Positions 1 to 64,000 of a stretch of 64,000 nucleotides of DNA are shown piece after piece (positions within the stretch are counted from its first letter, which is position 1; each line of letters begins with the position of its first letter). The DNA is taken from sequence record PZ534511.1. The stretch is one strand, 5' to 3'. A program made the position numbers and the translations under genes. The notes below the pieces were generated by a model. It saw nothing but the letters and a program-made list of their open reading frames with translations. It was not told the DNA's origin and did not search any database. The DNA is from a phage.

Positions 1-632
1 GACCAACACCGTGCATTCAGGCAAACTTCTTGGAGGTGCATCCCAAGGCAGATGTCTTCATAGGTAACCCACCATTTGGCAAGAATTCATCTTTAGCTTG
101 CAAATTCTTCAACCATTGTGCATCATTGCTAGAGCTTGGAGGGGCTATAGCCTTCATCTTGCCACGGACATTTGAAAAAATATTTTTTGCAAACAAACTG
201 GACATGTCGATGCACCTTGTCTACAGCGAAAGGTGCCCTAAGAATTCGTTTTTACTTAATGGCAAACCTTATGACGTGCCATGCGTTTTCCAAATTTGGG
301 AGAAAAAGGAGTGCAATAGGGATCCTGTAGAGATTGGGGAGAATAAGTTATTTTCTTTTAGCACTCCAGATGACTACGACTTCTGTGTAAGACGTGTTGG
401 GTATAATGCTGGAAAAGTATTGGGGGAGGATGACCCAAAATCTGAAGAATCGACATATTTCATAAAATCTTTAGTTGACGGTGTTGACAGAGTGTTTGCT
501 GAATGCTATTCTTCTTTTCAAGAAGAAGCAGGTAAGACTGCTGGAATGAAGAGTATAGGTAAGAAAGAACTACAATATATTTTGGAGACCAGGTATGATC
601 AAAAGCATAGACTTGACCAAAGAACTTACTGA
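1..632 (+). CDS. N6-adenine DNA methyltransferase, C-terminal part (ORF enters window from upstream)
   Basis: FIGNPPFGK = amino-MTase motif IV (NPPF); reading frame open to window start. Confidence 0.6.
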   Translation, partial: PTPCIQANFLEVHPKADVFIGNPPFGKNSSLACKFFNHCASLLELGGAIAFILPRTFEKIFFANKLDMSMHLVYSERCPKNSFLLNGKPYDVPCVFQIWEKKECNRDPVEIGENKLFSFSTPDDYDFCVRRVGYNAGKVLGEDDPKSEESTYFIKSLVDGVDRVFAECYSSFQEEAGKTAGMKSIGKKELQYILETRYDQKHRLDQRTY

Positions 633-1053
633 TGCAAAAGCTTTTGGTGAGACAGCAGTACAAAGGGGGCAGGCGATGGGACTGGCACTACCTTTCGTCT
701 TAAAAGAGCACTTTACAGATTTTCAACTTATCAAGGGTGATAAGGGAATGCTTATCTTGGAGCATAAGTTGAGTAAGAAACGCTATAAAGTCGTTTTTAA
801 TTCTAAAGCTCCAACAAAACTGGGATTTAGAACTTACAATCTTAACCCATCCTACACTAAGGGTGTTGGAAGGGTAGAACAACAGCATTTCAGTGCCAGA
901 GCTTCTTTAGCCCCTTTGATGCTAAATTTCTCAGGGGTGGCTTTAGGATACCTTGATAAGAAAAGAGTTCTTCATGTTCGTTTCACAGACTTTGTAACGC
1001 TTTTAGCTAACAACGAGGTTGATGAAAAGGGACGTGTAAAAACAAACTTCTAA
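595..1053 (+). CDS. hypothetical protein
   Basis: ORF with GGAG RBS; overlaps MTase end by 38 nt; weak D..EHK nuclease-like motif only. Confidence 0.4.
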   Translation: MIKSIDLTKELTDAKAFGETAVQRGQAMGLALPFVLKEHFTDFQLIKGDKGMLILEHKLSKKRYKVVFNSKAPTKLGFRTYNLNPSYTKGVGRVEQQHFSARASLAPLMLNFSGVALGYLDKKRVLHVRFTDFVTLLANNEVDEKGRVKTNF

Positions 1054-1068
1054 TAACGCATAGTATGA

Positions 1069-1272
1069 TTGGAGACCGAAATGACACCAGAGTTAACAAT
1101 TCCAGACAGCTTTTCAGAAAACTTTATCCCAGAAATGATGAGTAAGATGCGATCATTGCTTGATCAGATTGAGGAGGCTGTTTGGGAAGACGATGCTGTA
1201 GTGGCTAACGAGCTGGTAGATAAGTGTAAAAGTATTATTGATGCAGTTGAAGAATACCACGGAGGTTTTTAA
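1069..1272 (+). CDS. hypothetical acidic protein
   Basis: ORF with RBS-like GGAG upstream. Confidence 0.4.
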   Translation: METEMTPELTIPDSFSENFIPEMMSKMRSLLDQIEEAVWEDDAVVANELVDKCKSIIDAVEEYHGGF

Positions 1273-1886
1273 TGGATATTATTGTTCTTAACGCCCCACC
1301 CAGCAGTGGTAAGGATCACATTGCAGGTCTCTTGTTGGAAGCTATTCCTAACTCACACCACCGTGAGGTTAAGGAAATGCTCTTCAGTGTGGCAATTAAG
1401 GCAGCTGGTGTAACTCCTCAACTCTGGAATGCACTTTATGACCGCCACTACAAAGAAGAGCCTTGCCCTTTCTTGATGATAGACGGCAAGCATGTTTCTC
1501 CGCGAGAATGGATGATCCATTGTAGTGAAAATCTGATTAAACCTGTCTTTGGTGAAGATGCTTTCGGTAAAGCCGCAGTCGCATCTTTGAAGAAAGATTT
1601 CCCTGAAGGTAAAGGGGTTATTGTTTACTCCGATGGGGGATTCAAAGAGGAGCTGGCATGCCTTAGCGAGTACGCATACAGCACAGGTGGAGATCTGTTG
1701 TTGTTCCGTATTCACCGTGTAGGATATGACTGGGGAAATGATTCCAGAACCTATCTAAGTCTGGAAAAGAACGGAATAAAAGGGGTTGAGTTTGATGTTG
1801 TAAACCCTGAAGGTGCACCTTGGGAGTGTGCATCTGAGATTGTGTGCAAGTATATTGATGCTAAAGAGGCCCAAGAAGAATGTTAA
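1272..1886 (+). CDS. P-loop nucleotide kinase-like protein (possible dNMP kinase)
   Basis: N-terminal P-loop-like NAPPSSGKD; sits in nucleotide-metabolism cluster. Confidence 0.4.
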   Translation: MDIIVLNAPPSSGKDHIAGLLLEAIPNSHHREVKEMLFSVAIKAAGVTPQLWNALYDRHYKEEPCPFLMIDGKHVSPREWMIHCSENLIKPVFGEDAFGKAAVASLKKDFPEGKGVIVYSDGGFKEELACLSEYAYSTGGDLLLFRIHRVGYDWGNDSRTYLSLEKNGIKGVEFDVVNPEGAPWECASEIVCKYIDAKEAQEEC

Positions 1887-2473
1887 TCGGAATTGATGTA
1901 GATTTGACACTGGTAGATTCAGGAACAGCATGGTGGGAGTGGTTGGAGCGTTTGTATGGTCCAGCCAGTAAGACAGTAGCTAAACCTTCTAATGGGCTAA
2001 TGTATTACGATCTGTCAAAGTATTGGCCTGATCGTCCCAAAGAAAACATCATAGGACCTTTTGATTTCTGGAGTGATCCGTTCCTCTACGACTTCCTTAA
2101 GCCTGAAGAGGGGGCTATTGAGGTTATGAAAGATTTGGTGGCTCGTGGTCACAAGCTTGCATTTATCTCGGTATGCAAGAAAGGTCACCTTGCATCTAAA
2201 TCAAGGTTCTTAAAGCGTTGGACCAGTGATTTTATGGATCTGGACGATCACACCCAGGGCCACGGCTTCTACGCCACACATTTCAAAGGGAATGTGGCTG
2301 TAGATGTTATAATTGACGACAGGCATGAATACCTGAACCAATTCGCTTCACGACCTGAAGTTATTAAAATCCTAAAAGATACGCCTTATGAGCAATTCGA
2401 GGAGTTAAAGGTCAGTGTTGACTATACCGCTAATAGCTGGTATAAAATAGGAAAATTTTTAGAAGGTATTTGA
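1880..2473 (+). CDS. HAD-superfamily phosphatase (putative 5' nucleotidase)
   Basis: HAD motif I GIDVDLTL (DxDxT) at N-terminus. Confidence 0.5.
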   Translation: MLIGIDVDLTLVDSGTAWWEWLERLYGPASKTVAKPSNGLMYYDLSKYWPDRPKENIIGPFDFWSDPFLYDFLKPEEGAIEVMKDLVARGHKLAFISVCKKGHLASKSRFLKRWTSDFMDLDDHTQGHGFYATHFKGNVAVDVIIDDRHEYLNQFASRPEVIKILKDTPYEQFEELKVSVDYTANSWYKIGKFLEGI

Positions 2474-2474
2474 A

Positions 2475-2675
2475 ATGGGCAGATGTTCTAAAGGTGGCGA
2501 TCCTGTAGTCAGATACGGTGACTGGCTAGAGGTGTATGATCTAGGAGGTAAGCTAGTGTATGCCTCTAGGATCACCCAAGATATGTGCTCTGACATGTTC
2601 AACAGATACCTTGCATTTAAGGCCAACATAAACCCAGACGAAATTTCCAAAATTAAAACAAGGAGAGCTAAATAA
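2475..2675 (+). CDS. hypothetical protein
   Basis: ORF packed between neighbours. Confidence 0.35.
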   Translation: MGRCSKGGDPVVRYGDWLEVYDLGGKLVYASRITQDMCSDMFNRYLAFKANINPDEISKIKTRRAK

Positions 2676-3658
2676 TGCTAAAACTGTGCACTGCAAAGAT
2701 TATTGCTGACAGCATTTCCGAGAAAGGTAAGCGTATCACCACTTTTGAACTAGAGTATCCTCGAATTATTCACTCAGAGCTTATGACGCACCGAGTGTTC
2801 AGCCGAAACGCCATGTCTTCCCGTGCAGTACCTGTCGGCAAGATGCTGCAACAGATTGTGGAGAATCCGGCAATGCCAGTTCGCTTCGGTGTAAATAAGC
2901 GAGGAATGGAAGATGGTGGAGAACACGATCAAAAGATCCGTGTAGAGTACACTGACATGGAGCTAACTCCTGAAGAGTTTTGGAAAGAAGCTGCAAAAAA
3001 CGCCGCTTGGCATGCAGAGAAGTTCGCCCTTGCTGGTTACCATAAGCAAGTATGTAACCGCTTAGTGGAGCCGTTCCAGCGCATGAAAACAGTTGTAACA
3101 AGCACCGAGTGGAATAATTTTTTCCACCTCCGTTGCTGGCACGATGCGGATCCTACGATTCAGATGTTAGCTAATTGTATGTGGGAGGCTCTTGAGAATA
3201 GCACTCCTGAAATCCTTAAACCGGGTCAATGGCACACACCATATGTAGAGCACGTTTATTTGGACGGCGAGTTTAACTATGCTGTACGTGACACAGAAGG
3301 AAAGCTTTGCATTCTCGATACTGGAGAAGCTCTGTCTATTAGTGCTAGTTGCTGTGCACAAGTATCTTATCGAAATATTGACAGCACGTTTGAAAAGGCA
3401 GACAGTGTGGCTAAAAAATTGATTGGTGGGGATCGTATTCATGCAAGCCCTTACGAGCACCAGGCAACACCTATGGATCACGATAATGCAATGGAACGTT
3501 TAAACTACTATCTATCTTCATGTGAAATCACACAAGACAGCTGTGTTTGGCAGGAAGGTGTAACCCATCAAGACCGTGATGGTAAATTCTGGTCTGCCAA
3601 CTTTTGTGGGTGGGTTCAGCACAGACAACTGCTTAATAACCACTTCGTGAAAGGTTAA
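2675..3658 (+). CDS. thyX: FAD-dependent thymidylate synthase ThyX-like
   Basis: THRVFSRNAMSSRA aligns to ThyX signature RHRxxSxxxxSxR(Y). Confidence 0.6.
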   Translation: MLKLCTAKIIADSISEKGKRITTFELEYPRIIHSELMTHRVFSRNAMSSRAVPVGKMLQQIVENPAMPVRFGVNKRGMEDGGEHDQKIRVEYTDMELTPEEFWKEAAKNAAWHAEKFALAGYHKQVCNRLVEPFQRMKTVVTSTEWNNFFHLRCWHDADPTIQMLANCMWEALENSTPEILKPGQWHTPYVEHVYLDGEFNYAVRDTEGKLCILDTGEALSISASCCAQVSYRNIDSTFEKADSVAKKLIGGDRIHASPYEHQATPMDHDNAMERLNYYLSSCEITQDSCVWQEGVTHQDRDGKFWSANFCGWVQHRQLLNNHFVKG

Positions 3659-3687
3659 TCCTATCACAGCGATAGGTAACTTTTGTG

Positions 3688-3716
3688 TTGACTAATAGTA
3701 TCAGATAATCTATAAT
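3688..3716 (+). promoter_or_regulatory. sigma70-like promoter (TTGACT-17-TATAAT)
   Basis: near-consensus -35/-10 hexamers with 17 nt spacer. Confidence 0.6.
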
Positions 3717-3756
3717 AATGGCTCACTTTGTTGGTGAGCCAGAAATGGAGACAGAT

Positions 3757-4218
3757 ATGAGTAATGTTATGATTCCTAAAAAGACATTTATTTCAGTTAC
3801 TTTGGATTTCCTATCTACCGTCCCTGGGTTTAACGTTCGCACACGAAACGGTCTCCGAGCTGCACTCTTTGCCGTGGGGTTTGATTTAAAAAATATCGAT
3901 GTTCTTCGTGGAAAAAACGTTCGATGCAAAAATAAGCCAACACATTATCGAAAGGCAGATGTATTTGCTGGTGTCATGCGTGCAGACTTTAGATACCCAC
4001 AAATGTATAACGGTGTAGATATTTTAGATGTAGATAAAGCACCCGGTGAGGCAATGCTTGTTCAAGATCTTCCGTATGATATCCCTGTAGAGGATCGTGT
4101 TAATGTAAGAAAGTATACAAAACAATCTGAAAAGGCTGAAGATATTCATATTGTTGATGAACCTTTCAATTTTGAAGATCTGCATCGCCTGGAAAAATTA
4201 TTCGGTATTGAAAGCTAA
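3757..4218 (+). CDS. hypothetical protein
   Basis: ATG at 3718 lies inside the promoter; first ATG with GGAG RBS is 3757. Confidence 0.45.
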   Translation: MSNVMIPKKTFISVTLDFLSTVPGFNVRTRNGLRAALFAVGFDLKNIDVLRGKNVRCKNKPTHYRKADVFAGVMRADFRYPQMYNGVDILDVDKAPGEAMLVQDLPYDIPVEDRVNVRKYTKQSEKAEDIHIVDEPFNFEDLHRLEKLFGIES

Positions 4219-4228
4219 GGTGGTGAAG

Positions 4229-4459
4229 ATGAGTCATAACTCCAAGTGGAAGGATCTTGGTTTTGCAAGTCGGGCAGAATATGTTGGTTGGCTTTGGTTC
4301 AACGGTCTGACAAACGATATTAAAATGTATGATGATGTTTATTATGACGAGTATACAGGTAAAATTATAAATATCTCTGTAGAAGAGGATACCTTTATCC
4401 AGCAAGATACTGATACCTGCCTTGATAAATACGTTAATGAAGTGGAGGAAGCAAATTGA
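4229..4459 (+). CDS. hypothetical protein
   Basis: ATG with AAGGTGG RBS; upstream part of track ORF overlaps previous gene. Confidence 0.4.
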   Translation: MSHNSKWKDLGFASRAEYVGWLWFNGLTNDIKMYDDVYYDEYTGKIINISVEEDTFIQQDTDTCLDKYVNEVEEAN

Positions 4460-6771
4460 TCACCAAGGTAATTAAAAGTAACGGATGTGAAGTGGCATTC
4501 GATCCAGAACGTTTAAATAAGGCAGCTATTTTCGGTGACGACGGTAACGGCAATTGGTCACATATTGCACTGGATGCATACAAACGACTGTATGATGGAT
4601 GTACAACCAAAGAAGTTAACCAAGCTATTATAGACTCCTGTGTTAGCCGTAAAGACGAAGCACATTCCCGGATGGCTGGTCGTGTTCTTATTGGTCAGAT
4701 TTATAAAGAGGCTTTTGGAGGGTTTACAAAGATCCCTTCCTTACCATCATTTTACAACGACATGGTTGAGAAAGGGTATTGGGAGGATATGGGTTATAGC
4801 TTTACCGAGTTAAACACTTTAGGCACTGTTATTGATCACAGTAAAGATCTCGGTTATGGCTATGCAGTCCTTAAACAGTTTCGCGACAAATACGGGATCA
4901 AGGATACTCTTAAAGACACCTTGTTTGAATCTCCCCAGATGATGTTTATGGGGATAGCAATGGCTGTCATGAAGAATATGCCGAAAGAACGTCGTATCAA
5001 CGATGTTGTAAAATTATACACTTATCTGTCCGACTTAAAGATCAATGCCCCGACACCGTACTTAAACGGGCTGCGCACAGGTAAGACAGGGTATGCATCT
5101 TGTTGTGTAATAAAAGCTGACGATACAGCAAAATCTATTGGTGTGGCACGTGAAGTTGCGTACACAATGACGGTTAACCAGGCAGGTATCGGCTACTACT
5201 TATCCTCAAGATCTGCAGGCGATGGTGTTCGTGGTAACACTATTAAACATATGGGTAAGATTCCGTATTATCGAGGTATTGATGCTGGTGTTAAGGAGAA
5301 CAGACAACAATCACGTGGCGGTTCTGCAACAGTATCATTCCTTGCACTGGACCCGCAGATTGATGAGCTAATCCGTTTGAGAAACCCTATGACTGTTGCT
5401 TCAAAAAGAATCAACACCATGGACTACTCCATCGGTATTAATAGGTCGTTTATCAACCGTGTGGCTAAGAATTTGGATTGGATGCTTGTTTCTTATAAGC
5501 ACGCGCCTCAACTGCATGAGGGTATCTTCACCATGTCTATGGAGGAGTTTGATGCAGAGGTTGATCGTATTGCTAAAGATGACAGTATTCCTAAAACATG
5601 GATCCGGGCCAGAGATCTTGCTGTTGAACTGATCACGCAGCGTACTGAGGTGGGAAGGCTGTATGTATACTGGACAGATGAGATGAATAGACATACACCT
5701 TTTAAAGATGTGATCTATTCAAGTAACCTGTGTGCAGAAATAGCCCTCCCGACAAAAGGCTATTCAGATATGCGTAATATCTTCAAGTACGATGCTGATG
5801 ATGGAGAGGTTGCATTGTGCTTCCTGTCATCTCTTGTAGCTGGGAGGGTTACTCCAGAGGAGTATGAGGATGTTGCATACTATACGGTGCTTATGATTGA
5901 CAATGTTATGGAAATCATGACATATCCGTATGAAAATATGGAAAGCACAGTTAAAAAACGCAGATCCATCGGGGTTGGCCTTACCAATGTTGCACATTTT
6001 ATTGCCAGCCACAAGGTTACTTACGGATCTCCTGAAAGTAAACAGCTCGTTCACGATCTTGCAGAACTTCACAGCTACAGCTTGCATAAGGCAAGTTTAC
6101 GGTTGGCAAAAGAGCGTGGTGTCTGCGAGTGGATGCATAAAACAAAATATCCAGAAGGTTGGTTACCAATCGACACCTATAACAAAGAGGTCGATAGCGT
6201 GGTGAAAGATCCTTCTCTTAAACAGGATTGGGAAGGGTTACGTAAAGAAATCGTTGAAAATGGTGGGCTACGTAATAGCGTTCTTGAAGCATATATGCCT
6301 AATGAAAGCTCTTCGCTGGCAACAAACACCACTAACGGGGTTTATCCTGTCCGTGAGCACATTATCTTTAAAAAGTCGCCACAAGGGCAGGTGCTGTTTA
6401 TCGTTCCTGACTATGATGAGTTGAAAGAGTATTACACTTCGGCTTGGGACGTTGATACTAACGACATGATCGATATGTATGCTGTGATTCAAAAATTCAC
6501 AGGTCAGGCAATCAGCGCGGATTTATACATAGACTACACCAAGTTGAAAGATGGTAAAATTTCAATGAAGGAGCAGCTAGGGTACCTTATCCGTGCCACT
6601 AAATTCGGAATGAAGACATGGTATTATTTAAACTCTAGGGTTGGTGCTGGTGACTCCTTGGCAGAGGAACTTCATGCCAAGAAACAGGCTGAAGATGAAA
6701 CCAGAAAGAACTATCCTTTGATTGCAGATAGTTCAGTTGAAGATCCGTATTGCGAAAGCTGTGCACTATAA
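4456..6771 (+). CDS. nrdA: ribonucleotide reductase class I large subunit
   Basis: 771 aa; ATP-cone-like N-terminus; NLCAEI active-site region; C-terminal CESC cysteine pair; TTG start with GGAGG RBS. Confidence 0.9.
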   Translation: MITKVIKSNGCEVAFDPERLNKAAIFGDDGNGNWSHIALDAYKRLYDGCTTKEVNQAIIDSCVSRKDEAHSRMAGRVLIGQIYKEAFGGFTKIPSLPSFYNDMVEKGYWEDMGYSFTELNTLGTVIDHSKDLGYGYAVLKQFRDKYGIKDTLKDTLFESPQMMFMGIAMAVMKNMPKERRINDVVKLYTYLSDLKINAPTPYLNGLRTGKTGYASCCVIKADDTAKSIGVAREVAYTMTVNQAGIGYYLSSRSAGDGVRGNTIKHMGKIPYYRGIDAGVKENRQQSRGGSATVSFLALDPQIDELIRLRNPMTVASKRINTMDYSIGINRSFINRVAKNLDWMLVSYKHAPQLHEGIFTMSMEEFDAEVDRIAKDDSIPKTWIRARDLAVELITQRTEVGRLYVYWTDEMNRHTPFKDVIYSSNLCAEIALPTKGYSDMRNIFKYDADDGEVALCFLSSLVAGRVTPEEYEDVAYYTVLMIDNVMEIMTYPYENMESTVKKRRSIGVGLTNVAHFIASHKVTYGSPESKQLVHDLAELHSYSLHKASLRLAKERGVCEWMHKTKYPEGWLPIDTYNKEVDSVVKDPSLKQDWEGLRKEIVENGGLRNSVLEAYMPNESSSLATNTTNGVYPVREHIIFKKSPQGQVLFIVPDYDELKEYYTSAWDVDTNDMIDMYAVIQKFTGQAISADLYIDYTKLKDGKISMKEQLGYLIRATKFGMKTWYYLNSRVGAGDSLAEELHAKKQAEDETRKNYPLIADSSVEDPYCESCAL

Positions 6772-6778
6772 TTTTAAA

Positions 6779-6797
6779 GGGGCTTCGGCCCCATTTT
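6779..6797 (+). terminator. hairpin GGGGC-UUCG-GCCCC + AUUUU between nrdA and nrdB (possible attenuator)
   Basis: perfect 5 bp GC stem with UUCG loop followed by T-run. Confidence 0.4.
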
Positions 6798-6809
6798 AGA
6801 GGTAGAATA

Positions 6810-7898
6810 ATGGCTGTATTTAATGCTGAGAACACCGCTCATAAAACTGGTGACTATCCGCTGTTTCTGGGACAGCAAATGGGTATGTACGACTCTATCA
6901 ACAAAAAATATCCGCAACTGTTCGAACTGTACAAAAAACAAAAAGAACAAGACTGGGCAGAGGATGAAGTGGATTTGTCGCAATCTATTTCAGATTTTGT
7001 AACATGCTCCAAGTCAACTTATGATGTAATGGTGCAGACCTTGATGTGGCAATGGGAGGCTGATAGCGTTGCGGCAAGATCGATCATCTGCCTCTTTTCA
7101 CCATTCATCACTAATAGTGAGCTTTTCACTCTATTGATGAAACAGTCAGAGATTGAAGTTCTTCACGCACTAACTTACTCAGAGATTGTTAGACAATGCC
7201 TCCCCAATGCCCGTGAGATTATAGAAGAGATTCAGGAAAACCAAAACGTTCTGAGCAGATCTGGCGTTATTGTCAAATACATGCAAGAGCTTGAGGTTAT
7301 TGGTGCAAAATACCGACTGGATCCTTCTAGTGTTGAAGAAGATATTGTGCGGAAATGCATTCTTAGAGCGCTTTTTGCACTTTTAGCTCTGGAAAGTATT
7401 GAGTTTATTGCAAGTTTTGCATGCACTTTCGCAGTAGCTGAACAGGGTATTTTTGTTCAGGTGGCACAGCTTGTTCAAAAAATCATGCTTGACGAAATGC
7501 TACATTCGAAAGGTGATTTTGCCATCATTGATATCCTGCTTAACGATCCAGCATGGGAGAAAAGCTTCCTGGAGATAAAAGGGGAGTTAAAAGAGATTCT
7601 TGATGAAGTACGAACCAAGGAGTACGGTTGGAGCGACTATATTTTCAGCGAAGGAAGAGCGATTATAGGCCTTAACTCACCGTTGCTTAAAGAATGGGTT
7701 GACTATAACTGCTCACCGATTTATGATTACTACGATATCGACAAAGACTTTGTGCCGCCAACAAAGGACCCGCTACCGTTTATGCAGGTGTGGATGAAAC
7801 CTTCATTGCAACAGACGGCGAACCAAGAAATGTCGAACACTGACTACCGAGTCAACACAACTGTTAACGACGCTGAAGAAGAAATTTGGGAGTTTTAA
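6810..7898 (+). CDS. nrdB: ribonucleotide reductase class I small subunit
   Basis: adjacent to nrdA; ferritin-like helices with E/H-rich motifs; start moved to ATG with GAGG RBS. Confidence 0.85.
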   Translation: MAVFNAENTAHKTGDYPLFLGQQMGMYDSINKKYPQLFELYKKQKEQDWAEDEVDLSQSISDFVTCSKSTYDVMVQTLMWQWEADSVAARSIICLFSPFITNSELFTLLMKQSEIEVLHALTYSEIVRQCLPNAREIIEEIQENQNVLSRSGVIVKYMQELEVIGAKYRLDPSSVEEDIVRKCILRALFALLALESIEFIASFACTFAVAEQGIFVQVAQLVQKIMLDEMLHSKGDFAIIDILLNDPAWEKSFLEIKGELKEILDEVRTKEYGWSDYIFSEGRAIIGLNSPLLKEWVDYNCSPIYDYYDIDKDFVPPTKDPLPFMQVWMKPSLQQTANQEMSNTDYRVNTTVNDAEEEIWEF

Positions 7899-7901
7899 TA
7901 C

Positions 7902-8180
7902 ATGAGCTGTGAAAAATCTTTTTTCTTTATTATTTACGGTAAAGATAACTGCCCACATTGTGTAAGAGCAAAAGAATTTGCAGTCAGTAAAGGTCTGCCT
8001 TTTGTATATAAGACACTTGGCGAGGGTTACACAAAAGAAGAGCTTATTGAGAAGTGCAGTCCAATCGTACCCAGAACGTTGCCGCAGATCTTCTTAGAAA
8101 GTAATCTTGAAAGTGCCCATATAGGCGGTGCCGATGATTTCATCTCTTTTGTTAAGAATGGTTTTGGAGAGAAAAAGTGA
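7902..8180 (+). CDS. glutaredoxin/NrdH-like redoxin
   Basis: 92 aa, CPHC active-site motif, sits between RNR genes. Confidence 0.6.
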   Translation: MSCEKSFFFIIYGKDNCPHCVRAKEFAVSKGLPFVYKTLGEGYTKEELIEKCSPIVPRTLPQIFLESNLESAHIGGADDFISFVKNGFGEKK

Positions 8181-10300
8181 AAGTTGTAAAACGGGACGGT
8201 AGAGAAGAGGTCTATAACGGAATTAAGGTGATCAAGGCGGCAGAGTCCGCCTTACTTGAGTCTGGACATACTGAAGAAGAAGCTTACCGGATCGCCTGCG
8301 CGGTTAATGAAGTTGTTGCTAACAATCTACCAACCGACCAGTGCACGATCTCTGTAAAAAATATCCATATCCTTGTTGAAGACGCTCTTATGGATATGGG
8401 TTTAAAATGTGCAGCCAGAGAATACATCCAGTATAGGCAGACAAGAGATAATAACAGAGAGGCAGGTGGAAAACTGCTTGCAGATATTAGTGGCTTCTTG
8501 GATCGCACTTGTGATGAATTTACAAAAGAAAACGCAAATAAGCCTACCAATCATGTACACACTCATCGTGACCTGCTTGCAGGCATCCTTAGCAAACACC
8601 TTGCATCAACACAGATCCTGCCAGACCGTGTCTCAGAAGAGCACAATAAAGGCTTCATCCATGTGCATGATCTTGACTATTTGATCAGTCCGTTAACAAA
8701 CTGTTGTTTGGTAAATTATCCAGATATGTTGGAAAACGGATTCAACATTGGTAACGCCCATGTCAGTAAGCCGAAGTCAATAGGGGTTGCAACAACAATC
8801 CTTAGCCAAATCTCTAGTGCAGTAGCTAGTGCTCAATATGGAGGTCAGACTATGAGCCATATTGATCATTATCTGGCACAGTATGCTGAAGCGACCTATG
8901 AGAAGAACCTTAAATTTTGCCAGGAACATTGGTTGCCAGATGCTGAGACTGTTGCAATGCAAATGACAGATAAAGACGTATTTGACAGCATGCAGACTTT
9001 ACTCTATCAAATCAATACGTTAACTTCTGTCAACGGGCAAACTCCATTCATCACACTAAGTTTAGGACTGGATACCTCGGTCTTTGGTAGAATGATTACC
9101 AAAAATTACTTGAAAGTCCACAAAATGGGTCTTGGTGAAGAACGGATCACACCTGTGTTCCCTAAAGTGCTGTTCTTCCTAGAAGAGGGTGTCAACATGA
9201 ACCCTGGAGATCCTAACTATGATTTGAAAAGATTGGCCCTGGAATGCTCTGCAGAGCGGATTTATCCTGACTTTGTTTCTGTTCCACTAAATCGTAAAGT
9301 GACAGGCTCGACAGATGGTAAAGTAACAAGCATGGGTTGCCGGAGTTTTCTTAGCAAATACAATGACTTGGAAACAGGCGAGGAGAAATACCTTGGCAGA
9401 TTTAACTTAGGCGTTGTTAGCCTTAACCTGCCAATGATTGCGGCAAAAGCTAAAACGGAAGGTGTTGATTTCTTTGCAGTTCTTGACGAATACCTGGATC
9501 TTGCATACGAGGCTCACCTTGTAAGGGTTAACCGTCTAAAAGGAACAAAGGCAGGGCAGAACCCTATCATGTGGTGTGAAGGCGCTCTTGCTCGCCTGGA
9601 TCCTGAAGAGAGTATTGATAAACTCTTCTATGAAGGGTACGCTTCCATCAGTATTGGGTATATTGGTGTGTATGAAACCTGTCAGATTTTGGGCAGGGAG
9701 GGTGACAAGGCTTTAGCTCTTGGAATACTTCAGCACATGAGAGATGCTTGTGAGCGATACAAGAAGGAAAGTAGACTAGCGTTTAGCTTGTACGGCACCC
9801 CTTCTGAGAGTCTATGCTATAAAGCTGCAACCTGTCTGGATCGTGAATATCCTGAAGTGTTGAAGCACGAGCATGAATATCTCACCAACAGTTTCCATCA
9901 GCCAGTATGGATCAATAGCTCTCCTTTTGATAAGTGGAAGTATGAGGAAGGTTTTGCTATGATCTCCTCTGGTGGAAACATCGGATATGTAGAGACACCA
10001 AATCTGAAAAACAACTTAGATGCTTTAGAAGCTCTTGTTGACTTCGGGTATAAACACATTATGTATTTTGGTATTAACCAACCTGTGGATAAATGTCTTA
10101 AGTGTGGTTTCTCTGGGGAGTTCAGTGCAACAGCTAAAGGCTTTGTATGCCCAGAGTGTGGAAACCATGAAGAGGGAACGATCAGTGTAATTCGACGTGT
10201 GTCCGGATACCTTTCCAGCCCTAACTCCCGTCCTTACAATAAAGGTAAGCAAGCGGAAGTTATCGAGCGAGTTAAGCACTATGGAAGTTGTAGTTGCTGA
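8177..10300 (+). CDS. nrdD: anaerobic ribonucleoside-triphosphate reductase (class III)
   Basis: 707 aa; C-terminal Zn ribbon CLKCG...CPECG and glycyl-radical motif RRVSGYL. Confidence 0.9.
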   Translation: MKVVKRDGREEVYNGIKVIKAAESALLESGHTEEEAYRIACAVNEVVANNLPTDQCTISVKNIHILVEDALMDMGLKCAAREYIQYRQTRDNNREAGGKLLADISGFLDRTCDEFTKENANKPTNHVHTHRDLLAGILSKHLASTQILPDRVSEEHNKGFIHVHDLDYLISPLTNCCLVNYPDMLENGFNIGNAHVSKPKSIGVATTILSQISSAVASAQYGGQTMSHIDHYLAQYAEATYEKNLKFCQEHWLPDAETVAMQMTDKDVFDSMQTLLYQINTLTSVNGQTPFITLSLGLDTSVFGRMITKNYLKVHKMGLGEERITPVFPKVLFFLEEGVNMNPGDPNYDLKRLALECSAERIYPDFVSVPLNRKVTGSTDGKVTSMGCRSFLSKYNDLETGEEKYLGRFNLGVVSLNLPMIAAKAKTEGVDFFAVLDEYLDLAYEAHLVRVNRLKGTKAGQNPIMWCEGALARLDPEESIDKLFYEGYASISIGYIGVYETCQILGREGDKALALGILQHMRDACERYKKESRLAFSLYGTPSESLCYKAATCLDREYPEVLKHEHEYLTNSFHQPVWINSSPFDKWKYEEGFAMISSGGNIGYVETPNLKNNLDALEALVDFGYKHIMYFGINQPVDKCLKCGFSGEFSATAKGFVCPECGNHEEGTISVIRRVSGYLSSPNSRPYNKGKQAEVIERVKHYGSCSC

Positions 10301-10363
10301 TACTTGACAAAAGCCACAAGGATGTGGCATATTATTGACACACAGTGAGCTAGGAGGTACAGT

Positions 10364-10480
10364 ATGTCTACAGGTATTTATAAAATTTGCAAGTGTGGTT
10401 GTCGTTGCAACCTTCGTTGGTGCAAGGCACTGGACGATTTTATTTGGCATTGCCCTAAATGTGATGCGGAGTATCTATGA
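10364..10480 (+). CDS. 38-aa Cys-rich zinc-ribbon micro-protein (below ORF-track size cut-off)
   Basis: AGGAGG RBS 7 nt upstream; CKCGCRC...CPKC; stop overlaps nrdG start (ATGA). Confidence 0.45.
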   Translation: MSTGIYKICKCGCRCNLRWCKALDDFIWHCPKCDAEYL

Positions 10481-10950
10481 ACATTGCCGGATACACAGAA
10501 ATATCTTACACCGAAGGGCCAGGTATTAGAACTGCCTTGTGGGTATCTGGGTGCCCACACGCTTGCCCTGGTTGCTTTAATCAGGCATTTTGGTCAAAAG
10601 ATAAGGGGAGGAAGTTCACTGAAGAAGACTTGCAAAAAATCTTGTCAGATTTAGATAACCCGTCTGTGTGCGGTATCTCTCTACTGGGTGGAGAACCCTT
10701 AGCATACTATAATGAGCCAGATATTATTAGCCTGATGGAGAAAATTAAGGAAAAATTTGGTGACAAGAAAACTATTCTTGTATATACTGGGTTCACATTT
10801 GACCATATCTCTAGTGATGTTCTTAAACTGGCTGATATCATCATTGACGGTAAGTATGTAAAAGATTTACCAACCAAGAAACCGTTCCGAGGCAGTGATA
10901 ACCAAAGAATGTTTAAAAAAGTATCAGACGGTTGGGTTCAGGTAGACTAG
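10477..10950 (+). CDS. nrdG: anaerobic RNR activating protein (radical SAM)
   Basis: CPHACPGC radical-SAM cysteine motif; directly downstream of nrdD. Confidence 0.85.
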   Translation: MNIAGYTEISYTEGPGIRTALWVSGCPHACPGCFNQAFWSKDKGRKFTEEDLQKILSDLDNPSVCGISLLGGEPLAYYNEPDIISLMEKIKEKFGDKKTILVYTGFTFDHISSDVLKLADIIIDGKYVKDLPTKKPFRGSDNQRMFKKVSDGWVQVD

Positions 10951-10953
10951 TTG

Positions 10954-10983
10954 TTGACAAAGCTTTGTTGAGTTGGTTATAAT
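10954..10983 (+). promoter_or_regulatory. sigma70-like promoter (TTGACA-18-TATAAT)
   Basis: consensus -35 and -10 hexamers. Confidence 0.6.
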
Positions 10984-11012
10984 TGCCGTAATGAAAGCAG
11001 AGGAGGTGCCAA

Positions 11013-11126
11013 ATGGCTAAAAAAGCCTTGAAGAAGGCGTACAAGAAAGAGATTGCGCTTGAGCTTAAGAAAAAACACAAGCGTGAAAAGAAACATCATG
11101 AAGATGAAGAGGGGGTGCAACAGTGA
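11013..11126 (+). CDS. 37-aa lysine-rich micro-protein (below ORF-track cut-off)
   Basis: AGGAGGT RBS; MAKKALKKAYKK...; stop overlaps next GTG start. Confidence 0.4.
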   Translation: MAKKALKKAYKKEIALELKKKHKREKKHHEDEEGVQQ

Positions 11127-11473
11127 CACAAGAACGTATCGATTTGGCTAATAAGTTTGTAGATCTCATTTTGCCACGGTTAGTTACTCAACATGCAGAC
11201 GCTATTTCCACTAATCTTGATGGCTTACGCCTAATGCTGAATCGCACAGATGACCCTCGTATTCGGGCTGATTTAGAAGCCTCTGCCAACAAACTGGAAA
11301 AGTTTTTGCAAGTAGACACGCAAGAAGCCTTGCACAAGATTATGGTAGAGGGTCTCTCTAAAGAATTTACCATTAAAGAGCTTAAGGAGCTGATCCACCA
11401 AGAAGAGATGAATATCCGAGTTCAGGCTGTTGCAAGCAGTATGGAAGCGGCTATCGAAAAACTGTTGCAGTAA
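11123..11473 (+). CDS. hypothetical protein
   Basis: ORF, GTG start coupled to upstream micro-ORF. Confidence 0.45.
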   Translation: MTQERIDLANKFVDLILPRLVTQHADAISTNLDGLRLMLNRTDDPRIRADLEASANKLEKFLQVDTQEALHKIMVEGLSKEFTIKELKELIHQEEMNIRVQAVASSMEAAIEKLLQ

Positions 11474-11511
11474 AAGTTCCAGACACATCTCAATCTGAAA
11501 GGAGTCCCAAC

Positions 11512-12306
11512 ATGGGTCGAGCTAAAGAAACAAAACGCATGCGTGATGAAGCTAAAGAGGCTCGCAAATCTGATCGCCTGCGTAAAGCTGCTGAGAAATT
11601 TGCTGACGAAAGAGAGCACACCGCTCCAGCTCTCCGACCGATGAATAAAAAACAAGAGTATTATCTCCACCTTCTTAAAACTAAACAGTTAGTGATCGCA
11701 ACAGGGCTGTTTGGCACAGGCAAGTCGTTTATGGCTGCAGCTTATGCTGCAGACCTGCTTCGTAAGAACGAGATTGATAGAATTATTGTTTGCCGCCCAA
11801 ATGTTGAATGCGGAAGCCATGGCACGGGGTTCAAACCTGGAGGTGTACTACAGAAAAACGAACCTTTCTTAAAATCAATTTTAGAAACTCTCAAAAAACG
11901 ACTCGGACCTGGTGCTTATAGTACGTTATTGGGAGACGGTCAGACTGGGCGCATCGAGGTGCAAGAGGTTGCAACAATCCGAGGTCGAGATTTCTCTGAT
12001 CGTTGCATCCTCCTAGTTGATGAGTTTCAGTTGACAACCTGTGCAGAGGCTTTGGCAATTGCCACACGGCTTGGTGAGCATGCACAAATGATTTGCATGG
12101 GAGACTTACGACAGAACGATCTCAAAGGCACCTCAGGACTTCAGTGGCTGATCGACTTCGTGACGAGGCACGAAATCAACGGTGTTGGTATCGTAGATTT
12201 TGACGAGCCAGGAGATGTGGTTCGCTCAGGTATTGGTAGACTGTTTGCACTAGGCCTTATGACTGACCGTAATAAAGGTGTGTGGACCCCTGAGGCAGGT
12301 TTATAA
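11512..12306 (+). CDS. phoH: PhoH-like ATPase
   Basis: Walker A GLFGTGKS and PhoH-like IVCRPNVECG. Confidence 0.75.
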   Translation: MGRAKETKRMRDEAKEARKSDRLRKAAEKFADEREHTAPALRPMNKKQEYYLHLLKTKQLVIATGLFGTGKSFMAAAYAADLLRKNEIDRIIVCRPNVECGSHGTGFKPGGVLQKNEPFLKSILETLKKRLGPGAYSTLLGDGQTGRIEVQEVATIRGRDFSDRCILLVDEFQLTTCAEALAIATRLGEHAQMICMGDLRQNDLKGTSGLQWLIDFVTRHEINGVGIVDFDEPGDVVRSGIGRLFALGLMTDRNKGVWTPEAGL

Positions 12307-12347
12307 TATATAGGAGAGAGGGTGATATTATTCACCCTCTATTTAAG

Positions 12348-13277
12348 ATGCGTTTAGGAGAACAGTTACCACGAGAAGAAGTGTTTATCAAGAAAGCTAC
12401 TGATAAGCATGGTGACAAGTATAATTACTCCAAAGTTGTATACAAAAACAACACAACACCTGTGAATATAGTGTGCAACAAGTGTGGTACAGTTTTTAGT
12501 AAAACTCCTAAGTCTCACCTTATAGGCGCAGGATGCCCAGATTGTAAGAACAGGGAGTTAAGTGAGAGATTCCGAATGTCCAAGGAGGAGTTTGTAAAAA
12601 GGGCAACAGAACTGCACAAGGGAAAGTATGACTACTCTCTTGTAAAAAGTTTTTCTAACAGGAACGACACTGTTACTATTATTTGCCCCATCCACGGAGA
12701 GTTCAAGCAGACAGTTGCAAATCATTTAGCTGGTGGGTGCTACAAGTGTGGAAAAAGAGCGACAGCTAAAAAGATGAGGAAGTCTAAAGATAGATTCATA
12801 GAGGATGCTACTCAACTACACGGAGACATATATGACTATTCAGAAGTGGAGTATGTGAATACCCACACTCCTGTAACCATTATCTGCAAGTCTTGCGGGT
12901 GTAAGTTTCTTCAACAGCCTGCAAACCACCTGTGCGGTAACGGTTGCCCAGAATGCTCTACTTCAGGATTCAGGCAGAGTACTAAAGAGAGCTGTCTGTA
13001 CCTTCTTGTTGATAATCTTACCATTCCCACGGTTATAAAAGTTGGGGTGACTATCAATCTACAAAGCAGACTATACAACATAAGAAGGAACACAAATTTT
13101 CCTGTTCACGTGCTTAAAGTATTTACTTTCGAACAGGGGTGTGCTACCATGCAGCTTGAAAAATTGGTGCATAAAGTATTTGCAGATCGCAACTGCCACT
13201 TCGAAGGTTTCGACGGGGCAACGGAGTGGTTCTGGTACTCTCATGATATTGTAGAGTTTCTAGAAGACAATTGTTGA
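12348..13277 (+). CDS. protein with three tandem zinc-finger-like repeats and C-terminal T5orf172/GIY-YIG-like domain
   Basis: three ~45 aa repeats (K.GDKY.YS.V.Y...C..CG...H..G.GCP.C) then LYLL..IKVG.T...RL...R......EWF-type domain. Confidence 0.5.
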   Translation: MRLGEQLPREEVFIKKATDKHGDKYNYSKVVYKNNTTPVNIVCNKCGTVFSKTPKSHLIGAGCPDCKNRELSERFRMSKEEFVKRATELHKGKYDYSLVKSFSNRNDTVTIICPIHGEFKQTVANHLAGGCYKCGKRATAKKMRKSKDRFIEDATQLHGDIYDYSEVEYVNTHTPVTIICKSCGCKFLQQPANHLCGNGCPECSTSGFRQSTKESCLYLLVDNLTIPTVIKVGVTINLQSRLYNIRRNTNFPVHVLKVFTFEQGCATMQLEKLVHKVFADRNCHFEGFDGATEWFWYSHDIVEFLEDNC

Positions 13278-13302
13278 CAAACAGATAAGCTTTATGTATT
13301 AT
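13274..13302 (+). promoter_or_regulatory. sigma70-like promoter (TTGACA-17-TATTAT)
   Basis: -35/-10 hexamers; overlaps upstream stop codon. Confidence 0.5.
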
Positions 13303-13332
13303 TACCGGGCAAGACAAGGAGAAGGAGATAGT

Positions 13333-13644
13333 ATGGCTACAATACAAGAGAAACTGAATAAAATATACTGCCTGTTTGTCTATAACGGCGAGACAATTTT
13401 GGCAAATAAAGGATCCAAGAATGTGTGGACCAAGGACAGTGGTGGTAATATAATCAACTTAGCGTTGCTACGTGAGCGCCGACACAGATTCTTTATCGAG
13501 TCTCGAATTATTGAAAGCAGCACCTGCTACAGAACAGGCGATAAAGTAATTGTTGACAATGATACGTGGTATGTGGTAGACTGGCAATCATTGAGCTGTG
13601 ATGCTTCTGACAATCGTAAGTATTCCATAGTGATTGCTAAATAA
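13333..13644 (+). CDS. hypothetical protein
   Basis: ATG with AAGGAG RBS; the 13294 ATG lies inside the promoter. Confidence 0.45.
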   Translation: MATIQEKLNKIYCLFVYNGETILANKGSKNVWTKDSGGNIINLALLRERRHRFFIESRIIESSTCYRTGDKVIVDNDTWYVVDWQSLSCDASDNRKYSIVIAK

Positions 13645-13704
13645 AGGTAAATGTAAATCAGGTTTAAATAAATAGCTTTCAACTTCCAATATTAAGGATT
13701 TCTC

Positions 13705-14754
13705 ATGAATTTAACACCTCGCAGCACCATGGTACACGGCATGAAAGAAAAACAGAACAGTTTCGAACCTATGAGTAATAAAATGTTTGGTATGCCGGGT
13801 GGTATTATGGAAACATACAGCTACCCAACACCTGTTGTTGACCACGTTCTTTATATCGACGATTTGGAAGACCTGCAGGATCATATGTCTCGTCTGCAGA
13901 CGATCCGTATGGCTCAGCCGGAAGAAAGCATTCGGGTGATCATCAATAGCCCTGGGGGGTGCGTGCACATTGCAATGGCTTATCTACAGGCATTCCGCGA
14001 GTCTCAGGCAAGCGTTGTTGCACATGCTGAAGGGATGTGCTGCTCTGCGGGAACAATCTTATGGCTGGGTTGCAAAGAACGCACTGTGGCTCCGGACACA
14101 GAATTTATGTTCCACTACTATCAAGGTGGCACTTATGGTAACGGTGTGAACATGAATACTCAGGTCAGCTACTGGAAAAAACGTTTTGAACGCCTGATTG
14201 AAAAATACTACGGTGGAGTGCTGACAGAAGATGAGATCGCATCCATCACAGCTGGTGGCGAAGTGTGGTTGGACGGAGAAGAGCTGGCAGCACGTACTGG
14301 AGCTATTATTCTGGATGAAGGCAACATACAACGCATCCAGAACGGACAAAAACCTAAAAAGCTTCTGGCAAAAGGTGATGAAGAAGGCGTGTTAGGTGAA
14401 GCAGGTCTTCCGGAGATTCATCAGTGCACATCTTTAGATGAGTTAGTTCATGCTGTTGAATCTGCAAAAGCGGGTGGTTCGAAAGGTGATGTTCACACTG
14501 TGTTCCTGAATCTGCAGATGGAAAGTGGCGAGACCGTCCGAATTGCCCTGGGTGAGATTACTTCAGAAGATCTGCAGAGATTCTCTGTCGTTGAACTTCA
14601 GGATATTCTGTCTCAATTGAAGACTACTCTGAACGGCGGTGAAGAGGTTAAGGTGAAAGATAAGACTCGCAAGCGTCTTGTGGACAATATTATTAAAACA
14701 GCAAAAGAGCTCAATGAAAAAATCCTGGGTGCAGGAATTGTCGAAGAAGCTTAA
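13705..14754 (+). CDS. ClpP-like serine protease (S14 family) with acidic C-terminal extension
   Basis: IINSPGG, GMCCSAGTIL (Ser), FHYYQGG (His) in ClpP-like order. Confidence 0.65.
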   Translation: MNLTPRSTMVHGMKEKQNSFEPMSNKMFGMPGGIMETYSYPTPVVDHVLYIDDLEDLQDHMSRLQTIRMAQPEESIRVIINSPGGCVHIAMAYLQAFRESQASVVAHAEGMCCSAGTILWLGCKERTVAPDTEFMFHYYQGGTYGNGVNMNTQVSYWKKRFERLIEKYYGGVLTEDEIASITAGGEVWLDGEELAARTGAIILDEGNIQRIQNGQKPKKLLAKGDEEGVLGEAGLPEIHQCTSLDELVHAVESAKAGGSKGDVHTVFLNLQMESGETVRIALGEITSEDLQRFSVVELQDILSQLKTTLNGGEEVKVKDKTRKRLVDNIIKTAKELNEKILGAGIVEEA

Positions 14755-14765
14755 ACATTAATTCT

Positions 14766-14790
14766 AAAGCCCTCTTCGGAGGGCTTTTAT
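14766..14790 (+). terminator. rho-independent terminator
   Basis: AAGCCCTC-UUCG-GAGGGCUU hairpin followed by UUUAU. Confidence 0.7.
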
Positions 14791-14805
14791 GATCTGGAGA
14801 TTTGC

Positions 14806-15339
14806 ATGACTTGTGCTAGAAAACCTGATGAACAACGTAACGCCTACGATGAGTATGTGACACCGGAGTGGTGTGCAGAAGGGCTGTATGACCTCATTCC
14901 GTTCCCAGAAGATTGGGCCTATTTGGAGCCTTGCAGAAATAGCGCCTCAGGCGTGTTCTACTCCCGTATGCCGTTAGGATCTGCATGGGGAGAAATCCAA
15001 GAAGGTGTTGACTATCTGAATACAGAATACAACCATGTTGACTGTATTATCACCAACCCACCATACAGCCTGGCTCGTGAGTTTGTAGACAAGGCGTTGA
15101 AAGATGCTGACGTAGTTATTATGCTTTTGCGTCTTAATTTTCTGGAAAGCAAAGCCAGATTTGAATGGTGGCTTGATAATGCACCTACCACTGTGATCAC
15201 AATATCTAAGCGTCCGTCATTCCAATCCAACGGTAGAACGGATGGGCAGGCATATGCCTATTTTGTATGGGACAAGAAAAACCGTCTAGACTTGCCGCCA
15301 TTTATGTGGTTGGCACCACCAGAGGTAGACTTGAAATGA
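14806..15339 (+). CDS. phage Dam-like N6-adenine DNA methyltransferase
   Basis: DEYVTPEW N-terminal motif and ITNPPY catalytic motif. Confidence 0.7.
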   Translation: MTCARKPDEQRNAYDEYVTPEWCAEGLYDLIPFPEDWAYLEPCRNSASGVFYSRMPLGSAWGEIQEGVDYLNTEYNHVDCIITNPPYSLAREFVDKALKDADVVIMLLRLNFLESKARFEWWLDNAPTTVITISKRPSFQSNGRTDGQAYAYFVWDKKNRLDLPPFMWLAPPEVDLK

Positions 15340-15620
15340 AAATGAGTGCTAAGGACAAGTTGCACCAGTTGGCGCTAAAACGTCCTGTAACGCTCCCTGA
15401 CGAGCTTAACTCCATTTATGATGCGATTGTAGGGGAGATACAAAATAAAGCGTTAGCAGGCTTTCTGGGATGCGGATTTTCGATAAATCTACCCTCGCAT
15501 CTCTCAGATTACTTCCCGCATATTGTTGGGGATTTGAGGGCAGGAGGTCTGCAGGTAGATGTTGTTGGCATCTCTCCAGAGAAAAATAACACGGTTGCCT
15601 ACTTGACAGTAACTTGGTAG
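15336..15620 (+). CDS. hypothetical protein
   Basis: start set at ATG overlapping MTase stop. Confidence 0.4.
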   Translation: MKMSAKDKLHQLALKRPVTLPDELNSIYDAIVGEIQNKALAGFLGCGFSINLPSHLSDYFPHIVGDLRAGGLQVDVVGISPEKNNTVAYLTVTW

Positions 15621-15654
15621 TTGTGTATTGTTGTTATCAACAAGGGGGTCATTT

Positions 15655-15894
15655 ATGTACAAGTCATTTTCAATTTACTCAAGACAGGCGAAACACTACA
15701 CAGAGATTCTGATCACTCAGAAAAAATCTGTAGAAGGTGAGTGGGAATATCATCATAAAATGTTGCGTCCAGACTGGGTTTTTGATAGGCTTATTGCTAT
15801 GATCCCTCTTGGAGAAGTATACCCTCTGACAGGTCATAGGGATGCTTGGGATTTAATTGATTACATAGATTCATTTAAGGAGCCTAGTGTATGA
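15655..15894 (+). CDS. hypothetical protein
   Basis: ATG with AAGGGGG RBS. Confidence 0.4.
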   Translation: MYKSFSIYSRQAKHYTEILITQKKSVEGEWEYHHKMLRPDWVFDRLIAMIPLGEVYPLTGHRDAWDLIDYIDSFKEPSV

Positions 15895-16289
15895 AGATTG
15901 AGATCACTAAAGAAGGTAAGAAAGTGTCTGGCGATTATGCAACAGTAATTCGGGATGTAATGTTTGAAGTAACCCAGACTGGTACTTCTAAGGTTGGTCA
16001 AACGGTAAGTGTGCAAGGTAATATTGCCGCAGGTGAAAAGATAATCATCGTGATCAAAGGACAAGACCCTGTGGAAGGAACAGTGGGCCGAGGAGGCTAC
16101 CTGTGCATTTCTGAAGAACCGCGTATGCTGGTTGCTGATAACTTCACAGGTAAAAAGCGGGTATGTAACACGGACGAGGTGATGATTATCTATCCAGTCA
16201 ACCAAGATGATCCGGCAACATGGATTGTGGGAAATGAAATCTTCTCTTTAGAAGAGTTATCCTTCCCAGCTCCGCGCTCTGTTCAGTAA
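15891..16289 (+). CDS. hypothetical protein
   Basis: ORF with AAGGAG RBS. Confidence 0.45.
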   Translation: MKIEITKEGKKVSGDYATVIRDVMFEVTQTGTSKVGQTVSVQGNIAAGEKIIIVIKGQDPVEGTVGRGGYLCISEEPRMLVADNFTGKKRVCNTDEVMIIYPVNQDDPATWIVGNEIFSLEELSFPAPRSVQ

Positions 16290-16328
16290 TAATTTATCTT
16301 ACCAGGGACGGTAGAAGTAGGAGGTAGC

Positions 16329-16562
16329 ATGAAAGTTAAATTTCTTACAGATTTAGGATACCCTTCCTTGGTTGACTGCATCGGTAAAATTGTGGAAGCA
16401 AAACGGCTATCTGCAAACGATAATGTTGTCATGGTTAAGGGAAAAGATTTATTAGCTGCAGGTGCAGAGTCTGGCAGGATCTCTCCTGACTATACGTATT
16501 ACCTGTCTTTAAGCAATCTACCAGAACGAGGCGGCAAAGGCCTTGAAGTTGTGGAGGAGTGA
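16329..16562 (+). CDS. small protein, member of MKVK...VEIVEE paralog family
   Basis: MKVKFL...G.DLLAAGA...GLEVVEE resembles ORFs at 19993-24375. Confidence 0.5.
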   Translation: MKVKFLTDLGYPSLVDCIGKIVEAKRLSANDNVVMVKGKDLLAAGAESGRISPDYTYYLSLSNLPERGGKGLEVVEE

Positions 16563-16567
16563 CAGGT

Positions 16568-17092
16568 ATGCTTCTGATTAACTGGGAAGACCTCTATGGG
16601 GACAAAGACCCTGTTGCGTTTGTTGGTCGTAGGTGGAGGTACACTGAAGAACAACTGGCTGCAAAAAATTTAACTGCAAAACGCAGAAAGATTATCCAAT
16701 GCAAGTACAAATACGCACAGTTTGCTGCAAAAGTGTCTCCACAAATCGAGAGCTTTGTACTTAAATTGTATGACGAGTATCTCAAATTCAAATTGGATTT
16801 TGTGCAGGTATACCGTGCACAGGTACGTCCAGATACCAGCATTTGTAGATGGAAGGTTGTTTGTGACGGTAAAGATTTGCCACTCAGCTTGACAATTGAG
16901 CAGCGTTGGGGGTATCATGAGTGTGGTCTGTATGAGACTTGGGATGTCATTGTAGATCCTGCTAAGTACCTGAACACAGAGGAGCTGGAATATATCAATA
17001 AGGTTATTCTAGATATGTTTTTCAACTACACCCGTGAAAACTCCGAGAAAGAACGAGATAATTTTCTTGACACCATCAGCAACCATCTGTAG
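16568..17092 (+). CDS. hypothetical protein
   Basis: ORF; ATG with GGAGGAG RBS. Confidence 0.45.
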   Translation: MLLINWEDLYGDKDPVAFVGRRWRYTEEQLAAKNLTAKRRKIIQCKYKYAQFAAKVSPQIESFVLKLYDEYLKFKLDFVQVYRAQVRPDTSICRWKVVCDGKDLPLSLTIEQRWGYHECGLYETWDVIVDPAKYLNTEELEYINKVILDMFFNYTRENSEKERDNFLDTISNHL

Positions 17093-17122
17093 TATATAAT
17101 TTAACCTACAAAGGGAGGGCTA

Positions 17123-17359
17123 ATGAGTATAAATGTTGTGCTAATAGGTTACCTGGTAATAGCCGCTATAACAGCGGTATTCTTGACAGGTGTATGCATC
17201 GTGTCCAGACGAAGGGTGAAGTTTGATGATTTTATCACCATCATCACTGCTGCACCTTTTTGGCCTGTTGTTATCTTCATCGTGATAATGTGCCTGGTTG
17301 ATTACTACAAGAATATCCGTAAGGAGAAAAAGGAGGGTAGGGATGGAGACCGCACCTAA
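17123..17359 (+). CDS. small membrane protein (2 predicted TM)
   Basis: two hydrophobic stretches. Confidence 0.45.
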   Translation: MSINVVLIGYLVIAAITAVFLTGVCIVSRRRVKFDDFITIITAAPFWPVVIFIVIMCLVDYYKNIRKEKKEGRDGDRT

Positions 17360-17578
17360 AACTGTTTATACTGTTCTTAAAGAGATTGCGTTCTACGCAG
17401 ATCTTAGCCAGGCACCTTTATGGGAAAAGAGCATGTATTTAAAATGGTGCGTTAATTTAGGGAGACCTTCCAGTGTTTCAAGCCATGTTTATTGAGATGC
17501 TATCTGGGGTATTGTTACTGGTAGCCATCTTAGGTGGTGCAGTTCTGATGTATAACTATCTTGAAAAAGGAGACAGCA

Positions 17579-17764
17579 ATGGCAAAAAATAAATCTTTAG
17601 AGCAGGCTGAAAACCTTCTCCACGAGCTAGTAAAGGAGTGGAAAGTTGAATACTCAGATTTTAATGCACGAGAGGGTGAAGATTATTGGCCTACGGAGCG
17701 CTCAGAGGGCGAATGGTATCAAGATTTTATAGAGTGGTTATATCAGACGTGCGATGAGGGGTGA
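17579..17764 (+). CDS. hypothetical protein
   Basis: ATG with GGAG RBS inside track ORF 17561-17764. Confidence 0.35.
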   Translation: MAKNKSLEQAENLLHELVKEWKVEYSDFNAREGEDYWPTERSEGEWYQDFIEWLYQTCDEG

Positions 17765-18231
17765 CGATGTTTGTTAAATATGTAAAAACGTGCCTCAACA
17801 GTCTTGGCAGAGAGCATTGGTACACTTTGCTTGAAAAAGGGGAAATTTTAACAAAATCTGGAAAGATAACTTTGATACCTCTTGATAGTAAAGGTAAAGA
17901 CCCGTCACGACTTGTTATAGATGATTACGTTACAGGTGTGACGTTCGAGGTCTCTGTGGAGAGGTTAATACGCAGAGCTGGCGGCCCTTATGACCGAAGA
18001 GAGTATGTTTTCGATTCCGTTACAGAGATGGGGGAGCATCCGTCTTTAATGTTCAGGATGGTAATCAGAGATATGAGGTCATCTATAGATAGGATCGTAA
18101 AGGACATTAAGGAACCTTTTAGAGTAAAAGTTAAGAAGTTTTTCGATTCTAAGATTAACATACTTGCCGTTGCACTAGGTGTAGTTCAACTTCTGTTAAT
18201 TTTGCACTATTTTGAACTACTATTTAAGTAG
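17761..18231 (+). CDS. hypothetical protein with C-terminal TM helix
   Basis: ORF; hydrophobic C-terminus. Confidence 0.45.
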   Translation: MTMFVKYVKTCLNSLGREHWYTLLEKGEILTKSGKITLIPLDSKGKDPSRLVIDDYVTGVTFEVSVERLIRRAGGPYDRREYVFDSVTEMGEHPSLMFRMVIRDMRSSIDRIVKDIKEPFRVKVKKFFDSKINILAVALGVVQLLLILHYFELLFK

Positions 18232-18293
18232 TAGTTGAGATATGGCACAAAGGATGTGCCATAGTGAAATAAACTAAGAAAGAGGTAGAGAGA

Positions 18294-18641
18294 ATGCCAA
18301 AGATTAAAACGTTATTACTGTGGGTAGCTGTTTTAGCTTTTATAGGGTACTGGACTTGGGAAACTGAATTAAAAGATATCGGATATACCAGTCTTGAGAG
18401 CAAGGCGTGCATTGGCATAACCGATGCGTTCAGGCAAAATGCTATGGATCACGAATGTGTTGATGCAGATATAGATGAGAAACTGTCTAAGGACAAAGAT
18501 TTTTACCATGGGCATGCTTTACTTGATAGTGGTGACACTGTAGAGTTCTGGTCGTGGTTTCGTGAAGATGGAACAATAAAAACAGCAGTAAAGATCTCTA
18601 ACAAAGAGTTAATGCTGTTGCAGCAAAAGGAGGCTCAATGA
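18294..18641 (+). CDS. hypothetical protein with N-terminal TM/signal segment
   Basis: MPKIKTLLLWVAVLAFIGYW hydrophobic N-terminus. Confidence 0.45.
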   Translation: MPKIKTLLLWVAVLAFIGYWTWETELKDIGYTSLESKACIGITDAFRQNAMDHECVDADIDEKLSKDKDFYHGHALLDSGDTVEFWSWFREDGTIKTAVKISNKELMLLQQKEAQ

Positions 18642-18925
18642 TCTGGATATCCTATGCTGATGGCACCATGCTGTATACTGCAGGTACCAGATATGAAGTT
18701 CAGGAGAACGATAAAAAATTTATCGTAAAAACATTTGACAAGGACGACAACCTTTTGCTAGAATTGACTTACAAAGTTGGAGAGGTATCCAATATCCAGT
18801 TGGATTGTGGTCATAAAGATAATCCACTCAAAAAACCTGGAGTAGGTAAGGCTTCAGAAGAACGTCTGTCTCGTATTGCAGAAAGCGTTTCTCCCCAAAA
18901 ATCTAAGAAGAGGACTAGAAAATGA
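18638..18925 (+). CDS. hypothetical protein
   Basis: ORF overlapping neighbours by 4 nt. Confidence 0.45.
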   Translation: MIWISYADGTMLYTAGTRYEVQENDKKFIVKTFDKDDNLLLELTYKVGEVSNIQLDCGHKDNPLKKPGVGKASEERLSRIAESVSPQKSKKRTRK

Positions 18926-19116
18926 AAAACTTACGTTTTAACACTTATTACTACAACACATTGAATGATTTGTATTATATTGTTCGAAGTAAAAGTCCTG
19001 AAACAGTCCTATTCTGCCGCGAACCTTTCAAAGGGGAGGAAGTAGAGTCTGAGATGAATGTTAGCCAGATCACCTCTTTGTTGCTCTCAGGCGCAATGGA
19101 AGAAGCAATATTCTAA
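18922..19116 (+). CDS. hypothetical protein
   Basis: ORF. Confidence 0.4.
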   Translation: MKNLRFNTYYYNTLNDLYYIVRSKSPETVLFCREPFKGEEVESEMNVSQITSLLLSGAMEEAIF

Positions 19117-19134
19117 ACCAGGCGGGAGGGTTTT

Positions 19135-19320
19135 ATGAAGCACTATTGCCTGTCTGGTAGAATGGGTGCAGATTGTGATTGGGTTTTCTTAAAACTTGTC
19201 AGCATTCGAGAGTTCATCCCAGAGGAAGAGCAAGAAAGCGAGCTGATGTCATGGATCAACCATTACGGTAACACTTTTCGGCATGTTAAGGTAGAAGAGT
19301 TGCCAAGCGAGGCTGATTGA
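19135..19320 (+). CDS. hypothetical protein
   Basis: ORF with GGGAGGG RBS. Confidence 0.4.
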   Translation: MKHYCLSGRMGADCDWVFLKLVSIREFIPEEEQESELMSWINHYGNTFRHVKVEELPSEAD

Positions 19321-19322
19321 CT

Positions 19323-19412
19323 ATGATTGCATCAATATTAACGTTTATGGGTGGCGTGGCATTCGGATTCATTGTTTGCCTGTTTATAGTGATTATGTCT
19401 ATGCGAGGCTGA
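19323..19412 (+). CDS. 29-aa hydrophobic micro-protein (below ORF-track cut-off)
   Basis: single TM-like stretch filling gap between genes. Confidence 0.3.
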   Translation: MIASILTFMGGVAFGFIVCLFIVIMSMRG

Positions 19413-19415
19413 ATT

Positions 19416-19712
19416 ATGAAACTTTTTGAGTGGTTTAAAAAGTTTAAATATAAAGCTGTAGCCATCGTGCCGTGGTCCATTCAGTGGGTTGATGAATGTG
19501 GTCTACCAATACCTGGTGACAAAGATACTGGGTACTGGATTATGATGGAGAACGGGTTTGGAAAGAGAAAGTATACGTGCACAAACTCTACTCGATCTGC
19601 ACTTAATAGAGTGCCTGGTTACAAACTTATGGTTGTGTGGAAAATGTCAGGCGTTCCTCCAGCCAATGCTCAATTTCTTACTGACAATCCAACCACGGTG
19701 GAGGGAGATTGA
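19416..19712 (+). CDS. hypothetical protein
   Basis: ORF. Confidence 0.45.
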   Translation: MKLFEWFKKFKYKAVAIVPWSIQWVDECGLPIPGDKDTGYWIMMENGFGKRKYTCTNSTRSALNRVPGYKLMVVWKMSGVPPANAQFLTDNPTTVEGD

Positions 19713-19714
19713 TA

Positions 19715-19996
19715 ATGAAAAAGGTTAACAGTGGTGAAGTTGAGTTTAAACTTGTCGGGAAAGGCACTTACTGGGAAGTTCGTCAAAAGGTATATTTGTT
19801 CGGTCTTATTCCCTATTGGTCTAAATTCTACTGGGGAGCTAACGAGTTGGGAAGATACGCCACCAAATCAATGGCACTTATTGGTATAGCAGAGTACATT
19901 GCAGCCAGAGATAGGGTTGGAGACACTTATTACTATACTGCGGACGATATTCGTAACAGTGTTTACGTCCCACAACCACCTGATGGAGACCGTTGA
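19715..19996 (+). CDS. hypothetical protein
   Basis: ATG with GGAG RBS. Confidence 0.45.
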   Translation: MKKVNSGEVEFKLVGKGTYWEVRQKVYLFGLIPYWSKFYWGANELGRYATKSMALIGIAEYIAARDRVGDTYYYTADDIRNSVYVPQPPDGDR

Positions 19997-20220
19997 TGAA
20001 AGTTAAAGTTTTAGATTCAAGCTTCTATATTGGTCAAGAGCCTTTGGTTGGAAAAGTGTTTACCGCTGTTCCTAATAAAGATTACCCTGACCTTTTAAAA
20101 ATAAAAGGGTCAGCTCTTATTGCCGCTGGCGCATCTCAGGAATGCTTTGACAGTCAGTGGACCTACAACTTTGCCCTAGGAGAGGATGTGGAGATAGTGG
20201 AGGACGATCATGAAGGTTAA
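19993..20220 (+). CDS. small protein, MKVK...VEIVE paralog family
   Basis: MKVKVLDSSFYIGQ...GSALIAAGA...DVEIVED. Confidence 0.5.
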   Translation: MMKVKVLDSSFYIGQEPLVGKVFTAVPNKDYPDLLKIKGSALIAAGASQECFDSQWTYNFALGEDVEIVEDDHEG

Positions 20221-20464
20221 AATTCTTGACTCTAACGTCTACTTGGGACAATCCTTCCTGAAAGGAAAGGTCGTACCTGCGGCATACTTCGAATGGTTGC
20301 CTGACAACGATCCTGTGCGTCAGAAGCATTCCACTGTATCACACTGTGTGGTATTTATTCGCGGGTCAGATCTGATCAAAGCTGGTGTCCCCAAGTATTA
20401 CTTTGAGGAAGAACATTACTATGCCTTCGGTGTAGGAACAGATGTAGAGATTGTAGAGCGGTAG
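20210..20464 (+). CDS. small protein, MKVK...VEIVE paralog family
   Basis: MKVKILDSNVYLGQ...GSDLIKAG...DVEIVER. Confidence 0.5.
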   Translation: MKVKILDSNVYLGQSFLKGKVVPAAYFEWLPDNDPVRQKHSTVSHCVVFIRGSDLIKAGVPKYYFEEEHYYAFGVGTDVEIVER

Positions 20465-20465
20465 T

Positions 20466-20864
20466 ATGAAGAACAAGCTTTTCAAAGTAACAATGAAAAT
20501 TCGCGGAGCTTGGAGCGTAAAGCAAGGACGTATTCCAGAATTTGAGAAAGACTTCTACGTAGTCTCCACCTCGGAGGAGGCTGCATGCTGGCAGGCTGGC
20601 TATGCCTATGCAAGAACATGGTACGAAGGGTACCAGACTGGTGGCTATGACGGAGAAATTATCAGCAAAGGTGCAGAAGAAATTAATGTGTTGACAAGTG
20701 AAAAAGTTTTTGTTATAGTGCATCCAGATTCCAGAGTGAAGCATTACTGGAATGCCAGAACAAAAACTTGGACACCGTTTGCAGATTCTGCTACACCACT
20801 TTTAAACCAAAAAGCTCTTGACTCTGCCCCGAGCTATGGGGTTGTTGAAGAAAAGCTAAACTGA
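20466..20864 (+). CDS. hypothetical protein (paralog of 22676-23071)
   Basis: shared HP.S...YW......WTP...T.L pattern. Confidence 0.5.
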   Translation: MKNKLFKVTMKIRGAWSVKQGRIPEFEKDFYVVSTSEEAACWQAGYAYARTWYEGYQTGGYDGEIISKGAEEINVLTSEKVFVIVHPDSRVKHYWNARTKTWTPFADSATPLLNQKALDSAPSYGVVEEKLN

Positions 20865-20881
20865 AACAGTGAGGTGCCACT

Positions 20882-21172
20882 ATGATGGATTTAGTTCTGA
20901 ATATTGATAACGCAGGAGAGGTTAAAGACGATGGTGTAACAAGCATGTACCAACCATGCCCTGCCAAGATTGACTCAAAATGGACCTATAAGTTTGACGG
21001 AGAGATCTTTGCAAATGATGAAAAGGTTGTAGATGCTGCAGCCATTTTGAACGCTCTAGGGTACGACCCTGTGAATTCTTTGATCAAGGATCCTGTTGAG
21101 TTTGCAGAGTATGTTCGAAAAATGGCAGATCTTGCTGTAGATATTTTAGATACTATCGACAACAAGCTGTAA
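20882..21172 (+). CDS. hypothetical protein
   Basis: ORF with GAGGTG RBS. Confidence 0.45.
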   Translation: MMDLVLNIDNAGEVKDDGVTSMYQPCPAKIDSKWTYKFDGEIFANDEKVVDAAAILNALGYDPVNSLIKDPVEFAEYVRKMADLAVDILDTIDNKL

Positions 21173-21178
21173 AAACTG

Positions 21179-21207
21179 TTGACACAACGCTTCAGCTATA
21201 GTATTAT
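21179..21207 (+). promoter_or_regulatory. sigma70-like promoter (TTGACA-17-TATTAT) upstream of hpf
   Basis: -35/-10 hexamers. Confidence 0.55.
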
Positions 21208-21259
21208 TGTTTTCAAAGAGAGATGGTTGTTATTCTCCCTTCCTTGAGAGGAGCACGTT

Positions 21260-21577
21260 ATGCAAATTGAGATCACTGGCAACGTAGAAATCACCGAAGG
21301 TATGGTGTCTTTCATTTCCCACAAAATGTCAAAACTGGAGCGTCTACATCCTTCTGTAAATCATGCACGTGTAAGTGTAAAAGTTGAAAATGATCACCAG
21401 GAAGTTATGGCGTTCATTTTTGACACTTCTGGAAAAGAAGTTATTGCCAAAGCTAAAGGCAGTGATGCTTACGAGGCAACTGACCGTATGGTAGATGTTG
21501 CAGCACGTCAGCTGGCTAAATGTGGTGGAAAGAAAGGTAAAGGGAAAGGAAAAGTAAAGATTGACTTTGGAGAATGA
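21260..21577 (+). CDS. hpf: ribosome hibernation promoting factor / RaiA family protein
   Basis: MQIEITGNVEITEG...KLE...VSVKVEN...GSDAYEATDRMVDVAARQLAK closely parallels E. coli HPF (MQLNITGNNVEITEA...DMYAAIDGLIDKLARQLTK), recalled from memory. Confidence 0.8.
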   Translation: MQIEITGNVEITEGMVSFISHKMSKLERLHPSVNHARVSVKVENDHQEVMAFIFDTSGKEVIAKAKGSDAYEATDRMVDVAARQLAKCGGKKGKGKGKVKIDFGE

Positions 21578-21586
21578 GGTGCTACA

Positions 21587-21688
21587 ATGGGCGTGATTAA
21601 GAAATTAGTCCCAAGTGTAGAGATTGCATGCTTTGAAATTATGTTTGCAATCGCAGTTGTAGTTAATGTGTTAGGTTACGGCTATTGA
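21587..21688 (+). CDS. 33-aa hydrophobic micro-protein (below ORF-track cut-off)
   Basis: GAGGTG RBS; single TM-like stretch. Confidence 0.3.
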   Translation: MGVIKKLVPSVEIACFEIMFAIAVVVNVLGYGY

Positions 21689-21714
21689 TATCAAATAATT
21701 GAGGAGACCTCTAA

Positions 21715-21984
21715 ATGAAAATTAAATTATTCAAAACTGAGCTGGCAGACAAAAACTGTGGACTGGTTGAAGGCATGATTGTTGAAGCACAACCAGTGGA
21801 CTACATGAAGGTGGTTCGTGATGCCTTGGGTGAAGGTTTTGATCTGATGGAGCCAGCTCTGCGAGAAGATGTCATCGAGATGGCTAAAAAGCACACACCT
21901 GAAGGTCTGGTGGTGTTTGTTGCACCGGGTAACGGAGAAGAGTTGATTGTAACTCCGGATGTGTATGAGATTGTAGAGGAATAA
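21715..21984 (+). CDS. small protein, MKVK...VEIVE paralog family
   Basis: MKIKLFK...ends VYEIVEE. Confidence 0.5.
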   Translation: MKIKLFKTELADKNCGLVEGMIVEAQPVDYMKVVRDALGEGFDLMEPALREDVIEMAKKHTPEGLVVFVAPGNGEELIVTPDVYEIVEE

Positions 21985-22075
21985 TCCTGCTTGGATTAGC
22001 ATACTTCCTCGATAAGGAAGGTTTGTAATTATTTGTGGGAAAGGAATCCCAATCTCTTACCAGAGGTGATACTAT

Positions 22076-22339
22076 ATGATTGTTTATTTTAAAACTTCAG
22101 GTGGATACCCTGATTCTCAAAGCTTGATCGGAAAAACGTGCACAGCATACTCACCTCTTGATGAGGAGGTAGGCGATATTCTACGGAATATGTATCGGAT
22201 TGATCCTCAAGAAGCTTTTGATCAAAACCTTGTATTTGTCAAGGGCTCAGACATGAAGTCTTTGGGAGCATTCCCTGAAGCAGATGATGATGCCGTTTAT
22301 TCGTTCATGACCCCTTTTGAAGCTATGGTTGTTGGGTGA
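22076..22339 (+). CDS. small protein, probable divergent family member
   Basis: similar size, ...VFVKGSDMKSLGA... core. Confidence 0.45.
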   Translation: MIVYFKTSGGYPDSQSLIGKTCTAYSPLDEEVGDILRNMYRIDPQEAFDQNLVFVKGSDMKSLGAFPEADDDAVYSFMTPFEAMVVG

Positions 22340-22346
22340 TAATATG

Positions 22347-22676
22347 AAAGTACGCTTTATTGGTGAAACAATTCCTGTGCATCTCCGGTCGCCTGAGGAT
22401 TCTGCAGATCTTGCATCTCAAAAGGCGAGAGGTTATGATAAGAAAGTAACCTCAACTGATGTAGTGCTTGAGGCTACTAGTCTACCTGACCCTGCTGCAT
22501 TCTTTAATCATTATGGGTACTATTTCAGCAATCTGATGAATATCGGTGAGCTTGTGTTTATTAGTGGTGGAGAGATTGTTAGCAAGCTTGGCGGCGATCC
22601 GGATGTCTTTCATGAAACCTGTCCTTTTGCATTTGTGGTAGGTTCAGATGTGGAAGTTATTGAGGAGGTGCGGTAA
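22347..22676 (+). CDS. small protein, MKVK...VEIVE paralog family
   Basis: MKVRFIGE...ends DVEVIEEVR. Confidence 0.5.
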   Translation, partial: KVRFIGETIPVHLRSPEDSADLASQKARGYDKKVTSTDVVLEATSLPDPAAFFNHYGYYFSNLMNIGELVFISGGEIVSKLGGDPDVFHETCPFAFVVGSDVEVIEEVR

Positions 22677-23071
22677 TGGTAAGCCTATACCGTGTTGAGT
22701 ATAGCTCAGATACTGTATACAACGTAAGAAGCAAAGATCGCAGCGACAGAGTGCAAGAAATGTATGTTCTTGCCGACAGTCCGTTATCTGCAGCGTTCAA
22801 GGCAGGGGCTCTTGCATCTCGTTGGAAATTTGAAGGCGGATCTTTCTATGAAGAAACCCTTGAAGATTCTGTTGTTATTTCTTCTGTAGAGGTTTCAGAT
22901 GACTACGAAGGGAAAAAGTTCGTAATGCGGCACCCACACAGCAACATTGCGTACTACTGGGATGTTCTGAACAACGAGTGGACCCCAGATCTTCAGAAGG
23001 CTACTGTGCTAACACCGTTTTTGGCAGATAAGTTCCCACCAGAAGGTAATTTATCCGCACTGTTTCAGTAA
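22676..23071 (+). CDS. hypothetical protein (paralog of 20466-20864)
   Basis: shared RHPHS..AYYWD....EWTP...ATVLTPF pattern. Confidence 0.5.
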   Translation: MVSLYRVEYSSDTVYNVRSKDRSDRVQEMYVLADSPLSAAFKAGALASRWKFEGGSFYEETLEDSVVISSVEVSDDYEGKKFVMRHPHSNIAYYWDVLNNEWTPDLQKATVLTPFLADKFPPEGNLSALFQ

Positions 23072-23089
23072 TTTTCTTGCACACAGGTG

Positions 23090-23118
23090 TTGACAACGCC
23101 AACCCTGTGTGAAATAAT
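23090..23118 (+). promoter_or_regulatory. sigma70-like promoter (TTGACA + AATAAT-type -10)
   Basis: consensus -35; A/T-rich -10 at about 17 nt. Confidence 0.45.
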
Positions 23119-23150
23119 ACCTTCATCTTAACAAGACAGGAGACCGATTG

Positions 23151-23408
23151 ATGAAGATTAAATTGAAAAACCTTGAAACGGCAGAGATTCAGGACGGTGT
23201 TGATTTCCGTTCTAAAGATGGTGACATCTTAGAGGTAAATATTCCAACCTACGAGCTGATTAAAGGTTTTGGCAACGTTCCGGAAGAGGATATTACAGAA
23301 ATTCTTATGATGTTGATTCTTGACGGAACTGTGTTTGTAGGTGAAGGTGAGAACGCTATTGCAATCCCAGGCCATTTTTATGAAGTAGTTGACGAAGAGG
23401 TGCTGTAA
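23151..23408 (+). CDS. small protein, MKVK...VEIVE paralog family
   Basis: MKIKLKNL...ends YEVVDEEVL. Confidence 0.5.
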   Translation: MKIKLKNLETAEIQDGVDFRSKDGDILEVNIPTYELIKGFGNVPEEDITEILMMLILDGTVFVGEGENAIAIPGHFYEVVDEEVL

Positions 23409-23759
23409 ATGAAAGTAGAAATTACCGGTTTTGATGTGAATGTGGTTCCGGAAGATATTTTAGCTAAACTTCCAGAAGGTTTTGGTAACGGCGTTGTGGT
23501 GGATGCTGTTCCTCCTACCAAAGACATTCTGCTGCAGTATGGTGTAGCAGAGGAAGATGTCGATAAAGTTCTTACAATGATGGCAATCGATCGTGTTGTC
23601 GTTGTTAAAGGTCTCGATAATTTTGAGAGTGATCCCCTGATTATTCGTGGAGATGACTACAAAATCATCGATAATGAAGGCCAAGAGTTCTATGAACCTT
23701 GTGCAGAAGATATTCTTAACTTATTACTGGAAGCAGGCACCGAAGAGGAGGACGAATAA
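23409..23759 (+). CDS. small acidic protein, family-like
   Basis: MKVEITG... acidic C-terminus. Confidence 0.5.
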   Translation: MKVEITGFDVNVVPEDILAKLPEGFGNGVVVDAVPPTKDILLQYGVAEEDVDKVLTMMAIDRVVVVKGLDNFESDPLIIRGDDYKIIDNEGQEFYEPCAEDILNLLLEAGTEEEDE

Positions 23760-24088
23760 TGAAGATTGACCCGTTACTGAAGGCTCGTGCAGAAAAAGCG
23801 TACACTATTAAGCTGACTAATCTGGTTCCTACTTGTCATCCGGATGTAGGTTGGCCCGAAGGTTTGGTGGAGGGAACTGTAACAGCTGCATACCTTCCTA
23901 ACATCAAATACCTCATGGAGATCTTAGAGATGGATGAGGAAACTGCAGAACAGTTCCAGTTGGATATGAAACAAAGTGGGACTCTGGTTATTCACGGGTG
24001 GTACAATACTAAAGATGCAGAAGACCCTCTGGTAACTTCTAATCTAGCATATGAAATCTTAGGACCTTTGAACCTGGAGAAAGACTAA
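23759..24088 (+). CDS. hypothetical small protein
   Basis: ORF translationally coupled to neighbours. Confidence 0.45.
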   Translation: MKIDPLLKARAEKAYTIKLTNLVPTCHPDVGWPEGLVEGTVTAAYLPNIKYLMEILEMDEETAEQFQLDMKQSGTLVIHGWYNTKDAEDPLVTSNLAYEILGPLNLEKD

Positions 24089-24375
24089 TGAAAGATCTGG
24101 TTAAGATTAAGATTAAAGATACCAATGGAGAACTCAGTCATTTTGGAATTAATGATGGTGACGAGCTGATCGCACACCTGCCTACCAAGGAAGTTGTAAG
24201 CAAAGCAGTTGCCGGAGAAGAAGATGCAATGCAGGCTGCAGGTGTGGATGAAAACTATGTAGCCATGTGCATGTGCCGAGATCAGGTTGTTCTGTATAAA
24301 GCGTATCGACCAAACGGAGCCACGGAGTGGCTTGTATTTCGACCTGAAGGATATGAAATCTTAGAGGCACTATGA
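24088..24375 (+). CDS. hypothetical small protein
   Basis: ORF; ends GYEILEAL. Confidence 0.45.
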   Translation: MKDLVKIKIKDTNGELSHFGINDGDELIAHLPTKEVVSKAVAGEEDAMQAAGVDENYVAMCMCRDQVVLYKAYRPNGATEWLVFRPEGYEILEAL

Positions 24376-24464
24376 TAAATCTTGCCAAGGTTGCAATGGT
24401 CCTGCTAATTATTTGCTGGTCAGTAACCTTAACACTGTGTCTTGTATTTCAGTGAGGTGCTTGT

Positions 24465-24728
24465 ATGAACATCCTGATGTGGGTTATAGCAGTGGCGTTT
24501 GTTGCATGTTTTTGCTGCTGGGTTGCGGTGAGGATTTCTGTAGCTACCCTTCGGAAGTTGGGGTTCTCAGAATGGGATATTAATATCCTTTCTTTTCGCA
24601 ATGAAACAATCTCAGCCGCCCTGCTTTGTAAGAAATTCAAGTGGGAACCTTGTGAGGTCATGAGCTATCTAAGAACAGGCGATATCCCTGAAAGATTTAA
24701 AAAAGTTCTTGACGGCAAGGATAAATGA
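24465..24728 (+). CDS. small membrane protein
   Basis: hydrophobic N-terminus MNILMWVIAVAFVACFCCWVAV. Confidence 0.45.
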   Translation: MNILMWVIAVAFVACFCCWVAVRISVATLRKLGFSEWDINILSFRNETISAALLCKKFKWEPCEVMSYLRTGDIPERFKKVLDGKDK

Positions 24729-24883
24729 CAGTATAGTGACTAACAAGAGGTGAGGAGTGACTGATTTTACTGAAGCTTTAATGATGGCCTTGTCTGTTTT
24801 AGCGCTATCGGTGTGTTTTGGGGCGTTATTCACATCTCTGGTTAAAGTTTTACATACAGTATTATTACCCAAGGAGCGCAGTA

Positions 24884-25135
24884 ATGACGAAGATTGACTT
24901 GAATGCTGGCGACCATGTTGTTGTCAAATGCATCGGAGATTATCTTGGATTCACAATCGGCAATACTTACGAGGCGGTAGTGGCGAAGGTTTATCATGAT
25001 AAAGTCCTCAGTCTTGTATTTGACTGCGATGATGATGGAGATGACCGATACGTCTGTGAGGTGCTGGCACGAGACGACAGTGAAGACCAGAAATTCCTGG
25101 TTATTGAACTAAACGGTATTTTTGTAGAACGTTAA
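24884..25135 (+). CDS. hypothetical protein
   Basis: ATG with AAGGAG RBS. Confidence 0.4.
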   Translation: MTKIDLNAGDHVVVKCIGDYLGFTIGNTYEAVVAKVYHDKVLSLVFDCDDDGDDRYVCEVLARDDSEDQKFLVIELNGIFVER

Positions 25136-25163
25136 TTTAAAACAACATAAGGAGACTCTTACT

Positions 25164-25469
25164 ATGGCTAAATCTAAAGTTGAACTGTTCACCTCTCTTC
25201 CTTCTGACACTGCAGAGCGTGATCGCCTTCGCAAAACAATCGAAGAACTGGTGGAACTCCAACTTCAGATTAAAGATCTGAAAGATGCCATCAAGGATAT
25301 CATTCTCGTTGAGAAGCAGGATCACCTGTATTCTCCTAAATTCATCAAATCTCTGGTGGCTACCGAGTTCGATATTCGCTATGAGGCTGAAAAACGTCGA
25401 GCTAAAATCGAAGAAGAGGTTGAGCACATGTCCGAGGCAGACATTCTGTTCAAACGCTCTGTAGAATAA
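25164..25469 (+). CDS. hypothetical protein
   Basis: ORF with AAGGAG RBS. Confidence 0.45.
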   Translation: MAKSKVELFTSLPSDTAERDRLRKTIEELVELQLQIKDLKDAIKDIILVEKQDHLYSPKFIKSLVATEFDIRYEAEKRRAKIEEEVEHMSEADILFKRSVE

Positions 25470-25478
25470 TGACAAAAA

Positions 25479-25501
25479 GAGGGGCTTGGACCCCTCTTTT
25501 T
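25479..25501 (+). terminator. rho-independent terminator
   Basis: GAGGGGC-uugga-CCCCUC hairpin followed by UUUUU. Confidence 0.7.
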
Positions 25502-25524
25502 ACTATCTATGAAGGAGATTTGAG

Positions 25525-25851
25525 ATGGGTATACCTATCACTGTAAAAGAATTGAATGAACGTGATGCAGGTGGTCTATGGCCTGCACGAAAAATCCGCT
25601 GCGTCTATATGAAAGAGAATCTTGAACATCTTGATCAACAGATAAAGGTCGGCGATATTTTCGAGGTCTTCTATTCCAATCGGCGCAACTGGGAAACCAT
25701 TCAACCCTCCGGTTTTGTTCTTGCTAAGCTCGACACTGGAGAAGTGATTATCCCAGGGTTGGATATTGTCTTCGAAATTATCCAGGAGTGGGATCCGGAT
25801 AAGATTAGATACGAAGAGTTATTCGGTAAAGGTATTATCAAACCTGTGTGA
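25525..25851 (+). CDS. hypothetical protein
   Basis: ORF with AAGGAG RBS. Confidence 0.45.
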   Translation: MGIPITVKELNERDAGGLWPARKIRCVYMKENLEHLDQQIKVGDIFEVFYSNRRNWETIQPSGFVLAKLDTGEVIIPGLDIVFEIIQEWDPDKIRYEELFGKGIIKPV

Positions 25852-26159
25852 GGTGGATTATGTCTACAAAGGCGGCTAAATACTCTTACATGCCATCAAC
25901 CTCTGCAGAGGTAGACTTTAGTTTCGATGTGTTTCCACTGTTTGAGGTGGTTCTGGCATACCCAACAATACTATCTACTCCTGAATCACTTGTGCCTGTT
26001 AAGTTGCAGAACGCTATGCATTCTATGCACTACAACAATAAATGTAGGCACAGATGGTGTCAGGACGAGGAAAAAGATTTGGATAGTTTGAGAGATTTTG
26101 ACAGTCACCTTTTGACACCTTTCAGCTACTCCAACCTTGATAAGCCCTCATGGGTATAG
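25848..26159 (+). CDS. hypothetical protein
   Basis: ORF. Confidence 0.4.
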   Translation: MRWIMSTKAAKYSYMPSTSAEVDFSFDVFPLFEVVLAYPTILSTPESLVPVKLQNAMHSMHYNNKCRHRWCQDEEKDLDSLRDFDSHLLTPFSYSNLDKPSWV

Positions 26160-26183
26160 CAAAATATCAAATTTAAGACACCT

Positions 26184-26210
26184 AGGACGCTCTGTGGCGT
26201 CCTTTTCTTT
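26184..26210 (+). terminator. rho-independent terminator
   Basis: AGGACGC-ucugu-GGCGUCCU hairpin followed by UUUCUUU. Confidence 0.65.
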
Positions 26211-26372
26211 ATCTGGTGCACGATTGCATACCTTGGACAGATAATCTCGTTACAGAGCGTTTAAGAGCTTCCTACAAACAAATCTCTCTTTCGAGCGTAG
26301 CGAGAACGCACGTCCGTTTTGACCCAAATCACCATACGCTCGGATTTTAACCAAACCCTCGCGGCGTTTCTG

Positions 26373-26401
26373 TTGACACATTACCGATCCAGTGATAGTA
26401 T
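26373..26401 (+). promoter_or_regulatory. sigma70-like promoter (TTGACA-17-TAGTAT)
   Basis: -35/-10 hexamers. Confidence 0.5.
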
Positions 26402-26421
26402 CCACACATAGTTTGTAGAAT

Positions 26422-26523
26422 ATGGAGTACACAATGAGAACATTGTCCGAAGTTTTAGTGGTGATCCTGATGATCATTACGTCCATAGCGGCTGTTGCCG
26501 GAATACTCACGGGTGGAACATGA
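26422..26523 (+). CDS. 33-aa hydrophobic micro-protein (below ORF-track cut-off)
   Basis: single TM-like stretch; stop overlaps next ATG. Confidence 0.3.
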   Translation: MEYTMRTLSEVLVVILMIITSIAAVAGILTGGT

Positions 26524-26732
26524 TCAACACACATGCATCTGAAGAGACATCCGAAGGAGTGACCATATGTCCCTTGGATGAGCCAGTTAAAGAGGAAAAC
26601 TTAGATTCTGAGGACTCTTCATCTTCGTCCCAGACAGATCCTGAGGCTGATGACCTGACGTGGGAGGACATCGTAGATATCTGGTTCTCTATTATGCCTG
26701 AGCACGAAGAGTTCAGAGGTGGTAGACTATGA
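26520..26732 (+). CDS. hypothetical acidic protein
   Basis: ORF; Ser/Asp/Glu-rich. Confidence 0.4.
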   Translation: MINTHASEETSEGVTICPLDEPVKEENLDSEDSSSSSQTDPEADDLTWEDIVDIWFSIMPEHEEFRGGRL

Positions 26733-26771
26733 AGCACCGAGCCCACACAGGTTCCTCATGCTAAAGCATGG

Positions 26772-27982
26772 CCTGAAGAGGCAAACGTGTATAATTCTTG
26801 TGCATTGGAACGTATAAAACCCTGTTCACACTCTCATTCCCAGAGGAGATTTTATGAAGATAGAAATATTTGGTGGGGCTGACAACACTCGTGGCCTGAT
26901 TTACCTTGAATTCGATGAATCATACCTGCCAGAGGTGTTAAATATAGACTCTGTTGCTGAGGCTTTGGGAGTAAACCCTAAAGAACTCCACTCTTGTGCT
27001 GAGATCGATGGTTGGGAAGAGACCATGAATATTGATTTCAGTGAAGTAGAGGATGAACCGCTGGACTGACACACAATTAGCTGCCCGGCTAAAGTGCTGG
27101 AAGCACCTATAACACATCTTTCAACTAAATTTCCTACCACCACAATCACTTACCTCCCACACATGACTGTTTGCTTGTTTAGTGAGCAGTCATGCCTTGA
27201 CATTCTTGCCTATCCTGATAAAATTAAGTTCTTCTCTTTTCTTTTACCGAGTAATTCGGGTTTTCTGTTCTCTTCGGTTTGAAGGGGTATGGAGATACAC
27301 CTGAGTGAACAGGGTGAACAACCGAACCATTGGCTATGGCATTAGCATGGCGAAGCGGACGGGTGACGAAAGAGTGGCCGGAGGACACCAGTCACTGCCA
27401 TATGATATATGGGTGATAACCTGAAGAGTCTGAATAAGTGTTTAAGTACCAGTCAGAGGAAAAGGTGAATGGTAGCCGAAGGGGGAGGGGGGTTTCTTGT
27501 ATCTTTAATTTGTATATTATGTATACACTTGTAAACCAATCTCATCTGAATCTGTTTACCACACAAGGCGGATAGAGACAAATATTACCTATTAAACTTG
27601 AATTATTTATAGAAAATACCACAACACCACTTAAGTCTTTGATTTTACACACAAATCTTACAGATATTCAGCCTCCCTATTTAACATACCTGTAACATAT
27701 TCCATACTCTACCTGTCTGATCAATTTACTCCCACCACATCCCCACATTTTCCTTGTCTGTACTACCCCTGCCCCGCCGGGAGTCCCGTCATATCTGGCT
27801 TTCCAGCAAATATCACACCCACAAATATCATTGCCTGAAGAGGGTTTCATCCCATAACACATGCCTTACCTGAAGAGCGCTTCATACACCACGTAAATTT
27901 TTTAATTGACCTCCCCTTCCCCGCCGGAGAGGTTGGCTTTTCCCACACAGACCTGAAGAGTCAGCCAGAAATATCTGAAGAG
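26772..27982. repeat. six dispersed copies of 9-mer CCTGAAGAG (one TCTGAAGAG)
   Basis: copies at 26772, 27420, 27834, 27869, 27952, 27974 on the same strand. Confidence 0.6.
26854..27069 (+). CDS. hypothetical acidic protein
   Basis: ORF with GGAG RBS. Confidence 0.45.
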   Translation: MKIEIFGGADNTRGLIYLEFDESYLPEVLNIDSVAEALGVNPKELHSCAEIDGWEETMNIDFSEVEDEPLD

Positions 27983-28610
27983 GGTCTAGTTCTGCCCTGT
28001 CATGAGCGGTAGCGACTGGAGTGCTGCCAGGCGGACGAAATGGGAATACTTCTCATTCTTATAATAATTCTCAAATATCGAGGCAGTGAGGCAAATTAAT
28101 AGGTGAGGCCGTTCACACAGTGGCACAACATTTGCAACCTATCTTGTGGGGGTGAATGAGAATACCTATCATTGTGAGAATAGTTATCATTACGGGCAAT
28201 TTAACATAATACCCATTATGCGCACCACTGGCGATACATACAGGGATTGATAACATGAGTTACAGTTTACGCATATAACAATCATATTTCTTACTATTTG
28301 TGTGGGATATAGTTAGCAGCCAATAGATTAGATATTGACCTGCAGACTTCCAACCGTCTAGACGTCTAAACGCCCACACAACAAGGATTATACATACATC
28401 GCTGAATGTAAACAGGGCCGCAAAAATGCTACCATACCAGTTTGTAAATTTTTCATGCAGCACTTGACAAAGAGGAGAAAAACTTGTCTGACACACCGGA
28501 CACAATATGGCACAATAACGACTGTTATTATTTCATGTTTCACTGTTCACGTATAGATTGTTCCCGCATAGACTGTTTACACCTTGACAGTTTACACAGA
28601 TATGATAAGC

Positions 28611-28860
28611 CATGACATTCGTTTGCATGAAAACAATTAGCAAGTTAACAATTAACAAGTTAATAATATATGACATAATATAAAAGCAGGGCAACTATTA
28701 GCAGATCTATAGTTGCCTTGCTTGTTATGTCATGATTAACTAAATACAAGGCAACTATGATCTGATTAATAGTTTGCAGACAAACTATCACGGGGGTGAT
28801 GGTTACTGCTTTTATATTATGTCGCGACTCCGTCGCGCCATGCCATTCGTTTGCATAGTT
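28611..28860. repeat. cluster of inverted and direct repeats (candidate origin or regulatory site)
   Basis: 18-mer CATGMCATTCGTTTGCAT x2; 21-bp inverted pair at 28668/28807; AAGGCAACTAT and its complement x4. Confidence 0.55.
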
Positions 28861-29470
28861 GCCTTATTGTTACAGGTAAAACAATTACATTATTAATTAT
28901 TTCTTATCTTTCTGTTAGTCATCTAATGATTCCAGTTAGTATAGTAACGTACAGTAAACATTAGACGACTAAAGATTTCTCTGCTTATGATAACTTGCCG
29001 TGACAATTTCGGACTGTTTACGAAAAATGTTGACACCTGAGCTGATTTATGTTATGCAATTTAAACGAATAATTATTTTATGCAGGTATTGACTATTCCG
29101 TTATTCTATGGTTGGAATAAATACTTAGCAAGCTATAGAATGGTGAGCGTACGTAAATTCTGAAATCTGGCGGCTATAGTTATACTCGATTTTTCGCATA
29201 GGACACGCTTTCGATGTTGTGTAAGTGTATGACTTATAAGAATTTTTATTTGTTGACAAGATATTGAAGATATGCATCAGGTTAAAATTTATGCAATAGC
29301 GGCATTACGTGCAATTTTGGGAGAGAAAACGGGCAAAAATGGCCTTGCTACCACACAATGAAAAATTATGCAATAGTTATTTTCCATGTATATTTGTACA
29401 GTGTGTGGGATTAATAGCTAGTCAATTATTCCACTTGCCAGGTAGGGCCGTTTATGGTAGGAGAAGAGCA

Positions 29471-29498
29471 GACAAAAAGAAAGGGGCCTAAGCCCCTT
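29471..29498 (-). terminator. rho-independent terminator for the minus-strand gene block
   Basis: GGGGC-uuag-GCCCC hairpin followed by U-run on minus strand, just after stop of 29517 gene. Confidence 0.55.
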
Positions 29499-29516
29499 GA
29501 TAATTCAGTTAAAAAA

Positions 29517-29936
29517 TTATAATGATTCGTATATTTCAAAAATCCGATTTGCCAGGTCGTTACGGTAGCGGAATTTTTCCTCACGTTTGATCATAAGATC
29601 TTTATAACCGTACTCTTTAAGCACTTCATTAACTTTATGGCGGCATACTTTCATATTATCCTGCGCGTCACCAATAAATCTGTTGCTATGGTGCATGGCT
29701 TTAATTTCTTCTTCCAGGACCAGGGCAACTATGCGGACCGGATCAAGCTGATAGGCGGTAACATCCATGCGGCATTGTAGACGGCTTTTAACGTCCGCCA
29801 CCGGATATACTGCAACCTCTTCCCCGTCAACATTGACAATAATTAGTTTACCATCGATTTCGAATCCTTTCGCCGCCGGACCGTGACAAAAAGCGTTATC
29901 AAAGCTATATGCCGGATTATCAGATTTAATGTTCAT
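29517..29936 (-). CDS. hypothetical protein
   Basis: ORF with GAGG RBS. Confidence 0.5.
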   Translation of the reverse strand: MNIKSDNPAYSFDNAFCHGPAAKGFEIDGKLIIVNVDGEEVAVYPVADVKSRLQCRMDVTAYQLDPVRIVALVLEEEIKAMHHSNRFIGDAQDNMKVCRHKVNEVLKEYGYKDLMIKREEKFRYRNDLANRIFEIYESL

Positions 29937-30081
29937 GGTGTTTTTTACCTCTCAGTTAATTTTCTTACAACTTCCCTTCAAAAAAGAATATAGCAAAACT
30001 GCCGATCCCTGTCAACCAAGGATAGCATAATTTTTATGTGATCAAGGGGCTTTATTGCCCCTGACCATGTAACTTGTTGTA

Positions 30082-30347
30082 TTATTTGTTGCTCATCCAG
30101 TTTTCCCAAGCTGCCTGATAATCTGCCTCACTACGGCGGATCTCTTCTTGCTCTTCAAGCCGGATCTCTTCTTCCAGGTACCCCAGGATATCGGATTTTT
30201 TGGTCTGGCGTAGCATCCAGTCATCTTTTTTGCGAGTAAAGATCTTATAAGCTTTCTCGCAAACCTCTTTTTTGCTACCTTTTTGGACTTCAAGAATTCT
30301 GTAGGCCATGTACTGAACTAATTTAAGCTGATCCAGACGTTTCATGA
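30082..30347 (-). CDS. hypothetical protein
   Basis: ATG preceded by AAAGAGGAAAACATC cassette. Confidence 0.45.
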
Positions 30348-30423
30348 TGTTTTCCTCTTTATGTGGTTCGTTTTGATTAGTTGATAATACAGCAGTTCGC
30401 AGATCAGTTTTTAGCAATTCATG

Positions 30424-30642
30424 CTATTTACTCACAAGGGTGTCGAAAACAAATTTTTCTTTATTGTCTAAACTCACGTATCCGATTCGACCACGCAAGC
30501 CGCAAGTAGTGCCGTACTCGTAACCATTAAGGCCTTTAACCTTCCAATCCGTACCCATTAAAACCGCATTATATTCCTGACCAACTACAAAAGCGCCCCC
30601 AGTCGATTCAATGCAAACAACTTTAATTTTACGGGTTGTCAT
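30424..30642 (-). CDS. hypothetical protein
   Basis: ORF with GGGAGAAAG RBS and upstream hairpin. Confidence 0.45.
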   Translation of the reverse strand: MTTRKIKVVCIESTGGAFVVGQEYNAVLMGTDWKVKGLNGYEYGTTCGLRGRIGYVSLDNKEKFVFDTLVSK

Positions 30643-30702
30643 TTTCTTTCTCCCTTTGTGTGGTTCTGATTAGTGGGCCTTTTGGCCCGTGTCATTATCT
30701 TA

Positions 30703-30978
30703 TTACTTACGGCGGCAGAATTCAAGCGTTTTTAATTGATAATCTTCCTCAGCCTGGAGTACAACCGCCTCGATCATTTCGTTGGCATTGTTGAAGCCAT
30801 ATCCTTTAGCGAATTCATCCGCACCACCTTCGTGATCATGTTCTGCGTTCATCGCTTCCACGAAATGGAATTCAAGATTATTGAGATAAGGGCTTGATGT
30901 TCCGTCCTCTTTTTCGATGAGATCCCAAATAGCATTAAAACGTGATTCAACTTCTTGGTTAATCCAGCTTAACATGGC
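30703..30978 (-). CDS. hypothetical protein
   Basis: ATG with GGAAGAGAGG RBS. Confidence 0.45.
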   Translation of the reverse strand, partial: AMLSWINQEVESRFNAIWDLIEKEDGTSSPYLNNLEFHFVEAMNAEHDHEGGADEFAKGYGFNNANEMIEAVVLQAEEDYQLKTLEFCRRK

Positions 30979-31187
30979 GTTTTCCTCTCTTCCGGTTGTT
31001 GTGTGGGCGCTTTTGCCCCCTTCGAGATAAATGCTACCCCACCACCTGGCAGATGTCAACGGTTTTTATAGTTTTTATATAGCAGGCACACCCGGTGATT
31101 GTCTCCCCCTGTCGCCAGGTGCCTGCCGTGAAACAAGTATAACAAAAAACAGGACCATTGCAAGCCCTGTTTTGTAGTTTATAAATA

Positions 31188-31379
31188 TTATATTTTTTCG
31201 CCTATGTAGTCCGGTCGGTTTTTCTCTGTCATGCGCTTTAGCAATTCTTGCATGTTGCTTATGGCTTGCAGTGTATCCCCTTCCAGACTTGAATCAACAT
31301 AATCAGGATCGTCTATAACCTTTCTATGATTATGATAACGCAGTACCGCCAATACCTTTCTAACTTGTTCGATATTCAT
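31188..31379 (-). CDS. hypothetical protein
   Basis: ORF. Confidence 0.4.
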   Translation of the reverse strand: MNIEQVRKVLAVLRYHNHRKVIDDPDYVDSSLEGDTLQAISNMQELLKRMTEKNRPDYIGEKI

Positions 31380-31391
31380 TTTTACCGCTCT

Positions 31392-31526
31392 TTAAAACAA
31401 GGTGCCAACCGTTTCCAATAGATCACTGACTACCAGGACAATACCGATCAGCACATACCTAACCATAAGGGGAAAGAGCGCCAATATTGCCACCACAATC
31501 CCCAAGGTGATGATTATCTTTCTCAT
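31392..31526 (-). CDS. 44-aa hydrophobic micro-protein (below ORF-track cut-off)
   Basis: MRKIIITLGIVVAILALFPL... TM-like. Confidence 0.3.
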   Translation of the reverse strand: MRKIIITLGIVVAILALFPLMVRYVLIGIVLVVSDLLETVGTLF

Positions 31527-31528
31527 GG

Positions 31529-31813
31529 TTAACGGTTTACGTAAGCTTTACCGTTTACGGTGATGGGCAGATCTTCCAGGTCTGGATCTTCCTTAAGGTC
31601 GCGAGCAAGCTCACCGCACCGGACACCCTCGAATCCGTAGTACTCTGTTGTGCCGTCCTTAAAAGTTTTAGTGGCAAGGCATAAGCGATAAGTAACCCCG
31701 ATTCGATTGACGGCATGAATATCCGTTAGATTAACCTCTTTTGCCAGCTCTTTGGCCATTACAGGCGCATTAAGTCCAACAACTAGGGCAACCACTGCGA
31801 TCATCTTTTTCAT
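31529..31813 (-). CDS. putative secreted protein (signal peptide)
   Basis: MKKMIAVVALVVGLNAPVMA signal-peptide-like N-terminus. Confidence 0.5.
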   Translation of the reverse strand: MKKMIAVVALVVGLNAPVMAKELAKEVNLTDIHAVNRIGVTYRLCLATKTFKDGTTEYYGFEGVRCGELARDLKEDPDLEDLPITVNGKAYVNR

Positions 31814-31904
31814 TGTGTCTATCCTCTTTCTGCTACGTTTAAGGCGGCGGTAACCGCCTGTTTATGCTTTGTTGGTTAATTTTCGGGTATCGGTATAAAT
31901 TAAA

Positions 31905-32120
31905 CTATGCTGTACGCTCAACTATAACAACGGTTTGGGGGATCTCACCTTCCACCACTAATAAGGCCTTTTTCTGCGTGATGGATATCTTTACCCGTTG
32001 CAGCGTGGCGGTGAAGTCTTTCATTTCGTCACGTGGTGTTTTAGTGCAATACCAGATCTCAGGCTTGCCGATCTGTAAGTTGCGTAAAAATTCTGTTTTG
32101 CCTGTTTTGTTAGTGATCAT
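31905..32120 (-). CDS. hypothetical protein
   Basis: ORF. Confidence 0.4.
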   Translation of the reverse strand: MITNKTGKTEFLRNLQIGKPEIWYCTKTPRDEMKDFTATLQRVKISITQKKALLVVEGEIPQTVVIVERTA

Positions 32121-32129
32121 TTGCCAACC

Positions 32130-32234
32130 TCACCCGATACCGTTGGAAGACAAGATCATATTAGACATGGTTGCAATCAGGCCAATACCCAGGGCAATAG
32201 CTAGGATCACCGCATCAATTAATTTCTGTTTCAT
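32130..32234 (-). CDS. 34-aa hydrophobic micro-protein (below ORF-track cut-off)
   Basis: MKQKLIDAVILAIALGIGLIA... TM-like. Confidence 0.3.
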   Translation of the reverse strand: MKQKLIDAVILAIALGIGLIATMSNMILSSNGIG

Positions 32235-32324
32235 CTTGTTTTCCTCTTCTTGTTCCAGGTGGCGGACCATTCCACCGCCTTATGTATTATGCTTTGTAAG
32301 ATGGTTGTTTGTTTTCAAACTATT

Positions 32325-32504
32325 TTAACGATAATCATCGTACGCTTTATTAACCTGGCGAATATAACATTCAAAAGCCAGATCAATAGATTTATATTCA
32401 CGGATATACTCACCATAGGAAACCACATACATTTCTATAGCTTCCTCATATGCGAGGAGAATAGAATCCAAGCCTACGATCTCAGTCTTTGCAATAATAG
32501 CCAT
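32325..32504 (-). CDS. 59-aa hypothetical protein (below ORF-track cut-off)
   Basis: ATG preceded by promoter-hairpin-RBS cassette. Confidence 0.35.
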   Translation of the reverse strand: MAIIAKTEIVGLDSILLAYEEAIEMYVVSYGEYIREYKSIDLAFECYIRQVNKAYDDYR

Positions 32505-32551
32505 GATTTTTATCCTCTTTGTGGTTGGTGGGGCTTGCCCCTTTGATTTAT

Positions 32552-32579
32552 ATACTACAGTCTTATATGGTCATGTCAA
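32552..32579 (-). promoter_or_regulatory. sigma70-like promoter (minus strand TTGACA-16-TAGTAT)
   Basis: hexamers read on minus strand, followed by GC hairpin and RBS. Confidence 0.5.
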
Positions 32580-32689
32580 CTATTTTCAAAAAATTTTTCT
32601 GCTGTGATATTTTTCCCGGTAGGGTTCGCTACTTTCAAAATTCTATCATGCACCGGACGCCCAAAAGAATAAGCGCCGTACACAGTAAA

Positions 32690-32809
32690 CTAATAATCGC
32701 CGTCAGGTTGTACTATTACCGCCGCATAGGGTACGCCTTTTTCGTTATTGCTGACAAAATAGATCACGTTGCCATTAATAGCCTCGGTGCGTTTAATTTG
32801 TTCCATCAT
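32690..32809 (-). CDS. hypothetical small protein
   Basis: ATG with AAAGAGAGG RBS. Confidence 0.35.
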   Translation of the reverse strand: MMEQIKRTEAINGNVIYFVSNNEKGVPYAAVIVQPDGDY

Positions 32810-32864
32810 GATGATTTGCCTCTCTTTATTTTCATAATTGGGGGCCTTTTCGGCCCCGCCAGGT

Positions 32865-33149
32865 TTATTTGTTGATAGCATGCAGCGGGAAAGGTACGCC
32901 AGGTTGATAGATAACTTTTACAACCTCATCAGGACAAAAGAAGTTGCAGAACTCACCGCAATAGGCCTCATCCTCTTTTAGCTCTTCATCGACATACTCA
33001 AAAAAGTAGTCGATGCTTGGATAATCCTGACCGGGATTATAGTCAACCATTGTCAGGACTAGTTCAAGATCGTTGCGTAGGATATGCATACCCGCTTTTA
33101 AGTATTTTGCTTCCATTTCTACTACATCGCCAACGGTAACAATAGCCAT
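32865..33149 (-). CDS. hypothetical protein
   Basis: ORF with GGAG RBS. Confidence 0.45.
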   Translation of the reverse strand: MAIVTVGDVVEMEAKYLKAGMHILRNDLELVLTMVDYNPGQDYPSIDYFFEYVDEELKEDEAYCGEFCNFFCPDEVVKVIYQPGVPFPLHAINK

Positions 33150-33374
33150 GGTTTTAACTCCTATCTATCCGGTTAATGATTGGGGGCCGCCCCCCTGACA
33201 CGTCCTATTATCCATATTGTAGGGCTTGATGCAAGTACTTCTTTAAAAATTTTTTAAGCGCCTTGGGGGCCGCTGTAGCGCCAAAATAATAAAGGCCATG
33301 CAACCGCATAGCCTTTATGTGATTATATCGCTGCAGGCCCTGCCATGGGCCTTATTTTGCATCATTTGCTGGAA

Positions 33375-33674
33375 TTATTCAGAGAAAACATCGTTCACAA
33401 TAGCGATCACAATGCCGCCCACCTTGTCACGGTCAACAATGCACAAATCACCATAGATCATGTGGTAGTCTGGATGATCTTTCACGGAATAGTCAATGAG
33501 TGTCTTCTTATCGTCCAGCTTTTTGACTTCCATGGTCATTGTAATGAATTGATCGTTAAATGCACTATTGCGGAAGATCATTACCTGGCCGCCTTGACAT
33601 CCAGTGATCTCAACTTCCACGCCGTCTACGATCTGACCATCAAAGAAATAAAGATTATTGGCGGGTATAAACAT
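33375..33674 (-). CDS. hypothetical protein
   Basis: ATG with AGGAG RBS. Confidence 0.45.
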   Translation of the reverse strand: MFIPANNLYFFDGQIVDGVEVEITGCQGGQVMIFRNSAFNDQFITMTMEVKKLDDKKTLIDYSVKDHPDYHMIYGDLCIVDRDKVGGIVIAIVNDVFSE

Positions 33675-33718
33675 GATCATTGCTCCTTTTTGCACTGATT
33701 ATTTTAACAGGGTTTAAA

Positions 33719-33763
33719 TTTACTTTATTGATGGTCCTGGAGTCAAGACCATCTAAAAATAAA
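33719..33763. repeat. 45-bp palindromic element, copy 1 of 3
   Basis: TTTACTTTATTGATGGTCCTGGAGTCAAGACCATCTAAAAATAAA. Confidence 0.7.
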
Positions 33764-33765
33764 TT

Positions 33766-33966
33766 TTACAGGCCTACAATCTCTTTGATTCGTTTAACTG
33801 CTGCCTCAGCGCCTTGGGGGTAGAAATTATGATAACCAATCACGCGGGTAATACTGATCGCCACCTGATGATCTTCATAATACCCCTTGAATATTTCTTG
33901 ACCATCAACCAGCACAGCAATTTTTTCTTCTTTTTTGAAGTTAATAACGCGGATATTGTTGCTCAT
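33766..33966 (-). CDS. hypothetical protein
   Basis: ATG with AAAGGAGAAAC RBS. Confidence 0.4.
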   Translation of the reverse strand: MSNNIRVINFKKEEKIAVLVDGQEIFKGYYEDHQVAISITRVIGYHNFYPQGAEAAVKRIKEIVGL

Positions 33967-34110
33967 TTTGTTTCTCCTTTTGGAACTTTGTCTATGTGGT
34001 GGGGGAGTGTCTCCCCGTTGATTGTTATTATCCATATTCTGGACCGGATTGCAACACCCCGGAAGAAAAATTTTTTGAAAAGTTAGGCCCCCAGGGATCG
34101 GGGGCCGTTA

Positions 34111-34230
34111 TCAGGTGCGTACAGCGATAAAATACATCCCTACGCCTAACAATATTTCAAGGGCGATGATCTCCAGCCATACCATAACACGGCGCGCCTT
34201 ATCGGTGCGGGGCTTATCCTTGGGTGTCAT
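34111..34230 (-). CDS. 39-aa hydrophobic micro-protein (below ORF-track cut-off)
   Basis: AGGAGGAAAGGGGGG RBS; TM-like C-terminus. Confidence 0.35.
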   Translation of the reverse strand: MTPKDKPRTDKARRVMVWLEIIALEILLGVGMYFIAVRT

Positions 34231-34250
34231 CGTCTCCCCCTTTCCTCCTG

Positions 34251-34472
34251 TTAGTAGTGACGTGGTTTGCAATGGCCCCCAGGAGTATTATCACCACGCA
34301 CATTACAAGAAAAATTATCTCTGTCGTTGTTCGATCCATTGTTATAAAATTCCTTAAGATCAGGCCTGAAAATAAAGCTTTCATTATTGAATCCATCCCG
34401 CCAGGCGGCTGGCCTCAAATCTTCACTAAATGGATTAATTAACGTGGTATTATTTAAACGGCTGGCCCACAT
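34251..34472 (-). CDS. hypothetical protein (frame ambiguous with overlapping 34214-34339 TM peptide ORF)
   Basis: two overlapping ORFs in different frames; cannot decide by eye. Confidence 0.25.
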   Translation of the reverse strand: MWASRLNNTTLINPFSEDLRPAAWRDGFNNESFIFRPDLKEFYNNGSNNDRDNFSCNVRGDNTPGGHCKPRHY

Positions 34473-34821
34473 ATTTTCTATTCCTCTCAAATAAGCGATC
34501 CGCCTCAGTTAAACAAATCTCATGGGCGTGATCTCTGGTTTTAGCTTCATCGAAAACCTGTTGTGCAAGGCTGCAACGTAGGGAGACTGGAAGATCACTA
34601 TAATAGGCGTTGACAAACGTTTGAGCGTCGTACAGGTCTGAAAATACTTTACCCTTTCTATTATTCCCCTTGTCAACAATTGCAAGGATAACCAATACAA
34701 TAGTTGCAACCACCCCCAGGAAAATAGATATAATAAACCATAAAAAGGCGGATCTTCCCATCTTGCCAGCGATCCAGGCGTTAAACAAGGCAACCAATAC
34801 AGCCAAAATAATAAATTCCAT
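34450..34821 (-). CDS. membrane protein
   Basis: two hydrophobic helices; ATG with AAGAGG RBS. Confidence 0.45.
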   Translation of the reverse strand: MEFIILAVLVALFNAWIAGKMGRSAFLWFIISIFLGVVATIVLVILAIVDKGNNRKGKVFSDLYDAQTFVNAYYSDLPVSLRCSLAQQVFDEAKTRDHAHEICLTEADRLFERNRKYVGQPFK

Positions 34822-34885
34822 TCTATGTACCTCTTTTACAGTTCTGATTAACAATAAGGCGGCAAATATGCCGCCTGTTACCTGA

Positions 34886-35266
34886 TTAAAAATTATCGCC
34901 GTAAATCTTTCCGCTTTCTACCCATACCACCACGCGAGGCATACTATCCCACACGTCTTGTTTTAGATTGAGCGCGTGCAATTCTTCGGTGGTGCTCATA
35001 CCGGGCACGGGCTGATTGTATACTGCAAAACGACCACCCGCATAATCATAGGCTAGAGTTAAATCACACTGGATCATCTTTTTGATCATGGCATTAAGCA
35101 TGGCGTTAGCCGCATACTGATCACGTTTTAAAGGCAACTCTTTGATTAGTTTGCGATAGTTTTCGATATGGTCGCACACTGTTTCACGCGGAAGATCTTT
35201 CATATCCTCGCGAAAGGTAACCAGGTTAAACATAACGGTGTCAATAGCTTTAGTAGTGTTTTTCAT
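34886..35266 (-). CDS. hypothetical protein
   Basis: ATG preceded by promoter-hairpin-RBS cassette. Confidence 0.45.
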   Translation of the reverse strand: MKNTTKAIDTVMFNLVTFREDMKDLPRETVCDHIENYRKLIKELPLKRDQYAANAMLNAMIKKMIQCDLTLAYDYAGGRFAVYNQPVPGMSTTEELHALNLKQDVWDSMPRVVVWVESGKIYGDNF

Positions 35267-35320
35267 GATGTTTTCCTCTTTGTTTTGTGTGGGGGCAAAC
35301 GTCTTGCCCCCTTGAGTTTT

Positions 35321-35348
35321 AATATAGCAGGTTTTTAGGTTATTGCAA
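35321..35348 (-). promoter_or_regulatory. sigma70-like promoter (minus strand TTGCAA-16-TATATT)
   Basis: hexamers on minus strand followed by GGGGGCAAG...TTGCCCCC hairpin. Confidence 0.5.
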
Positions 35349-35356
35349 CACTTTAT

Positions 35357-35980
35357 TTATGAAAAAGTCATCTCGCCATCTTCATCCACATCAAACCGCC
35401 AATCATTGGCCTCGATAAGGCCGATCAGGTTTTCGGTAGTGAATTGTTCAAGATAGGCCCCCTCCAGGTCTACGTAAACCTTGCGGGATAGCTCCCGTAC
35501 CGTCTCGGTGATCAGCTCTTCCAGGTCTTCCACTTTGTTTTCTTGTTTGGCGGTCAGATCTAGCCAGGTGGTATCAATGTATCCGCTTACAGTGTTTTCA
35601 TGGCTGTAATGGCTGTACTTGTCGCGTTCAACACTGGCTGATAACTCGCCATCGTGCATTGTGCCGAACAAGTGACGAATTGATCGGAACTTGGTCAGGG
35701 CCTTTACTTTACGCAAAAATTTTTCTAAATCCACGTTTTCAGCACTGATTGAAGCGCCGTCACCCTGGCACCAAAAGCCGGACCAATGTACTTCGGTATC
35801 TTCAAGGCCGTACTCTGGAAAGATATATTCTTTGTAGTGTTCAATTACACTTTCTGCAAAAAAGTCATCCCCGCTGTGTTCTTCTCTTTCGCGTACCATT
35901 TCAATGGCTTTTTCTTTTTGTTCGTCGGTCAGCACGTCGAAAGATAAATTGTAACCTGTGGTAATGTTAACGGTGGTCAT
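35357..35980 (-). CDS. hypothetical acidic protein
   Basis: 207-aa ORF; no confidently recognised motif. Confidence 0.5.
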   Translation of the reverse strand: MTTVNITTGYNLSFDVLTDEQKEKAIEMVREREEHSGDDFFAESVIEHYKEYIFPEYGLEDTEVHWSGFWCQGDGASISAENVDLEKFLRKVKALTKFRSIRHLFGTMHDGELSASVERDKYSHYSHENTVSGYIDTTWLDLTAKQENKVEDLEELITETVRELSRKVYVDLEGAYLEQFTTENLIGLIEANDWRFDVDEDGEMTFS

Positions 35981-36037
35981 GATATTTTCTCCTGTTTTCT
36001 TTGTTAGTGGCGGGAAGTTTTCCCGTTTACGTGTTTA

Positions 36038-36065
36038 AGTATACTTATCAAGATTTACTTGTCAA
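36038..36065 (-). promoter_or_regulatory. sigma70-like promoter (minus strand TTGACA-16-TATACT)
   Basis: hexamers on minus strand followed by CGGGAAAACUUCCCG hairpin and RBS. Confidence 0.55.
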
Positions 36066-36315
36066 CACTATTTTTTAAATTATTGTGGCGCAAAATGTTT
36101 AAAATCTCCTCAACGTCATCAACACGGCGGCAATTTTTAAACGCTACCAATTGCCCCATGATTTTAATCACTGGGCGGCCTTGCCAGTGCCCCTGGAGAA
36201 AGCGCGCCTTGACTTTATCGGTGGAACTATCACGCCACCAAATAGCCTTGTTGTTGCAGTAGTAAAAATTATTCAGGACAACATCAACTTTATCAAAATT
36301 TTTTAATTTACGCAT
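36055..36315 (-). CDS. hypothetical protein
   Basis: ORF with AAAGGAG RBS. Confidence 0.4.
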   Translation of the reverse strand: MRKLKNFDKVDVVLNNFYYCNNKAIWWRDSSTDKVKARFLQGHWQGRPVIKIMGQLVAFKNCRRVDDVEEILNILRHNNLKNSVDK

Positions 36316-36496
36316 GGCGTTTACTCCTTTCTCTCTTTGATGTGGTTAGTATAGCTAACCTGTTGACGATGTCAATGATATTTTTAACGCCATAAAACGG
36401 CCTTGGGCGATGTTTTCAGGTTAAAGGGGGCGATTGCATAGGTGGGGGCCTTTTTGGCGCTTACAGGGCCAACCAGGGGCGCTATTCGTAGGATAG

Positions 36497-36525
36497 AAAT
36501 AAAAAGCCCCGCACAATGGCGGGGC
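36497..36525 (-). terminator. rho-independent terminator (minus strand)
   Basis: GCCCCGC-cauugu-GCGGGGC hairpin followed by UUUUUAUUU on minus strand. Confidence 0.55.
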
Positions 36526-36533
36526 GTTGGTTG

Positions 36534-36734
36534 TTATTTGTCTTTATGGCGGTATCGTTCTGCCTGTCGTTCACGTTCCAAAAGTAGGCCGGGCAATTTA
36601 CGATCATAATGATTACGCCAGATCTTCCCAAACCTTTTTGGCTTATTCAGTTTATTGTTACGCTGGCGGCGTTCTGGCAGCTCTTCGGAATCATGAGGGC
36701 GCTTTACAATTTTCTCGAAATTAATTTTCATATA
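36534..36734 (-). CDS. small highly basic protein
   Basis: Arg/Lys-rich; ATG with AAGGGGGG RBS. Confidence 0.4.
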   Translation of the reverse strand, partial: YMKINFEKIVKRPHDSEELPERRQRNNKLNKPKRFGKIWRNHYDRKLPGLLLERERQAERYRHKDK

Positions 36735-37077
36735 TTCCCCCCTTGCTAACTTCAATATTGGCCTGAATAGCCCGGATACGGCGCTTTATAACTTCCTGAT
36801 CTGTGTGATCGTATCCCCAAAAGTCTACAATTTTTGCGCCCCCAGCCTTTAGGCGGTATAGTGTTTCCTGCATTTTGTAAGCCGGGATCGGTCGCGGTGT
36901 TACCTGGTCGCCCTTCTCATTCTTGTACTTGATAATGTAGTCTTCATTGTCGTTGAATACCCAAAATGGGTATTCTGTGAGCGCGTTGCTCTCTTTTTCG
37001 TTTTTAGATTGGATCTTGTTTACAATTAAAGCCGTAGCAATAGCGCCAATAATAAAACTTGCCCCGCTGATCATGTA
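36721..37077 (-). CDS. membrane-anchored protein
   Basis: N-terminal TM helix; AAAGGAGA RBS. Confidence 0.45.
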   Translation of the reverse strand, partial: YMISGASFIIGAIATALIVNKIQSKNEKESNALTEYPFWVFNDNEDYIIKYKNEKGDQVTPRPIPAYKMQETLYRLKAGGAKIVDFWGYDHTDQEVIKRRIRAIQANIEVSKGGIYEN

Positions 37078-37149
37078 CTTTCTCCTTTCATTGTGTTGAT
37101 AAACTGTCTTTATAGATGGCCCTGCTACCAGGACCACCGAAAAAACAGC

Positions 37150-37395
37150 TTATTTGACGATACCGACAAAACAGATCCCGCCTTCCCCTATATAGGCAAT
37201 ATCGGTAATTTTATAATTTGTCAAGATCCGCGTGTTCAGATCATTAATAAAATCGGTCATCGCGTTGGTGTAGTTGTCTTCCGTGTCTAAGGCATAATCC
37301 CAGGTGTAAACCTTTTTACGTCCGAAGCCTTTTACCATGATACGGGCGCTTTTGGTGTTGGTGGGCGCATAATATTTTGTGATTAGTGCTGCCAT
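37150..37395 (-). CDS. hypothetical protein
   Basis: ORF with GAGGAG RBS. Confidence 0.45.
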   Translation of the reverse strand: MAALITKYYAPTNTKSARIMVKGFGRKKVYTWDYALDTEDNYTNAMTDFINDLNTRILTNYKITDIAYIGEGGICFVGIVK

Positions 37396-37435
37396 GGTTT
37401 TAACTCCTCATTAGTTCAGTGTTAACAGTGTAAAG

Positions 37436-37480
37436 TTTACTTTATTGATGGCCCTGGAGTCAAGGCCATCTAAAAATAAA
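37436..37480. repeat. 45-bp palindromic element, copy 2 of 3
   Basis: TTTACTTTATTGATGGCCCTGGAGTCAAGGCCATCTAAAAATAAA. Confidence 0.7.
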
Positions 37481-37482
37481 TT

Positions 37483-37824
37483 TTACTCGTTTTCTTCCAG
37501 CTCTGAAAGCTCTTCTTTCATTTCTTCCAGCTCTGTCTGCAATTCCTGGTATTCTTCATCGTCCTCAATATCCAGGCTGTCGATGTAGTCGCTAAATCCG
37601 CAGCGGTAAGCGATAGGATCTAACTCCTTGAGGATACGCGACGGAAGAAAAGAAATGTTTCCGATCATAATTTCGCCGTAGATCTCGTCTAACCATTCAT
37701 CATAGTTTTCGTCGTACTTGTCCTCGTCGATTTCAAAGTTATCGATCTTATTCTCAAGGTCTGCGATCTGTTTTTTCAGTTCAGCGATCTGCATAGCTTT
37801 TTCTGCGGCGGTCATAGTAGTCAT
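37483..37824 (-). CDS. acidic coiled-coil protein
   Basis: Glu/Asp-rich heptad-like sequence. Confidence 0.45.
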   Translation of the reverse strand: MTTMTAAEKAMQIAELKKQIADLENKIDNFEIDEDKYDENYDEWLDEIYGEIMIGNISFLPSRILKELDPIAYRCGFSDYIDSLDIEDDEEYQELQTELEEMKEELSELEENE

Positions 37825-37875
37825 GGTGTTTTTCTCCTTTTGTGTATTCTGGGAAGTTTTCCCGTTTATGTGCTT

Positions 37876-37903
37876 ATTATATCGATTTAAGTTAGCTTGT
37901 CAA
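37876..37903 (-). promoter_or_regulatory. sigma70-like promoter (minus strand TTGACA-16-TATAAT)
   Basis: consensus hexamers followed by GGGAAAACUUCCC hairpin and AAAAGGAG RBS. Confidence 0.6.
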
Positions 37904-38023
37904 TTAAAAGTTTAAGAAAAATTTTGCGACACCGTTGGCGCTACCCATCAACATTTGCGCCAGGATGTACCCAATGATGCAAACGATAATAGTTACCTTT
38001 GTGTGCTGGCGTGTAGTACTCAT
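37904..38023 (-). CDS. 39-aa hydrophobic micro-protein (below ORF-track cut-off)
   Basis: GAAAGGGGGG RBS; TM-like. Confidence 0.35.
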   Translation of the reverse strand: MSTTRQHTKVTIIVCIIGYILAQMLMGSANGVAKFFLNF

Positions 38024-38057
38024 CTTTAAGCCCCCCTTTCCGCTCAACTGTGGTTAG

Positions 38058-38102
38058 TTTACTTTATTGATGGCCCTGGAGTCAAGGCCATCTAAAAATA
38101 AA
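38058..38102. repeat. 45-bp palindromic element, copy 3 of 3
   Basis: TTTACTTTATTGATGGCCCTGGAGTCAAGGCCATCTAAAAATAAA. Confidence 0.7.
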
Positions 38103-38103
38103 C

Positions 38104-38499
38104 TCAGTAAGTTTTCAGTACTTTCCCGTCCAACCTGTCTAACTGAATCTCAATAGCTGCAGAAAACCTATTGTAAACCACATCGCCCAGGGAGTCCAGC
38201 CAATCTATGACGTTATACACCTGCTCTTTATTCTTGCAAGTCCGGATCCGTTTCATTACGTAAGACGGATCAATATTAGCGCTCTCGTTGTTGTGGTCAT
38301 GCGCCTGGCCTGCTGCGCTAGTTATAGATTTTACAACCACCTGAAAGGGCTTTAAGGTGCCTTTTGCGTTCATCTCACGCGCTTTCGCGGCGCGGTTGTT
38401 GTATGTTACACAACGGTGGCAAATGTTGACCAAATGCATATCAATAATTTTTTCATCGTTTGCCAGTTCGTTCATGATGCGGCGTACGTTCTTATTCAT
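38104..38499 (-). CDS. hypothetical protein
   Basis: ORF preceded by hairpin and AAAGGAAAAAAG RBS. Confidence 0.45.
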   Translation of the reverse strand: MNKNVRRIMNELANDEKIIDMHLVNICHRCVTYNNRAAKAREMNAKGTLKPFQVVVKSITSAAGQAHDHNNESANIDPSYVMKRIRTCKNKEQVYNVIDWLDSLGDVVYNRFSAAIEIQLDRLDGKVLKTY

Positions 38500-38583
38500 G
38501 ATCTTTTTTCCTTTGTGTTGGCGGGAAACATTCCCGCCTTTTGTGTATAGTTTACTTGAATTTTGCAGCGTGTCAATAATTTT

Positions 38584-38982
38584 TTATTCGTGGGCACATG
38601 TTACAATGTGTTTTTTATAGCCCAGGTGGTCAGCAAGTGCCGACAAAAACTCTTCTTCGTAGATCCAGCCGTCGGCAGTGATCCCCATAGCATTTAATGC
38701 GCCCTCAAGTGCTGCGTTAGCTTTATCGTAACCGTGACCGCTCGCCTTGCCGCCAGTATAACCGTACTTATTGTTCTTGTTGTCGTGAATCCAAAACACG
38801 CAGTAGTGAGTGTTCCCGCTGGCGGCGGCATAATACCGGATCTCAGCTACTTCGTGCAAATTATTGTCATCGTCCAGGCCCACCAGATTATAAGCCTTGT
38901 AAAATCCACGATCACGGCGGCAGTTCTTGACATCAGAAAAAGAAAAGTCCGCATTATCAAAATTAAAGGTAGTGGTTTTCAT
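38584..38982 (-). CDS. hypothetical protein
   Basis: ORF with AAGAGGA RBS. Confidence 0.45.
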   Translation of the reverse strand: MKTTTFNFDNADFSFSDVKNCRRDRGFYKAYNLVGLDDDNNLHEVAEIRYYAAASGNTHYCVFWIHDNKNNKYGYTGGKASGHGYDKANAALEGALNAMGITADGWIYEEEFLSALADHLGYKKHIVTCAHE

Positions 38983-39046
38983 GATTTTATCCTCTTAGTG
39001 TCTTTTGTGCTTTTAGTGTATTTGGTGTCGGACTATATGTCAATAC

Positions 39047-39244
39047 TTATTTTTTATTAAACCAGTGGTTGATCTGTCCTTTTGTCAGGGCGCAACGATC
39101 AAGCTGTTGCAGGGTATAGCTATGACCGCGACGAAATTTATAAAGGCCTTGCCCGTTGTTAATGGTTACATCCACCCGGCAAATCACTTGATTGGTGACC
39201 ACCTGGCGAGTGTTGCGACGTACTTTGATCCCGTATGCGTTCAT
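39047..39244 (-). CDS. hypothetical small protein
   Basis: internal ATG with AAAGAGGA RBS. Confidence 0.35.
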   Translation of the reverse strand: MNAYGIKVRRNTRQVVTNQVICRVDVTINNGQGLYKFRRGHSYTLQQLDRCALTKGQINHWFNKK

Positions 39245-39325
39245 AAATTTATCCTCTTTACTGGTTAGTGCGGTGTTGTTCACCTTGTAGGGTAATAATA
39301 CCATGATTAACCTTGTTGTCAACGA

Positions 39326-39502
39326 CTATTTTAAATTATTTTTATGATAGAATCCACCTGCCGCCCCCCGCCAGGTTAACCACCATTTTTTTTCGTACTC
39401 TTCTTTATGTTCCAACGCTCCCGCCATAACCTTTTCAACCAGGGCGATAGCTTCCGTATCATTAATCACTACATTTCCCAGGCGAGTAGCATTACCTTTC
39501 AT
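39326..39502 (-). CDS. hypothetical small protein
   Basis: internal ATG with AGAAGAGG RBS. Confidence 0.35.
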   Translation of the reverse strand: MKGNATRLGNVVINDTEAIALVEKVMAGALEHKEEYEKKWWLTWRGAAGGFYHKNNLK

Positions 39503-39610
39503 TTTTGTACCTCTTCTGTAGCTGTTTACTTTATAGTGCGGACCTGCCAGGCTGGCCCCGCCAGGTTGCAACGGTTAGCGCATCAGGTTAGAAAAATTTT
39601 TTGAAAAGTG

Positions 39611-39639
39611 TTGACAGCGGCCCCGCCAGGCGGCATAAT
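39611..39639 (+). promoter_or_regulatory. plus-strand sigma70-like promoter (TTGACA-17-CATAAT) inside the minus-strand block
   Basis: hexamers preceded by A/T-rich tract; points into noncoding repeat region. Confidence 0.5.
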
Positions 39640-39959
39640 ATACCTATCGAAAGGACGGCAGGCACCGGTGACGGGGGAGACAACCACCGGGGATGGGCGC
39701 TTCATAAAATGAGAACGGTTATCATTATCATTTAAAAATTTATGCAAAAAATCCTTGCCTTCTTTGTCCTGTGTGATACTATAATAACAAGCCGGGGCAG
39801 CAGGGGCCGGGAGACAATCACCGGGCCTGCCCGTTATTCTGCAAACGAGAATAATTATCATTCAAAATTCTAAATAAGAATCCCTCGCATTTAATAAATT
39901 TAATTAGCATGCTAATTACCCTCCGTAACAATTTCCTATAAAACAGTGCCCCATAAAAT

Positions 39960-40440
39960 ATTCCCATATAGAAATTTTAAAAATCCATTTCTGAAAACGA
40001 AAAATAGATTTCGTCCCCAAAAATTTCAGGTCGAGATCCGGAACGATTTCCAGAAAATCCGATTCAGAAAACGAAAAACAGATCGAGTACTGAGAAATTT
40101 ATCGAGAAAAATTTTCAGAAAATCCAAGCCCTGGAATGAAAAGTAGATCGAGTACCTGGAAAGCTGCACCGCAACTTCAAGATAGTGGTTAGATTGTTAC
40201 CATAGAAGGTCAAGGGTAAGTGGAGGAAGTTCTAGTAGAGGGAGGTTAGCATGTGTGGGAAATCTATAATGGTGGTCTGGAATATGGTGCAAACGATAGG
40301 ATGAGCTATTCAGCTTGTCGCGCCTACTCTGAAAAATCCATTTTAGTTTTCGATCCATTTTCTGATTTTCTAAGAATTTTAAAATATCCAGCCCGGTGAA
40401 ATATCAAAAGGAGGAAATCCATTTTAGAAATCCCCCTTAT
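39960..40440. repeat. degenerate tandem and dispersed repeats in noncoding DNA
   Basis: recurring TTTCAGAAAATCC, GAAAACGAAAAA, AGATCGAGTAC and AAATCCATTTT words. Confidence 0.55.
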
Positions 40441-40467
40441 ACTTGATATGCCAGGAATTTTCAAGTA

Positions 40468-40797
40468 TCAGTTGTCTTTGTTTTTAGGTTTGTACATGCG
40501 CAGAGGTATGGTCTTTGTAACATTCCATTTCCTCAACCCTTCCCAGCTCCAGTTGTGGGCGTGGTATCCGGTTATGCATGCACTACTGGAGTGATCGTAA
40601 GCATAAGAGAACGCTAAGCGCACCAGGTGGGGCCAGTCCTTCCATGGTTGTGGACCGTAAGCTTTTCTCCAACACCGACACAAACTAAATGTCTCAAGAA
40701 TAGGAAGGATAACAAATCCATACACCGCCACCAGAATAGCCAGCGCAATGATTGTCAGGAATACATACCCTGCAGTTGAAATGATGATCTCTGTCAT
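40468..40797 (-). CDS. membrane protein
   Basis: N-terminal hydrophobic helices. Confidence 0.45.
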   Translation of the reverse strand: MTEIIISTAGYVFLTIIALAILVAVYGFVILPILETFSLCRCWRKAYGPQPWKDWPHLVRLAFSYAYDHSSSACITGYHAHNWSWEGLRKWNVTKTIPLRMYKPKNKDN

Positions 40798-40991
40798 TTG
40801 TCCTCCCCTTTCTTACGAATATAGATGTGAGAGCCTGCCTGTATATAAATTTCTCGACCATCTTCTGCAAAGATATGAAATACACGATCACCTTCGTACT
40901 CGATACGAGATATTTTCATAATGGTCTTTCCACCTGGGATACGGATCTCGTCCCCCACAGCGATGTTCCATGCAGATTTAAGCTTAAACAT
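40794..40991 (-). CDS. hypothetical small protein
   Basis: internal ATG with AAGGAAGGTG RBS. Confidence 0.4.
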   Translation of the reverse strand: MFKLKSAWNIAVGDEIRIPGGKTIMKISRIEYEGDRVFHIFAEDGREIYIQAGSHIYIRKKGEDK

Positions 40992-41229
40992 CTGCACCTT
41001 CCTTTGGGAGCTCGAACTCTGGCATAGCCATATACGCCACAACAGGGTTGTAATCAAAGTAGAAATGACCGTTAATTATCCCAGTTTTGTGAGCATAGTC
41101 ACCAGATCCTGCAAGAACAACCTCGCAAACTCCGAAATCAACCTTGCCATTCTCATCTGCCATGGCTACAATATACTTTCCTAGAGGCATGTTTTTAACG
41201 CCGTCTACAAATGTCCACCCTTTGTTCAT
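40984..41229 (-). CDS. hypothetical protein
   Basis: ORF. Confidence 0.4.
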   Translation of the reverse strand: MNKGWTFVDGVKNMPLGKYIVAMADENGKVDFGVCEVVLAGSGDYAHKTGIINGHFYFDYNPVVAYMAMPEFELPKEGADV

Positions 41230-41250
41230 AACTTTATCTCCTGGACTTTC

Positions 41251-41583
41251 TTAAGGTAACCAGTAAACAATTTCGCCTTTCAGTTCCATGTCGTTACCGA
41301 CATAGATTTTCCAGCCATCCATTTTAGCCACTGCAGGAGTGAAGTCCGAAGAACCACTAACCTCTTTCCAAGTCCCGTAGTCAGGTTGCCAGATATAGAA
41401 TCCACCTTCCTTGTCCCATGCTCCATATACCACATCGAGCAGGTTGCCCATTGCAACAATAGTAGGCCGTGGGAATAATACATCTACAGATGCGCCACAA
41501 TTTCGGGTATCTTTTAAGTTGCAATCCCAAAAGATGTCTGCCAGTGTGGCGGCGATAGCTTTACGTCTTTCCAATGTTACCAT
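41251..41583 (-). CDS. hypothetical protein
   Basis: ORF. Confidence 0.45.
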   Translation of the reverse strand: MVTLERRKAIAATLADIFWDCNLKDTRNCGASVDVLFPRPTIVAMGNLLDVVYGAWDKEGGFYIWQPDYGTWKEVSGSSDFTPAVAKMDGWKIYVGNDMELKGEIVYWLP

Positions 41584-41593
41584 GGCACGATAC

Positions 41594-41785
41594 TCACTTG
41601 TTGTTAATAAGTTCTAAAACTTTCTGTCTTACTTTGTCAAGGTCTGTGGATTCAAAAACTGCACGATATCCCCAACTTTGCCCATAGGAGTGACTGCAAT
41701 CCCCGTAGCACCATTGCTCAATTTGATAGTATTCAAGGAACGGGTGCTGTCTAACTATGATACCATCCCGGTTAAAAATTACCAT
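41594..41785 (-). CDS. hypothetical protein
   Basis: ORF with GAGGGTG RBS. Confidence 0.4.
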   Translation of the reverse strand: MVIFNRDGIIVRQHPFLEYYQIEQWCYGDCSHSYGQSWGYRAVFESTDLDKVRQKVLELINNK

Positions 41786-41848
41786 AATACATCACCCTCT
41801 GTTAGTTTATGCGTATATTATACACTGCAGTTTTCAGATGTCAACCTC

Positions 41849-42043
41849 TTACAGATTGCTCCAGTACAATCGGCATTTACATTTTGGGCAATGAGGTTCT
41901 TTTATGTAGTAACCGTCAGTCTTTGGAACACTTTTTGGTGCAGTTTTAAGATTGTACCTGGTAAAACATCGGAAGCAGGTTACCTCTCCCACCTGTTGAT
42001 CGTTGATCCACTCACCGGAGTAAAGTTCTTTCTTGTTTCTCAT
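41849..42043 (-). CDS. small Cys-rich (zinc-ribbon-like) protein
   Basis: CFRC...CPKCKC; internal ATG with GGGAGAG RBS. Confidence 0.4.
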   Translation of the reverse strand: MRNKKELYSGEWINDQQVGEVTCFRCFTRYNLKTAPKSVPKTDGYYIKEPHCPKCKCRLYWSNL

Positions 42044-42294
42044 AATTCTCTCCCAAATCCTCTGCAATCTTATACCAAAATCTCCAGCCAGAAAGCACAC
42101 GGGAACACTTTGAGGATTGAATCTTTACTTGGCTCGGAAGTTCTTTTTCCGTATGGTAGGTAGAAATACCCTCCTGCAGATTCGAATATAGCTCCTTCGG
42201 TTGTATCTACCACAGCAAGAATTAAGATTTTAGTCTCCACAGTGCTCTCCTCTCTTAGTTGTCGTGGAAACTATATCACCTCAGAAGATGGTCG

Positions 42295-42753
42295 TCAACA
42301 CTTTTTGTACTCCACCACGACAATATCTATGTCGAAAGTGGCAAGGTTAATAACGTCCTCTACGTGTTCCAACTTCAAACCGCCTATGCCGCACCCGATC
42401 TTAGGGATGTAGAATGGTAAAGTCGATCCGCTGAATACTTCATTGACTAGCTCAAAGCCTTTCAGGATTGAGAAATACTCAGCATTAGGTCCTGGGTAGA
42501 ACTGGGTATATAGATTGATTCCGTAGACAATACCTATCGGAGATAAGTGCTCCCATCGGGAGAACGCACCCAGTTTACTTAGGCAACCGTATCTAGTCTC
42601 TTTGTCGGCTGACAGTGCTTGAGGAAACTCACGGGCAATCTGTTTTGCTATACCCTTGCCCATTGTGTGGAAGCAGTTACAACCGTGGATCAGGTGACCA
42701 GCACCACTCTTAAAAAGGGAGATTAAATCTCCCTCTACAGTATCAATAATCAC
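42295..42753 (-). CDS. macro-domain protein (TARG1/DarG-like ADP-ribose processing fold)
   Basis: EGDLISLFKSGAGHLIHGCNCFHTMGKGIAKQIAREFP parallels TARG1 GDLF...HCIS.D..MGAGIA core; later GCGIGGL; start placed at GTG with AAGAGGAG RBS. Confidence 0.6.
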   Translation of the reverse strand: MIIDTVEGDLISLFKSGAGHLIHGCNCFHTMGKGIAKQIAREFPQALSADKETRYGCLSKLGAFSRWEHLSPIGIVYGINLYTQFYPGPNAEYFSILKGFELVNEVFSGSTLPFYIPKIGCGIGGLKLEHVEDVINLATFDIDIVVVEYKKC

Positions 42754-43168
42754 GGTAAGCCAGCTCCTCTTCCGCAATTTCAAAAAACTCAGTCCAGCAC
42801 TGTGGCATATTGGAGTTACCGAAGTGGCTTTCATAGTAAAGGTTCTTACCGCTAGGAAGGTAGAAATCTGTTACCTCATAAAATCCACAATCGTCGCACT
42901 CACCTTCTTCAAACTTGGCCTTAACCTTAATACCGAGGAAGGTGAAAAGTTTATGGACATCTTCAGTTTCGAACTCCCAGGGAATGTTGTTTTCCGCATC
43001 GGTGTAGAACTGGATCAGCAGACCATTGTCCAGTTTACCAAAATACTCTGTGAAGTAACTTCCTTCCCAGAAATCTTTATGACAAATAATATCCATGCGT
43101 TTGCCCATAATAATGGTGTGAGCGTTTTGGGCATCGTCACGAATCAGTTTTGGCATTTCATAGATCAT
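42743..43168 (-). CDS. hypothetical protein
   Basis: ORF. Confidence 0.45.
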   Translation of the reverse strand: MIYEMPKLIRDDAQNAHTIIMGKRMDIICHKDFWEGSYFTEYFGKLDNGLLIQFYTDAENNIPWEFETEDVHKLFTFLGIKVKAKFEEGECDDCGFYEVTDFYLPSGKNLYYESHFGNSNMPQCWTEFFEIAEEELAYRDY

Positions 43169-43236
43169 CTTAGTTCTCCGGGTTCAACAGGTGGTGGTGC
43201 TACAGGAAGATCATAAAACATGGCTATCACAGTCTC

Positions 43237-43434
43237 TTACACAGGAATTGCTTCAAATAGACCGTTATCTATACCGTCCTTCAGATAGAGATTATATTCT
43301 ATGTCGGTATCTGTATAAAGGGCAGCATCCAGCATTCTATCTGTGAGTCCATCCATCGGGTGGAGAAACCACCACCCACGCCAGTCAAAGTAACAGCCTG
43401 GTGCATCTTCTCTTACACGGATTCGATAAATCAT
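43237..43434 (-). CDS. hypothetical protein
   Basis: ORF with AGGAGG RBS. Confidence 0.4.
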   Translation of the reverse strand: MIYRIRVREDAPGCYFDWRGWWFLHPMDGLTDRMLDAALYTDTDIEYNLYLKDGIDNGLFEAIPV

Positions 43435-43530
43435 GGGCAGTGGCCTCCTGTTAGTTATACATCCCAGTTTTCTTCGTTCATCACGTCCTCCCGTTCTATG
43501 AAGTTATAATTACACACCTTTCAACTTGTG

Positions 43531-43947
43531 TCAACAGAAAACTTCAACAAATTCTTCCACAGTTTTAATGTCGTGGGAAAAAGGTTTACGGCTATAACGG
43601 GCAATAGCACTATCAACCACCGCCCGGTACTCCAAATCTTCAGAATATTTCATGAAGCATTGCAGCGTCTCTGGGCAGATAGCTAAATAGCTCCACCACC
43701 CCTCTTCAGATTGGTAGTCGAATCCCATACTCTCCAACCATGAAGCATATACGCCTGCACCTTCAAGCCAGTGAGTATTTTCATCCAGAAACTTGTTAAT
43801 AGACATGTGAGCTTCTAAGCATTTATCCAGCTCTTTTCCGTTAACCAGCCATGCACTGACTGTGGCGCATCCAAGGTCTACAGATTGAGTTGACAGGTTG
43901 TATTGGTCATAGTTCTCAGGTTTAACAATGATATCTTCTAATGTCAT
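43531..43947 (-). CDS. hypothetical protein
   Basis: ORF with GGAG RBS. Confidence 0.45.
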   Translation of the reverse strand: MTLEDIIVKPENYDQYNLSTQSVDLGCATVSAWLVNGKELDKCLEAHMSINKFLDENTHWLEGAGVYASWLESMGFDYQSEEGWWSYLAICPETLQCFMKYSEDLEYRAVVDSAIARYSRKPFSHDIKTVEEFVEVFC

Positions 43948-44009
43948 TTTTCAGATCTCCTTATACAAAAATGCCCCACCATTTCGGGCAGGGCTATGTT
44001 AACTAGATG

Positions 44010-44588
44010 TTAGAAGTATTCATAGAGGTATCCATCGGGAGCTGGAATTTTTTCATGAATGTAGTAACCAACATATATTCCGGTTTCTCTGCTGCAAGAG
44101 TTGTGGGATACCCACTCTTTAAGAACGTTGCCATTCATGTCCAACCTCCTTACATTTTTGCACCGTCTACCGCTGGTGCTTCTATGTAACAAAATATCCT
44201 CTGTCTGCTTGTCTTTATTTTCTCCCCAGGTCGTTAAACGGATATTATCAAAAGAGTACCCTTTGAAATCATCTATCCTGTCACAAGAAGGCTTTTTCCT
44301 TTTGTCGTATCCGCTGGCTACCCACTGATCATACAACTCTTTGTAACCGTTCAGGTATAGCCACTCCTTAAACTCTTTTTTGGTGTAAGTCGGAGGAGGG
44401 TGACCTCTTTGCTTGCTGTTGCACTTTTGAGTCTTGTACAACACACGTATTACACCTTTTTCTGAAGAGTCTTTAGCAAATTGGTCAGCCTCCCTGCTGG
44501 CCTTCTTACAGCACTCTTTGCACGTTGATTTGTTGCTGGTATAGAAGTCGGAGGCCTCCTTGTCCTCCCCACAACGTTTGCATTTCAT
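44010..44588 (-). CDS. zinc-finger protein with degenerate HNH_3-like segment
   Basis: N-terminal CKRCG...CKECC; RIDDFKGYSFDNIRLTTWGEN resembles HNH_3 core but lacks the first His. Confidence 0.35.
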   Translation of the reverse strand: MKCKRCGEDKEASDFYTSNKSTCKECCKKASREADQFAKDSSEKGVIRVLYKTQKCNSKQRGHPPPTYTKKEFKEWLYLNGYKELYDQWVASGYDKRKKPSCDRIDDFKGYSFDNIRLTTWGENKDKQTEDILLHRSTSGRRCKNVRRLDMNGNVLKEWVSHNSCSRETGIYVGYYIHEKIPAPDGYLYEYF

Positions 44589-44596
44589 AACTGACC

Positions 44597-45823
44597 TTAG
44601 AAAGGGATCGAGTCATCGAACTCATACTGCGCCGGATTCTGATCCATCGGGTCATCTTCCTCATCATTTACAGGAGGAGCGTCTATAGTGTTTTGCTGTG
44701 GAGCAGCTTCCTGCTTGGCAGCTTGAGGTTCTTGATGGTCAGTGGACCCAGCACCGTTCTTGATCCAATCGTACAACGGCTCAGCCAGATTAGTCAAGAC
44801 ATCTTTTGCTTCTGCAGTAATTGCCGCTGCAAAATCCTCAACTTTCGTTTTCTTGTCAATACGGCGACAAGCGTTCAACACCGCATTACCGACACTGGCA
44901 CCTACTTCATCTTCGGTTCGGTTGGTGGCTTGAGCATACTCTTTCTTAAGCTCAATGGTGACTACGTGCAGTGTTTTAGCCACACCTAGTGGGTCGTCTA
45001 CCTTAAACCCGCGATCCAGGATGATTTGCAACGCGTTGATGCTATGTCCCGTCTCCACACCAATAGGGTCGTAAGAGGATTTACGCTTGCCACCAGAGCC
45101 TTGAGTGCCGTTCTCTGCCTTAGGGGGATAGGCTTTGAAACCACTGATAATGTTTCCGGTGTCTTTGTCAACAATGGCTGCAACACGACCACCTACCACC
45201 AGGTCTTTAAGCTGCTCATCAGTTACAACCATAGCACCTTCGCCAATCTTGTGGTCATTAACAGTAACCACGTTGCCAACAATCTGAGTCACATCGCCAT
45301 AGATGCGTAAAACGTCCTGATTGGCATTCTGCTGAGGTTTCTGCTTCTGGCCTTGTGATTGTGCACCTTGTTGCTGTTTTTGCTGCTGAGTCGCTGCTGG
45401 AGCCTCTCCTGCACCCAGCTTGACCATCTTAGCCAGTGAGCCTTTGTAATAGGTCTTACCGTTATGCTCGTTTGCCTTCAAAGGGATATTTACGATCCAT
45501 CCCGGCGTTACGGTTTCCCACTTGTCATCAATTTTAACAGAGACAGAGTCTTGATGACCAGGTTTAAGCAGCTTATCACCCATGCTGATCCAAACTTCTT
45601 CACCACCTTGAAGCAGGTTATCAGAGGAATCCAGTTCAGAAATCAGTAAAGAGATGGTGTGGCTGGATTCAATTTTCTTACCTTGCCACACAGTGGTTTT
45701 AATACCTGTTGTAGGATCAGCACCTTTGATAGGCTTGATGCTGACACGTTTAATCATGCCGTGAGCCAGTAAAACAGTTTCACGCGGATTCATCGGGTTA
45801 GCGAATTGTTGAATAACGCTCAT
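44597..45823 (-). CDS. putative single-stranded DNA-binding protein
   Basis: Gln-rich linker and acidic C-terminal tail ending DDSIPF (bacterial SSB tip DDDIPF); in replication module. Confidence 0.5.
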   Translation of the reverse strand: MSVIQQFANPMNPRETVLLAHGMIKRVSIKPIKGADPTTGIKTTVWQGKKIESSHTISLLISELDSSDNLLQGGEEVWISMGDKLLKPGHQDSVSVKIDDKWETVTPGWIVNIPLKANEHNGKTYYKGSLAKMVKLGAGEAPAATQQQKQQQGAQSQGQKQKPQQNANQDVLRIYGDVTQIVGNVVTVNDHKIGEGAMVVTDEQLKDLVVGGRVAAIVDKDTGNIISGFKAYPPKAENGTQGSGGKRKSSYDPIGVETGHSINALQIILDRGFKVDDPLGVAKTLHVVTIELKKEYAQATNRTEDEVGASVGNAVLNACRRIDKKTKVEDFAAAITAEAKDVLTNLAEPLYDWIKNGAGSTDHQEPQAAKQEAAPQQNTIDAPPVNDEEDDPMDQNPAQYEFDDSIPF

Positions 45824-46188
45824 TATTTGTCTCCTTGTTCTTCGTTAGTGTTTGCCGTATGTGCAAACCCTGCTTGAATTAATTTGTCCTGAACTTGAGC
45901 CAACAGCCCCATTGCAAAACTTGTAGTCCCAGAGAGGGCCATTAGCATATCTCGTTGTTGAGCTACCCAACCTAAGGCATAGTCCAAACGACGATATTTT
46001 TCTTCTTCACGCAGAGCCTGAAATAATTGTTCAGCCTCCGGTTGTTGTGTGAGCTCCTGAAGTCTTCCCATGAAAGAAGAAAGCACTAGCAAAAGAGACA
46101 CTTGATCTTTACTTAACCCTAAGAAAAATTCTTGAGGTTGTTCTTGCTCGTTCATTGCAACCGACGTTTGATCGTTCATTTGTTCCAT
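45823..46188 (-). CDS. hypothetical acidic protein
   Basis: ORF with GGAG RBS. Confidence 0.45.
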   Translation of the reverse strand: MEQMNDQTSVAMNEQEQPQEFFLGLSKDQVSLLLVLSSFMGRLQELTQQPEAEQLFQALREEEKYRRLDYALGWVAQQRDMLMALSGTTSFAMGLLAQVQDKLIQAGFAHTANTNEEQGDK

Positions 46189-46271
46189 TATGGAATCTCC
46201 GATTTTATTTGAACAACATAGAAGGAGACACTATTTTAGCATCCCCTTCTGCAAATTACAATAGGTATTTG

Positions 46272-46517
46272 TTAGCCAATCACTTCAAAAGTTCCCCAAT
46301 TCCCGTCTAGCAGGCAGGTGATCGGATCCCCATCGTCGTCAAAGATTTCAAAGTTTTCAGCATCCAGGATGTGGTCCTCGAACACAATACTCTCGTCGCC
46401 ACCACCAGAAATAACAGCGTATTCCTTACCTTGAGTCAAGTTTTGACACCCTTTGCCACCAAAACCTACTTCCACACAACGTACTTTCTGTCCTGCGCGA
46501 GCAACTGCTTCAGCCAT
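46272..46517 (-). CDS. hypothetical small protein
   Basis: ORF with AGGAG RBS. Confidence 0.45.
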   Translation of the reverse strand: MAEAVARAGQKVRCVEVGFGGKGCQNLTQGKEYAVISGGGDESIVFEDHILDAENFEIFDDDGDPITCLLDGNWGTFEVIG

Positions 46518-46534
46518 CTTAAGGTCTCCTGATA

Positions 46535-46837
46535 TTAATCGTCAAGTTCAAAATAGATTTTAACAGCTTCATCAAAGATTGGAATCCCGATGTTGTTGAT
46601 AAGCTGCCAAACTACCATATCTTTACCTGGGTCTGGGAGAATGTCAACCTTTCTCCATGCGCTGTATATCCAGTTTGGACCACCTTCTGCACTAACTGGC
46701 AGATTTTCACCAGCCTCCTGCAGATACTTATACAGCAAAAGATATTCTGGATACTCTAGAACACTGTCCTCTGTAGTATATAGCAGTTCACGGTATACTT
46801 TTAAAAACCCTGCTGGGGTGATGTTTTCAGTCTTCAT
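46535..46837 (-). CDS. hypothetical protein
   Basis: internal ATG with AGGAG RBS. Confidence 0.4.
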   Translation of the reverse strand: MKTENITPAGFLKVYRELLYTTEDSVLEYPEYLLLYKYLQEAGENLPVSAEGGPNWIYSAWRKVDILPDPGKDMVVWQLINNIGIPIFDEAVKIYFELDD

Positions 46838-47219
46838 TTGCTGCTTCTCCTGCATTCATCAGATCTGCCATAGCGTCACCCACGAAGAGAACAACCACAT
46901 CGTTGACAGCGTCAGCATCATCTTTATTGACGTTGCTGAATTTAGGACACACAGCAATGATCATATAGACACCGTTACCAACCTGAACTGTCCGTGTGGT
47001 GCACATCATGGCGGTATTTGTGCCTTCTTTGAAGGCGAAGCCTTGAAGACGCTCCTCTAAAGTGTTACCGGTAGATTTCAGAAGCGCCAGCTCGTCCAAG
47101 TCATAGATGATATCTCCGGAAGTTAGTGTTGCCTTGCCATCAGACACCATAATAACTCCATCAGCACCGTCAAGCTTAGAGGCTTCAAAGATATCAATAT
47201 CCCAAATATTTTTCATCAC
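46827..47219 (-). CDS. hypothetical protein
   Basis: ORF. Confidence 0.45.
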   Translation of the reverse strand: MMKNIWDIDIFEASKLDGADGVIMVSDGKATLTSGDIIYDLDELALLKSTGNTLEERLQGFAFKEGTNTAMMCTTRTVQVGNGVYMIIAVCPKFSNVNKDDADAVNDVVVLFVGDAMADLMNAGEAANED

Positions 47220-47476
47220 GCTTCCTCGTCGTCTAAGGAGTTGAAGATTTCACCGAAGTATTCTAAGACTTCTAGCTCCCGTGTGGTGCAGAAAACACAG
47301 TCACCGTTGTCATCCTCGATAACGGCCTCTTTACCCAGCACATCTACTTCAAGTTTATCGTTCAACAGGACGGCCCCTGTGTAAACTTTGTCAGCTGTGC
47401 AGTCCCGAAAAGCGGAGTCCTTCTCCAGATAGTCTGGCTTAACCTTGGCTTTAATTCGTTGATATTGTTTGGTCAT
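47216..47476 (-). CDS. hypothetical small protein
   Basis: internal ATG with AAGGAG RBS. Confidence 0.4.
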   Translation of the reverse strand: MTKQYQRIKAKVKPDYLEKDSAFRDCTADKVYTGAVLLNDKLEVDVLGKEAVIEDDNGDCVFCTTRELEVLEYFGEIFNSLDDEEA

Positions 47477-47539
47477 TGCTATGGTCTCCTTTTTCTTAGA
47501 TGGGGCCATTATATCTGGCCCCATCTTTCTTGTCAAGTA

Positions 47540-47794
47540 TTAATGTTCAGGTTTTACAAAAACCACTTCGTTAACGGTGCACCAGACAGAATCTCCTTCA
47601 TCATCTTTAAAGGTAAGGCACTGGGCTGAGTTTTCCAGCTCATCAATCTCTTCTTGTGATAAAGGAGCCCCTTCTTCCAAAAGGGCTTTTACTAAAGGGT
47701 TCTCACAAAACTCTGCTTCATAAATAGCACCAAGCGTGCAATCTTTAAAAGCTCGGTCATTTGCAACGCATGCTGGTTTCAACATGATTTTCAT
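47540..47794 (-). CDS. hypothetical small protein
   Basis: ORF with GAGGAG RBS. Confidence 0.45.
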   Translation of the reverse strand: MKIMLKPACVANDRAFKDCTLGAIYEAEFCENPLVKALLEEGAPLSQEEIDELENSAQCLTFKDDEGDSVWCTVNEVVFVKPEH

Positions 47795-47870
47795 TTTAGC
47801 AGTCTCCTCAATTATTTAAAAATCAACTCTCTGTTTGTGTGAAGCATCTTATATCTAATCTTACTTCTTG

Positions 47871-48242
47871 TCAATGACTATTTTCAATCAGCCACACAGG
47901 GTCGAGGTAAATTTGTTGGCGTGTTGCCCAATGACAAACTTCATTGTACGTCTGAACCTCTTTGTCTGTCAATTCACGAATAGGCTCATCTATACCCTCA
48001 TTTTTGTGGTAATCCCATTCTGCGTCTATCTCCCACAGCCATGACTTGTTGTCACCACGCTTACGCACACAGAAGTCACCAGGGCGGCCTGCCAGTGCAT
48101 TTAAGAACTCGTTCTCCACTCGCTCCTGGAGAATACTGAGGAGCAAAACGTTGGAGCATGATCGTAAAATATGCTTCAGCTCACAGTCATCGATCTCAAC
48201 TTCGATACGTTGTTTGACTGTGTGGGTACCTTTTACTAACAT
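47871..48242 (-). CDS. hypothetical protein
   Basis: ATG with GAGGAGG RBS (track ORF used TTG). Confidence 0.45.
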   Translation of the reverse strand: MLVKGTHTVKQRIEVEIDDCELKHILRSCSNVLLLSILQERVENEFLNALAGRPGDFCVRKRGDNKSWLWEIDAEWDYHKNEGIDEPIRELTDKEVQTYNEVCHWATRQQIYLDPVWLIENSH

Positions 48243-48252
48243 TCTACCTCCT

Positions 48253-48447
48253 CTAAACGAACTCTGCAAGGGTTGTGTTGTTCACTGCACCACAGTAAAT
48301 GGAGTATCCCAGCCCATTAGAGTGCAGAAACCACGGAGTGCCGAAATTATCTTTCACGTAGACATCGCCGTTGCTTGTAAAGGGCCAATATTCTTCACCA
48401 AGGGTGAAATACCTACTCATACCCTCAGCCAGATACTTTACTTTCAT
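48253..48447 (-). CDS. hypothetical small protein
   Basis: ORF with AAGAGGA RBS. Confidence 0.4.
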   Translation of the reverse strand: MKVKYLAEGMSRYFTLGEEYWPFTSNGDVYVKDNFGTPWFLHSNGLGYSIYCGAVNNTTLAEFV

Positions 48448-48671
48448 AGGTCCTCTTCAACAGCTACAAACTTGGCAAGCAGGGTGGTTCCGTAGATATG
48501 ATACTCACCGTTTGCCAGATGGGAGATAAACCAGGCAATCCCTTCCTCGTCTTTAATCATCTTGTTTGCACGATCTTTATCGTAATAAACCTCGTAGGTC
48601 TTTCCTTCTTTAAAGAAGGACAGGTCTGTCATCTTTTCTTCTACAAAAGTAGCTTTAACCAAAGTTGTCAT
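48444..48671 (-). CDS. hypothetical small protein
   Basis: ORF with AAGGAG RBS. Confidence 0.4.
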   Translation of the reverse strand: MTTLVKATFVEEKMTDLSFFKEGKTYEVYYDKDRANKMIKDEEGIAWFISHLANGEYHIYGTTLLAKFVAVEEDL

Positions 48672-48952
48672 TGATCGGTCTCCTTCTTGTTAAGTCTGAA
48701 TACTGCAATAATAGCATTCCCAAGGTGCAGTGTCAAATCATTTCCAAGATACCACAACATTCCACGGTCATCTTTAATGAAAGGGTAACAATCTGGTGCC
48801 TTCCAGACATTGTACACTTTCCCAACCTGAAAGAAATCAGGCCCTGTTGGGATTTTGGTGCCAGGCCACACTTGAGATACCTGAACACACTCCACCTGCA
48901 TAATAACAGGAATAGTCATGGATGTAAATGTTTTTGTTGGTTCTACTACCAT
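48668..48952 (-). CDS. hypothetical protein
   Basis: internal ATG with AAAGAGGAG RBS; avoids overlap with polymerase exon 2. Confidence 0.4.
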   Translation of the reverse strand: MVVEPTKTFTSMTIPVIMQVECVQVSQVWPGTKIPTGPDFFQVGKVYNVWKAPDCYPFIKDDRGMLWYLGNDLTLHLGNAIIAVFRLNKKETDQ

Positions 48953-49001
48953 AAAAGTCTCCTCTTTGCTCAACAACACTTCCATGTGTTGATAGTTTAC
49001 A

Positions 49002-49355
49002 TTAGTGACAATCACCCCAATTACGACCACACAAGTATTCACCTGTGATCTGGAACGGGACTCCCATCATTTTAGAAGCTTGCCAGAAGCAATGCACCAC
49101 CATTTCACCCACAGGGCTCCAGATAAGTTCAAGCTTTCCGTCATCGTTCAGGATAGGATCGTACACCGTGTTTCCGTCTCTGTCAACCACTTCGTTTCCG
49201 TCCTCATCCTTGCGTGCCTTTTTGTACTTATGACCGTCGAACACATGAAGTTTGGCTTCCTGCTCTGCCTTAAATGCTTCCAATTCTTCAATTGTGTCGA
49301 AGGTGTACACAGTCTTATACTTAGGCGTGTCAGGGACCTGAAGTTGGTACTCATC
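49002..49355 (-). CDS. DNA polymerase (family A), C-terminal segment / exon 2
   Basis: begins DEYQLQV (completes motif C HDE) and ends GRNWGDCH-stop, matching family A C-terminus (Pol I ...NWDQAH); preceding ATG has no RBS. Confidence 0.6.
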   Translation of the reverse strand, partial: DEYQLQVPDTPKYKTVYTFDTIEELEAFKAEQEAKLHVFDGHKYKKARKDEDGNEVVDRDGNTVYDPILNDDGKLELIWSPVGEMVVHCFWQASKMMGVPFQITGEYLCGRNWGDCH

Positions 49356-50198
49356 CATCTGTTCAGGTAGGTCGTTAAGCTACCCCGCACCATTACGTGC
49401 ATAGCCATACAGTTTCCTGTATGGATCGGACTACCTCACTGCCTTGGTAACAAGGCACCTCCCATTTCGACCGCACTTGCTGGCCTACTCTACTCGCTTC
49501 TTCACACCAACCTGTGTTGGAGCTATGCTTTCGATAGTCTCTGAACGTTACTACCAGGTGTAGTTTTTAGAGATATGTTTCCACTGTCTTCTTTGCTTTA
49601 TAGCCCTGACGGTCTCATAAGGATATCCAAGATCCCTAATCTCGCATTGTCGTAGACCACTCTGCAACAGTTCGCAAATCTCTATTACCTCATCTTCTGT
49701 CAGCACAGCGTTGGCATTATACTCACCAACTGGCCTTACTCTGAGGTCATTATCATAGGCGTGCTTGATATTTCCACCAGGGGTGGTCCATTCCAGGTTC
49801 CAGTATGCATTGTTGTACTTATTCCCATCCTTATGGTTCACCCATGTGAGCCTTTCAGGATCCGGGTTTGATACAAAGCATTCAGCAACCAGGTGGTGGA
49901 CACCTTTTGTGCACTGCTTCCCCTCGATTAGCATGGTTACGCAAAGGTAACCTCTACCATTATCAAAACAAAACATTGTTGTATGATCACGTTTCGATAA
50001 AGGTATTGTTCCATCATCAAACACGGTATACCCGTGATAATCAGCTGTTCTAGCCATTTTAACTACACCCCTTTAGTCTTCGCTGCGGATTAGCATATTG
50101 AGCTTTTACCATACTCAGGTGTAAAAGTCAACTTAGCTTTCCCGTCAATTAAAGAGGTTATTCGACATAGATCACTCTATGAAGCCACAATGTTATTT
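49356..50198 (-). mobile_element. putative group I intron carrying an HNH homing endonuclease ORF
   Basis: interrupts polymerase exactly within motif C; exon ends in U, insertion ends in G; HNH ORF with own RBS; GC-rich structured 3' segment. Confidence 0.5.
49551..50057 (-). CDS. HNH homing endonuclease (HNH_3 type)
   Basis: LTWVNHKDGNKYNNAYWNLEW HNH_3 core; located inside polymerase insertion. Confidence 0.75.
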   Translation of the reverse strand: MARTADYHGYTVFDDGTIPLSKRDHTTMFCFDNGRGYLCVTMLIEGKQCTKGVHHLVAECFVSNPDPERLTWVNHKDGNKYNNAYWNLEWTTPGGNIKHAYDNDLRVRPVGEYNANAVLTEDEVIEICELLQSGLRQCEIRDLGYPYETVRAIKQRRQWKHISKNYTW

Positions 50199-52622
50199 AT
50201 GGTAATAGATAATACGACGGACACCTTCATCGTACCACCCACGCTTCACCATTTGGTGGTGCATGAGTATCCCAACTAAGTCACACAGCGATGCACCACC
50301 ATTCTGTTGGTATGCATTAAGTAAAGAGTGTTTAGATCGGGTCCAGATAGCATGACCATCAAAAGAGTAGATAAACTTCTTACCCGTTGCTTCCCAGAAT
50401 TTCTCCAGATCCTCTTTACGCCCCTTAAGACCAGGGTTGGCATCCCAAAGTGCATCGATTACCCTTTGTCCCAACTCTGGAGAGATGTCCAGCATATCTG
50501 CAACTTTATCTTTTTGTGCCCCGTACATAACCCCATACGTGATAGGTTTACCGTCGTTACGAGACACCTCTCTGCCTGCTACTTTTGTATATGCCTCAGC
50601 ATTGTTTTGGTGTGCGTCCCCGTTACTTACAACATCATAATACAAGCCGTTGTCGAACTCAAAGGCACCCCAAGCCCCGATAAGCTGCTCTAAGTTGGAC
50701 CCGTCAATACCGATCTGAAAGTATCCAGGAGGAACACCCCACAGACTACGCATCTCTTTACCCATAACCACTTTAGGAGATGGTTTAGGCATGTTTGCAC
50801 AAATACTGTGTTTCTGTCGTGAAGTGTTTGTTAACCCAGAACTTTTAGCAGGAAGCTTATGGTCAATCTTCAAACGTGGGTGATTAAGAAGACCAGTATC
50901 AACCTTATCCTCCTTGATTGGATCAAGGACCGATCTGCGGTTTCGCAATGATAACCACAAGACGATATCTTTAGCCATCTCTCCGTTCAATTTTTCAAGA
51001 TTCGGGCATAGGTGTCCAAACGTATCTTTCAGTTGCGGAGAAGTAATAAGTGCCCTAGCTTTTCTACGTATTTTCCCGAATACTTCCTTTTTAATCCTTT
51101 CGGAGTTAGGAAAGCTTCGGAACTTGTGCACGGTTGTCTGGAACTTAGCATCAGTTTTGTTCCAGAAGTTGATAATCAGGTCACAATACTCTGACTCTAA
51201 AAGCTCGTCCATATATGCATATACTCGTGCATCAACATCTGCATCAGGTAGAGCTTTCTTCTTGCTGTCTTTAGTTACATCCTTAGTTCTCCACATTGTC
51301 GGAAGCCAACCAGCACTGATCAGGTATCGCTTAATGTCGTCCTGGTTGCTGATTTTCATAGGTATCTTGCAGTCCGGCATTCGCTTCTGCTGTAGATCAC
51401 TTATTGCCTGATCCATTAGCTCTTTAGGTAAAGGTTGTGGTGTGGAGGTGCCCTTAATATAGCCTCTCAAGAAATCAGCCATCTTATCGGGGTCTTTGCA
51501 GCCCATCTCTTCACACCATTTTATCCCTATCTTACTGACATCTCCTGTAGAGGTAAATGCTCGCTTAGGTGGGGCTTTGAACTCTAAAGCGCTCATGTCT
51601 ACAGGGTAGCCAAGCTTATCTTTTAACCATTTCCAGCCATTATTGGAAATTGTCCCATCTTGGTTGAACGGCTTTTCAGGGAATTTAGGCCGCTGAGATA
51701 TTGATAACTCTTTTAAAGGAAGTTGAGGTTCAACACGATCAGCGATCTCTTTCATCCACGCATCACAGCGGTCACGTAAAGCAATAGCCCCGTCTATGTC
51801 GAAATACACACCCTGACGGGCCTGCAGCTCCATCAGGAAGTGCTGCAGCATGCCTCGGCGTAATGCGTTCTTCCAGGTGATCTTCTTGAACCCTTTCGGC
51901 TTCTCTTTGGCAGGATCGTACATAAAGTTCTGCATGTCAGATTTGCCGTAGAATACACCTTTTGATTCCGCTACCAGCTCTTTCCAGAGCAGCTCCTGGA
52001 TGATAACGTCCTCGAATACACGATCCACATACTTCCACAACGGAAGATCGCGCCAGTCATCAATTTGAACTTTCTGGTTACCAAGGGCGTAGCCCCATGC
52101 CATAAGGCCGTGAGGACCAACAGGCTGCATTTTCTTAGTAACCGGGTTGAATACAGAGTCCGGACAACCTTTTGGTAAAGGGCGATCAGGCCACAAAATT
52201 CGACTCATCGCCAACGTATCAAACAGGTTAACCTGGTGGTCGTTGATAGTCCCCATGCATTTAGGATCACGGAACATATCAAAATGAATACCGGATAATC
52301 TTTCCATCAGCATAAAGTCATAACTGTAGCAGTTATGGCAGTTCAAAGCTGTTGGTGACCAGTCGGAATTGCCTGTAAGCCAACCTTCCAACTCCGAAAA
52401 ATCTGCTATGCGAACTTCAAAATCTTTATAAAGAGTTTTCTTTGCCAGAATGAAGTTCTTGGCCTTTTCTATATCCTCCTCGGAGTAGTGTGTGCGGTCA
52501 TTTAGAGGAAGGAACAGCATAAAACGGTTCTTATTCAGCTCTTTAAACAGACCGCAGTGATAATAAAGATCTGGGTCTTCCAAAAGCCCAGAGGCCTCCA
52601 GATCGAAGCACCAATTACTCAT
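50199..52622 (-). CDS. DNA polymerase (family A), N-terminal segment / exon 1
   Basis: Exo I FDLEASGL; motif A-like GIDGSNLEQL; motif B-like RNDGKPITYGVMYG; ends ...RRIIYYH just before expected HDE. Confidence 0.8.
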
Positions 52623-53353
52623 ACTGTCCCCTCCTGTTTCTTCTCAGCATTCTTTCTTGCAGCTATTGCATCGTCCCTATTCTTGAAATACCCAAGGCAT
52701 TTCCTTTTACCATCTACATAAATTCTGGCTACCCATCTTTCATGGGTTTTATCCCAATTCACCCCTGAGCAACCGCTGGTATTATTATACTGCACGGCTC
52801 TTCCACTCTTGTGCGAAAAACCATTATCTTCGAAGAACTTTCTTGCCCACTCTGCCTCTTCAAAAGTTCTGTACTGGCCTAGCCAGACCCTTTCCCCTAC
52901 AGAGTCTGTGCCTTGAGCTATCCATGCATCTCTTTCTTCAGAATAGTGCACCCCGACCCTGCCAGATTTGTTGTTGCTACGAGGTATCTTGCAACTTTTC
53001 TTTTTGTTATCTGTGGGCTCGAGTAGTTGCAAATTTTGAATACTGTTATCAGCCACACCACCTGTTTCCCTTATCTCCTTGATGTGGTCAACCTCATACC
53101 CTTCCGGTACAGGGCCGTTAAACATTTCCCAGATTATGACGTGGGCACCTTTAGTGCAATGCTTTCCTAGACTAACTACAGGCCTGCCATCAGCATCTTG
53201 CCCCTTGTCAGCTCTGGAGCCTGCTGAAGTTTTAACATATCCTACACCGCTACCTGCCAGAATGTCTATCTTCCAAAAAAGATTTTGACCGTCATACTCC
53301 AGTATCTCTGACCACAGGTGGTTGGCTACACAGTGGTCTCTGAACTCGTTCAT
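52619..53353 (-). CDS. free-standing HNH endonuclease with two AP2-like DNA-binding domains
   Basis: EVDHIKE...NSIQNLQLL HNH core; two RVGVHY/SGVNWD...W.A.I...G AP2-like repeats. Confidence 0.7.
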   Translation of the reverse strand: MNEFRDHCVANHLWSEILEYDGQNLFWKIDILAGSGVGYVKTSAGSRADKGQDADGRPVVSLGKHCTKGAHVIIWEMFNGPVPEGYEVDHIKEIRETGGVADNSIQNLQLLEPTDNKKKSCKIPRSNNKSGRVGVHYSEERDAWIAQGTDSVGERVWLGQYRTFEEAEWARKFFEDNGFSHKSGRAVQYNNTSGCSGVNWDKTHERWVARIYVDGKRKCLGYFKNRDDAIAARKNAEKKQEGTV

Positions 53354-53411
53354 AAAGTGTTCTCCTTAAAGGGGAGGCGGTTGTACTACCCCTCCCACTC
53401 TTTGTTAAACA

Positions 53412-55490
53412 TTAAAAAGGTGTTTCATCATCTTCAAAACCGGGGACCGGATCAGAAGATGGATCATCGTACTGGAGGTCTTCCTGCGTGTCAACAGGCT
53501 TAATAGTAGGAGTTACAACCTTATCAGCTACAACCTTGCCCATAGGTGTTTCTACAACTGCATGCTCTTGGTCCTCAAACATGGCCTGAGGTCTCCAAAC
53601 AACCTCCCCACCTTCTCCGTCTGTAAACATCTGCATTTCTTTGTCCCAGTACCAATTACTGGCATCATGGAACTTACCTGTATGTGGGTCCATAACCAAA
53701 GTATCCGCAATACCCAATGTTTTTGCTGGACGGTTTTTAAGACCTACTAAACGGACACGACCACGAGAACGATCTACCATTTCTTCAGCCTCAACACCTA
53801 TGACTACCCAACTCAACTGTTCAAGCCCAGCCGATCCTCGCAAATTCTCTTTTCGCACAGGATACCAGAAAGGTAACGGGTTACCATCCTTGTCCTTAGG
53901 AGGCACAATCTCTGTACGTTTGAGGTGAGCGATCACTAGGATAAACACGTTAAACTGCTTACAAAACGCAGCCAGTTGGGTCATAGCCATGTCCAGCTCT
54001 TTTCGCTCATCCTTAACATTAAGCCCTGAAATTACCATGGACAGGTGATCCAGCACAATATAACGGCAATGGTACAGGCAAACCATTTGCTTAAGCTTGG
54101 TAATCAACTCGTCCACCGGAATAGATCCGAAATGTTTGAACACTTTGATTTTTCCAGCTTTTGCCCATGATTGGTGAATCTCTGCGTGTTCTTGATCAGT
54201 TAAAAACTGGCTAGGATCTTCAACAAACTCTTTAACATCAAACCCTAACTGGTTTGCATACAAGGAGTTAATTGCTTCCTCTGGGTCCTCCTCAAGATGA
54301 ATCATGCATAGACGATCATCCTCTTCGTAATCATCAGCCTTTGGACATGTCGGGTCCATTAGGTATCTTGCAATACAGTGTTCCAGTTTTTTAGCTACAG
54401 TTGTTTTACCGCCTCCTGATGGACCTGTAAGCATTACAAGTGTCCCTTTGTGCAAGCCTTTCAGCATTTTTTGCAGTTTTGGGAACTCTGCGCTGATATC
54501 TACCCCGTTGGAAGTCTTTTTCCGCAAAGATTCGATAGAGAAGTCTTCTAAATCCGACACAGCATCCGGCACATACTTAACAGGATGCCGGAACATGTTT
54601 ACAATATCTTCCAGCTTTTTAGCCTTCAGCATGTCACGGATATCTTTTACACCATCAGGGTCGTTTACCTCGCCAGGATATTCCACGTGGTAAACGTTAT
54701 CAGCCATCAAAAATGCTGCGATATTATGTGTGGCTTCAACACCTTTGATAACGTGTTTTTGCTTCTCTATCTCGTTAGCTGCATCGTTGTCCATTGCAAG
54801 GACCACTGTTCCGTAGCTACGGATAAATTTCTCATTGTTTGCAAAAGTATCTACTGCGTTTGCACATCCACAGTTAATTCCAACAAAAGGTAGGCAGGGT
54901 TTTCCTGCCAGATCACCACCGTTGATAACTGCGTCGATCCCGTCCTGGACCTCTTTAGCCCACTGCTTCACTTTTGCCGGGGCTTTAGCGTTGGTGAGAA
55001 TCCCTTTTACTTGTATCTGATATGCAGCCTGCCATGCTGCAATAACATCACCTTCTCCCTCACAAACGTTAATCTGCTTACGGTTGTTGGAAGATGCACA
55101 CAGCTTTTGACCAAACATCTGGGAGTTAGCCTTCACTATGCCTACTACAGACCAGTGCCCTTTCTGCTCTTTCGGCTTAGTCCAGTCACGCTTTTTGAAA
55201 CCGGACAGATTTCCGTAGCGGTCGTAATATGGGAAATATGTTGCAGTGACTGTCACACCATCTTCTTGGGACAATGCTGATCGCACACCAAAATATTGTG
55301 CAGCCATCAGACCGATATTTTGTTGTGGGACAGGGACAATTTTAGTATTTTCTAAAACAGTCTCTACAGTTTCAACCTCTTTTTCATCACGATAGTCTCG
55401 TTTCATACTACCCCCACTTTTGTATCTTGTTGCAACCGGGTTTGGCTCACCGAAACGGTTGTATGCAGATGCCATAAATTTACTTCCCAT
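53412..55490 (-). CDS. primase-helicase (T7 gp4-like: TOPRIM primase + DnaB-family helicase)
   Basis: TOPRIM VCEGEGD and MDNDAANE; Walker A GPSGGGKTT; acidic C-terminal tail ending ETPF. Confidence 0.8.
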   Translation of the reverse strand: MGSKFMASAYNRFGEPNPVATRYKSGGSMKRDYRDEKEVETVETVLENTKIVPVPQQNIGLMAAQYFGVRSALSQEDGVTVTATYFPYYDRYGNLSGFKKRDWTKPKEQKGHWSVVGIVKANSQMFGQKLCASSNNRKQINVCEGEGDVIAAWQAAYQIQVKGILTNAKAPAKVKQWAKEVQDGIDAVINGGDLAGKPCLPFVGINCGCANAVDTFANNEKFIRSYGTVVLAMDNDAANEIEKQKHVIKGVEATHNIAAFLMADNVYHVEYPGEVNDPDGVKDIRDMLKAKKLEDIVNMFRHPVKYVPDAVSDLEDFSIESLRKKTSNGVDISAEFPKLQKMLKGLHKGTLVMLTGPSGGGKTTVAKKLEHCIARYLMDPTCPKADDYEEDDRLCMIHLEEDPEEAINSLYANQLGFDVKEFVEDPSQFLTDQEHAEIHQSWAKAGKIKVFKHFGSIPVDELITKLKQMVCLYHCRYIVLDHLSMVISGLNVKDERKELDMAMTQLAAFCKQFNVFILVIAHLKRTEIVPPKDKDGNPLPFWYPVRKENLRGSAGLEQLSWVVIGVEAEEMVDRSRGRVRLVGLKNRPAKTLGIADTLVMDPHTGKFHDASNWYWDKEMQMFTDGEGGEVVWRPQAMFEDQEHAVVETPMGKVVADKVVTPTIKPVDTQEDLQYDDPSSDPVPGFEDDETPF

Positions 55491-56274
55491 TAATTCTGCT
55501 CCTTACTACAGGCTCGTTTGCTAAGAATACGGCTTTTGCCCAGCCACGTGGTGTGAGGCTTCGAATCATCTTCGTTCTTGCACTCTTTCCACCCAGCTTG
55601 GCGTGTTGCATGGAATACCCGCTAACCACGTCAACTATTTGCGGGACAGGTTTTGTGGCTGGGATTATAAATCCATTACCTATCCAGCCGCAAGTTATTT
55701 TTGGATAGGCATCACGTGGAGCTATAAATTCAGGAAACCATGGATTTACATCATCTTCCGGTAAATACCCGCCATAATCCGAAGGGTGAAAACGGTAATC
55801 AGGTTTGCGCCACAGTGTGGACATAACACCTACAGGATTCTCTACATGCCACGGGCAATCGTAAATCTCTCCCAACTCTTCCGCAACCCGAGCATCCTTT
55901 ACAGCATTAATTTGGATCAGTGGGTCCTTAGCCAGCTTTTTCTTAAAGTGTGCAGCTCCTGATACCGCTAAATGCGTGCACGGAGGAAATGCAAGAATAA
56001 AGTCTGGAGCTGGATACATGCAAAAAGTTTCTTGAGGGAACCATGGGTCAATCCAATAATCCACATAGTGAATGTTAGGATGATCGGTTATCACCTCTGC
56101 ATAACTGCCGTGGTCAGCACCTTCTGCATTAAAGCACAGGCACAGGTACCCAGCTTTTGCCCAGTCAATAACTGCACCACCAGACCCGTCAAATAGACTC
56201 CACACAACACCTTTGTGGTAGTGTTCTTTGTAGATGAATTTCAATTTGCTGTCTCCTAATGCAAAAAGCCCCAC
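55480..56274 (-). CDS. putative DNA cytosine-5 methyltransferase
   Basis: motif I-like FDGSGG, PC-like FPPCTHL, ENV motif HVENPVG. Confidence 0.5.
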   Translation of the reverse strand: MGLFALGDSKLKFIYKEHYHKGVVWSLFDGSGGAVIDWAKAGYLCLCFNAEGADHGSYAEVITDHPNIHYVDYWIDPWFPQETFCMYPAPDFILAFPPCTHLAVSGAAHFKKKLAKDPLIQINAVKDARVAEELGEIYDCPWHVENPVGVMSTLWRKPDYRFHPSDYGGYLPEDDVNPWFPEFIAPRDAYPKITCGWIGNGFIIPATKPVPQIVDVVSGYSMQHAKLGGKSARTKMIRSLTPRGWAKAVFLANEPVVRSRINGK

Positions 56275-56295
56275 CCTTTCGGGCAGGGCCTAGTG

Positions 56296-56778
56296 TTAAA
56301 CCCGGATACCTATTGTATACTCGGTGGATACCAATGTCAAATCTAAATTTAAAATTTCTTGCATCTCATAGTATGCGTCCAGGGTGAGATACATTTCCCC
56401 ATCCTTTTCTACATACTTGTCCAAGTGCTTGAGGCATTTCGGATAACTATCGAGTGCAGCTTTCAGACACTCAAATTCTGTGCTGTTGATGAATCCTTCC
56501 ATCTTGGCTACCCGTTCTGGAGTAACGATAGCACTGTAGTGAGATTTAGCTTCCTGGATGCAATGGGTCCAAGCATCAACTTTCTCTTCGAAAAGTCCGA
56601 AGAACTTCTTTTTAGTGAGCTTCAGATTCTTTAAGTGCTTAAGCACTCGGTTGCCGATCACAGCCACATCACGAAACTTAAGGATCACTTTGTCGATATC
56701 CTCGCGGCCTATTTTCACAAAGCAAGCCTCACACATTTCAGGAGCTGCGTAACCTACTTTCCACATAAAATCTGACAT
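56296..56778 (-). CDS. hypothetical protein
   Basis: ORF with AAGGAG RBS. Confidence 0.45.
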   Translation of the reverse strand: MSDFMWKVGYAAPEMCEACFVKIGREDIDKVILKFRDVAVIGNRVLKHLKNLKLTKKKFFGLFEEKVDAWTHCIQEAKSHYSAIVTPERVAKMEGFINSTEFECLKAALDSYPKCLKHLDKYVEKDGEMYLTLDAYYEMQEILNLDLTLVSTEYTIGIRV

Positions 56779-56790
56779 AACACTATCTCC

Positions 56791-57189
56791 TTATTCTTCC
56801 TGAAAAGCTATGATATCATATGAACTTGCAGATGATCCTGGTGAAGAATGACTCCAATCCAGGTCATCAGAGTAGTCAGCGTACTGTGCACCGCTACGTA
56901 GTTTGTATTTTACCCACTTACCTGGTGCAGGGTTTTCACCACCTTCCCATACTTCCCAGCCTTCTGGCAGGCCGTCCTGAGCATAGTCATCCACCTCACT
57001 AATGATCTTAGGGTTTGGCACCAAGATCCCCGCAGGCTCTTCCTTCCGGATAAGTGTCCACACAGCGTAGGTATCTGAGCAGGCGCATGATAGCAAAGTA
57101 TATCCACTATTCAGAACTTCTGCAAGCTCTTTTTCAGCATCTTCCAATTTAGTTAAGTGGTATTGGATAATCTTCACACCTGTAATCAT
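56791..57189 (-). CDS. hypothetical protein
   Basis: ORF. Confidence 0.45.
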   Translation of the reverse strand: MITGVKIIQYHLTKLEDAEKELAEVLNSGYTLLSCACSDTYAVWTLIRKEEPAGILVPNPKIISEVDDYAQDGLPEGWEVWEGGENPAPGKWVKYKLRSGAQYADYSDDLDWSHSSPGSSASSYDIIAFQEE

Positions 57190-57533
57190 CAGAAACCTCC
57201 CACTTCTTCAGCAAATGCAGCTGCTGTCGTCGCTGCATCCAGATAGGACTCTAGTTCACGGGCTGCACGTTTGTAAATTGAGTGTCGCAAATCGTTTGGC
57301 AGTTGGTGGAAGTCCACCTCTTCACCGTTGTGGTAAACATGCACATCGGTAATTTGTCTAAATCCGTAATAGTCAACATCAGAATCACGGCACTCCGGGT
57401 CTGGCAACTGGACAACTGCCTGAGCTTCTACAGTAAACATATCGTCAAGTTCGAAATCGATTTCAAAAGTGTATGGTTTATAACGTTTCATCATTTGATT
57501 GTACTCTTTATTGATCAGACATATCTTTCGCAA
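57189..57533 (-). CDS. hypothetical protein
   Basis: ORF. Confidence 0.45.
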   Translation of the reverse strand: MRKICLINKEYNQMMKRYKPYTFEIDFELDDMFTVEAQAVVQLPDPECRDSDVDYYGFRQITDVHVYHNGEEVDFHQLPNDLRHSIYKRAARELESYLDAATTAAAFAEEVGGF

Positions 57534-58833
57534 TTAAGGCCGGGGTAAGTTTGTAATAACGGAAGCCACCACCACCTTGCCAGTTTACAGACTTAGAAAT
57601 ACCACCTTGATCTTCGCCATCGATCACTTTTTCCAAGCGCGGAATAATATGGGTATGACAATGATCACCCAGTTCGATCAAGATCCAACGTCTTTTCATT
57701 TTGTGAGCTACAGCAGCAGTAGTTCCCGAACCACCGAATGAATCCAATACCAAATCGCCTTCTCGCGTACACATCTCGAAAATCCGCTTCAAAAGCGCTT
57801 CTGGTTTTTTACCATTTTTGAAACTAACGCCACCTTCATTTGCTATTCCATTCCAACTAATATCTGTCCAAACATCAGTTATTAGTTCCGCAGGCTGCAT
57901 CTCACCGTCAATTTCCAAAAGCCTGTTGGAGTAAAAGACCATTTGCCTACCATTTGCGATATAAAATCCTTCAACATCCTCATTTGGATGTACATAAACC
58001 TTATCCCTGTCTTTCTTTGACTTCTCGATAGTTTCTTTTCTCTTTATTTTAGCACCACCACCAATTGCAACAGATTGAAATACACGTTCTGCATTATCAA
58101 TTGCGAATTGTGCTAATTCATCATCGAATGTGTCAGGCAGTTTTTTCTTGGCTTCTTTTGCATCTTTATAGCCATTGGCCTTTGCAAACGCATCGGCAAT
58201 ACCACACCACGTCCAATTTTTATAATGGTCATCCGGGTTTAATAGGTATTTGTTATATCCTGTATCATACCCTTTAGGTATATAGATTTTGTTAAGCGGT
58301 TTCTGGTTGCGATCTTTTGCATATACAAGCAAAAAGTTTGCTGTGGAGAAAACTGTGGCTCCTGTTGCCTTAAATCCTGAAGGGGAATTTGTGGTCATCG
58401 AGATGGTATTTAACTGATTTGCACGACCAAAAATCTCGTCCATCAAAACTTTTAAATACGCCATTTCGCAACCATCTAAGTGAACGAATATTACCCCATC
58501 ATCACTCAGAAGATTACGAATTATTTCTAACCTATCCCTCATTAAGCCCAGCCAAATGGAATGCTCCAGGCTATCATCGTAGTGCTCAAAAGCCCTCCCG
58601 GTATTGAATGGTGGGTCTATGTAAACACACTTCACTTTGCATGCATACTCTTGCTCTAGCGCCTTCAATGCTAATAAGTTATCTCCAAAAATCAGTTTAT
58701 TATCAAAAATATCGTTTTCGGTCACCTTCTGGCTGTGGTAAGATTTGCTAGAATCTTCTAACAAAATGTGCGGCTCTAACTTTTTGCGCTCGTTTTTACC
58801 TATCCAGGTAAGTTCTAATTTGGTTTTACTCAT
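57508..58833 (-). CDS. DNA methyltransferase (beta-class N6-adenine or N4-cytosine)
   Basis: motif IV IDPPF before motif I FGGSGTT (beta-class order). Confidence 0.7.
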   Translation of the reverse strand: MSKTKLELTWIGKNERKKLEPHILLEDSSKSYHSQKVTENDIFDNKLIFGDNLLALKALEQEYACKVKCVYIDPPFNTGRAFEHYDDSLEHSIWLGLMRDRLEIIRNLLSDDGVIFVHLDGCEMAYLKVLMDEIFGRANQLNTISMTTNSPSGFKATGATVFSTANFLLVYAKDRNQKPLNKIYIPKGYDTGYNKYLLNPDDHYKNWTWCGIADAFAKANGYKDAKEAKKKLPDTFDDELAQFAIDNAERVFQSVAIGGGAKIKRKETIEKSKKDRDKVYVHPNEDVEGFYIANGRQMVFYSNRLLEIDGEMQPAELITDVWTDISWNGIANEGGVSFKNGKKPEALLKRIFEMCTREGDLVLDSFGGSGTTAAVAHKMKRRWILIELGDHCHTHIIPRLEKVIDGEDQGGISKSVNWQGGGGFRYYKLTPALIAKDMSDQ

Positions 58834-58894
58834 CGTTTGGTGCTCTCCTTAGTTTTTGTGGGGAGGAGTGCCTCCCCTTTATACTCACACCTTA

Positions 58895-59236
58895 CTACTC
58901 AAGGTCTTCAGAGTCAAGCTCAAAAAGAATCAAACTGTGCATGCCTGCAGAGAGATTAACACACCCTGCAACAATAAGGGTTTGATAGTAAGGTCCAGCA
59001 CCCTCAATGTCTTCGTTAAAATCTACAACAAGGTAGTCACCTTTGTTAAAGGTGTATTTGTCCGATGTAAACGCAAAACCTGCCCAGTCTCCTACTGCAG
59101 GATCTTTATCAGTCACCTTTGTTAGCAGTAGATCTTTTTCACGAGATCTTTTAGTAAAATCGTGAATCACAACATTCTTCTCTTCAGGAGTCGGATTGCC
59201 ACACACGTAGTTAACGATATTTCTCCACAAACTCAT
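58895..59236 (-). CDS. hypothetical protein
   Basis: ORF with AGAGGGG RBS. Confidence 0.45.
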   Translation of the reverse strand: MSLWRNIVNYVCGNPTPEEKNVVIHDFTKRSREKDLLLTKVTDKDPAVGDWAGFAFTSDKYTFNKGDYLVVDFNEDIEGAGPYYQTLIVAGCVNLSAGMHSLILFELDSEDLE

Positions 59237-60603
59237 ACGTCCCCCTCTTCTGCTCTGGTTTCAAAATCTTTCCTGACAATTTTGTCTAAGTCAGGGAATG
59301 TTGTATTGTAAAACTCTACGACTCGCGGGTCAACAATAATGTCAACTTCTCTTAGTGGACGCAACAAGTTTATTCCTTGTATTGTCTTAACCCGACTCAA
59401 AGCAACATACGTCATCCCAGGAGAGAAAGCTCCGTTCTTTCCAAGGTCCAGGTTGTAACAATCTAGCGTAAGTCCTTGACTTTTATGAGATGTTACGGCG
59501 TACCCAGATTTCAGAGGAAGTTGCTTGTATGACCCAATCACTACCCTCTCTATAAACTTCTCCATCTTCCTTTCTGCAATGTTGTATCTCTGAGAGGGCT
59601 TATACTCGTTATTCTCCCACAACCTCTGCTCTATGTCAACCTGTGTTCCATCTTCAAGCTCTACCACCACCGCCTTGTTCTTAAATTTAACAATTGTGGC
59701 ACGTGTTCCGTTAACATAATAAGGTACCTTGTGCGTCGGGTCAACATCGTTGGCGGTTATCATAACTTTCATGCCAATTTTCAACTTCATCTCCTGCTCA
59801 ACTGGCAGGGTGGAGGGAAACTTACCCTTCATTTCACCAGTGTATACCTTCTCTGGGGCGTTGATGGCATCATAGAACCTTCTGTTCACTTCCTCTGCTT
59901 GTTTGTTGGTGGCGCAAATTGTGAGAGCGTCTGTTGGTACACCGCCTTTGTAACAGCGAGCATTAAGTTCTGCTACAACCTCTTTTATGCGACGACCCTC
60001 ACGAACACAGTTGAGCATTGTGGCAAATCGAATAGACTCCTGTCGGAACTGATCTACTAAGGCTATGTTGTGGAGGTCAAGCTCTTTCCAAGATTCGGTA
60101 TAGCAACACAGGTCCGTATGGTAGAAGTTGAAGTAGGCTTCCTTCTCCATAGAAGAGACAACAGGAGGTGCCTGGTAAAAATCGCCAAACAATATGACCT
60201 GTATGCCTCCGAAAGGTTTGTCATTTTTTCGAAGGAAGCGGAGTTTCCTATCCATCTCTATAAACTTATCAGCACGGATCATAGAGATTTCATCGATAAT
60301 CAGGATGGTAAATGCCTTGCTTTTCAAAGGCTTTGCTGTTTTTGCCCTTATTGCGGTCCAGTCTGACTCCATGCTCACACCTGCTGCAAGATCGAAGGTT
60401 CGGTGTGCTGTTGCTCCATTAACGTTTAAAGCGGCTACCCCTGTCGGGGCAACCGTTATGCAAGAGTCTCCATACATTGACTGGATCATGTTGATGAGAT
60501 ACGTCTTCCCACAACCTGCAGGTCCTGAAACGAAGACATTCTCACCACTCATGATTGCAACGAGGGCAGCATCTGTGCCTACATCATACTGCCCTTTTTC
60601 CAT
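59233..60603 (-). CDS. Dda/Pif1/RecD-like SF1 DNA helicase
   Basis: Walker A VSGPAGCGKT followed by VAPTGVAA. Confidence 0.75.
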   Translation of the reverse strand: MEKGQYDVGTDAALVAIMSGENVFVSGPAGCGKTYLINMIQSMYGDSCITVAPTGVAALNVNGATAHRTFDLAAGVSMESDWTAIRAKTAKPLKSKAFTILIIDEISMIRADKFIEMDRKLRFLRKNDKPFGGIQVILFGDFYQAPPVVSSMEKEAYFNFYHTDLCCYTESWKELDLHNIALVDQFRQESIRFATMLNCVREGRRIKEVVAELNARCYKGGVPTDALTICATNKQAEEVNRRFYDAINAPEKVYTGEMKGKFPSTLPVEQEMKLKIGMKVMITANDVDPTHKVPYYVNGTRATIVKFKNKAVVVELEDGTQVDIEQRLWENNEYKPSQRYNIAERKMEKFIERVVIGSYKQLPLKSGYAVTSHKSQGLTLDCYNLDLGKNGAFSPGMTYVALSRVKTIQGINLLRPLREVDIIVDPRVVEFYNTTFPDLDKIVRKDFETRAEEGDV

Positions 60604-61808
60604 TACGCCTCCTCGTAAAGAATGTCGATAGTGTTACCGTCACGATCAACTACATATTCAATAGGGTCTCCATCTTTGCGTGCTTCCGGAGCTACCACAA
60701 TCTCATAGCGGCATGCACGGCACTTAGCGCTATTGTGTTGGTATGGCACACTAACCACATCTGCAGGGTCAACCATAACAGTCATTACAGTGCCGTAGCT
60801 CTTTGCATACTCTTTGCTGGCGCAGTGTAAGCCATAAGAGCACGCAGCTTCCGGATCATCCTCTACAAAGTTACGAGGCATGGATACAAAAGCCCCCTGG
60901 TATTGTGGAACTTTACCACTGTGCCAATCCACCCACTTGCTGCCGTTAAACTGAACCCCTTTGTAGCAAATGATTCGACCATCTTCTGCAATCTGGATAT
61001 CGTTGGCCTGCATAAAATCGTAGAGCATGTTTACAGATTTTGCAGAAGGATTGCGCAGCAGGCGAACGAGGAATTTCACATAGCGGTCATCCAGTGTTCC
61101 GTCTGCATAATCTTTCTCAATTTTCTTTGCAATGGTGGATCGCATCTCTACACCGTAGTAGTAGAGCTTACCATCTTTCATGACCAGGTTGTCTGCAAGT
61201 GTGGTGAACTCATTCTTGCGTTCCAGCCAGACAAGGATTTCACCAATTGCCTCATCATATTCCTGAACAGAGATATGGTCGAAGACTTTCTGGTAAACTT
61301 CCTCACTTTCGCTGCGGCGAATTTCAAAAATGCCTTCGTTGCAGGTGATCTGGAGGAGTTCCCCACAAATAACTACCAAAGGCTCAATACTTCGAGTCTG
61401 TTGCTGAGATACGCTGCTCACCACCTCCAGCACCGGATCTTTGACTTCTACTAAAGGTTCTTCTGACTTGATTGCTACCCCAGTGAACCCCACACCATGA
61501 ACAACACACAGTGGGTATACCACGCCCCAACGTTTAACGGACCCTTCGCCTAAATCTAAGATCATGGCGTACTTACCGTTATCTTCCAGACCGTATCGAA
61601 ATAAACGGGCCTCTTCGCGGGTTTCAAAATCCTCACGGGTGTAGCAGACGCTGTCACGGTCAGGATCGAACAACTCTGGGGCACCAACTGCCAGTGTCCA
61701 GGTTGTGTCGCCTTTCTCAATGGCACATGTGAAACCCTTCTTCTCAAGTTCTGCACGGCGGTCTCGTGCTTCTTTACGGGTTTTGAAATGTTCGTAGATG
61801 AAAATCAT
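60603..61808 (-). CDS. rIIB: rIIB-like protein
   Basis: C-terminal CSYGLHCASKEY...VDPADVVSVPYQHNSAKCRACRYEIV resembles recalled T4 rIIB C-terminus; immediately downstream of rIIA-like gene. Confidence 0.55.
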   Translation of the reverse strand: MIFIYEHFKTRKEARDRRAELEKKGFTCAIEKGDTTWTLAVGAPELFDPDRDSVCYTREDFETREEARLFRYGLEDNGKYAMILDLGEGSVKRWGVVYPLCVVHGVGFTGVAIKSEEPLVEVKDPVLEVVSSVSQQQTRSIEPLVVICGELLQITCNEGIFEIRRSESEEVYQKVFDHISVQEYDEAIGEILVWLERKNEFTTLADNLVMKDGKLYYYGVEMRSTIAKKIEKDYADGTLDDRYVKFLVRLLRNPSAKSVNMLYDFMQANDIQIAEDGRIICYKGVQFNGSKWVDWHSGKVPQYQGAFVSMPRNFVEDDPEAACSYGLHCASKEYAKSYGTVMTVMVDPADVVSVPYQHNSAKCRACRYEIVVAPEARKDGDPIEYVVDRDGNTIDILYEEA

Positions 61809-61818
61809 CTTGGTCTCC

Positions 61819-63801
61819 TTATTTGATGTTATTCTTTGTATCGATCAGTTCACGGTATTCAATCATAGCAGGAGTGTCCCAATATTTCAAGCCTACATGC
61901 TTCAAAAGTGGGTATTTCTTTTCCAATCTTGCAATATAGGCCTTCCCGCATTTAACTCGGTTGGCGATTAAGATTTTGGCACGATGATTTAGCTCACTGT
62001 GCTTCCACGCGGTGTTACCTTCCCACTTGTGGAAATGTGGCCGATAATTTCCAAAATCTTGCATGGGAATAATTTTCCCTAATTGTCTATACAGGCTGTC
62101 ATATGAAGTTTCATTTGCTGCGCGAGTCAGTAAGAATTTCCAAGCATCCTCTTTCAACAAATGTTCCACATTTTTCTCTGTAACATACTGGCAATCAGGA
62201 TCAGTCCAAAGCAGACGGGATTCTGATACCAGGTACAGGTCTTCCCCTTCAGGAATCTGGAGTGCCGCACGCACACGGTCATAATTTTGCTGGTAGATGT
62301 TACTCAGCTGTCCCAGCCAACAACTTCCACGTTGGATATCACCTTCATAAGGAATGCAGTGCTTAATCTTCTTGAACTCTGCCTTAGTAATACGTTCACG
62401 ACGGAAGTAACCATCCTTCTCAAGCTTTTTAACCCAATAACCTGGCTCGTAATGAGTTTTTGTTTCACCTTTCTTCGCAGGTCGGCGAGGGAGCTCTGAT
62501 AACAATTTGACAGTATCTGCAAAGAACGGATGGTGTGCCGCCTCTTTAAACTCTTTCACTAGATCCGTATTCCGGCAATAGAAAACGTTGCGTCCGGTGA
62601 TTTCGCTTAAATAGTTACACTTATTTCGGTTATATTTGCCATCTCCGTCGTTAAATACAAGGTATACACCTCGTAAGAACTCCGACTTTCCGTAACGAGC
62701 ATAGCCTATGCGGCCTTTATTTAAGCCTCCAGCGAAAATTTCACAATCGCCTAAGTCGCCAAGCCCTGTTTCTTCCCATCTGTCCCACATAAAATTCTTA
62801 CCGAAGATGTGCCCGAACACTCCACTGTTCTTCATCATCTCACGTGCTTCTGAGGATGTTTTTGCTGTCTCCAATTCCGCAACAACTTCTGCCCCACGAA
62901 GACGGATACCCTCTTTGACAAAAGCCTCCAGACGCTCTTGGAATCCACCATCGTCGTGCCCCTCTATGGTCCATTCGCGCCCAGGGTTAATATTGCAATC
63001 CCCGATAGGGATCTCTACACAGATTGCAGGGTAGTCTGTCAATGTTTCCAGAAACTTAGAGCGGTAAGGTTGGTGTCCCATCACCACACGGCTCTCATCA
63101 GAGCTGGTATAACCTTTCAGGATGGTCATTTTCCAACCATCCTTCTCGTAGTGATACTGCGCCTCAACCTTATCACCTTCCAGCATCTTACTGGTCATAG
63201 GGTCGGTAACGGTAAACGGAAACTTTGCATAGCGTAGGCATGACGCAATAGCAGTGCGATATTTCAGGACATGCTCTTTCTTAACATGGAACTGAACTTT
63301 TACCCCGTTGTGCTCTTCAGTCTTCCGCTCACGGATCTTGGTAACGTTTGGGATACCCTGATCCAAGAACAATAGATATGTGCTTTCAACACCATTGTGC
63401 ACACTGATAACATCGAAAGTGTCCACCATACTGAACGGAGCCTTTGAACCAACACCTTTATTACCTACCAGAGCGTTGCTGTTGCGCTTGGTTGACTCCC
63501 CGAGATTCATGAAAGTGTTGCGGACCATCTCTTCTGACATGCCCAATCCAACGTCCTGCACAAAGAAGTATGGTTCAAGGTCTGTAGGAGAGTGAATAAT
63601 GATCGGTACATCACCCCGTCCAGACTCAACATGGGAGTCCACGGCATTGAAGATTGGTTCACGGCAGCTTGCCAGCACCTTATCTTCGTAAATCCCTTTA
63701 ATGATTAGCCCAAAAGTCTCTTTGTTCAGAGAAATTGAGCCCCTGGTGACCTCCATATTCCCGGTTAGTACCGCTTTAGTTTCATTACTGTTTACAATCA
63801 T
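61819..63801 (-). CDS. rIIA: rIIA-like protein (GHKL-type ATPase fold)
   Basis: N-box-like EPIFNAVDSH, G1 VQDVGLGMS, G2 GNKGVGSKAPFSMVDTF, matching recalled T4 rIIA GLGSKSPFSYTDTF. Confidence 0.8.
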   Translation of the reverse strand: MIVNSNETKAVLTGNMEVTRGSISLNKETFGLIIKGIYEDKVLASCREPIFNAVDSHVESGRGDVPIIIHSPTDLEPYFFVQDVGLGMSEEMVRNTFMNLGESTKRNSNALVGNKGVGSKAPFSMVDTFDVISVHNGVESTYLLFLDQGIPNVTKIRERKTEEHNGVKVQFHVKKEHVLKYRTAIASCLRYAKFPFTVTDPMTSKMLEGDKVEAQYHYEKDGWKMTILKGYTSSDESRVVMGHQPYRSKFLETLTDYPAICVEIPIGDCNINPGREWTIEGHDDGGFQERLEAFVKEGIRLRGAEVVAELETAKTSSEAREMMKNSGVFGHIFGKNFMWDRWEETGLGDLGDCEIFAGGLNKGRIGYARYGKSEFLRGVYLVFNDGDGKYNRNKCNYLSEITGRNVFYCRNTDLVKEFKEAAHHPFFADTVKLLSELPRRPAKKGETKTHYEPGYWVKKLEKDGYFRRERITKAEFKKIKHCIPYEGDIQRGSCWLGQLSNIYQQNYDRVRAALQIPEGEDLYLVSESRLLWTDPDCQYVTEKNVEHLLKEDAWKFLLTRAANETSYDSLYRQLGKIIPMQDFGNYRPHFHKWEGNTAWKHSELNHRAKILIANRVKCGKAYIARLEKKYPLLKHVGLKYWDTPAMIEYRELIDTKNNIK

Positions 63802-64000
63802 TTATTGCGCTCCTTGTAGTAGATATGGCTCCCGAATTGAGCTGTCCTCTGCATCTTTTTTGCCCATTTCGGTCGTACTTTGGTTGTATGGTAGTGTGTT
63901 GCTCCACCTGTTATGTCCATAGCCATGTATGCAACATGGTTGTTATTATAGACCTTTAGAAGCATCTTTGCAAGACTTTTAGCGTGATCCCATGAATCTT
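63798..64000 (-). CDS. hypothetical protein, C-terminal part (ORF enters from beyond window end)
   Basis: minus-strand frame open from window end to TGA overlapping rIIA ATG. Confidence 0.4.
   Translation of the reverse strand, partial: DSWDHAKSLAKMLLKVYNNNHVAYMAMDITGGATHYHTTKVRPKWAKKMQRTAQFGSHIYYKERNK

Follow-up and report, generated by a model that had tools for sequence, protein, structure and literature searches.

Two replication proteins encoded in one region of a coliphage genome end in a similar way, which raises the question of whether they share a docking handle of the kind used in the T7 replisome, or carry a copy of the tail of bacterial SSB, the protein that binds single-stranded DNA. 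The window analysed here, 64,000 nt of sequence record PZ534511.1, derives from an rV5-like coliphage (Vequintavirus; ~96% identity to known genomes), a myovirus with a genome of roughly 137-140 kb. The tail observation of the first-pass annotation was confirmed: both ORF ends read exactly as first reported, GFEDDETPF in the primase-helicase and EFDDSIPF in a 408-aa SSB-like protein, each acidic with a terminal Phe. We read the region as encoding a minimal replisome of T7 type within a large rV5-like myovirus, consisting of a primase-helicase, a family A polymerase and a non-canonical SSB, with D-x-P-F arms that would act as docking tethers; the probability of this reading as a whole is put at about 0.55. 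A T7-style tail handle is well supported by the confirmed tails, the T7-related enzymes and the acidic-xPF ends found across SSB families.

Replication enzymes and their neighbours

The gp4-like primase-helicase (692 aa; 53412..55490, minus strand) ends in ...DPVPGFEDDETPF and belongs to phrog_239 (E 6e-160), with matches to DnaB_C (E 1.9e-13) and AAA_25 and a helicase domain homologous to that of gp4. It is laid out as a disordered N-terminus (residues 1-36), a primase/TOPRIM part (about 40-305) and a helicase part (about 330-635), and its AF2 model has a pLDDT of 77 overall and about 90 in the domain 40-305. Pfam Toprim gave no hit at E <= 0.01; the TOPRIM acidic residues EGEGD (E144, E146), DND (D234, D236) and D283 do not vary among 25 homologues, and EGEGD/DND align with EGEID/DMD of T7 gp4. 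The zinc-binding domain is missing: the first ~130 residues contain no Cys, and two CxxC motifs were found in none of 120 homologues and none of 77 wider-family loci. Among PDB entries T7 gp4 matches best (E 4.9e-16), the remaining PDB sequence relative being one weak Twinkle match (E 8e-5). Since T7 gp5 is the only PDB sequence relative of the polymerase (E 1.9e-16; gp5 residues 468-658 aligned), the enzymes are, as had been proposed, of T7 type.

The polymerase had been described as ending in NWGDCH. Its assignment to family A and this C-terminus hold; the gene, however, consists of two exons split by an 843-nt group I intron. Exon 1 (50199..52622, minus strand) encodes residues 1-808, ending ...RRIIYYH (Pfam DNA_pol_A, E 8.7e-7; phrog_17), and exon 2 (49002..49355, minus) encodes residues 809-925, DEYQLQV...NWGDCH (phrog_8888, E 1.3e-58). 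Unspliced, they appear as ORFs of 809 aa (50193..52622, minus; ...RRIIYYHK*) and 118 aa (49002..49358, minus; MDEYQLQV...NWGDCH). The intron (49356..50198, minus) interrupts motif C (H|DE), with the 5' splice site after the U of ...CCAU and the 3' end at ...AUG, and carries an HNH homing-endonuclease ORF (49551-50057; HNH_3 hit). Rfam Intron_gpI (RF00028) matched it over its full length (49406-50208) with E 3.5e-5 and 29.4 bits, which falls short of the gathering score of 50. Removal of 49356-50198 gives a 925-aa product that reads ...YYHDEYQLQV... (motif C HDE) and is colinear with the polymerase of an intron-less relative (L006), with 16 substitutions and 0 gaps; in phage WalterGehring the polymerase is annotated as a joined CDS.

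A free-standing HNH-AP2 homing endonuclease gene (52619..53353, minus; HNH_3 E 5e-12, AP2 E 1.7e-6) lies between the primase-helicase and the polymerase and is missing from many close relatives, such as Shigella phage CM1. Many relatives align over only 93-94% of the region, in two pieces. Another homing endonuclease gene, of endonuclease VII/HNH type (44010..44588, minus; phrog_1035, E 6e-33), lies 8 nt downstream of the SSB-like gene and is labelled 'putative homing endonuclease' in WalterGehring. On the upstream side lies a gene for a 121-aa phrog_7310 protein (45823..46188, minus), for which PDB, Pfam and NCBIfam gave no match. Its stop codon overlaps the SSB-like gene's start (ATGA), and this place immediately upstream of the SSB-like gene is always kept, a homologue being found there in the relatives L006-L018 as well. 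Polymerase, helicase, ligase and exonucleases are all encoded by the phage itself, and no sliding clamp is among the annotated genes of a near-identical relative with a complete genome of 140.7 kb.

The 408-aa SSB-like protein

The 408-aa protein (44597..45823, minus strand; stop codon 44597-44599) ends in ...NPAQYEFDDSIPF and matches phrog_4477, annotated "unknown"; no sequence match was obtained in Pfam, NCBIfam or PDB. The first-pass annotation had named the absence of OB folds as evidence against its reading, and the predicted model has an OB fold of SSB type, closest to SSBs, at the N-terminus (residues 1-140, 45404..45823, minus; pI 8.8), bearing a conserved GKTYY motif (K123, Y126). A Gln-rich disordered linker (residues 141-169, 45317..45403, minus; pLDDT 30-37), in which Q, P, G, A, S and N make up 86% of the residues, leads to a small beta-barrel domain (residues 170-235, 45119..45316, minus; strands 171-232, pLDDT 81-88) that is missing from the short, about 270-310 aa, members of the family (P0052-P0056). 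It is followed by a four-helix bundle (residues 253-355, 44759..45067, minus; helices 253-270, 278-299, 304-321 and 328-355; pLDDT 83-96), in which the most conserved motifs of the family, GVETGHxxNA and VGxAVLNAC, are found and in which G255, G259, H260, N263, G312 and L316 are invariant in the family alignment. The protein closes with a disordered acidic arm (residues 359-408, 44600..44749, minus; pI 4.05, pLDDT <50) with 13 D+E against 1 K+R, whose tip EFDDSIPF (44600-44623, minus) is of the SSB-Ct type.

Sequence searches connected this protein with known SSBs at its tail. The OB domain gave no match to the SSB family model (PF00436) in Pfam/NCBIfam, and phmmer and family-profile searches of PDB gave non-significant alignments confined to the C-terminal ~24 residues of E. 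coli SSB (1eqq). Foldseek found no solved structure at E <= 0.001 (best E 0.018); gp2.5-like PDB entries were weak (E 0.07-0.23), as was a DUF2815 protein in BFVD (E about 3e-3), and no Pfam or PHROG_112 hit pointed to gp2.5 or DUF2815. In the 140.7-kb relative, tblastn with T7 gp2.5 returned nothing significant, and tblastn with E. coli SSB matched only the tail of the 408-aa homologue (E 0.04). The rV5 genome paper lists no SSB (PMC3606486), and a few GenBank annotators already name homologues of the 408-aa protein SSB. Because no other SSB was found or is annotated in the near-identical genome, the 408-aa protein is probably the phage SSB. The basic OB domain, the acidic arm and the conserved K123 and Y126 support this assignment, and we infer from the predicted fold that the protein would bind ssDNA.

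Acidic tips and their candidate partners

Both tails lie in predicted-disordered segments, that of the primase-helicase being residues 640-692 (53415..53573, minus; pLDDT 34-47), with the tip FEDDETPF at 53415-53438 (minus) and, over the final 70 residues, 18 D+E against 4 K+R. The window contains 342 six-frame ORFs that are at least 50 aa long, and a PF end occurs only in these two. In the complete genome (140.7 kb) of the 96%-identical phage, no annotated gene other than the same two has an acidic tail that ends in PF. The PF end is present in 111 of 120 primase-helicase homologues and in 112 of 147 listed representatives of the 408-aa family, 28 of them ending exactly in DDDIPF. P407 and F408 are two of just four invariant columns in a 43-sequence alignment with a mean identity of 23%. 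The tips are kept while the surrounding disordered tails vary, a pattern indicating that they are under selection. A coincidental or non-functional shared ending, for which the shortness of the motif is the sole argument, is effectively refuted by this conservation and by the rarity of PF ends in the window.

Across the wider helicase family, 72 of 77 proteins end in F and 68 have at least two acidic residues in the preceding seven (for example NDVAEF, EVPDDF and FDNVDF), so that the acidic, Phe-ending tail stands as a family-wide helicase feature. Most of these tails are acidic-F without Pro, resembling T7 gp4 rather than SSB-Ct. In 40 loci the sequence extends 9 kb or more beyond the helicase on the downstream side; 36 of them have the family A polymerase, and 25 have a protein of 150 aa or more on the same strand with an acidic-xPF end. 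Three sequence-unrelated SSB families occur in these modules, phrog_4477, phrog_2544 and the gp2.5-like phrog_112, and all end acidic-xPF, as a conserved tail-docking mechanism would predict; the alignment of phrog_4477 with phrog_2544 is confined to the last 10 residues. These comparisons indicate that the SSB body is swapped while the tail stays constant.

The description of the tails as T7-like stands for their acidity and terminal Phe; the tip sequence itself is of the bacterial SSB C-terminal type. The consensus tip of the 408-aa family, DFDDDIPF, is identical to that of E. coli SSB, and some members match E. coli SSB over the last 11-12 residues, EPPMDFDDDIPF. The two window tips share 6/9 and 4/9 residues with the E. 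coli SSB tail versus 1-3/9 with the T7 tails. In a phi92-like relative, the 39 nt that code for the tip share 92% identity with the 3' ends of E. coli plasmid ssb genes; the phi92-like relatives retain the SSB tip with a helicase ending ...GSY. The residue at -3 is always I, V or L in SSB tips and T, S, C or E in helicase tips, so that the SSB and helicase tails may not share one site.

Mechanistically, each arm, roughly 50 residues long and ending ...D-x-P-F-COOH, would form a flexible tether, whose terminal Phe and free carboxylate would dock in a pocket beside basic residues on a partner protein. With many tail copies on the hexameric helicase and the SSB-coated lagging strand, the partner could be held at the fork, passed between sites, and displace SSB while advancing; without DNA, the SSB tail may fold back onto its own DNA-binding groove. 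By analogy with T7, the shared receptor is most likely the phage's own polymerase. Against docking on the polymerase, only 2 of the 6 residues of the T7 gp5 front basic patch (K587, K589, R590, R591, K594, R599) are basic here, K748 and K749 corresponding to R590 and R591, with a 12-residue loop containing K587 and K589 deleted, and the thioredoxin-binding insertion is replaced; a basic surface elsewhere on the polymerase could still receive the tails. As the tips are of the bacterial SSB type, host SSB-binding proteins are equally plausible partners, and the SSB tip, being essentially that of the host SSB, can very probably engage them as well. The exact DFDDDIPF (in some cases EPPMDFDDDIPF) across very divergent phages would point to selection for a fit with the host SSB interactome more readily than to co-evolution with a phage polymerase that diverges fast.

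These likenesses give some weight, as a tentative alternative, to the view that the tips serve host interactions only, copying SSB-Ct to recruit or sequester host SSB-binding proteins at phage forks (chi/Pol III, DnaG, RNase HI, ExoI, RecQ, PriA and Topo III being candidates) rather than serving the phage polymerase. SSB-Ct is documented as a hub motif in two publications (PMC5872125, PMC3632105), and the E. coli identities, the plasmid ssb similarity and the poorly kept T7 docking patches would all suit such a role. The helicases fit it less well: most tails of their wider family resemble T7 gp4, and their tips lack the hydrophobic -3 residue of SSB-Ct. Moreover, the T7-type polymerase module always accompanies the tails, and a phage with its own polymerase, helicase, ligase and exonucleases would have limited need for host fork proteins. 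As regards the SSB tail, host interaction is compatible with the minimal-replisome reading.

A further alternative, which appears unlikely, would give the 408-aa protein a different role at the fork or in recombination, for example that of a RecO-like mediator, helicase loader or origin-binding protein with an SSB-type tip, and would leave the coating of phage ssDNA to host SSB. Its barrel and its four-helix bundle, the latter the most conserved part, are foreign to classical SSBs, it has no sequence-level match to any SSB family, and such tips also occur on non-SSB proteins of related modules: the helicase and, in phi92-like phages, a nucleotidyltransferase ending DDDIPW. The overall layout of basic OB domain, low-complexity linkers and acidic tip is nevertheless that of an SSB, the 140.7-kb genome holds no other SSB candidate, and sister phages place a gp2.5-like SSB, also ending acidic-xPF, no more than 10 kb downstream of the helicase and on the same strand; we therefore retain the SSB assignment as the probable one. 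A more speculative and rather improbable extension is that both proteins bear, in their SSB-type tip, a handle deliberately copied from host SSB, by which the phage replisome plugs directly into the host SSB interactome. If so, the 408-aa protein would replace host SSB as the hub, and six SSB-like tips per helicase hexamer would draw host factors (DnaG, RNase HI, chi subunit) onto the phage fork. The C-terminal domain of DnaG primase binds SSB-Ct, and such recruitment could make up for the zinc-binding domain that the phage primase lacks. The nucleotidyltransferase with the DDDIPW tip would follow the same logic, and phrog_4477 would have one more interaction module in its conserved four-helix bundle.

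Comparison with known replication systems

The proposed likeness to the T7 replisome thus holds for enzyme homology, with polymerase and helicase being sequence homologues of gp5 and gp4, and is limited by the poorly conserved docking sites and the absent zinc domain (CDNC...CYVC in T7 gp4). In T7, the gp2.5 and gp4 tails bind basic patches of gp5 (PMC12593628, PMC12339929). Both systems have a helicase and an SSB with a disordered acidic tail and terminal Phe, a polymerase with a C-terminal His (...NWAICH in T7, ...NWGDCH here) and, in the phage, no annotated sliding clamp. They differ in the tips, ...xPF of bacterial SSB type here versus ...EADEDGDF (gp2.5) and ...SNDTDF (gp4) in the T7 genome (NC_001604). 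The phage SSB is larger than gp2.5, multi-domain and without sequence similarity to it, a longer unrelated insertion occupies the place of the thioredoxin-binding insertion of gp5, and the polymerase gene of this much larger myovirus contains a group I intron. The intron itself is in no way unusual among phage group I introns in DNA polymerase genes, being inserted in conserved catalytic motif C with an HNH ORF in a loop. The gp2.5-like SSBs (phrog_112, DUF2815, Enc34 SSB) show a weak Foldseek similarity, for DUF2815 and Enc34 SSB, without sequence homology to the 408-aa protein, whose architecture is much larger.

With bacterial SSB, the 408-aa protein shares the order of an N-terminal OB fold, a low-complexity Pro/Gln-rich disordered linker and the tip, the family consensus containing the SSB-Ct sequence DDDIPF. 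It differs in an OB domain matching neither Pfam SSB nor any SSB sequence, in the extra barrel and four-helix domains, and, in the window copy, in a Ser for the third Asp (EFDDSIPF). The phage carries an SSB-type tip on its helicase too; such a tip is not known from bacterial replicative helicases. The tails would represent a conserved variation on a known theme, the handle by which bacterial SSB and the replication proteins of phage T7 grab their partners.

Acidic PF tips of the SSB-like protein and the primase-helicase

The two endings reported by the first-pass annotation could be confirmed: the 408-aa SSB-like ORF (44597–45823, minus strand) terminates in ...YEFDDSIPF and the 692-aa primase-helicase ORF (53412–55490, minus strand) in ...GFEDDETPF. 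Six-frame translation of the window gave 342 ORFs of 50 aa or more, and a PF ending was seen in these two alone. In the whole genome of the rV5-like coliphage WalterGehring, likewise, no real gene but these two has an acidic, PF-terminated product; apart from them, acidic tails with an aromatic last residue occur among the annotated genes only in RNR beta (...EEEIWEF) and in a hypothetical protein of 141 aa (...AYRDY). The shared endings are not due to chance, an explanation that we rate as extremely improbable. The class I ribonucleotide reductase beta of the window (6750–7898, plus strand) ends in ...AEEEIWEF, the known alpha-binding tail of this subunit, and bears no relation to the replisome tails.

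The 408-aa protein has 56 close homologues, and its family comprises 259 representatives at 50% clustering. Among the 147 of these that were listed, 112 end in PF and 28 in exactly DDDIPF, and those lacking a terminal PF are mostly fragments or carry one extra residue or a 15-residue extension. In an alignment of 43 members (mean identity 23%), the only invariant columns are G108, G312, P407 and F408, and the consensus tip is DxDDDIPF. The closer homologues have the consensus tip DFDDDIPF and some terminate in EPPMDFDDDIPF, which is the ending of E. coli SSB and the only place where the profile of the family (phrog_4477) aligns to 1eqq. Likewise, 111 of the 120 primase-helicase homologues end in PF (e.g. 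DFDNDTPF, DLDSDSPF, EDEDCPF and DEDIDEPF), and the 30 residues before the tip are hypervariable across the 120. At position -3, the SSB tips have I, V or L without exception and the helicase tips T, S, C or E; affinity or binding site may thus differ between the two tails.

In a minority of both SSB-like and primase-helicase homologues, PF is not terminal and is followed in both proteins by the same extension of about 15 residues, with the pattern A-P-I-G-L-Q-Y-x-x-x-x-I-Y/H-x-L (APIGLQY..IYAL). It was found in eight SSB-like homologues (P0017, P0044, P0048, P0051, P0178, P0214, P0279 and P0292), in the helicases P0069, P0078, L032, L034 and L035, and at the further loci L010, L015, L017, L021 and L050. 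SSB-Ct pockets, which bind the C-terminal tip of bacterial SSB, normally require the free carboxylate of the terminal Phe, and the extension would bury it. A simple artefact of downstream homing-endonuclease insertion was rejected as its source, the downstream genes differing between loci. No remnant of the extension was found in the window.

The 408-aa protein as a candidate phage SSB

Searches of Pfam, NCBIfam and PDB with the single sequence and with the 43-member profile gave no relative of the 408-aa protein, the E. coli SSB tail being the only match; phrog_4477, to which it was assigned, is annotated as of 'unknown function'. Its AF2 model (mean pLDDT 75) is divided into five segments, namely a beta domain (residues 1–140), a Gln-rich disordered linker (141–169), a small barrel (170–235), a four-helix bundle (253–355) and a disordered arm (359–408). 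Foldseek returned zero PDB matches at E ≤ 0.001 (best E 0.018), its similarities being weak OB-fold matches only, among them the Enc34 and DUF2815 gp2.5-like SSBs; against BFVD, only uncharacterised homologues were retrieved. A basic OB domain (pI 8.8) is combined with an acidic arm (pI 4.05, 13 D+E vs 1 K+R), and K123 and Y126 of the GKTYY motif are close to invariant. No other SSB was detected in the 140.7-kb WalterGehring genome by tblastn with E. coli SSB and T7 gp2.5. From the predicted fold and these comparisons, we consider it probable that the 408-aa protein is the phage SSB, with an architecture unmatched by any curated SSB family; that it is not an SSB at all appears improbable.

Over the 10.9-kb region, identity to Vequintavirus (rV5-like) coliphages, among them WalterGehring (Bas51) and FFH2, is 96%; 112 phage records each cover 80% or more of it, and every gene between 42 and 58 kb of the window lies on the minus strand. 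Neither an SSB nor a sliding clamp is annotated anywhere in the WalterGehring genome, a carefully annotated record in which the 408-aa homologue is 'hypothetical' and the polymerase a joined CDS. The gene list of the original rV5 paper contains a ligase, a polymerase and two helicases, and an SSB is absent from it (PMC3606486). A few annotators have already guessed 'SSB' for the phrog_4477 protein: a handful of homologues (JLBYU08, ESCO5, ESCO9 and ESCO37) are labelled 'putative single-stranded DNA-binding protein' in GenBank, and most others hypothetical. What is new here is the structural and comparative case for phrog_4477 as an SSB of unusual architecture. Approximately 16–21 'Campylobacter phage' records (MG0656xx, host C. 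jejuni) are 96–99% identical to E. coli rV5-like phages across the region, and their host label looks doubtful.

The SSB-like gene overlaps by ATGA, indicating translational coupling, with the gene for a 121-aa helical protein (orf121, phrog_7310; 45823–46188, minus strand), for which Pfam, NCBIfam and PDB searches gave no informative match. Its position beside the SSB-like gene is kept in relatives down to ~23–39% identity, which makes the product a possible partner of the SSB-like protein.

The primase-helicase and the intron-split polymerase

The PDB sequence relatives of the primase-helicase are T7 gp4 entries (E 4.9e-16) and one weak Twinkle match. Its model has a confident primase/TOPRIM region (40–305), a helicase domain (330–635) and disordered ends (1–36 and 640–692), and the TOPRIM acidic residues E144, E146, D234, D236 and D283 are invariant. 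T7 gp4 has a zinc-binding CDNC...CYVC, whereas the window enzyme lacks one, its N-terminal ~130 residues included, and no Cys4 zinc-binding domain (CxxC pairs) was found in any of the 120 homologues or at the 77 loci of the wider family. The phi92-like helicases contain the domain and end in ...GSY, and the SSB-like protein there keeps DFDDDIPF. This opposition between the 120 close homologues (111 PF-ending) and the phi92-like enzymes was the basis for the idea that the PF tip recruits host DnaG to offset the lost primase zinc finger. The idea was downgraded because the 77 wider-family helicases lack the domain whether their tail is ...PF or plain acidic-F, and because T7 gp4 combines the domain with a tail.

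For the polymerase, the assignment to family A with a C-terminal NWGDCH held, but the gene is not the single ORF of the first description: it is split by an intron into a 5' ORF of 809 aa (50193–52622, minus strand; last residues ...RRIIYYHK before the stop) and a 3' ORF of 118 aa (49002–49358, minus strand) that starts with MDEYQLQV and ends with NWGDCH. The Rfam group I intron model gave a full-length match at 49406–50208 (29.4 bits, E 3.5e-5, under the gathering score). With junctions at ...UAC CAU|AAAUAA (5') and ...ACAGAUG|GAUGAG (3'), the intron measures 843 nt (49356–50198, minus strand), and splicing gives a product of 925 aa (...IIYYH|DEYQLQV...) in which motif C (H|DE) is restored. 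This product is colinear with the intron-less gene on IMG/VR contig L006, with 16 substitutions and no gaps, and a PDB search with it gave T7 gp5 entries (E 1.9e-16) as the sole sequence relatives. Interruptions vary among relatives, the L006 allele being intron-less and the L008 polymerase in three pieces. Many helicase and polymerase homologues are ~300 aa longer, with a query coverage of only ~80% (polymerases of L016, L021 and L024, 1104–1253 aa; helicases P0062–P0064 and P0104–P0151, 975–1025 aa), which suggests inteins or other insertions.

Three homing-endonuclease genes, all on the minus strand and variably present among close relatives, lie within or beside the three core replisome genes: an endoVII/HNH-type gene after the SSB-like gene (44010–44588), an HNH ORF inside the polymerase intron, between the two polymerase ORFs (49551–50057), and an HNH-AP2 gene that separates the helicase gene from the polymerase gene (52619–53353).

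Recurrence of the tail and its likeness to T7 and bacterial SSB

When IMG/VR was searched with the alignment of the helicases, 80 loci at 34–97% identity were retrieved, from which 77 helicase genes were recovered. Of these helicases, 72 end in F; in 68, two or more of the seven residues before the last are acidic, typical endings (NDVAEF, EVPDDF, FDNVDF) being gp4-like. At 40 loci, 9 kb or more of downstream sequence was available; 36 of them have a family A polymerase there, and 25 have, on the same strand, a protein of 150 aa or more with an acidic-xPF ending. The tail-bearing proteins belong to three families: phrog_4477, phrog_2544 (298–388 aa, including one on a 125,956-bp contig) and the gp2.5-like phrog_112 (203–244 aa; ...DSPF, ...QLPF, ...SLPF). 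A relationship between phrog_2544 and phrog_4477 was rejected, the hhalign profile-profile alignment covering the last 10 residues only; with only the tail in common with phrog_4477, phrog_2544 makes a second candidate SSB family that lacks annotation. On the large contig (L042, IMGVR_UViG_650627111_000001), the helicase ends in DQDGDEPF and the 388-aa phrog_2544 protein in DLDDSIPF; contig size and Vibrio phage homologues suggest an ICP1-like phage. The comparison also shows a continuum between tips of the gp2.5 type and of the SSB-Ct type.

SSB-Ct-like tips in this module are not confined to SSB-like proteins and helicases. A third type of protein, the phi92-like nucleotidyltransferase (phrog_10174; L023 8866–9549 and L024 8959–9552, both plus strand), also has one; it ends in ...DDDIPW or ...EEDDIPW and whose gene is adjoined by polymerase and SSB-like genes. 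At the phi92-like locus L023, the 39 nt encoding EEPPMDFDDDIPF and its stop (10877–10915) are 92% identical to the 3' ends of E. coli plasmid-borne ssb (E 6e-6). This match may reflect transfer of a tail-coding segment or protein-level constraint alone; as the encoded peptides are identical, it is not decisive for a horizontal origin.

We favour, with a probability of about 0.55, a joint mechanism in which the SSB and helicase tails use a shared receptor. The disordered acidic arms of both proteins would dock through their ...D-x-P-F-COOH tips on a common replisome receptor, most likely the phage polymerase since the helicase–polymerase pair is homologous to the T7 pair; docking would keep polymerases tethered at the fork and aid their displacement of SSB, and host proteins that bind SSB could be engaged by the SSB tip as well. 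Autoinhibition of DNA binding by this tip is also predicted. A conserved role of the tails in the replisome is best supported by the history of the module: the SSB body has been exchanged repeatedly (at least three times), and through these exchanges the tip has remained associated with the helicase tail and the polymerase. The main rival, rather unlikely in our judgement, makes host proteins the only tail partners. The bacterial consensus is strictly kept on the SSB, which selection by host proteins that bind SSB would explain no less well than selection by a rapidly diverging phage polymerase. A further caveat is that the phi92-like SSB-like protein retains its tip while the helicase there ends in ...GSY. 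Should the docking sites of phage replisomes be those of host SSB partners too, inhibitors of SSB-Ct pockets and phage counter-defence would meet at this point, which may offer a shared target.

Most records of rV5-like, PVP-SE1-like, phi92-like and related large myoviruses, among which there are many phage-therapy candidates, list no SSB, and the missing one is probably the phrog_4477 protein. Its architecture (OB fold, barrel, four-helix bundle and SSB-Ct tip) is unlike any SSB sequence family in the libraries searched.

The first-pass annotation had likened both tails to the acidic, Phe-terminated tails of T7. The enzymes are indeed gp4- and gp5-related and the tails present, but the tips are SSB-Ct-type in sequence. 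T7 tails dock on two basic patches of gp5, one near the thioredoxin-binding domain, the front patch comprising K587, K589, R590, R591, K594 and R599 (PMC12593628; PMC12339929). The phage polymerase lacks the K587/K589 loop, R590 and R591 are the only front-patch residues with basic counterparts (K748 and K749), and the thioredoxin-binding insertion is replaced by a longer unrelated one; docking identical to that of T7 is therefore not supported at the sequence level. Compared with the tip of E. coli SSB (MDFDDDIPF), the 408-aa protein and the helicase are identical at 6/9 and 4/9 positions, respectively; with the tails read from the T7 genome (gp2.5 ...EEADEDGDF; gp4 ...TDWSNDTDF), they share only 1–3/9.

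The acidic-tail principle is already known from T7 and bacterial SSB; what is also new is that the helicase of the rV5-like clade carries an SSB-Ct-like tip and that the tail recurs across three unrelated SSB families in T7-type modules. This suggests a rule for T7-type replisomes: in the comparative data, the acidic tail ending in Phe is the constant element and the SSB body the exchanged one. Through the grading of the tip into SSB-Ct in these phages, research on the gp2.5 and gp4 tails of T7 is linked to that on the SSB-Ct interactome.

Follow-up and report, generated by a model that had tools for sequence, protein, structure and literature searches.

A probable mobile IA2-type group I intron with an HNH open reading frame in the family A DNA polymerase gene of a Vequintavirus

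The interrupted DNA polymerase gene

The DNA analysed here in its full length of 64,000 nt (the window; PZ534511.1) comes from a Vequintavirus, i.e. an rV5-like E. coli phage, which shows 97.7% identity with phage FFH2. The two open reading frames (ORFs) on which a first-pass annotation of this sequence had been built both appear on the minus strand in the ORF listing: one of 809 aa (50193–52622) with the C-terminus ...RRIIYYHK followed by a stop codon, and a second one (49002–49358) which reads M-DEYQLQV...GRNWGDCH up to its stop. Based on the ORF itself, alignment with T7 gp5 and the boundary to the intron-less phage slur12, exon 1 of a family A DNA polymerase gene extends over 50199–52622 (-), with 808 codons up to ...RRIIYYH and the U of CAU as its final base. 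Exon 2, located at 49002–49355 (-), consists of DEYQLQV...GRNWGDCH plus stop codon and holds the motif C carboxylates as well as the C-terminal His.

FDLEASGL, GIDGSNLEQL and the motif B-like RNDGKPITYGVMYG, which had been pointed out before, are all found in the exon 1 ORF, with the last two aligning with motifs A and B of T7 gp5, respectively. Exon 1 alone scores 28.6 bits against Pfam DNA_pol_A, i.e. under the curated cut-off of 34.3, and exon 2 matches the PHROG 8888 DNA polymerase with E = 1e-58. The earlier suggestion that joining YYH to DEYQ restores the HDE of motif C is borne out by alignment of YYHDEYQL with T7 WVHDEIQV: the break falls between the His and the Asp of this motif (YYH|DEYQ, corresponding to VH|DEIQ in T7), and removal of the insertion brings motifs A, B and C with the catalytic Asp and Glu back into one reading frame. 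The predicted spliced product of 925 aa aligns over motifs A, B and HDE with residues 468–658 of T7 gp5 (E = 2e-16).

Between the exons lies an insertion of exactly 843 nt (49356–50198 (-); AAAUAACAUUGUGG... to ...CUGAACAGAUG), which is preceded by an exon U and has a G at 49356 as its last base. Length and terminal bases are as read at first pass; alignment with slur12 fixes both boundaries and places the insertion exactly between the motif C His and Asp. In slur12, but also in naam, ECP26, S127 BCL3 and EduardKellenberger—all of them intron-less—the sequence runs uninterrupted as ...TATTACCAT|GAYGAR..., i.e. exon 1 and exon 2 are contiguous, and 177 aa around the junction occur in one piece with up to 100% identity in intron-less vequintaviruses. 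At the start of exon 2, slur12 and naam have GAC GAA TAT CAG, and EduardKellenberger has the synonymous GAT GAG TAC CAA. For the window, the predicted spliced junction is ...UAUUACCAU|GAUGAGUAC... (CAU|GAU). The 3' part of the insertion is GC-rich, as had been noted, with 50% G+C vs 38% in the 5' part and 43% in the window.

A covarying group I core

At gathering thresholds, an Rfam scan of the window yields no match. In E-value mode, however, one RNA family matches in the entire 64 kb and on the correct strand, i.e. RF00028 (Intron_gpI), which covers the full model at 49406–50208 (-) with 29.4 bits against a curated gathering threshold of 50 bits (E = 2.4e-5 in a 1-kb search and 1.5e-3 for the whole window). 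ORF-less homologous introns reach 64.7–91.2 bits against the same threshold. One of these, in JLBYU08, has a core that differs from that of the window at a single position in 313 nt and scores 72.5 bits, which attributes the sub-threshold score of the window's intron to its 530-nt P6a insert.

The structure, which was drawn by hand, was assessed for covariation with 15 homologues from four Vequintavirinae genera and Vibrio phages. The raw MAFFT alignment had misregistered the 5' strand of P4, P5 and the P9.1 gap, and these segments were realigned by hand with N padding; phiTE, with no assignable P5, was entered as N there. Across all helices, pairing holds in 98.6% of cells, and compensatory changes are seen in 32 of 67 pairs, the P3/P7 pseudoknot included. 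The covariation score of 0.450, compared with 0.193 in shuffles, was attained by none of 500 shuffles, and slid controls gave only 32–43% pairing. P3 and P7 are 100% paired only if drawn as a pseudoknot, as opposed to 33% with plain nested brackets. Covariation backs P2 to P9.2 plus the P3/P7 pseudoknot, so that the P3–P9 core, which had been named at first pass as the thing to look for, is indeed present, and the insertion contains a complete group I (IA2-type) core.

In detail, and all on the minus strand, P1 (50185–50202) is formed by exon CCAU (50202–50199) together with intron A1A2 pairing with UUGUGG (intron nt 9–14, 50190–50185), with U·G as the splice-site wobble pair in each of the 15 sequences. 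P1, with GUGG (intron nt 11–14) as the guide portion, is paired in all 15 sequences, yet invariant, and the same invariance applies to P10, in which CAUU (intron nt 7–10) can pair with GAUG of exon 2 (95% paired); both are consistent with the model, with their invariance providing no covariation proof. The guide had previously been sought in a GUGAU facing an exon AUCAU, but this assignment fails: the exon end does not contain AUCAU, and GUGA, at about nt 24, forms the GNRA loop in the P2 hairpin (CAUAGA-GUGA-UCUAUG, 50166–50181), where all 6 pairs have changes in both strands and every cell is paired (100%).

Further inward, the 5' strand of P3 (CCUCUU, 50152–50157) meets its partner at 49458–49463 in 6 pairs, 2 of them compensatory and 100% paired. 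The P4–P5 domain (50084–50147) comprises P4 UG(A)CGGG/UCCGCA, P5 AGC/GCU, P5a UUGA/UCAA and P5b CUUUUAC...GUAAAAG, and its extension has a fold energy of -11.3 kcal/mol; CGGGAAA...AAUCCGCAG in this region is strongly conserved in the Rfam alignment. P4/P5 are 97.7% paired with 2 compensatory pairs in the 15 homologues, figures which hand registration makes lean slightly towards the structure, in P4, P5 and P9.1 only. P6 (GCG/CGU) and the P6a arm, which contains the endonuclease gene, occupy 49545–50083. They are followed by the P7 5' strand G(A)GACUA (49535–49541), which pairs with UAGUCC (49428–49433; 6 pairs, 2 compensatory, 100% paired) and with P3 makes up the catalytic-core pseudoknot.

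The adjacent segment (49469–49534) consists of a variable P7.1 (49489–49534), a GUA linker (49486–49488) and P7.2 (GGCC-A-GC-AAGU-GC-GGUC, 49469–49485; 6 pairs, 3 compensatory, 100% paired), with GUAG invariant in all 15 sequences. An arrangement of P7.1–GUA–P7.2 between the P7 5' strand and the P3 3' strand is a hallmark of IA2 introns (PMC3428280), and by this one criterion of the Michel–Westhof scheme the intron would be placed in subgroup IA2. The 3' strand of P3 (GGGAGG, 49458–49463) and the P8 hairpin (UGCCUUG-UUAC-CAAGGCA, 49440–49457), in which 6 of 7 pairs show compensatory changes, together span 49440–49463. The remainder (49366–49433) holds the P7 3' strand, P9 with its GAAA loop (49405–49424), P9.1 (49386–49401) and P9.2 (49366–49384), with compensatory changes in 5 of 8, 2 of 5 and 4 of 5 pairs, respectively. 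A terminal G is common to all 17 of 17 homologous introns.

Intron ORF, allelic diversity and alternative readings

The ORF inside P6a (49551–50057 (-)) codes for a 168-aa I-HmuI-like HNH protein, i.e. a putative homing nickase, and is preceded by AAAGGGG as a Shine-Dalgarno (SD) sequence, in agreement with the ribosome-binding site assigned to it at first pass. It matches the PHROG 59 HNH family (E = 1.5e-36) and I-HmuI itself (PDB 1U3E, E = 3e-5), with vnHKDGNKyNN..NLeWtT..N including the catalytic His and Asn being kept, and only weakly Pfam HNH_3 (17.7 bits with a cut-off of 24.8, E = 0.0028). Orthologues are found at the same intron position in Av-05, GEC_vB_MG, CR9 and W70, whereas ORF-less relatives show a hairpin of 16–21 nt where the P6a ORF sits. 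The closing stem of P6a has its 5' side, GGGGUGUAGU (50070–50061; 9-nt core GGUGUAGUU, 50069–50061), between SD and AUG and its 3' side in the last codons of the ORF, ACUACACCU (49564–49556; core AACUACACC, 49565–49557), and an ACUA/UAGU pairing spans the ORF's stop codon. The duplex energy of this stem is -17.3 kcal/mol vs -9.2 ± 2.4 in shuffles, and the corresponding stems of Av-05, GEC_vB_MG, CR9 and W70 have other sequences. As modelled, masking of the SD by the P6a stem probably limits translation of the endonuclease as long as the ribozyme is folded.

Of the 114 matching Vequintavirus records, 60 were sampled at even spacing; the polymerase gene is intron-less in 30 of these, contains an ORF-less intron in 14 and an ORF-containing intron in 16. 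Intron presence is patchy even among phages that are >95% identical, which suggests that gain and loss are still ongoing. Two features of a mobile intron are present, namely an endonuclease ORF in a peripheral loop (P6a) and, among close relatives, polymorphism for presence/absence at a single site. Could the element nevertheless be in decay, with a ribozyme that still splices, possibly helped by a host or phage factor, and an HNH ORF that is no longer an active homing endonuclease, so that the intron as a whole is inherited only vertically? The weak Pfam HNH score could be read in this way, and about a quarter of the sampled vequintaviruses have ORF-less derivatives with a 16-nt hairpin for the ORF, as the homing-cycle model predicts. 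We consider decay rather unlikely, however, as the 168-aa ORF is intact in the window, FFH2, Mangalyan and WalterGehring, its orthologues are conserved across four genera with the I-HmuI motif HKDGNKxNN...NLxW...N kept, and the patchy presence just described also speaks against it.

Much less probable is a truly split polymerase, with subunits of 809 aa and 118 aa being translated separately and a free-standing HNH gene inserted between their genes. RefSeq/GenBank do list FFH2, APECc02, FV3 and others with two 'DNA polymerase' CDSs and an HNH CDS in between, and the second ORF begins with an in-frame ATG. Yet, as the first-pass annotation had seen, this ATG has no SD sequence in the 20 nt that precede it (TTAACGACCTACCTGAACAG), and the ATG itself is missing in relatives with introns that end in ...UAUUG or ...UUUUG. 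Moreover, the break separates the motif C His from the two catalytic carboxylates, a group I core with covariation lies in the RNA between the two ORFs, a free-standing endonuclease gene leaves the existing ORF-less insertions unexplained, and the homologous insertion in phage CB7 is removed from the mRNA (PMC7344957). An intein or a group II intron can practically be dismissed, since—although the related phages Mangalyan and VB-EcoM-WM have an in-frame intein-like insertion elsewhere in this same gene—the window's insertion has an in-frame stop one codon into its sequence, does not contain a reverse-transcriptase ORF and gives no Rfam group II match, with RF00028 as the sole RNA family.

Our preferred reading, to which we assign a probability of roughly 94%, is therefore that of a mobile IA2-type group I intron with an HNH ORF in the essential family A polymerase gene of a Vequintavirus. 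It draws on computationally established boundaries, fold, covariation, ORF family and presence/absence polymorphism. The initial idea of a group I intron that splices itself and comes with a homing endonuclease is thereby supported by covariance model, intron-less homologues and covariation alike.

Related introns and the proposed homing cycle

The element is real and of an ordinary, well-known kind, and it is already annotated in sister phages. In the GenBank records of the BASEL phages WalterGehring (MZ501111) and MaxTheCat (MZ501094; Maffei et al. 2021, PMC8594841), the polymerase CDS is given as a two-piece join. In WalterGehring, the intron measures 842 nt, contains the same HNH ORF and occupies the same site, and the region is 96.5% identical to the window, whereas the 276-nt ORF-less intron of MaxTheCat and rV5 differs from that of the window in the peripheral elements P5, P7.1 and P8. 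For the DNA polymerase intron of the Pectobacterium phage CB7 (Certrevirus), which carries CB7_50, splicing has been reported by RT-PCR (PMC7344957). This intron and its counterpart in phiTE (Certrevirus, Vequintavirinae) are found at the same site (...RRIIYYH|DEYQLEV...) in the same host gene and phage subfamily, and they belong to the same family, with P1, guide, P2, P3, P4, P7, P7.2, P9 and P9.2 in common and linked by compensatory changes. They also carry an HNH ORF in P6a, but are shorter (687 nt vs 843 nt), have shorter P5 and P7.1 peripheral elements and feature a different, shorter HNH ORF (127 aa), which can be aligned with the window ORF only over the 53 aa of its HNH motif region, at 38% identity. 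By analogy, we infer that the copy of the phage studied here is also spliced.

Group IA2 polymerase introns with an HNH ORF in P6a occur in the T7-like phages ΦI and W31 and, as far as the account of Bonocora & Shub (2004) relayed in PMC3428280 goes, they interrupt the same point, i.e. the motif C His/Asp codon boundary (E. coli Pol I site 881; T7 WVH|DEIQV). The intron in Yersinia phage vB_Yep_15 is of this ΦI/W31 type. In the T7-like same-site intron, the 5' exon ends with CAU and the 3' exon starts with GAUGAG, but its core sequence is unrelated and does not include a P2, and its guide GUGCAC matches the T7 exon. With this P2-less core and unrelated HNH proteins, it can be ruled out as the same element as that of the window. 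Among the matches listed in a distant blastn search with the ORF-less vequintavirus intron, none is a T7-like phage, and BLASTP of the T7-like HNH protein against that of the window gives no significant match. The T7-like intron looks to have invaded this site independently. The SPO1 and SP82 introns (I-HmuI and I-HmuII; PDB 1U3E) are likewise group I introns in a phage family A polymerase gene, and, among solved relatives of the window ORF, I-HmuI is the closest (174 vs 168 aa, same catalytic motif), but these introns occupy another insertion site (674 in E. coli numbering, fingers) in another host clade (Bacillus phages).

In the proposed cycle, the pre-mRNA would fold into P1–P10 with the P3/P7 pseudoknot, and an external guanosine would attack 3' of the exon U, whose wobble partner is G11 in the guide UUGUGG. 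Docking of the terminal G (49356) would follow, and ligation of the exons as CAU|GAU would restore ...IIYYH-DEYQ..., i.e. motif C with its two catalytic carboxylates, in a 925-aa polymerase. In the folded ribozyme, part of the SD and the spacer would be paired with the final ORF codons, with the endonuclease probably being translated at a limited level. When relatives with an intron-less polymerase allele co-infect, the endonuclease presumably nicks or cuts that allele close to the insertion site, and recombinational repair would copy the intron into the cut allele (homing).

The main value of these data lies in annotation, i.e. in a single 925-aa polymerase produced from a spliced mRNA. RefSeq/GenBank records of FFH2, APECc02, FV3, rV5 and many others present the polymerase as two or three separate proteins, and the original rV5 paper reportedly described it as a truncated 775-aa enzyme. 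The finding in itself opens no new biological question. A broader picture, which we put forward tentatively and would not yet bet on, is that one intron lineage reached the identical motif C His|Asp boundary in four Vequintavirinae genera plus unclassified Vibrio myophages, that two or more different HNH genes have come to sit in its P6a, which has also been emptied repeatedly, and that every form with an I-HmuI-like gene has a covarying stem which pairs the SD/start region with the gene's own last codons. If endonuclease translation is indeed tied to ribozyme folding through this stem, and if convergent targeting accounts for the unrelated T7-like intron at the same site, the natural alleles would represent an unusually complete test system for the homing cycle as well as for the intron-plus-endonuclease assembly model, which reportedly goes back to Bonocora and Shub. 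Intron-less, ORF-less and ORF-containing alleles coexist in near-identical, easily grown E. coli phages, which makes them a handy system for work on intron homing and on exclusion among therapeutic or typing phages in competition.

Insertion at motif C of the polymerase gene

An 843-nt insertion on the minus strand, lying between two polymerase ORFs, is a mobile group I intron of a standard kind, interrupting a phage polymerase gene and encoding a putative HNH homing endonuclease. Escherichia phage FFH2 matches the whole of 48900-52700 with 97.7% identity, and dozens of further Vequintavirus (rV5-like) genomes match it with 92-98% identity. The features described in the first-pass annotation were all found where it had placed them. 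The minus strand has an 809-aa polymerase ORF (50193-52622) ending ...RRIIYYH-K-stop, a 168-aa HNH ORF (49551-50057) and a short 118-aa ORF (49002-49358), which reads M-DEYQLQV...GRNWGDCH-stop and has an ATG without a preceding Shine-Dalgarno sequence. Joining YYH to DEYQ indeed restores HDE: the alignment of the 925-aa product to residues 468-658 of T7 gp5 (E = 2e-16) takes in motifs A, B and C, which read GIDGSNLE, RNDGKPITYGVMYG and YYHDEYQL in the window versus GIDASGLE, RDNAKTFIYGFLYG and WVHDEIQV in T7 gp5.

Uninterrupted homologues placed the insertion site. With 177 amino acids across the predicted junction as the tblastn query, this stretch was found to be continuous in many vequintaviruses, with identities of up to 100% (e.g. 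slur12, A12a, naam and magaca). The DNA reads ...ATTATCTATTACCAT|GACGAATATCAGCTT... in slur12 and ...ATTATCTATTACCAT|AAATAACATTGTGG...CTGAACAGATG|GATGAGTACCAACTT... in the window, and by this comparison the insertion is exactly 49356-50198, preceded by an exon U and ending with G, as had been proposed. Shorter insertions occupy the same site in JLBYU08 (329 nt), SYGMH1 (328 nt) and, as a 276-nt form, in rV5 itself, MaxTheCat, PDX and others.

Near-identical copies of the element have already been annotated, and splicing has been demonstrated for a homologue. The BASEL records of WalterGehring, which has an 842-nt intron with the same ORF as the window, and of MaxTheCat show a polymerase CDS joined from two segments, with comparative annotation used for the intron boundaries (PMC8594841). 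The RefSeq record of FFH2 still has two polymerase CDSs, and the rV5 genome paper reports introns in the terminase gene only and a polymerase of 775 aa (PMC3606486). For Pectobacterium phage CB7 (Certrevirus, same subfamily), two HNH introns in the polymerase gene were both reported to be spliced by RT-PCR (PMC7344957); the one containing CB7_50 (687 nt, identical to the phiTE intron at 659/687 positions) sits at ...RRIIYYH|DEYQLEV... and belongs to the same family as the window intron. In the T7-like phages ΦI and W31, IA2 introns with an HNH ORF in P6a are described at E. coli Pol I position 881 (PMC3428280). This type was found in Yersinia phage vB_Yep_15 (site WVH|DEIQV), but differs from the window intron in its guide, which is GUGCAC, in lacking P2 and in encoding an unrelated HNH protein. 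At this codon boundary it is another intron, independent of the first.

Ribozyme structure and covariation

At curated Rfam thresholds, nothing in the window matched. In E-value mode, however, the group I intron model RF00028 gave a full-length match at the insertion (49406-50208, minus strand), the only one in 64 kb, with 29.4 bits against a curated threshold of 50 and E = 2.4e-5 in a 1-kb search or 1.5e-3 for the whole window. The low score is due to the ORF. All ORF-less homologues exceed 50 bits (JLBYU08, 72.5; SYGMH1, 75.6; MaxTheCat, 64.7; phage 18-1-2, 91.2; KP12, 69.8; three Vibrio phages, 65-77), and outside P6a the window and JLBYU08 introns differ at 1/313 nt.

In the secondary structure drawn by hand, P1 pairs exon CCAU plus intron AA with UUGUGG (nt 9-14), with a U·G at the splice site, and is followed by P2 (CAUAGA-GUGA-UCUAUG), P3 (CCUCUU with GGGAGG), P4 (UG(A)CGGG with UCCGCA), P5, P5a and P5b, P6 (GCG with CGU), P6a, which holds the endonuclease ORF, and P7 (G(A)GACUA with UAGUCC). 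It further includes P7.1, GUA and P7.2, in that order, and P8, P9 (GAAA loop), P9.1 and P9.2, again in that order, as well as a possible P10 of exon-2 GAUG with intron CAUU (nt 7-10). The first-pass reading as a group I intron with a homing endonuclease is supported, but its P1 is wrong: the GUGAU about 20 nt inside, taken as the guide, contributes GUGA as the GNRA loop of P2, and the exon does not end in the supposed partner AUCAU.

Seventeen introns were gathered at this site, from Vequintavirus (the window, FFH2, Mangalyan, WalterGehring, JLBYU08, SYGMH1 and MaxTheCat), Seunavirus or unassigned Vequintavirinae (GEC_vB_MG and KP12), Certrevirus or unassigned Vequintavirinae (phiTE, CR9 and W70), Avunavirus (Av-05 and 18-1-2) and three unclassified Vibrio myophages with minimal introns of 253-254 nt. 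Fifteen of the 17 provided distinct cores, which were aligned with P6a excised and P4, P5 and P9.1 registered by hand. Standard pairs fill 98.6% of 991 cells, 32 of 67 pairs show changes on both sides, and the covariation score is 0.450 versus 0.193 ± 0.011 for shuffled alignments (reached by 0/500), whereas sliding the partners by 1-3 columns reduced pairing to 32-43% with at most seven compensatory pairs. Compensatory changes are most abundant in P2, P8, P9 and P9.2; P3 and P7, paired only in pseudoknot notation, have two each, and P1 and P10 are invariant, which is compatible with the model without being covariation proof. P7.1-GUA-P7.2 is the feature by which introns are assigned to subgroup IA2 (PMC3428280), and GUAG is invariant there in 15/15 sequences.

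The intron ORF and its closing stem

The 168-aa ORF matches PHROG 59 (HNH endonuclease; E = 1.5e-36), and its nearest solved relative is 1U3E (E = 3e-5), i.e. the homing nickase I-HmuI from the polymerase intron of SPO1, with which it shares the HKDGNKxNN...NLxW motif. In Av-05, GEC_vB_MG, CR9 and W70, this place in the intron is taken by orthologues of 163-172 aa, and in phiTE and CB7 by a different HNH protein (127 aa). In all cases, the ORF takes the place of the short P6a hairpin of ORF-less forms (e.g. CAUCC-GAGA-GGAUG).

Where the ORF is I-HmuI-like, long-range pairing of the Shine-Dalgarno/start region with the last ORF codons forms a stem that closes P6a. In the window, GGGGUGUAGU pairs with ACUACACCU and ACUA with UAGU (-17.3 kcal/mol versus -9.2 ± 2.4 shuffled). 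Corresponding stems of other sequence occur in Av-05 (GGUAUAGU/ACUAUACU), GEC_vB_MG (...AAUGA/UCAUU...), CR9 (...CACGUG/CACGUG...) and W70, but phiTE with its unrelated HNH ORF has no such stem (-7.5 versus -7.5 ± 2.2, z = 0.0). Intron endonucleases of T4 are described as being restrained in their translation by such a stem, and we infer that, once the ribozyme has folded, the P6a stem would restrain translation of the putative endonuclease also here.

Mobile elements and alleles at the polymerase locus

A free-standing HNH-AP2 endonuclease gene (244 aa, 52619-53353, minus strand) lies between the primase/helicase gene (53412-55490, minus strand) and the polymerase gene, with whose start it shares 4 nt (ATGA). 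The polymerase gene is thereby flanked by another mobile endonuclease, present also in FFH2 and WalterGehring but absent from JLBYU08 and Mangalyan, where polA directly follows the primase gene. Mangalyan polA (1461-4859 in L003) has a 323-aa in-frame insertion after ...NGDAH, near amino acid 671 of exon 1 (about 50610 in the window), which starts with CYSGDTQILT, ends with VAVCGN before a Cys and contains two LAGLIDADG-like blocks; these motifs suggest an intein that carries a homing endonuclease. The coverage pattern suggests the same in VB-EcoM-WM; the window gene is free of it. Upstream of this intron site in the polymerase gene, relatives have an additional group I intron, namely phiTE (L006, about 2638-3350) and CB7, in both within motif B (...GVTYG|VMYG...), Vibrio phage 424E50-1 (L011, 51-300; 93 bits with RF00028) and KP12 (L016, 1-36). 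There is therefore room at the polymerase gene of these phages for two introns and an intein, plus an endonuclease gene at its flank.

Downstream of polA (47216-49042, minus strand) lies a series of short ORFs (64-132 aa; hypothetical proteins in relatives). Two adjoining ones (47216-47536 and 47540-47794) have in common '...FKDCT...Y.A......' followed by 'DD.GD.V(F/W)CT..E...', a sequence likeness suggesting tandem paralogues. Among the relatives, 16 or 17 GenBank 'Campylobacter phage' records (MG0656xx, host given as Campylobacter jejuni) share 86-98% identity with E. coli vequintaviruses in the polymerase region, and up to 100% in the 276-nt form of the intron; the stated host seems questionable and may stem from contamination or a labelling error.

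Vequintavirus records hit by a 200-nt probe with the intron-less junction at its centre numbered 114. Of 60 sampled from these at even spacing, 30 lacked the intron, 14 contained a short version without the ORF and 16 the 843-nt form. Exon 2 starts with GAU, the U of which would pair with A8 in P10, in 17/17 intron-containing alleles, and with GAC in four of five intron-less ones examined. The fifth, EduardKellenberger (L023), is intron-less yet has the intron-type synonymous codons GAT GAG TAC CAA, as would be expected from precise intron loss or recombination with an intron-bearing phage. The GAU/GAC pattern itself is compatible with a constraint on splicing as well as with co-conversion. 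Knowledge of this element will be of use in mending split-gene annotations, and its alleles provide a handy natural series for homing studies.

Follow-up and report, generated by a model that had tools for sequence, protein, structure and literature searches.

Introduction

Proteins that combine an HNH nuclease with an AP2 DNA-binding domain are a recognised family of homing endonucleases, often encoded beside polymerase genes (PMC10448857), with members in phages, cyanobacteria and ciliates (Magnani et al. 2004, cited in PMC10448857). The same architecture and an enrichment beside polymerase genes are found for the IPA-HNH genes of phage ICP1, a class defined as lying beyond detection by Pfam HNH_3, and zinc-finger domains resembling those of the Mob class have been described for ICP1 HNH-3 genes (PMC10448857). 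Intronless homing is established for the seg and mob genes of T4 (reviewed in PMC2988022). T4 mobA-E are promoter-less HNH cassettes that lie between conserved essential genes, are expressed from the host operon, target the adjacent essential gene (nrdB in the case of MobE) and co-convert flanking markers (PMC2988022). Another set of HNH-type enzymes, I-HmuI and I-HmuII of phages SPO1 and SP82 and I-PfoP3I (PMC3428280), are nicking enzymes associated with family A (T7-like) polymerase genes and with a codon block for a catalytic motif. In the phage of CB7_54, the corresponding polymerase gene is interrupted by two introns with HNH genes, and their splicing has been demonstrated.

The window analysed here, a 64,000-nt stretch of DNA (record PZ534511.1), comes from a Vequintavirus (rV5-like coliphage). 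Its 244-aa open reading frame at 52619..53353 (- strand) had been predicted from the letters to be a free-standing HNH-AP2 endonuclease wedged between the primase-helicase and polymerase genes. The ORF shares with the HNH-AP2 family the order of domains (N-terminal HNH, then C-terminal AP2), the free-standing, phage-borne state and a location adjoining a DNA polymerase gene, and differs from it in having two AP2 repeats and in its site, the primase-helicase/polymerase junction of Vequintavirinae. The T4 mob genes are similar in genomic setting, whereas the Mob proteins have a different C-terminal DNA-binding region. The likeness to I-HmuI, I-HmuII and I-PfoP3I extends to the nuclease type, the kind of polymerase gene and the catalytic-motif codons aimed at, but these enzymes use other DNA-binding modules and are encoded inside group I introns; the intron-borne counterpart in the window is a separate ORF (49551-50057). 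CB7_54 comes from the same phage subfamily and has the same relative position, and is likened to the ORF by position, not by sequence. The closest counterparts, in phages WalterGehring, FFH2, JES2013, O157 typing phage 4 and navn, occupy the same site with the same polymerase overlap and are known by annotation alone.

Domain architecture of the endonuclease

The gene has an ATG start and its stop codon lies within the coordinates given above. The HNH-core strings cited in the original prediction (...YEVDHIKEIRETGGVADNSIQNLQLL...) are present, and an HNH_3 nuclease domain (PF13392) was detected at residues 68-116 (53006..53152, - strand) with E 5.2e-12 and 45.7 bits, above the cut-off of 24.8. 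The PF01844 HNH family scored slightly under its own cut-off (20.4 vs 21.4), and the match to PHROG_99, 'HNH endonuclease', had an E-value of 1e-51. Since IPA-HNH genes are defined by escaping HNH_3 (PMC10448857), the ORF, matched at E 5e-12, falls outside that class. The domain contains D89-H90, D102-N103, N107 and N116, all unchanged across eight homologues down to 63% identity; we take their roles, by analogy, to be those in HNH_3/I-HmuI-type enzymes. Because full-length homologues extend down to 63% identity and their dN/dS is 0.06-0.15, the ORF stands far above chance.

The two AP2-like DNA-binding repeats (repeat 1, residues ~130-176, 52826..52966; repeat 2, residues ~192-240, 52634..52780; both - strand) match each other by BLASTP at E 4e-6. 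In the whole ORF, Pfam AP2 (PF00847) was matched at residues 194-223 with E 1.7e-6 and 28.7 bits, under the gathering score of 33.3; with each repeat scanned singly, the E-values were 0.003 for repeat 1 and 0.0003 for repeat 2. In an AlphaFold2 model built from eight sequences, the repeats are the best-modelled part: repeat 1 consists of strands 135-138, 143-149 and 155-161 followed by helix 164-176 (pLDDT ~60-70), and repeat 2 of strands 198-201, 206-213 and 216-223 followed by helix 226-243 (pLDDT 82-90). This modelled secondary structure fits the AP2 fold, a three-stranded antiparallel sheet on a C-terminal helix, in both cases. The top Foldseek match of the model was WRINKLED1, a factor with two AP2 domains, in complex with DNA (7wq5; E 8e-4, probability 1.00, 148 columns), followed by TEM1 AP2 (rmsd 1.5 Å over 40 columns) and AtERF1, while the ORF profile matched WRI1 in the PDB at E 0.0085 and, weakly for repeat 1, ERF096. 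The nuclease half is modelled poorly (pLDDT <50 over residues 1-132). HNH structures were found neither among the Foldseek matches of the model nor in the PDB, whether by the eight-sequence profile up to E = 10 or by the single sequence up to E = 1. The HNH fold is therefore assigned from the sequence profile only. Taken together, the predicted HNH core is borne out by Pfam and PHROG_99, and the two AP2-like repeats by Pfam, BLASTP, the model and Foldseek. A tblastn search found no paralogue of this gene, or of the second HNH gene described below, elsewhere in the window.

Insertion site and translation signals

Upstream of the ORF lies the primase-helicase gene (53412..55490, - strand; PHROG_239, E 6e-160, with DnaB_C and AAA_25), and downstream the first exon of the polymerase gene. 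The stop codon was expected to overlap the polymerase start codon, and it does so by a 4-nt ATGA (52619..52622, - strand): the strand reads ...ACA GTA TGA + ATG AGT..., with the TGA at 52621-52619 and the polymerase ATG at 52622-52620. The same overlap is present in the diverged carrier loci L007, L008 and L009. An intron-encoded endonuclease, considered as another class for the ORF, was rejected, the ORF lying between two complete reading frames.

The junction was compared in 19 genomes, 12 of them with an empty site. The left edge of the insert falls directly after the Shine-Dalgarno motif AAGGAGAAC (53359..53367, - strand), which serves the polymerase in empty-site phages and the endonuclease gene here; the spacing from AAGGAG to ATG is 8 nt in both. 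The distance from the ribosome-binding motif to the polymerase ATG is 735-736 nt in carriers, compared with 5 nt in 11 of the 12 empty-site genomes and 9 nt in the remaining one, and none of these 12 empty sites holds remnants of the endonuclease gene. In the window a new polymerase Shine-Dalgarno, AGGAGGGG (52628..52635, - strand), is positioned 5 nt before the ATG within the final codons of the endonuclease gene, and it is kept in all carriers, including the distant L008 and L009. The 3' end of the insert thus brings both a new Shine-Dalgarno and the ATGA overlap, so that the polymerase is still translated. The original prediction took the overlap as a sign of recent insertion. This is not supported, given its retention in copies of other lineages that share 64-81% amino-acid identity and a dS of ~0.12 between the window's copy and the other GenBank copies; the overlap is instead a stable design, combining translational coupling with an embedded Shine-Dalgarno for the polymerase, rather than a scar of recency.

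The 58-nt spacer after the primase-helicase gene contains a conserved GC-rich hairpin, GGGAGGGG-N10-CCGCCTCCCC (53371..53396, - strand), which remains upstream of the insert. Its RNA fold has an energy of -23 kcal/mol (z -2.3), and its stem is preserved with other sequence in other lineages. Conservation in this region is highest in the 45 nt upstream of the junction, where divergence is 0.7%. A scan for promoters and terminators around the ORF gave no more than chance, which fits a promoter-less cassette.

Distribution among relatives

Of 120 related GenBank records, 10 (8 distinct phages) carry the gene, and in every case it occupies this site. In the remaining 110 the site is cleanly empty and 731 bp shorter, so the gene is absent from ~92% of close relatives. 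Relatives lacking the insertion, proposed as a comparison with the original prediction, are thus abundant, and universal conservation at this position does not hold. Sporadic presence and precise empty sites bear out a free-standing gene of homing-endonuclease type between primase-helicase and polymerase.

The kind of gene is already known: near-identical copies have been annotated as putative homing endonucleases. GenBank copies at the same site are 97-98% identical to the window ORF (97.5-98.4% at the amino-acid level) and bear the labels 'putative homing endonuclease' (WalterGehring bas51_0076), 'AP2 domain protein' (O157 typing phage 4) or 'HNH endonuclease'; further annotated copies are FFH2 ORF207, JES2013 ORF211 and navn_182. 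The HdK5 copy has a 1-nt deletion, possibly a sequencing error, as the primase-helicase of the same record is annotated in several pieces. A scan of IMG/VR found no close relatives of the ORF; the scan based on the polymerase yielded seven loci, the remaining loci coming from GenBank. In a representative library of 1.84 billion proteins there are 15,089 relatives, of which a single one falls below E 1e-35. This is the representative (98% identical) of the ORF's own 50%-identity cluster, which contains no characterised member.

Replacement of the polymerase 5' end

Codons 1-15 of the polymerase gene (nt 1-45; 52578..52622, - strand) include the ExoI D7-x-E9, which aligns with D5/E7 of T7 gp5 (ExoI Asp-x-Glu). 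In this stretch the divergence between carriers and non-carriers is 0.269, against 0.024-0.077 elsewhere; it is 0.018 within carriers and an unusually variable 0.141 among non-carriers. Compared with individual empty-site phages, the window differs at 9-15 of the 45 positions and at ~3% beyond them. For the closest empty-site phages, per-genome Fisher tests gave p-values of 1e-9 to 1e-11 (best 3e-11). Only nt 8-9 are strictly fixed between the two groups, and in IMGVR_10279, whose site is empty, the allele is largely of the carrier type (differences at 5 of 45 positions, p = 0.08). Codons 3-5 differ between the alleles (ATGTGGTCG vs AATTGGTGC), non-carrier ATG TGG TCG corresponding to carrier AAT TGG TGC. 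We regard this stretch as a carrier-specific allele that may represent the minimal co-converted tract and a putative target/immunity region.

Distant carriers show a similar pattern with tracts of different length. L008 and L016 differ at 45% of nt 1-45 and at 0% of nt 46-400, the replacement tract distinguishing L007 from L015 is ~100 nt, and that distinguishing L009 from L017 is ~400 nt, after which divergence is 8-9%. In L008 a patch of roughly <=200 nt across the junction of the two genes is window-type (88-95% identical in 60-nt windows), whereas outside it the nuclease copy is L007-type (92-98%).

That the shortest replacement tract is only ~45 nt suggests a target at or very near the insertion point, and the likely target is the start of the polymerase gene, 18 nt upstream of the codons for the ExoI Asp-x-Glu. 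The free-standing enzymes of T4 often cut hundreds of bp or more away from their own genes, so the true cleavage site here may fall outside the 45-nt tract. Two further considerations apply to these data. Even in phages lacking the element, no part of the gene varies more than codons 1-15, with amino-acid changes beside the catalytic Asp and Glu, and given the high variability among non-carriers as well, the stretch could be a general hotspot of recombination or variation. Ordinary homologous recombination, without repair induced by a nuclease, could likewise have produced the replacement tracts.

Evolutionary history

The gene and its neighbours have discordant histories. L009 is 81% identical to the window in the nuclease, and only 56% in the polymerase and 55% in the primase-helicase, a discordance that requires horizontal transfer into the L009 lineage; in L017, a member of that lineage, the site is empty. 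For L007 and L008 the values are 64-69% in the nuclease and ~75% in the polymerase. The identity table shows that the flanks are mosaic and that carriers are no closer to the window than non-carriers. On this table and the L009 discordance, simple vertical inheritance with the carriers as a single clade was rejected.

The nuclease has a dN/dS of 0.06-0.15 over dS up to 2.5, that is, it is under strong purifying selection, and this, along with the invariant catalytic residues, indicates that the protein is probably active. GenBank copies differ by 2-4% in nucleotides, like core genes. The window copy is an outlier among them, with a dS of ~0.12 to the others (~0.02 among themselves) that equals that of neighbouring core genes, and its C-terminus, ...KKQEGTV, is as in L008 and P0002. 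These comparisons show the gene to be optional and mobile, well preserved, and no recent arrival.

Proposed intronless homing and alternative explanations

Based on these data, we propose that the ORF is a free-standing gene for a functional homing endonuclease, of the HNH_3 plus tandem-AP2 type, spreading among Vequintavirinae by intronless homing into the primase-helicase/polymerase junction, and we put the probability of this at about 0.78. The proposal draws on the divergence spike at nt 1-45, the replacement tracts in three lineages and the L009 discordance. In a mixed infection, the AP2 repeats would bind DNA of the empty-site allele at the start of the polymerase gene, in the stretch coding for the N-terminus and the Asp-x-Glu of ExoI; the GC-rich hairpin of the spacer may also be part of the binding target. 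The HNH domain would then nick or cut close by; considering the likeness to the nicking enzymes I-HmuI, I-HmuII and I-PfoP3I, a nick instead of a double-strand break is plausible. Repair off the carrier genome would copy in the gene and a variable length of polymerase 5' sequence. Carriers themselves would be immune, as they have the insert in place of all the sequence ahead of the ATG, and a changed version of codons 3-5.

The same observations might be read as those of an old resident, a gene of the Vequintavirinae ancestor that has been repeatedly lost, is shuffled by ordinary recombination and is not homing today. The finding of homologues at this site in each of three diverged lineages would agree with this, as would the flanks being mosaic everywhere and the polymerase start being variable among non-carriers too; with GenBank copies only as far apart as core genes, a very recent sweep is not indicated. 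Yet an optional gene that was merely passive would hardly remain under strong purifying selection with its catalytic residues invariant. Nor would it account for a nuclease in L009 that is far closer to ours than its neighbours are, which requires horizontal transfer, or for replacement tracts that begin exactly at the insert in three lineages, as expected of break repair. We therefore consider the passive state unlikely. Less probable still is a domesticated nuclease that is not primarily selfish but serves the phage by excluding the polymerase alleles of competing phages, by processing intermediates of replication or by adjusting how the polymerase is translated. Domestication of HNH proteins is documented, for example for the terminase-associated HNH of HK97 (PMC10448857), and both the low dN/dS and the translational coupling to the polymerase, for which the gene supplies the Shine-Dalgarno, could be seen in this light. 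But ~92% of close relatives do without the gene in otherwise intact replication modules, which makes it dispensable, and exclusion of rival markers is mechanistically the same process as homing.

The AP2 repeats, being the best-modelled part of the protein, raise the question of a DNA-binding regulator, a CasPR-like repressor in which the HNH domain is dead or irrelevant, all the more as phage AP2-domain proteins can be sequence-specific transcriptional silencers (bioRxiv 10.64898/2026.02.23.707548). In CasPRs, however, AP2 is paired with CapR domains and a nuclease domain is absent (bioRxiv 10.64898/2026.02.23.707548), while the 244-aa protein has a strong HNH_3 match with invariant D-H/N/N residues and nothing ties it to a defence target, so that this role is highly improbable.

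Within the homing explanation, it is possible, though rather doubtful, that the endonuclease behaves like the intron-encoded ones and cuts within a few tens of bp of the insertion point, in the polymerase start/ExoI DNA, that repeated attack drove an arms race, and that the cassette rewired polymerase translation. If this is true, the arms race would explain the variability of polymerase codons 1-15, and the new Shine-Dalgarno and the start-stop coupling would make precise loss of the cassette costly.

The findings on the endonuclease gene do not challenge current understanding, and their value is chiefly for annotation and phylogenetics. When the polymerase is used as a Vequintavirinae marker, the endonuclease gene should be masked, and so should the polymerase intron and the initial ~45-400 nt of the polymerase, because they have histories of their own. 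Cultured pairs of carrier and non-carrier, such as BASEL Bas51 WalterGehring and Bas52 RudolfGeigy, are a handy system for studying the specificity of tandem-AP2 endonucleases, and they also suit the question of whether such elements bias which polymerase alleles are inherited when phages are combined in therapeutic cocktails.

Candidate polymerase intron and neighbouring elements

The family A (T7-like) polymerase gene is split into exon 1 (50199..52622, - strand; PHROG_17, PHROG_8888), which matches T7 DNA polymerase in the PDB at E 2e-15 and ends in ...Y-Y-H, and exon 2 (49002..49355, - strand; PHROG_8888 positions 185-295, E 1.3e-58). The splice point was fixed by alignment with the uninterrupted polymerase gene of JES2013, the two exons being contiguous in JES2013 and inoa. 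The intervening 843 nt (49356..50198, - strand) separate the H and D of motif C (YYH|DEY) and are a candidate group I intron by Rfam and comparative boundaries: RF00028 was matched over its full length with 29.4 bits and E 3.5e-5, under the gathering score of 50. At gathering score no Rfam family was found in the whole window, and a scan of 48900-50400 at relaxed thresholds gave 49406-50208 as the sole intron-like match. The insert contains the second HNH gene (49551-50057; PHROG_59, E 1.5e-36), located 2.6-3.8 kb from the first ORF, in line with the prediction of two homing-endonuclease-type genes within 4 kb.

The polymerase gene occurs in three states among relatives: uninterrupted, split by an intron of 261 nt, or split by the 843-nt intron that contains the HNH gene (the last in 31 of 119 records). 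JES2013 has the endonuclease gene without an intron, navn has it with the short intron, and the window and FFH2 with the HNH-bearing one; the insertion and the intron thus assort independently. T4 MobE mobilises I-TevIII in trans. For the free-standing gene studied here, mobilisation of the polymerase intron in trans was rejected on the basis of this independent assortment, and also because the replacement tracts are <=400 nt and the intron is 2.4 kb away.

The idea that the replication module is a hotspot for selfish elements gains support from the HNH-bearing intron, from an optional EndoVII-like gene (44010-44588) and from insertions in relatives. These include an HNH-AP2 paralogue located between the genes for the methyltransferase and the primase-helicase, and long insertions that split or lengthen the primase-helicase and polymerase; intein domains are recorded in relatives only for the adjacent PIF1-type helicase gene. 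In WalterGehring, three of the six homing endonucleases annotated in the 118.3 kb examined fall within 9.3 kb at this module.

Occurrence of the gene among related phages

Judged from sequence, the ORF at 52619-53353 (minus strand; 244 aa, ATG start), which lies between the primase-helicase and DNA polymerase (pol) genes, behaves in all computational tests as a free-standing HNH-AP2 homing endonuclease would. The window region shares ~97% identity with Vequintavirus (rV5-like) coliphages, FFH2 and WalterGehring among them, and we found the gene in 10 of 120 related GenBank records, in every case at the primase-helicase/pol site. These carrier records represent eight distinct phages (JES2013, O157 typing phage 4, navn, WalterGehring, FFH2, HdK5, C2 and C5). 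In the remaining 110 records the flanks are directly joined and 731 bp shorter; empty sites, whose absence would have told against the original prediction, therefore exist. With 15,089 cluster representatives at E ≤1e-3, the protein family is very large, and the endonuclease's own 50%-identity cluster is single; among the best matches listed, the remaining relatives in cultured phages are ≤40% identical and located at other sites. Since near-identical genes at this site are already labelled 'putative homing endonuclease', 'HNH endonuclease' or 'AP2 domain protein' in GenBank, and this kind of homing endonuclease has been known since 2004 (as cited in PMC10448857), the gene itself is already known. 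What is new here is the comparative evidence for homing and a specific target prediction.

A separate observation concerns 16 UNVERIFIED 'Campylobacter phage' GenBank records (MG0656xx; A147, C2, C5 and others), which are 91-98% identical to E. coli Vequintaviruses across the region. The five examined individually are classified as Vequintavirus, and the host label of these records looks doubtful.

Domain organization

Residues 68-116 match the HNH_3 nuclease domain (E 5.2e-12, exceeding the curated Pfam cut-off), and the ORF also matches the 'HNH endonuclease' family PHROG_99 (E 1e-51). The nuclease half of the predicted structure is unreliable (pLDDT <50), so that the HNH assignment is based on the profile match together with the residues D89-H90, N103, N107 and N116, which are invariant across eight homologues with identities down to 63%. 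Because the HNH_3 profile is matched, the ORF is not a member of the IPA-HNH group. Nor is it intron-encoded. The two AP2-like repeats noted originally proved genuine. Residues 194-223 match AP2 slightly under the Pfam cut-off (E 1.7e-6), and either repeat scanned singly matches the AP2 profile. A BLASTP alignment of the two repeats (~130-176 with ~192-240) gives E 4e-6. In the structural model both consist of three strands and one helix, and the top Foldseek match of the model is WRINKLED1, a plant double-AP2 factor on DNA (E 8e-4), followed by the AP2 domains of TEM1, PF14_0633 and AtERF1.

Anatomy of the junction

The sequence bears out the overlap of stop and start codons noted originally: the endonuclease TGA (52621-52619) and the pol ATG (52622-52620) share ATGA. 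A strong Shine-Dalgarno sequence for pol, AGGAGGGG (52635-52628, minus strand), lies within the last codons of the endonuclease ORF, and the insert ends in ...AGGAGGGGACAGT|ATGAGT. In empty-site phages, primase-helicase is followed by a 58-nt spacer containing a GC-rich hairpin and AAGGAGAAC, then by TGTAT and the pol ATG. Carriers keep the spacer and AAGGAGAAC, now ahead of the endonuclease ATG, and the distance from AAGGAG to the start codon is 8 nt both for the endonuclease in carriers and for pol in empty-site phages. The cassette has thus taken over the translation-initiation region of pol and supplied a replacement. None of the 12 non-carrier genomes in the junction comparison retains a remnant of the endonuclease gene.

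The hairpin itself, GGGAGGGG-N10-CCGCCTCCCC (53371-53396, minus strand, in the spacer 53354-53411), deserves mention. At 0.7% divergence, no other stretch of the region is as well conserved as the 45 nt around it. Other lineages keep a stem at this position that differs in sequence but has a similar AGTACA loop. The hairpin might act as a terminator or attenuator, or be a site for RNA processing or protein binding.

Evidence for mobility

Divergence was binned in alignments that compare 7 carriers with 12 non-carriers and extend to 2.4 kb on either side. Between the two groups it reaches 0.269 at pol nt 1-45 and is 0.024-0.077 in every other bin; within carriers, divergence at pol nt 1-45 is 0.018. 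Compared with individual empty-site phages, the window differs at 9-15 of these 45 positions, versus ~2-4% over pol nt 46-1000 for the closest ones and up to 6-17% for FV3, IMGVR_173923 and MaxTheCat (Fisher p down to 3e-11).

Two further diverged lineages, known from metagenomes, show both occupied and empty sites, and in diverged lineages the pol sequence beside the insert has been replaced by tracts that vary in length. Between the pol genes of loci L008 and L016, 45% of nt 1-45 differ and none of nt 46-400, divergence between L007 and L015 is raised for ~100 nt, and that between L009 and L017 is 34-39% for ~400 nt and 8-9% beyond. Upstream of the insert there is little or no replacement tract. 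The L008 endonuclease copy is 92-98% L007-like apart from a patch across the gene/pol junction, roughly ≤200 nt long at 60-nt window resolution, which is window-like (88-95%). Relative to the window, L009 is 81% identical in the nuclease, 56% in pol and 55% in primase-helicase, while L007 and L008 are 64-69% identical in the nuclease and ~75% in pol. The flanks are mosaic, carriers being no closer to the window than non-carriers, and the best match to 54200-53601 is the empty-site phage A147. Finally, gene presence and pol intron state assort independently. The divergence spike, tracts, patch, discordance, mosaic flanks and independent assortment are, at the level of sequence comparison, classical signatures of homing with co-conversion, and in this the gene resembles the free-standing endonucleases of T4, for which such homing is established (PMC2988022).

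Selection and age

The dN/dS ratio is 0.06-0.10 between the window copy and other Vequintavirus copies and 0.06-0.15 against distant copies (at dS 1.5-2.5), indicating that the gene is under strong constraint, though most relatives do without it. In the HdK5 copy (L023 8601-9334), 1 nt is deleted at position 464 of the gene (GGGAAAGGG -> GGTGAAA-GG context), which results in two ORFs. This could be decay, or a sequencing error, since primase-helicase in the same record is likewise annotated as several pieces.

The overlap had been taken as a sign of recent insertion, a view that found no support. Overlap and embedded Shine-Dalgarno sequence are kept in copies diverged to 64%, the window copy is ~3-4% (nt) from other GenBank copies, no less than adjacent core genes, and copies occupy the site in three deep lineages. 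The association of gene and site is old; gain and loss are the recurrent part.

The window allele is an outlier among cultured-phage copies (dS ~0.12 to each, versus ~0.02 among themselves), and its C-terminal ...KKQEGTV is common to the metagenomic copies P0002 and L008, which suggests that endonuclease alleles have recombined.

Putative target and mechanism

Residues D7 and E9 of pol align with D5 and E7 of T7 gp5, the ExoI catalytic pair, and the insert therefore lies 18 nt upstream of active-site codons. Conserved sequence of this sort is typically exploited by homing endonucleases. Everything 5' of the pol ATG is replaced in carriers, in strict linkage to the insert. The only fixed differences between carriers and non-carriers are at pol codon 3 (ATG -> AAT); codon 5 is TGC in all carriers and TCG/TCT in empty-site genomes, two of which have AAT or AGC. 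In the mechanism we propose, the tandem AP2 repeats would bind around the pol start on the empty-site allele, the HNH domain would nick (as I-HmuI-type enzymes do) or cut close by, and repair off a co-infecting carrier would bring in the cassette together with 45-400 nt of pol. Binding may also involve the invariant spacer hairpin, through its two G/C-rich arms, since AP2 domains prefer G/C-rich DNA (PMC10448857).

The replication module as a hotspot

The proposal that this module is a hotspot for selfish elements appears reasonable. Alignment with the uninterrupted JES2013 gene reveals an 843-nt insert splitting pol (50198-49356, minus strand), a group I intron candidate located between ...YYH and DEY..., that is, at H|D inside pol motif C. 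It matches Rfam RF00028 over the full length at 29.4 bits (E 3.5e-5), below the gathering score of 50. A loop of the insert holds a 168-aa HNH ORF (49551-50057, minus strand; PHROG_59, E 1.5e-36). Some relatives lack the intron, some have one of 261 nt and others (31 of 119 records) have one that includes the HNH gene. In lineages with pol identities of only 57-75%, the nuclease of the intron is still 90-93% identical, and it is therefore mobile too.

A Cys-rich 192-aa EndoVII-family ORF (44010-44588, minus strand) matches PHROG_1035 (E 6e-33) and has no Pfam match. The 600-nt segment containing it (44001-44600) is matched in navn, WalterGehring, JES2013, C2, A147, inoa and rV5_ev168 and has no match in the other eleven genomes compared. 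The ORF is labelled 'putative homing endonuclease' in WalterGehring and is apparently a third nuclease gene of the optional kind, within 9.3 kb of the HNH-AP2 gene. In some relatives, a paralogous HNH_3 + AP2 gene (223 aa, ~33% identical; Phage 203, L032 10750-11421, and L007 2200-2871) separates the gene for the Dcm-like methyltransferase from that for primase-helicase; in the window it is absent and these two genes overlap directly (55480-55490).

Long insertions lengthen or split primase-helicase and pol in L008 (893-4936), L009 (1944-4934 and 5735-9443), L014 and L016-L018; this set of observations also covers L007 1-14 and JEP1 pol (L033 5225-8623). Primase-helicase has 1347 and 996 aa in distant relatives versus 692 aa in the window, and their pol is interrupted elsewhere too, near residues 608, 672-700 and 809. 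L007 has intein (Intein_splicing) and LAGLIDADG domains in an adjacent gene for a PIF1-type helicase of 848 aa. Invasion of the replication module has occurred repeatedly and at different points.

Another presence/absence polymorphism involves an N6-adenine methyltransferase-like gene (441 aa; 57508-58833, minus strand), segments of ~57200-59000 having no match in navn, C2 and MaxTheCat.

Of the six homing endonucleases annotated in 118.3 kb of the WalterGehring genome, three fall within 9.3 kb here and the others at the terminase and nrdD loci, in agreement with the published clustering of homing genes near those for polymerase, ribonucleotide reductase and terminase (PMC10448857; PMC7344957).
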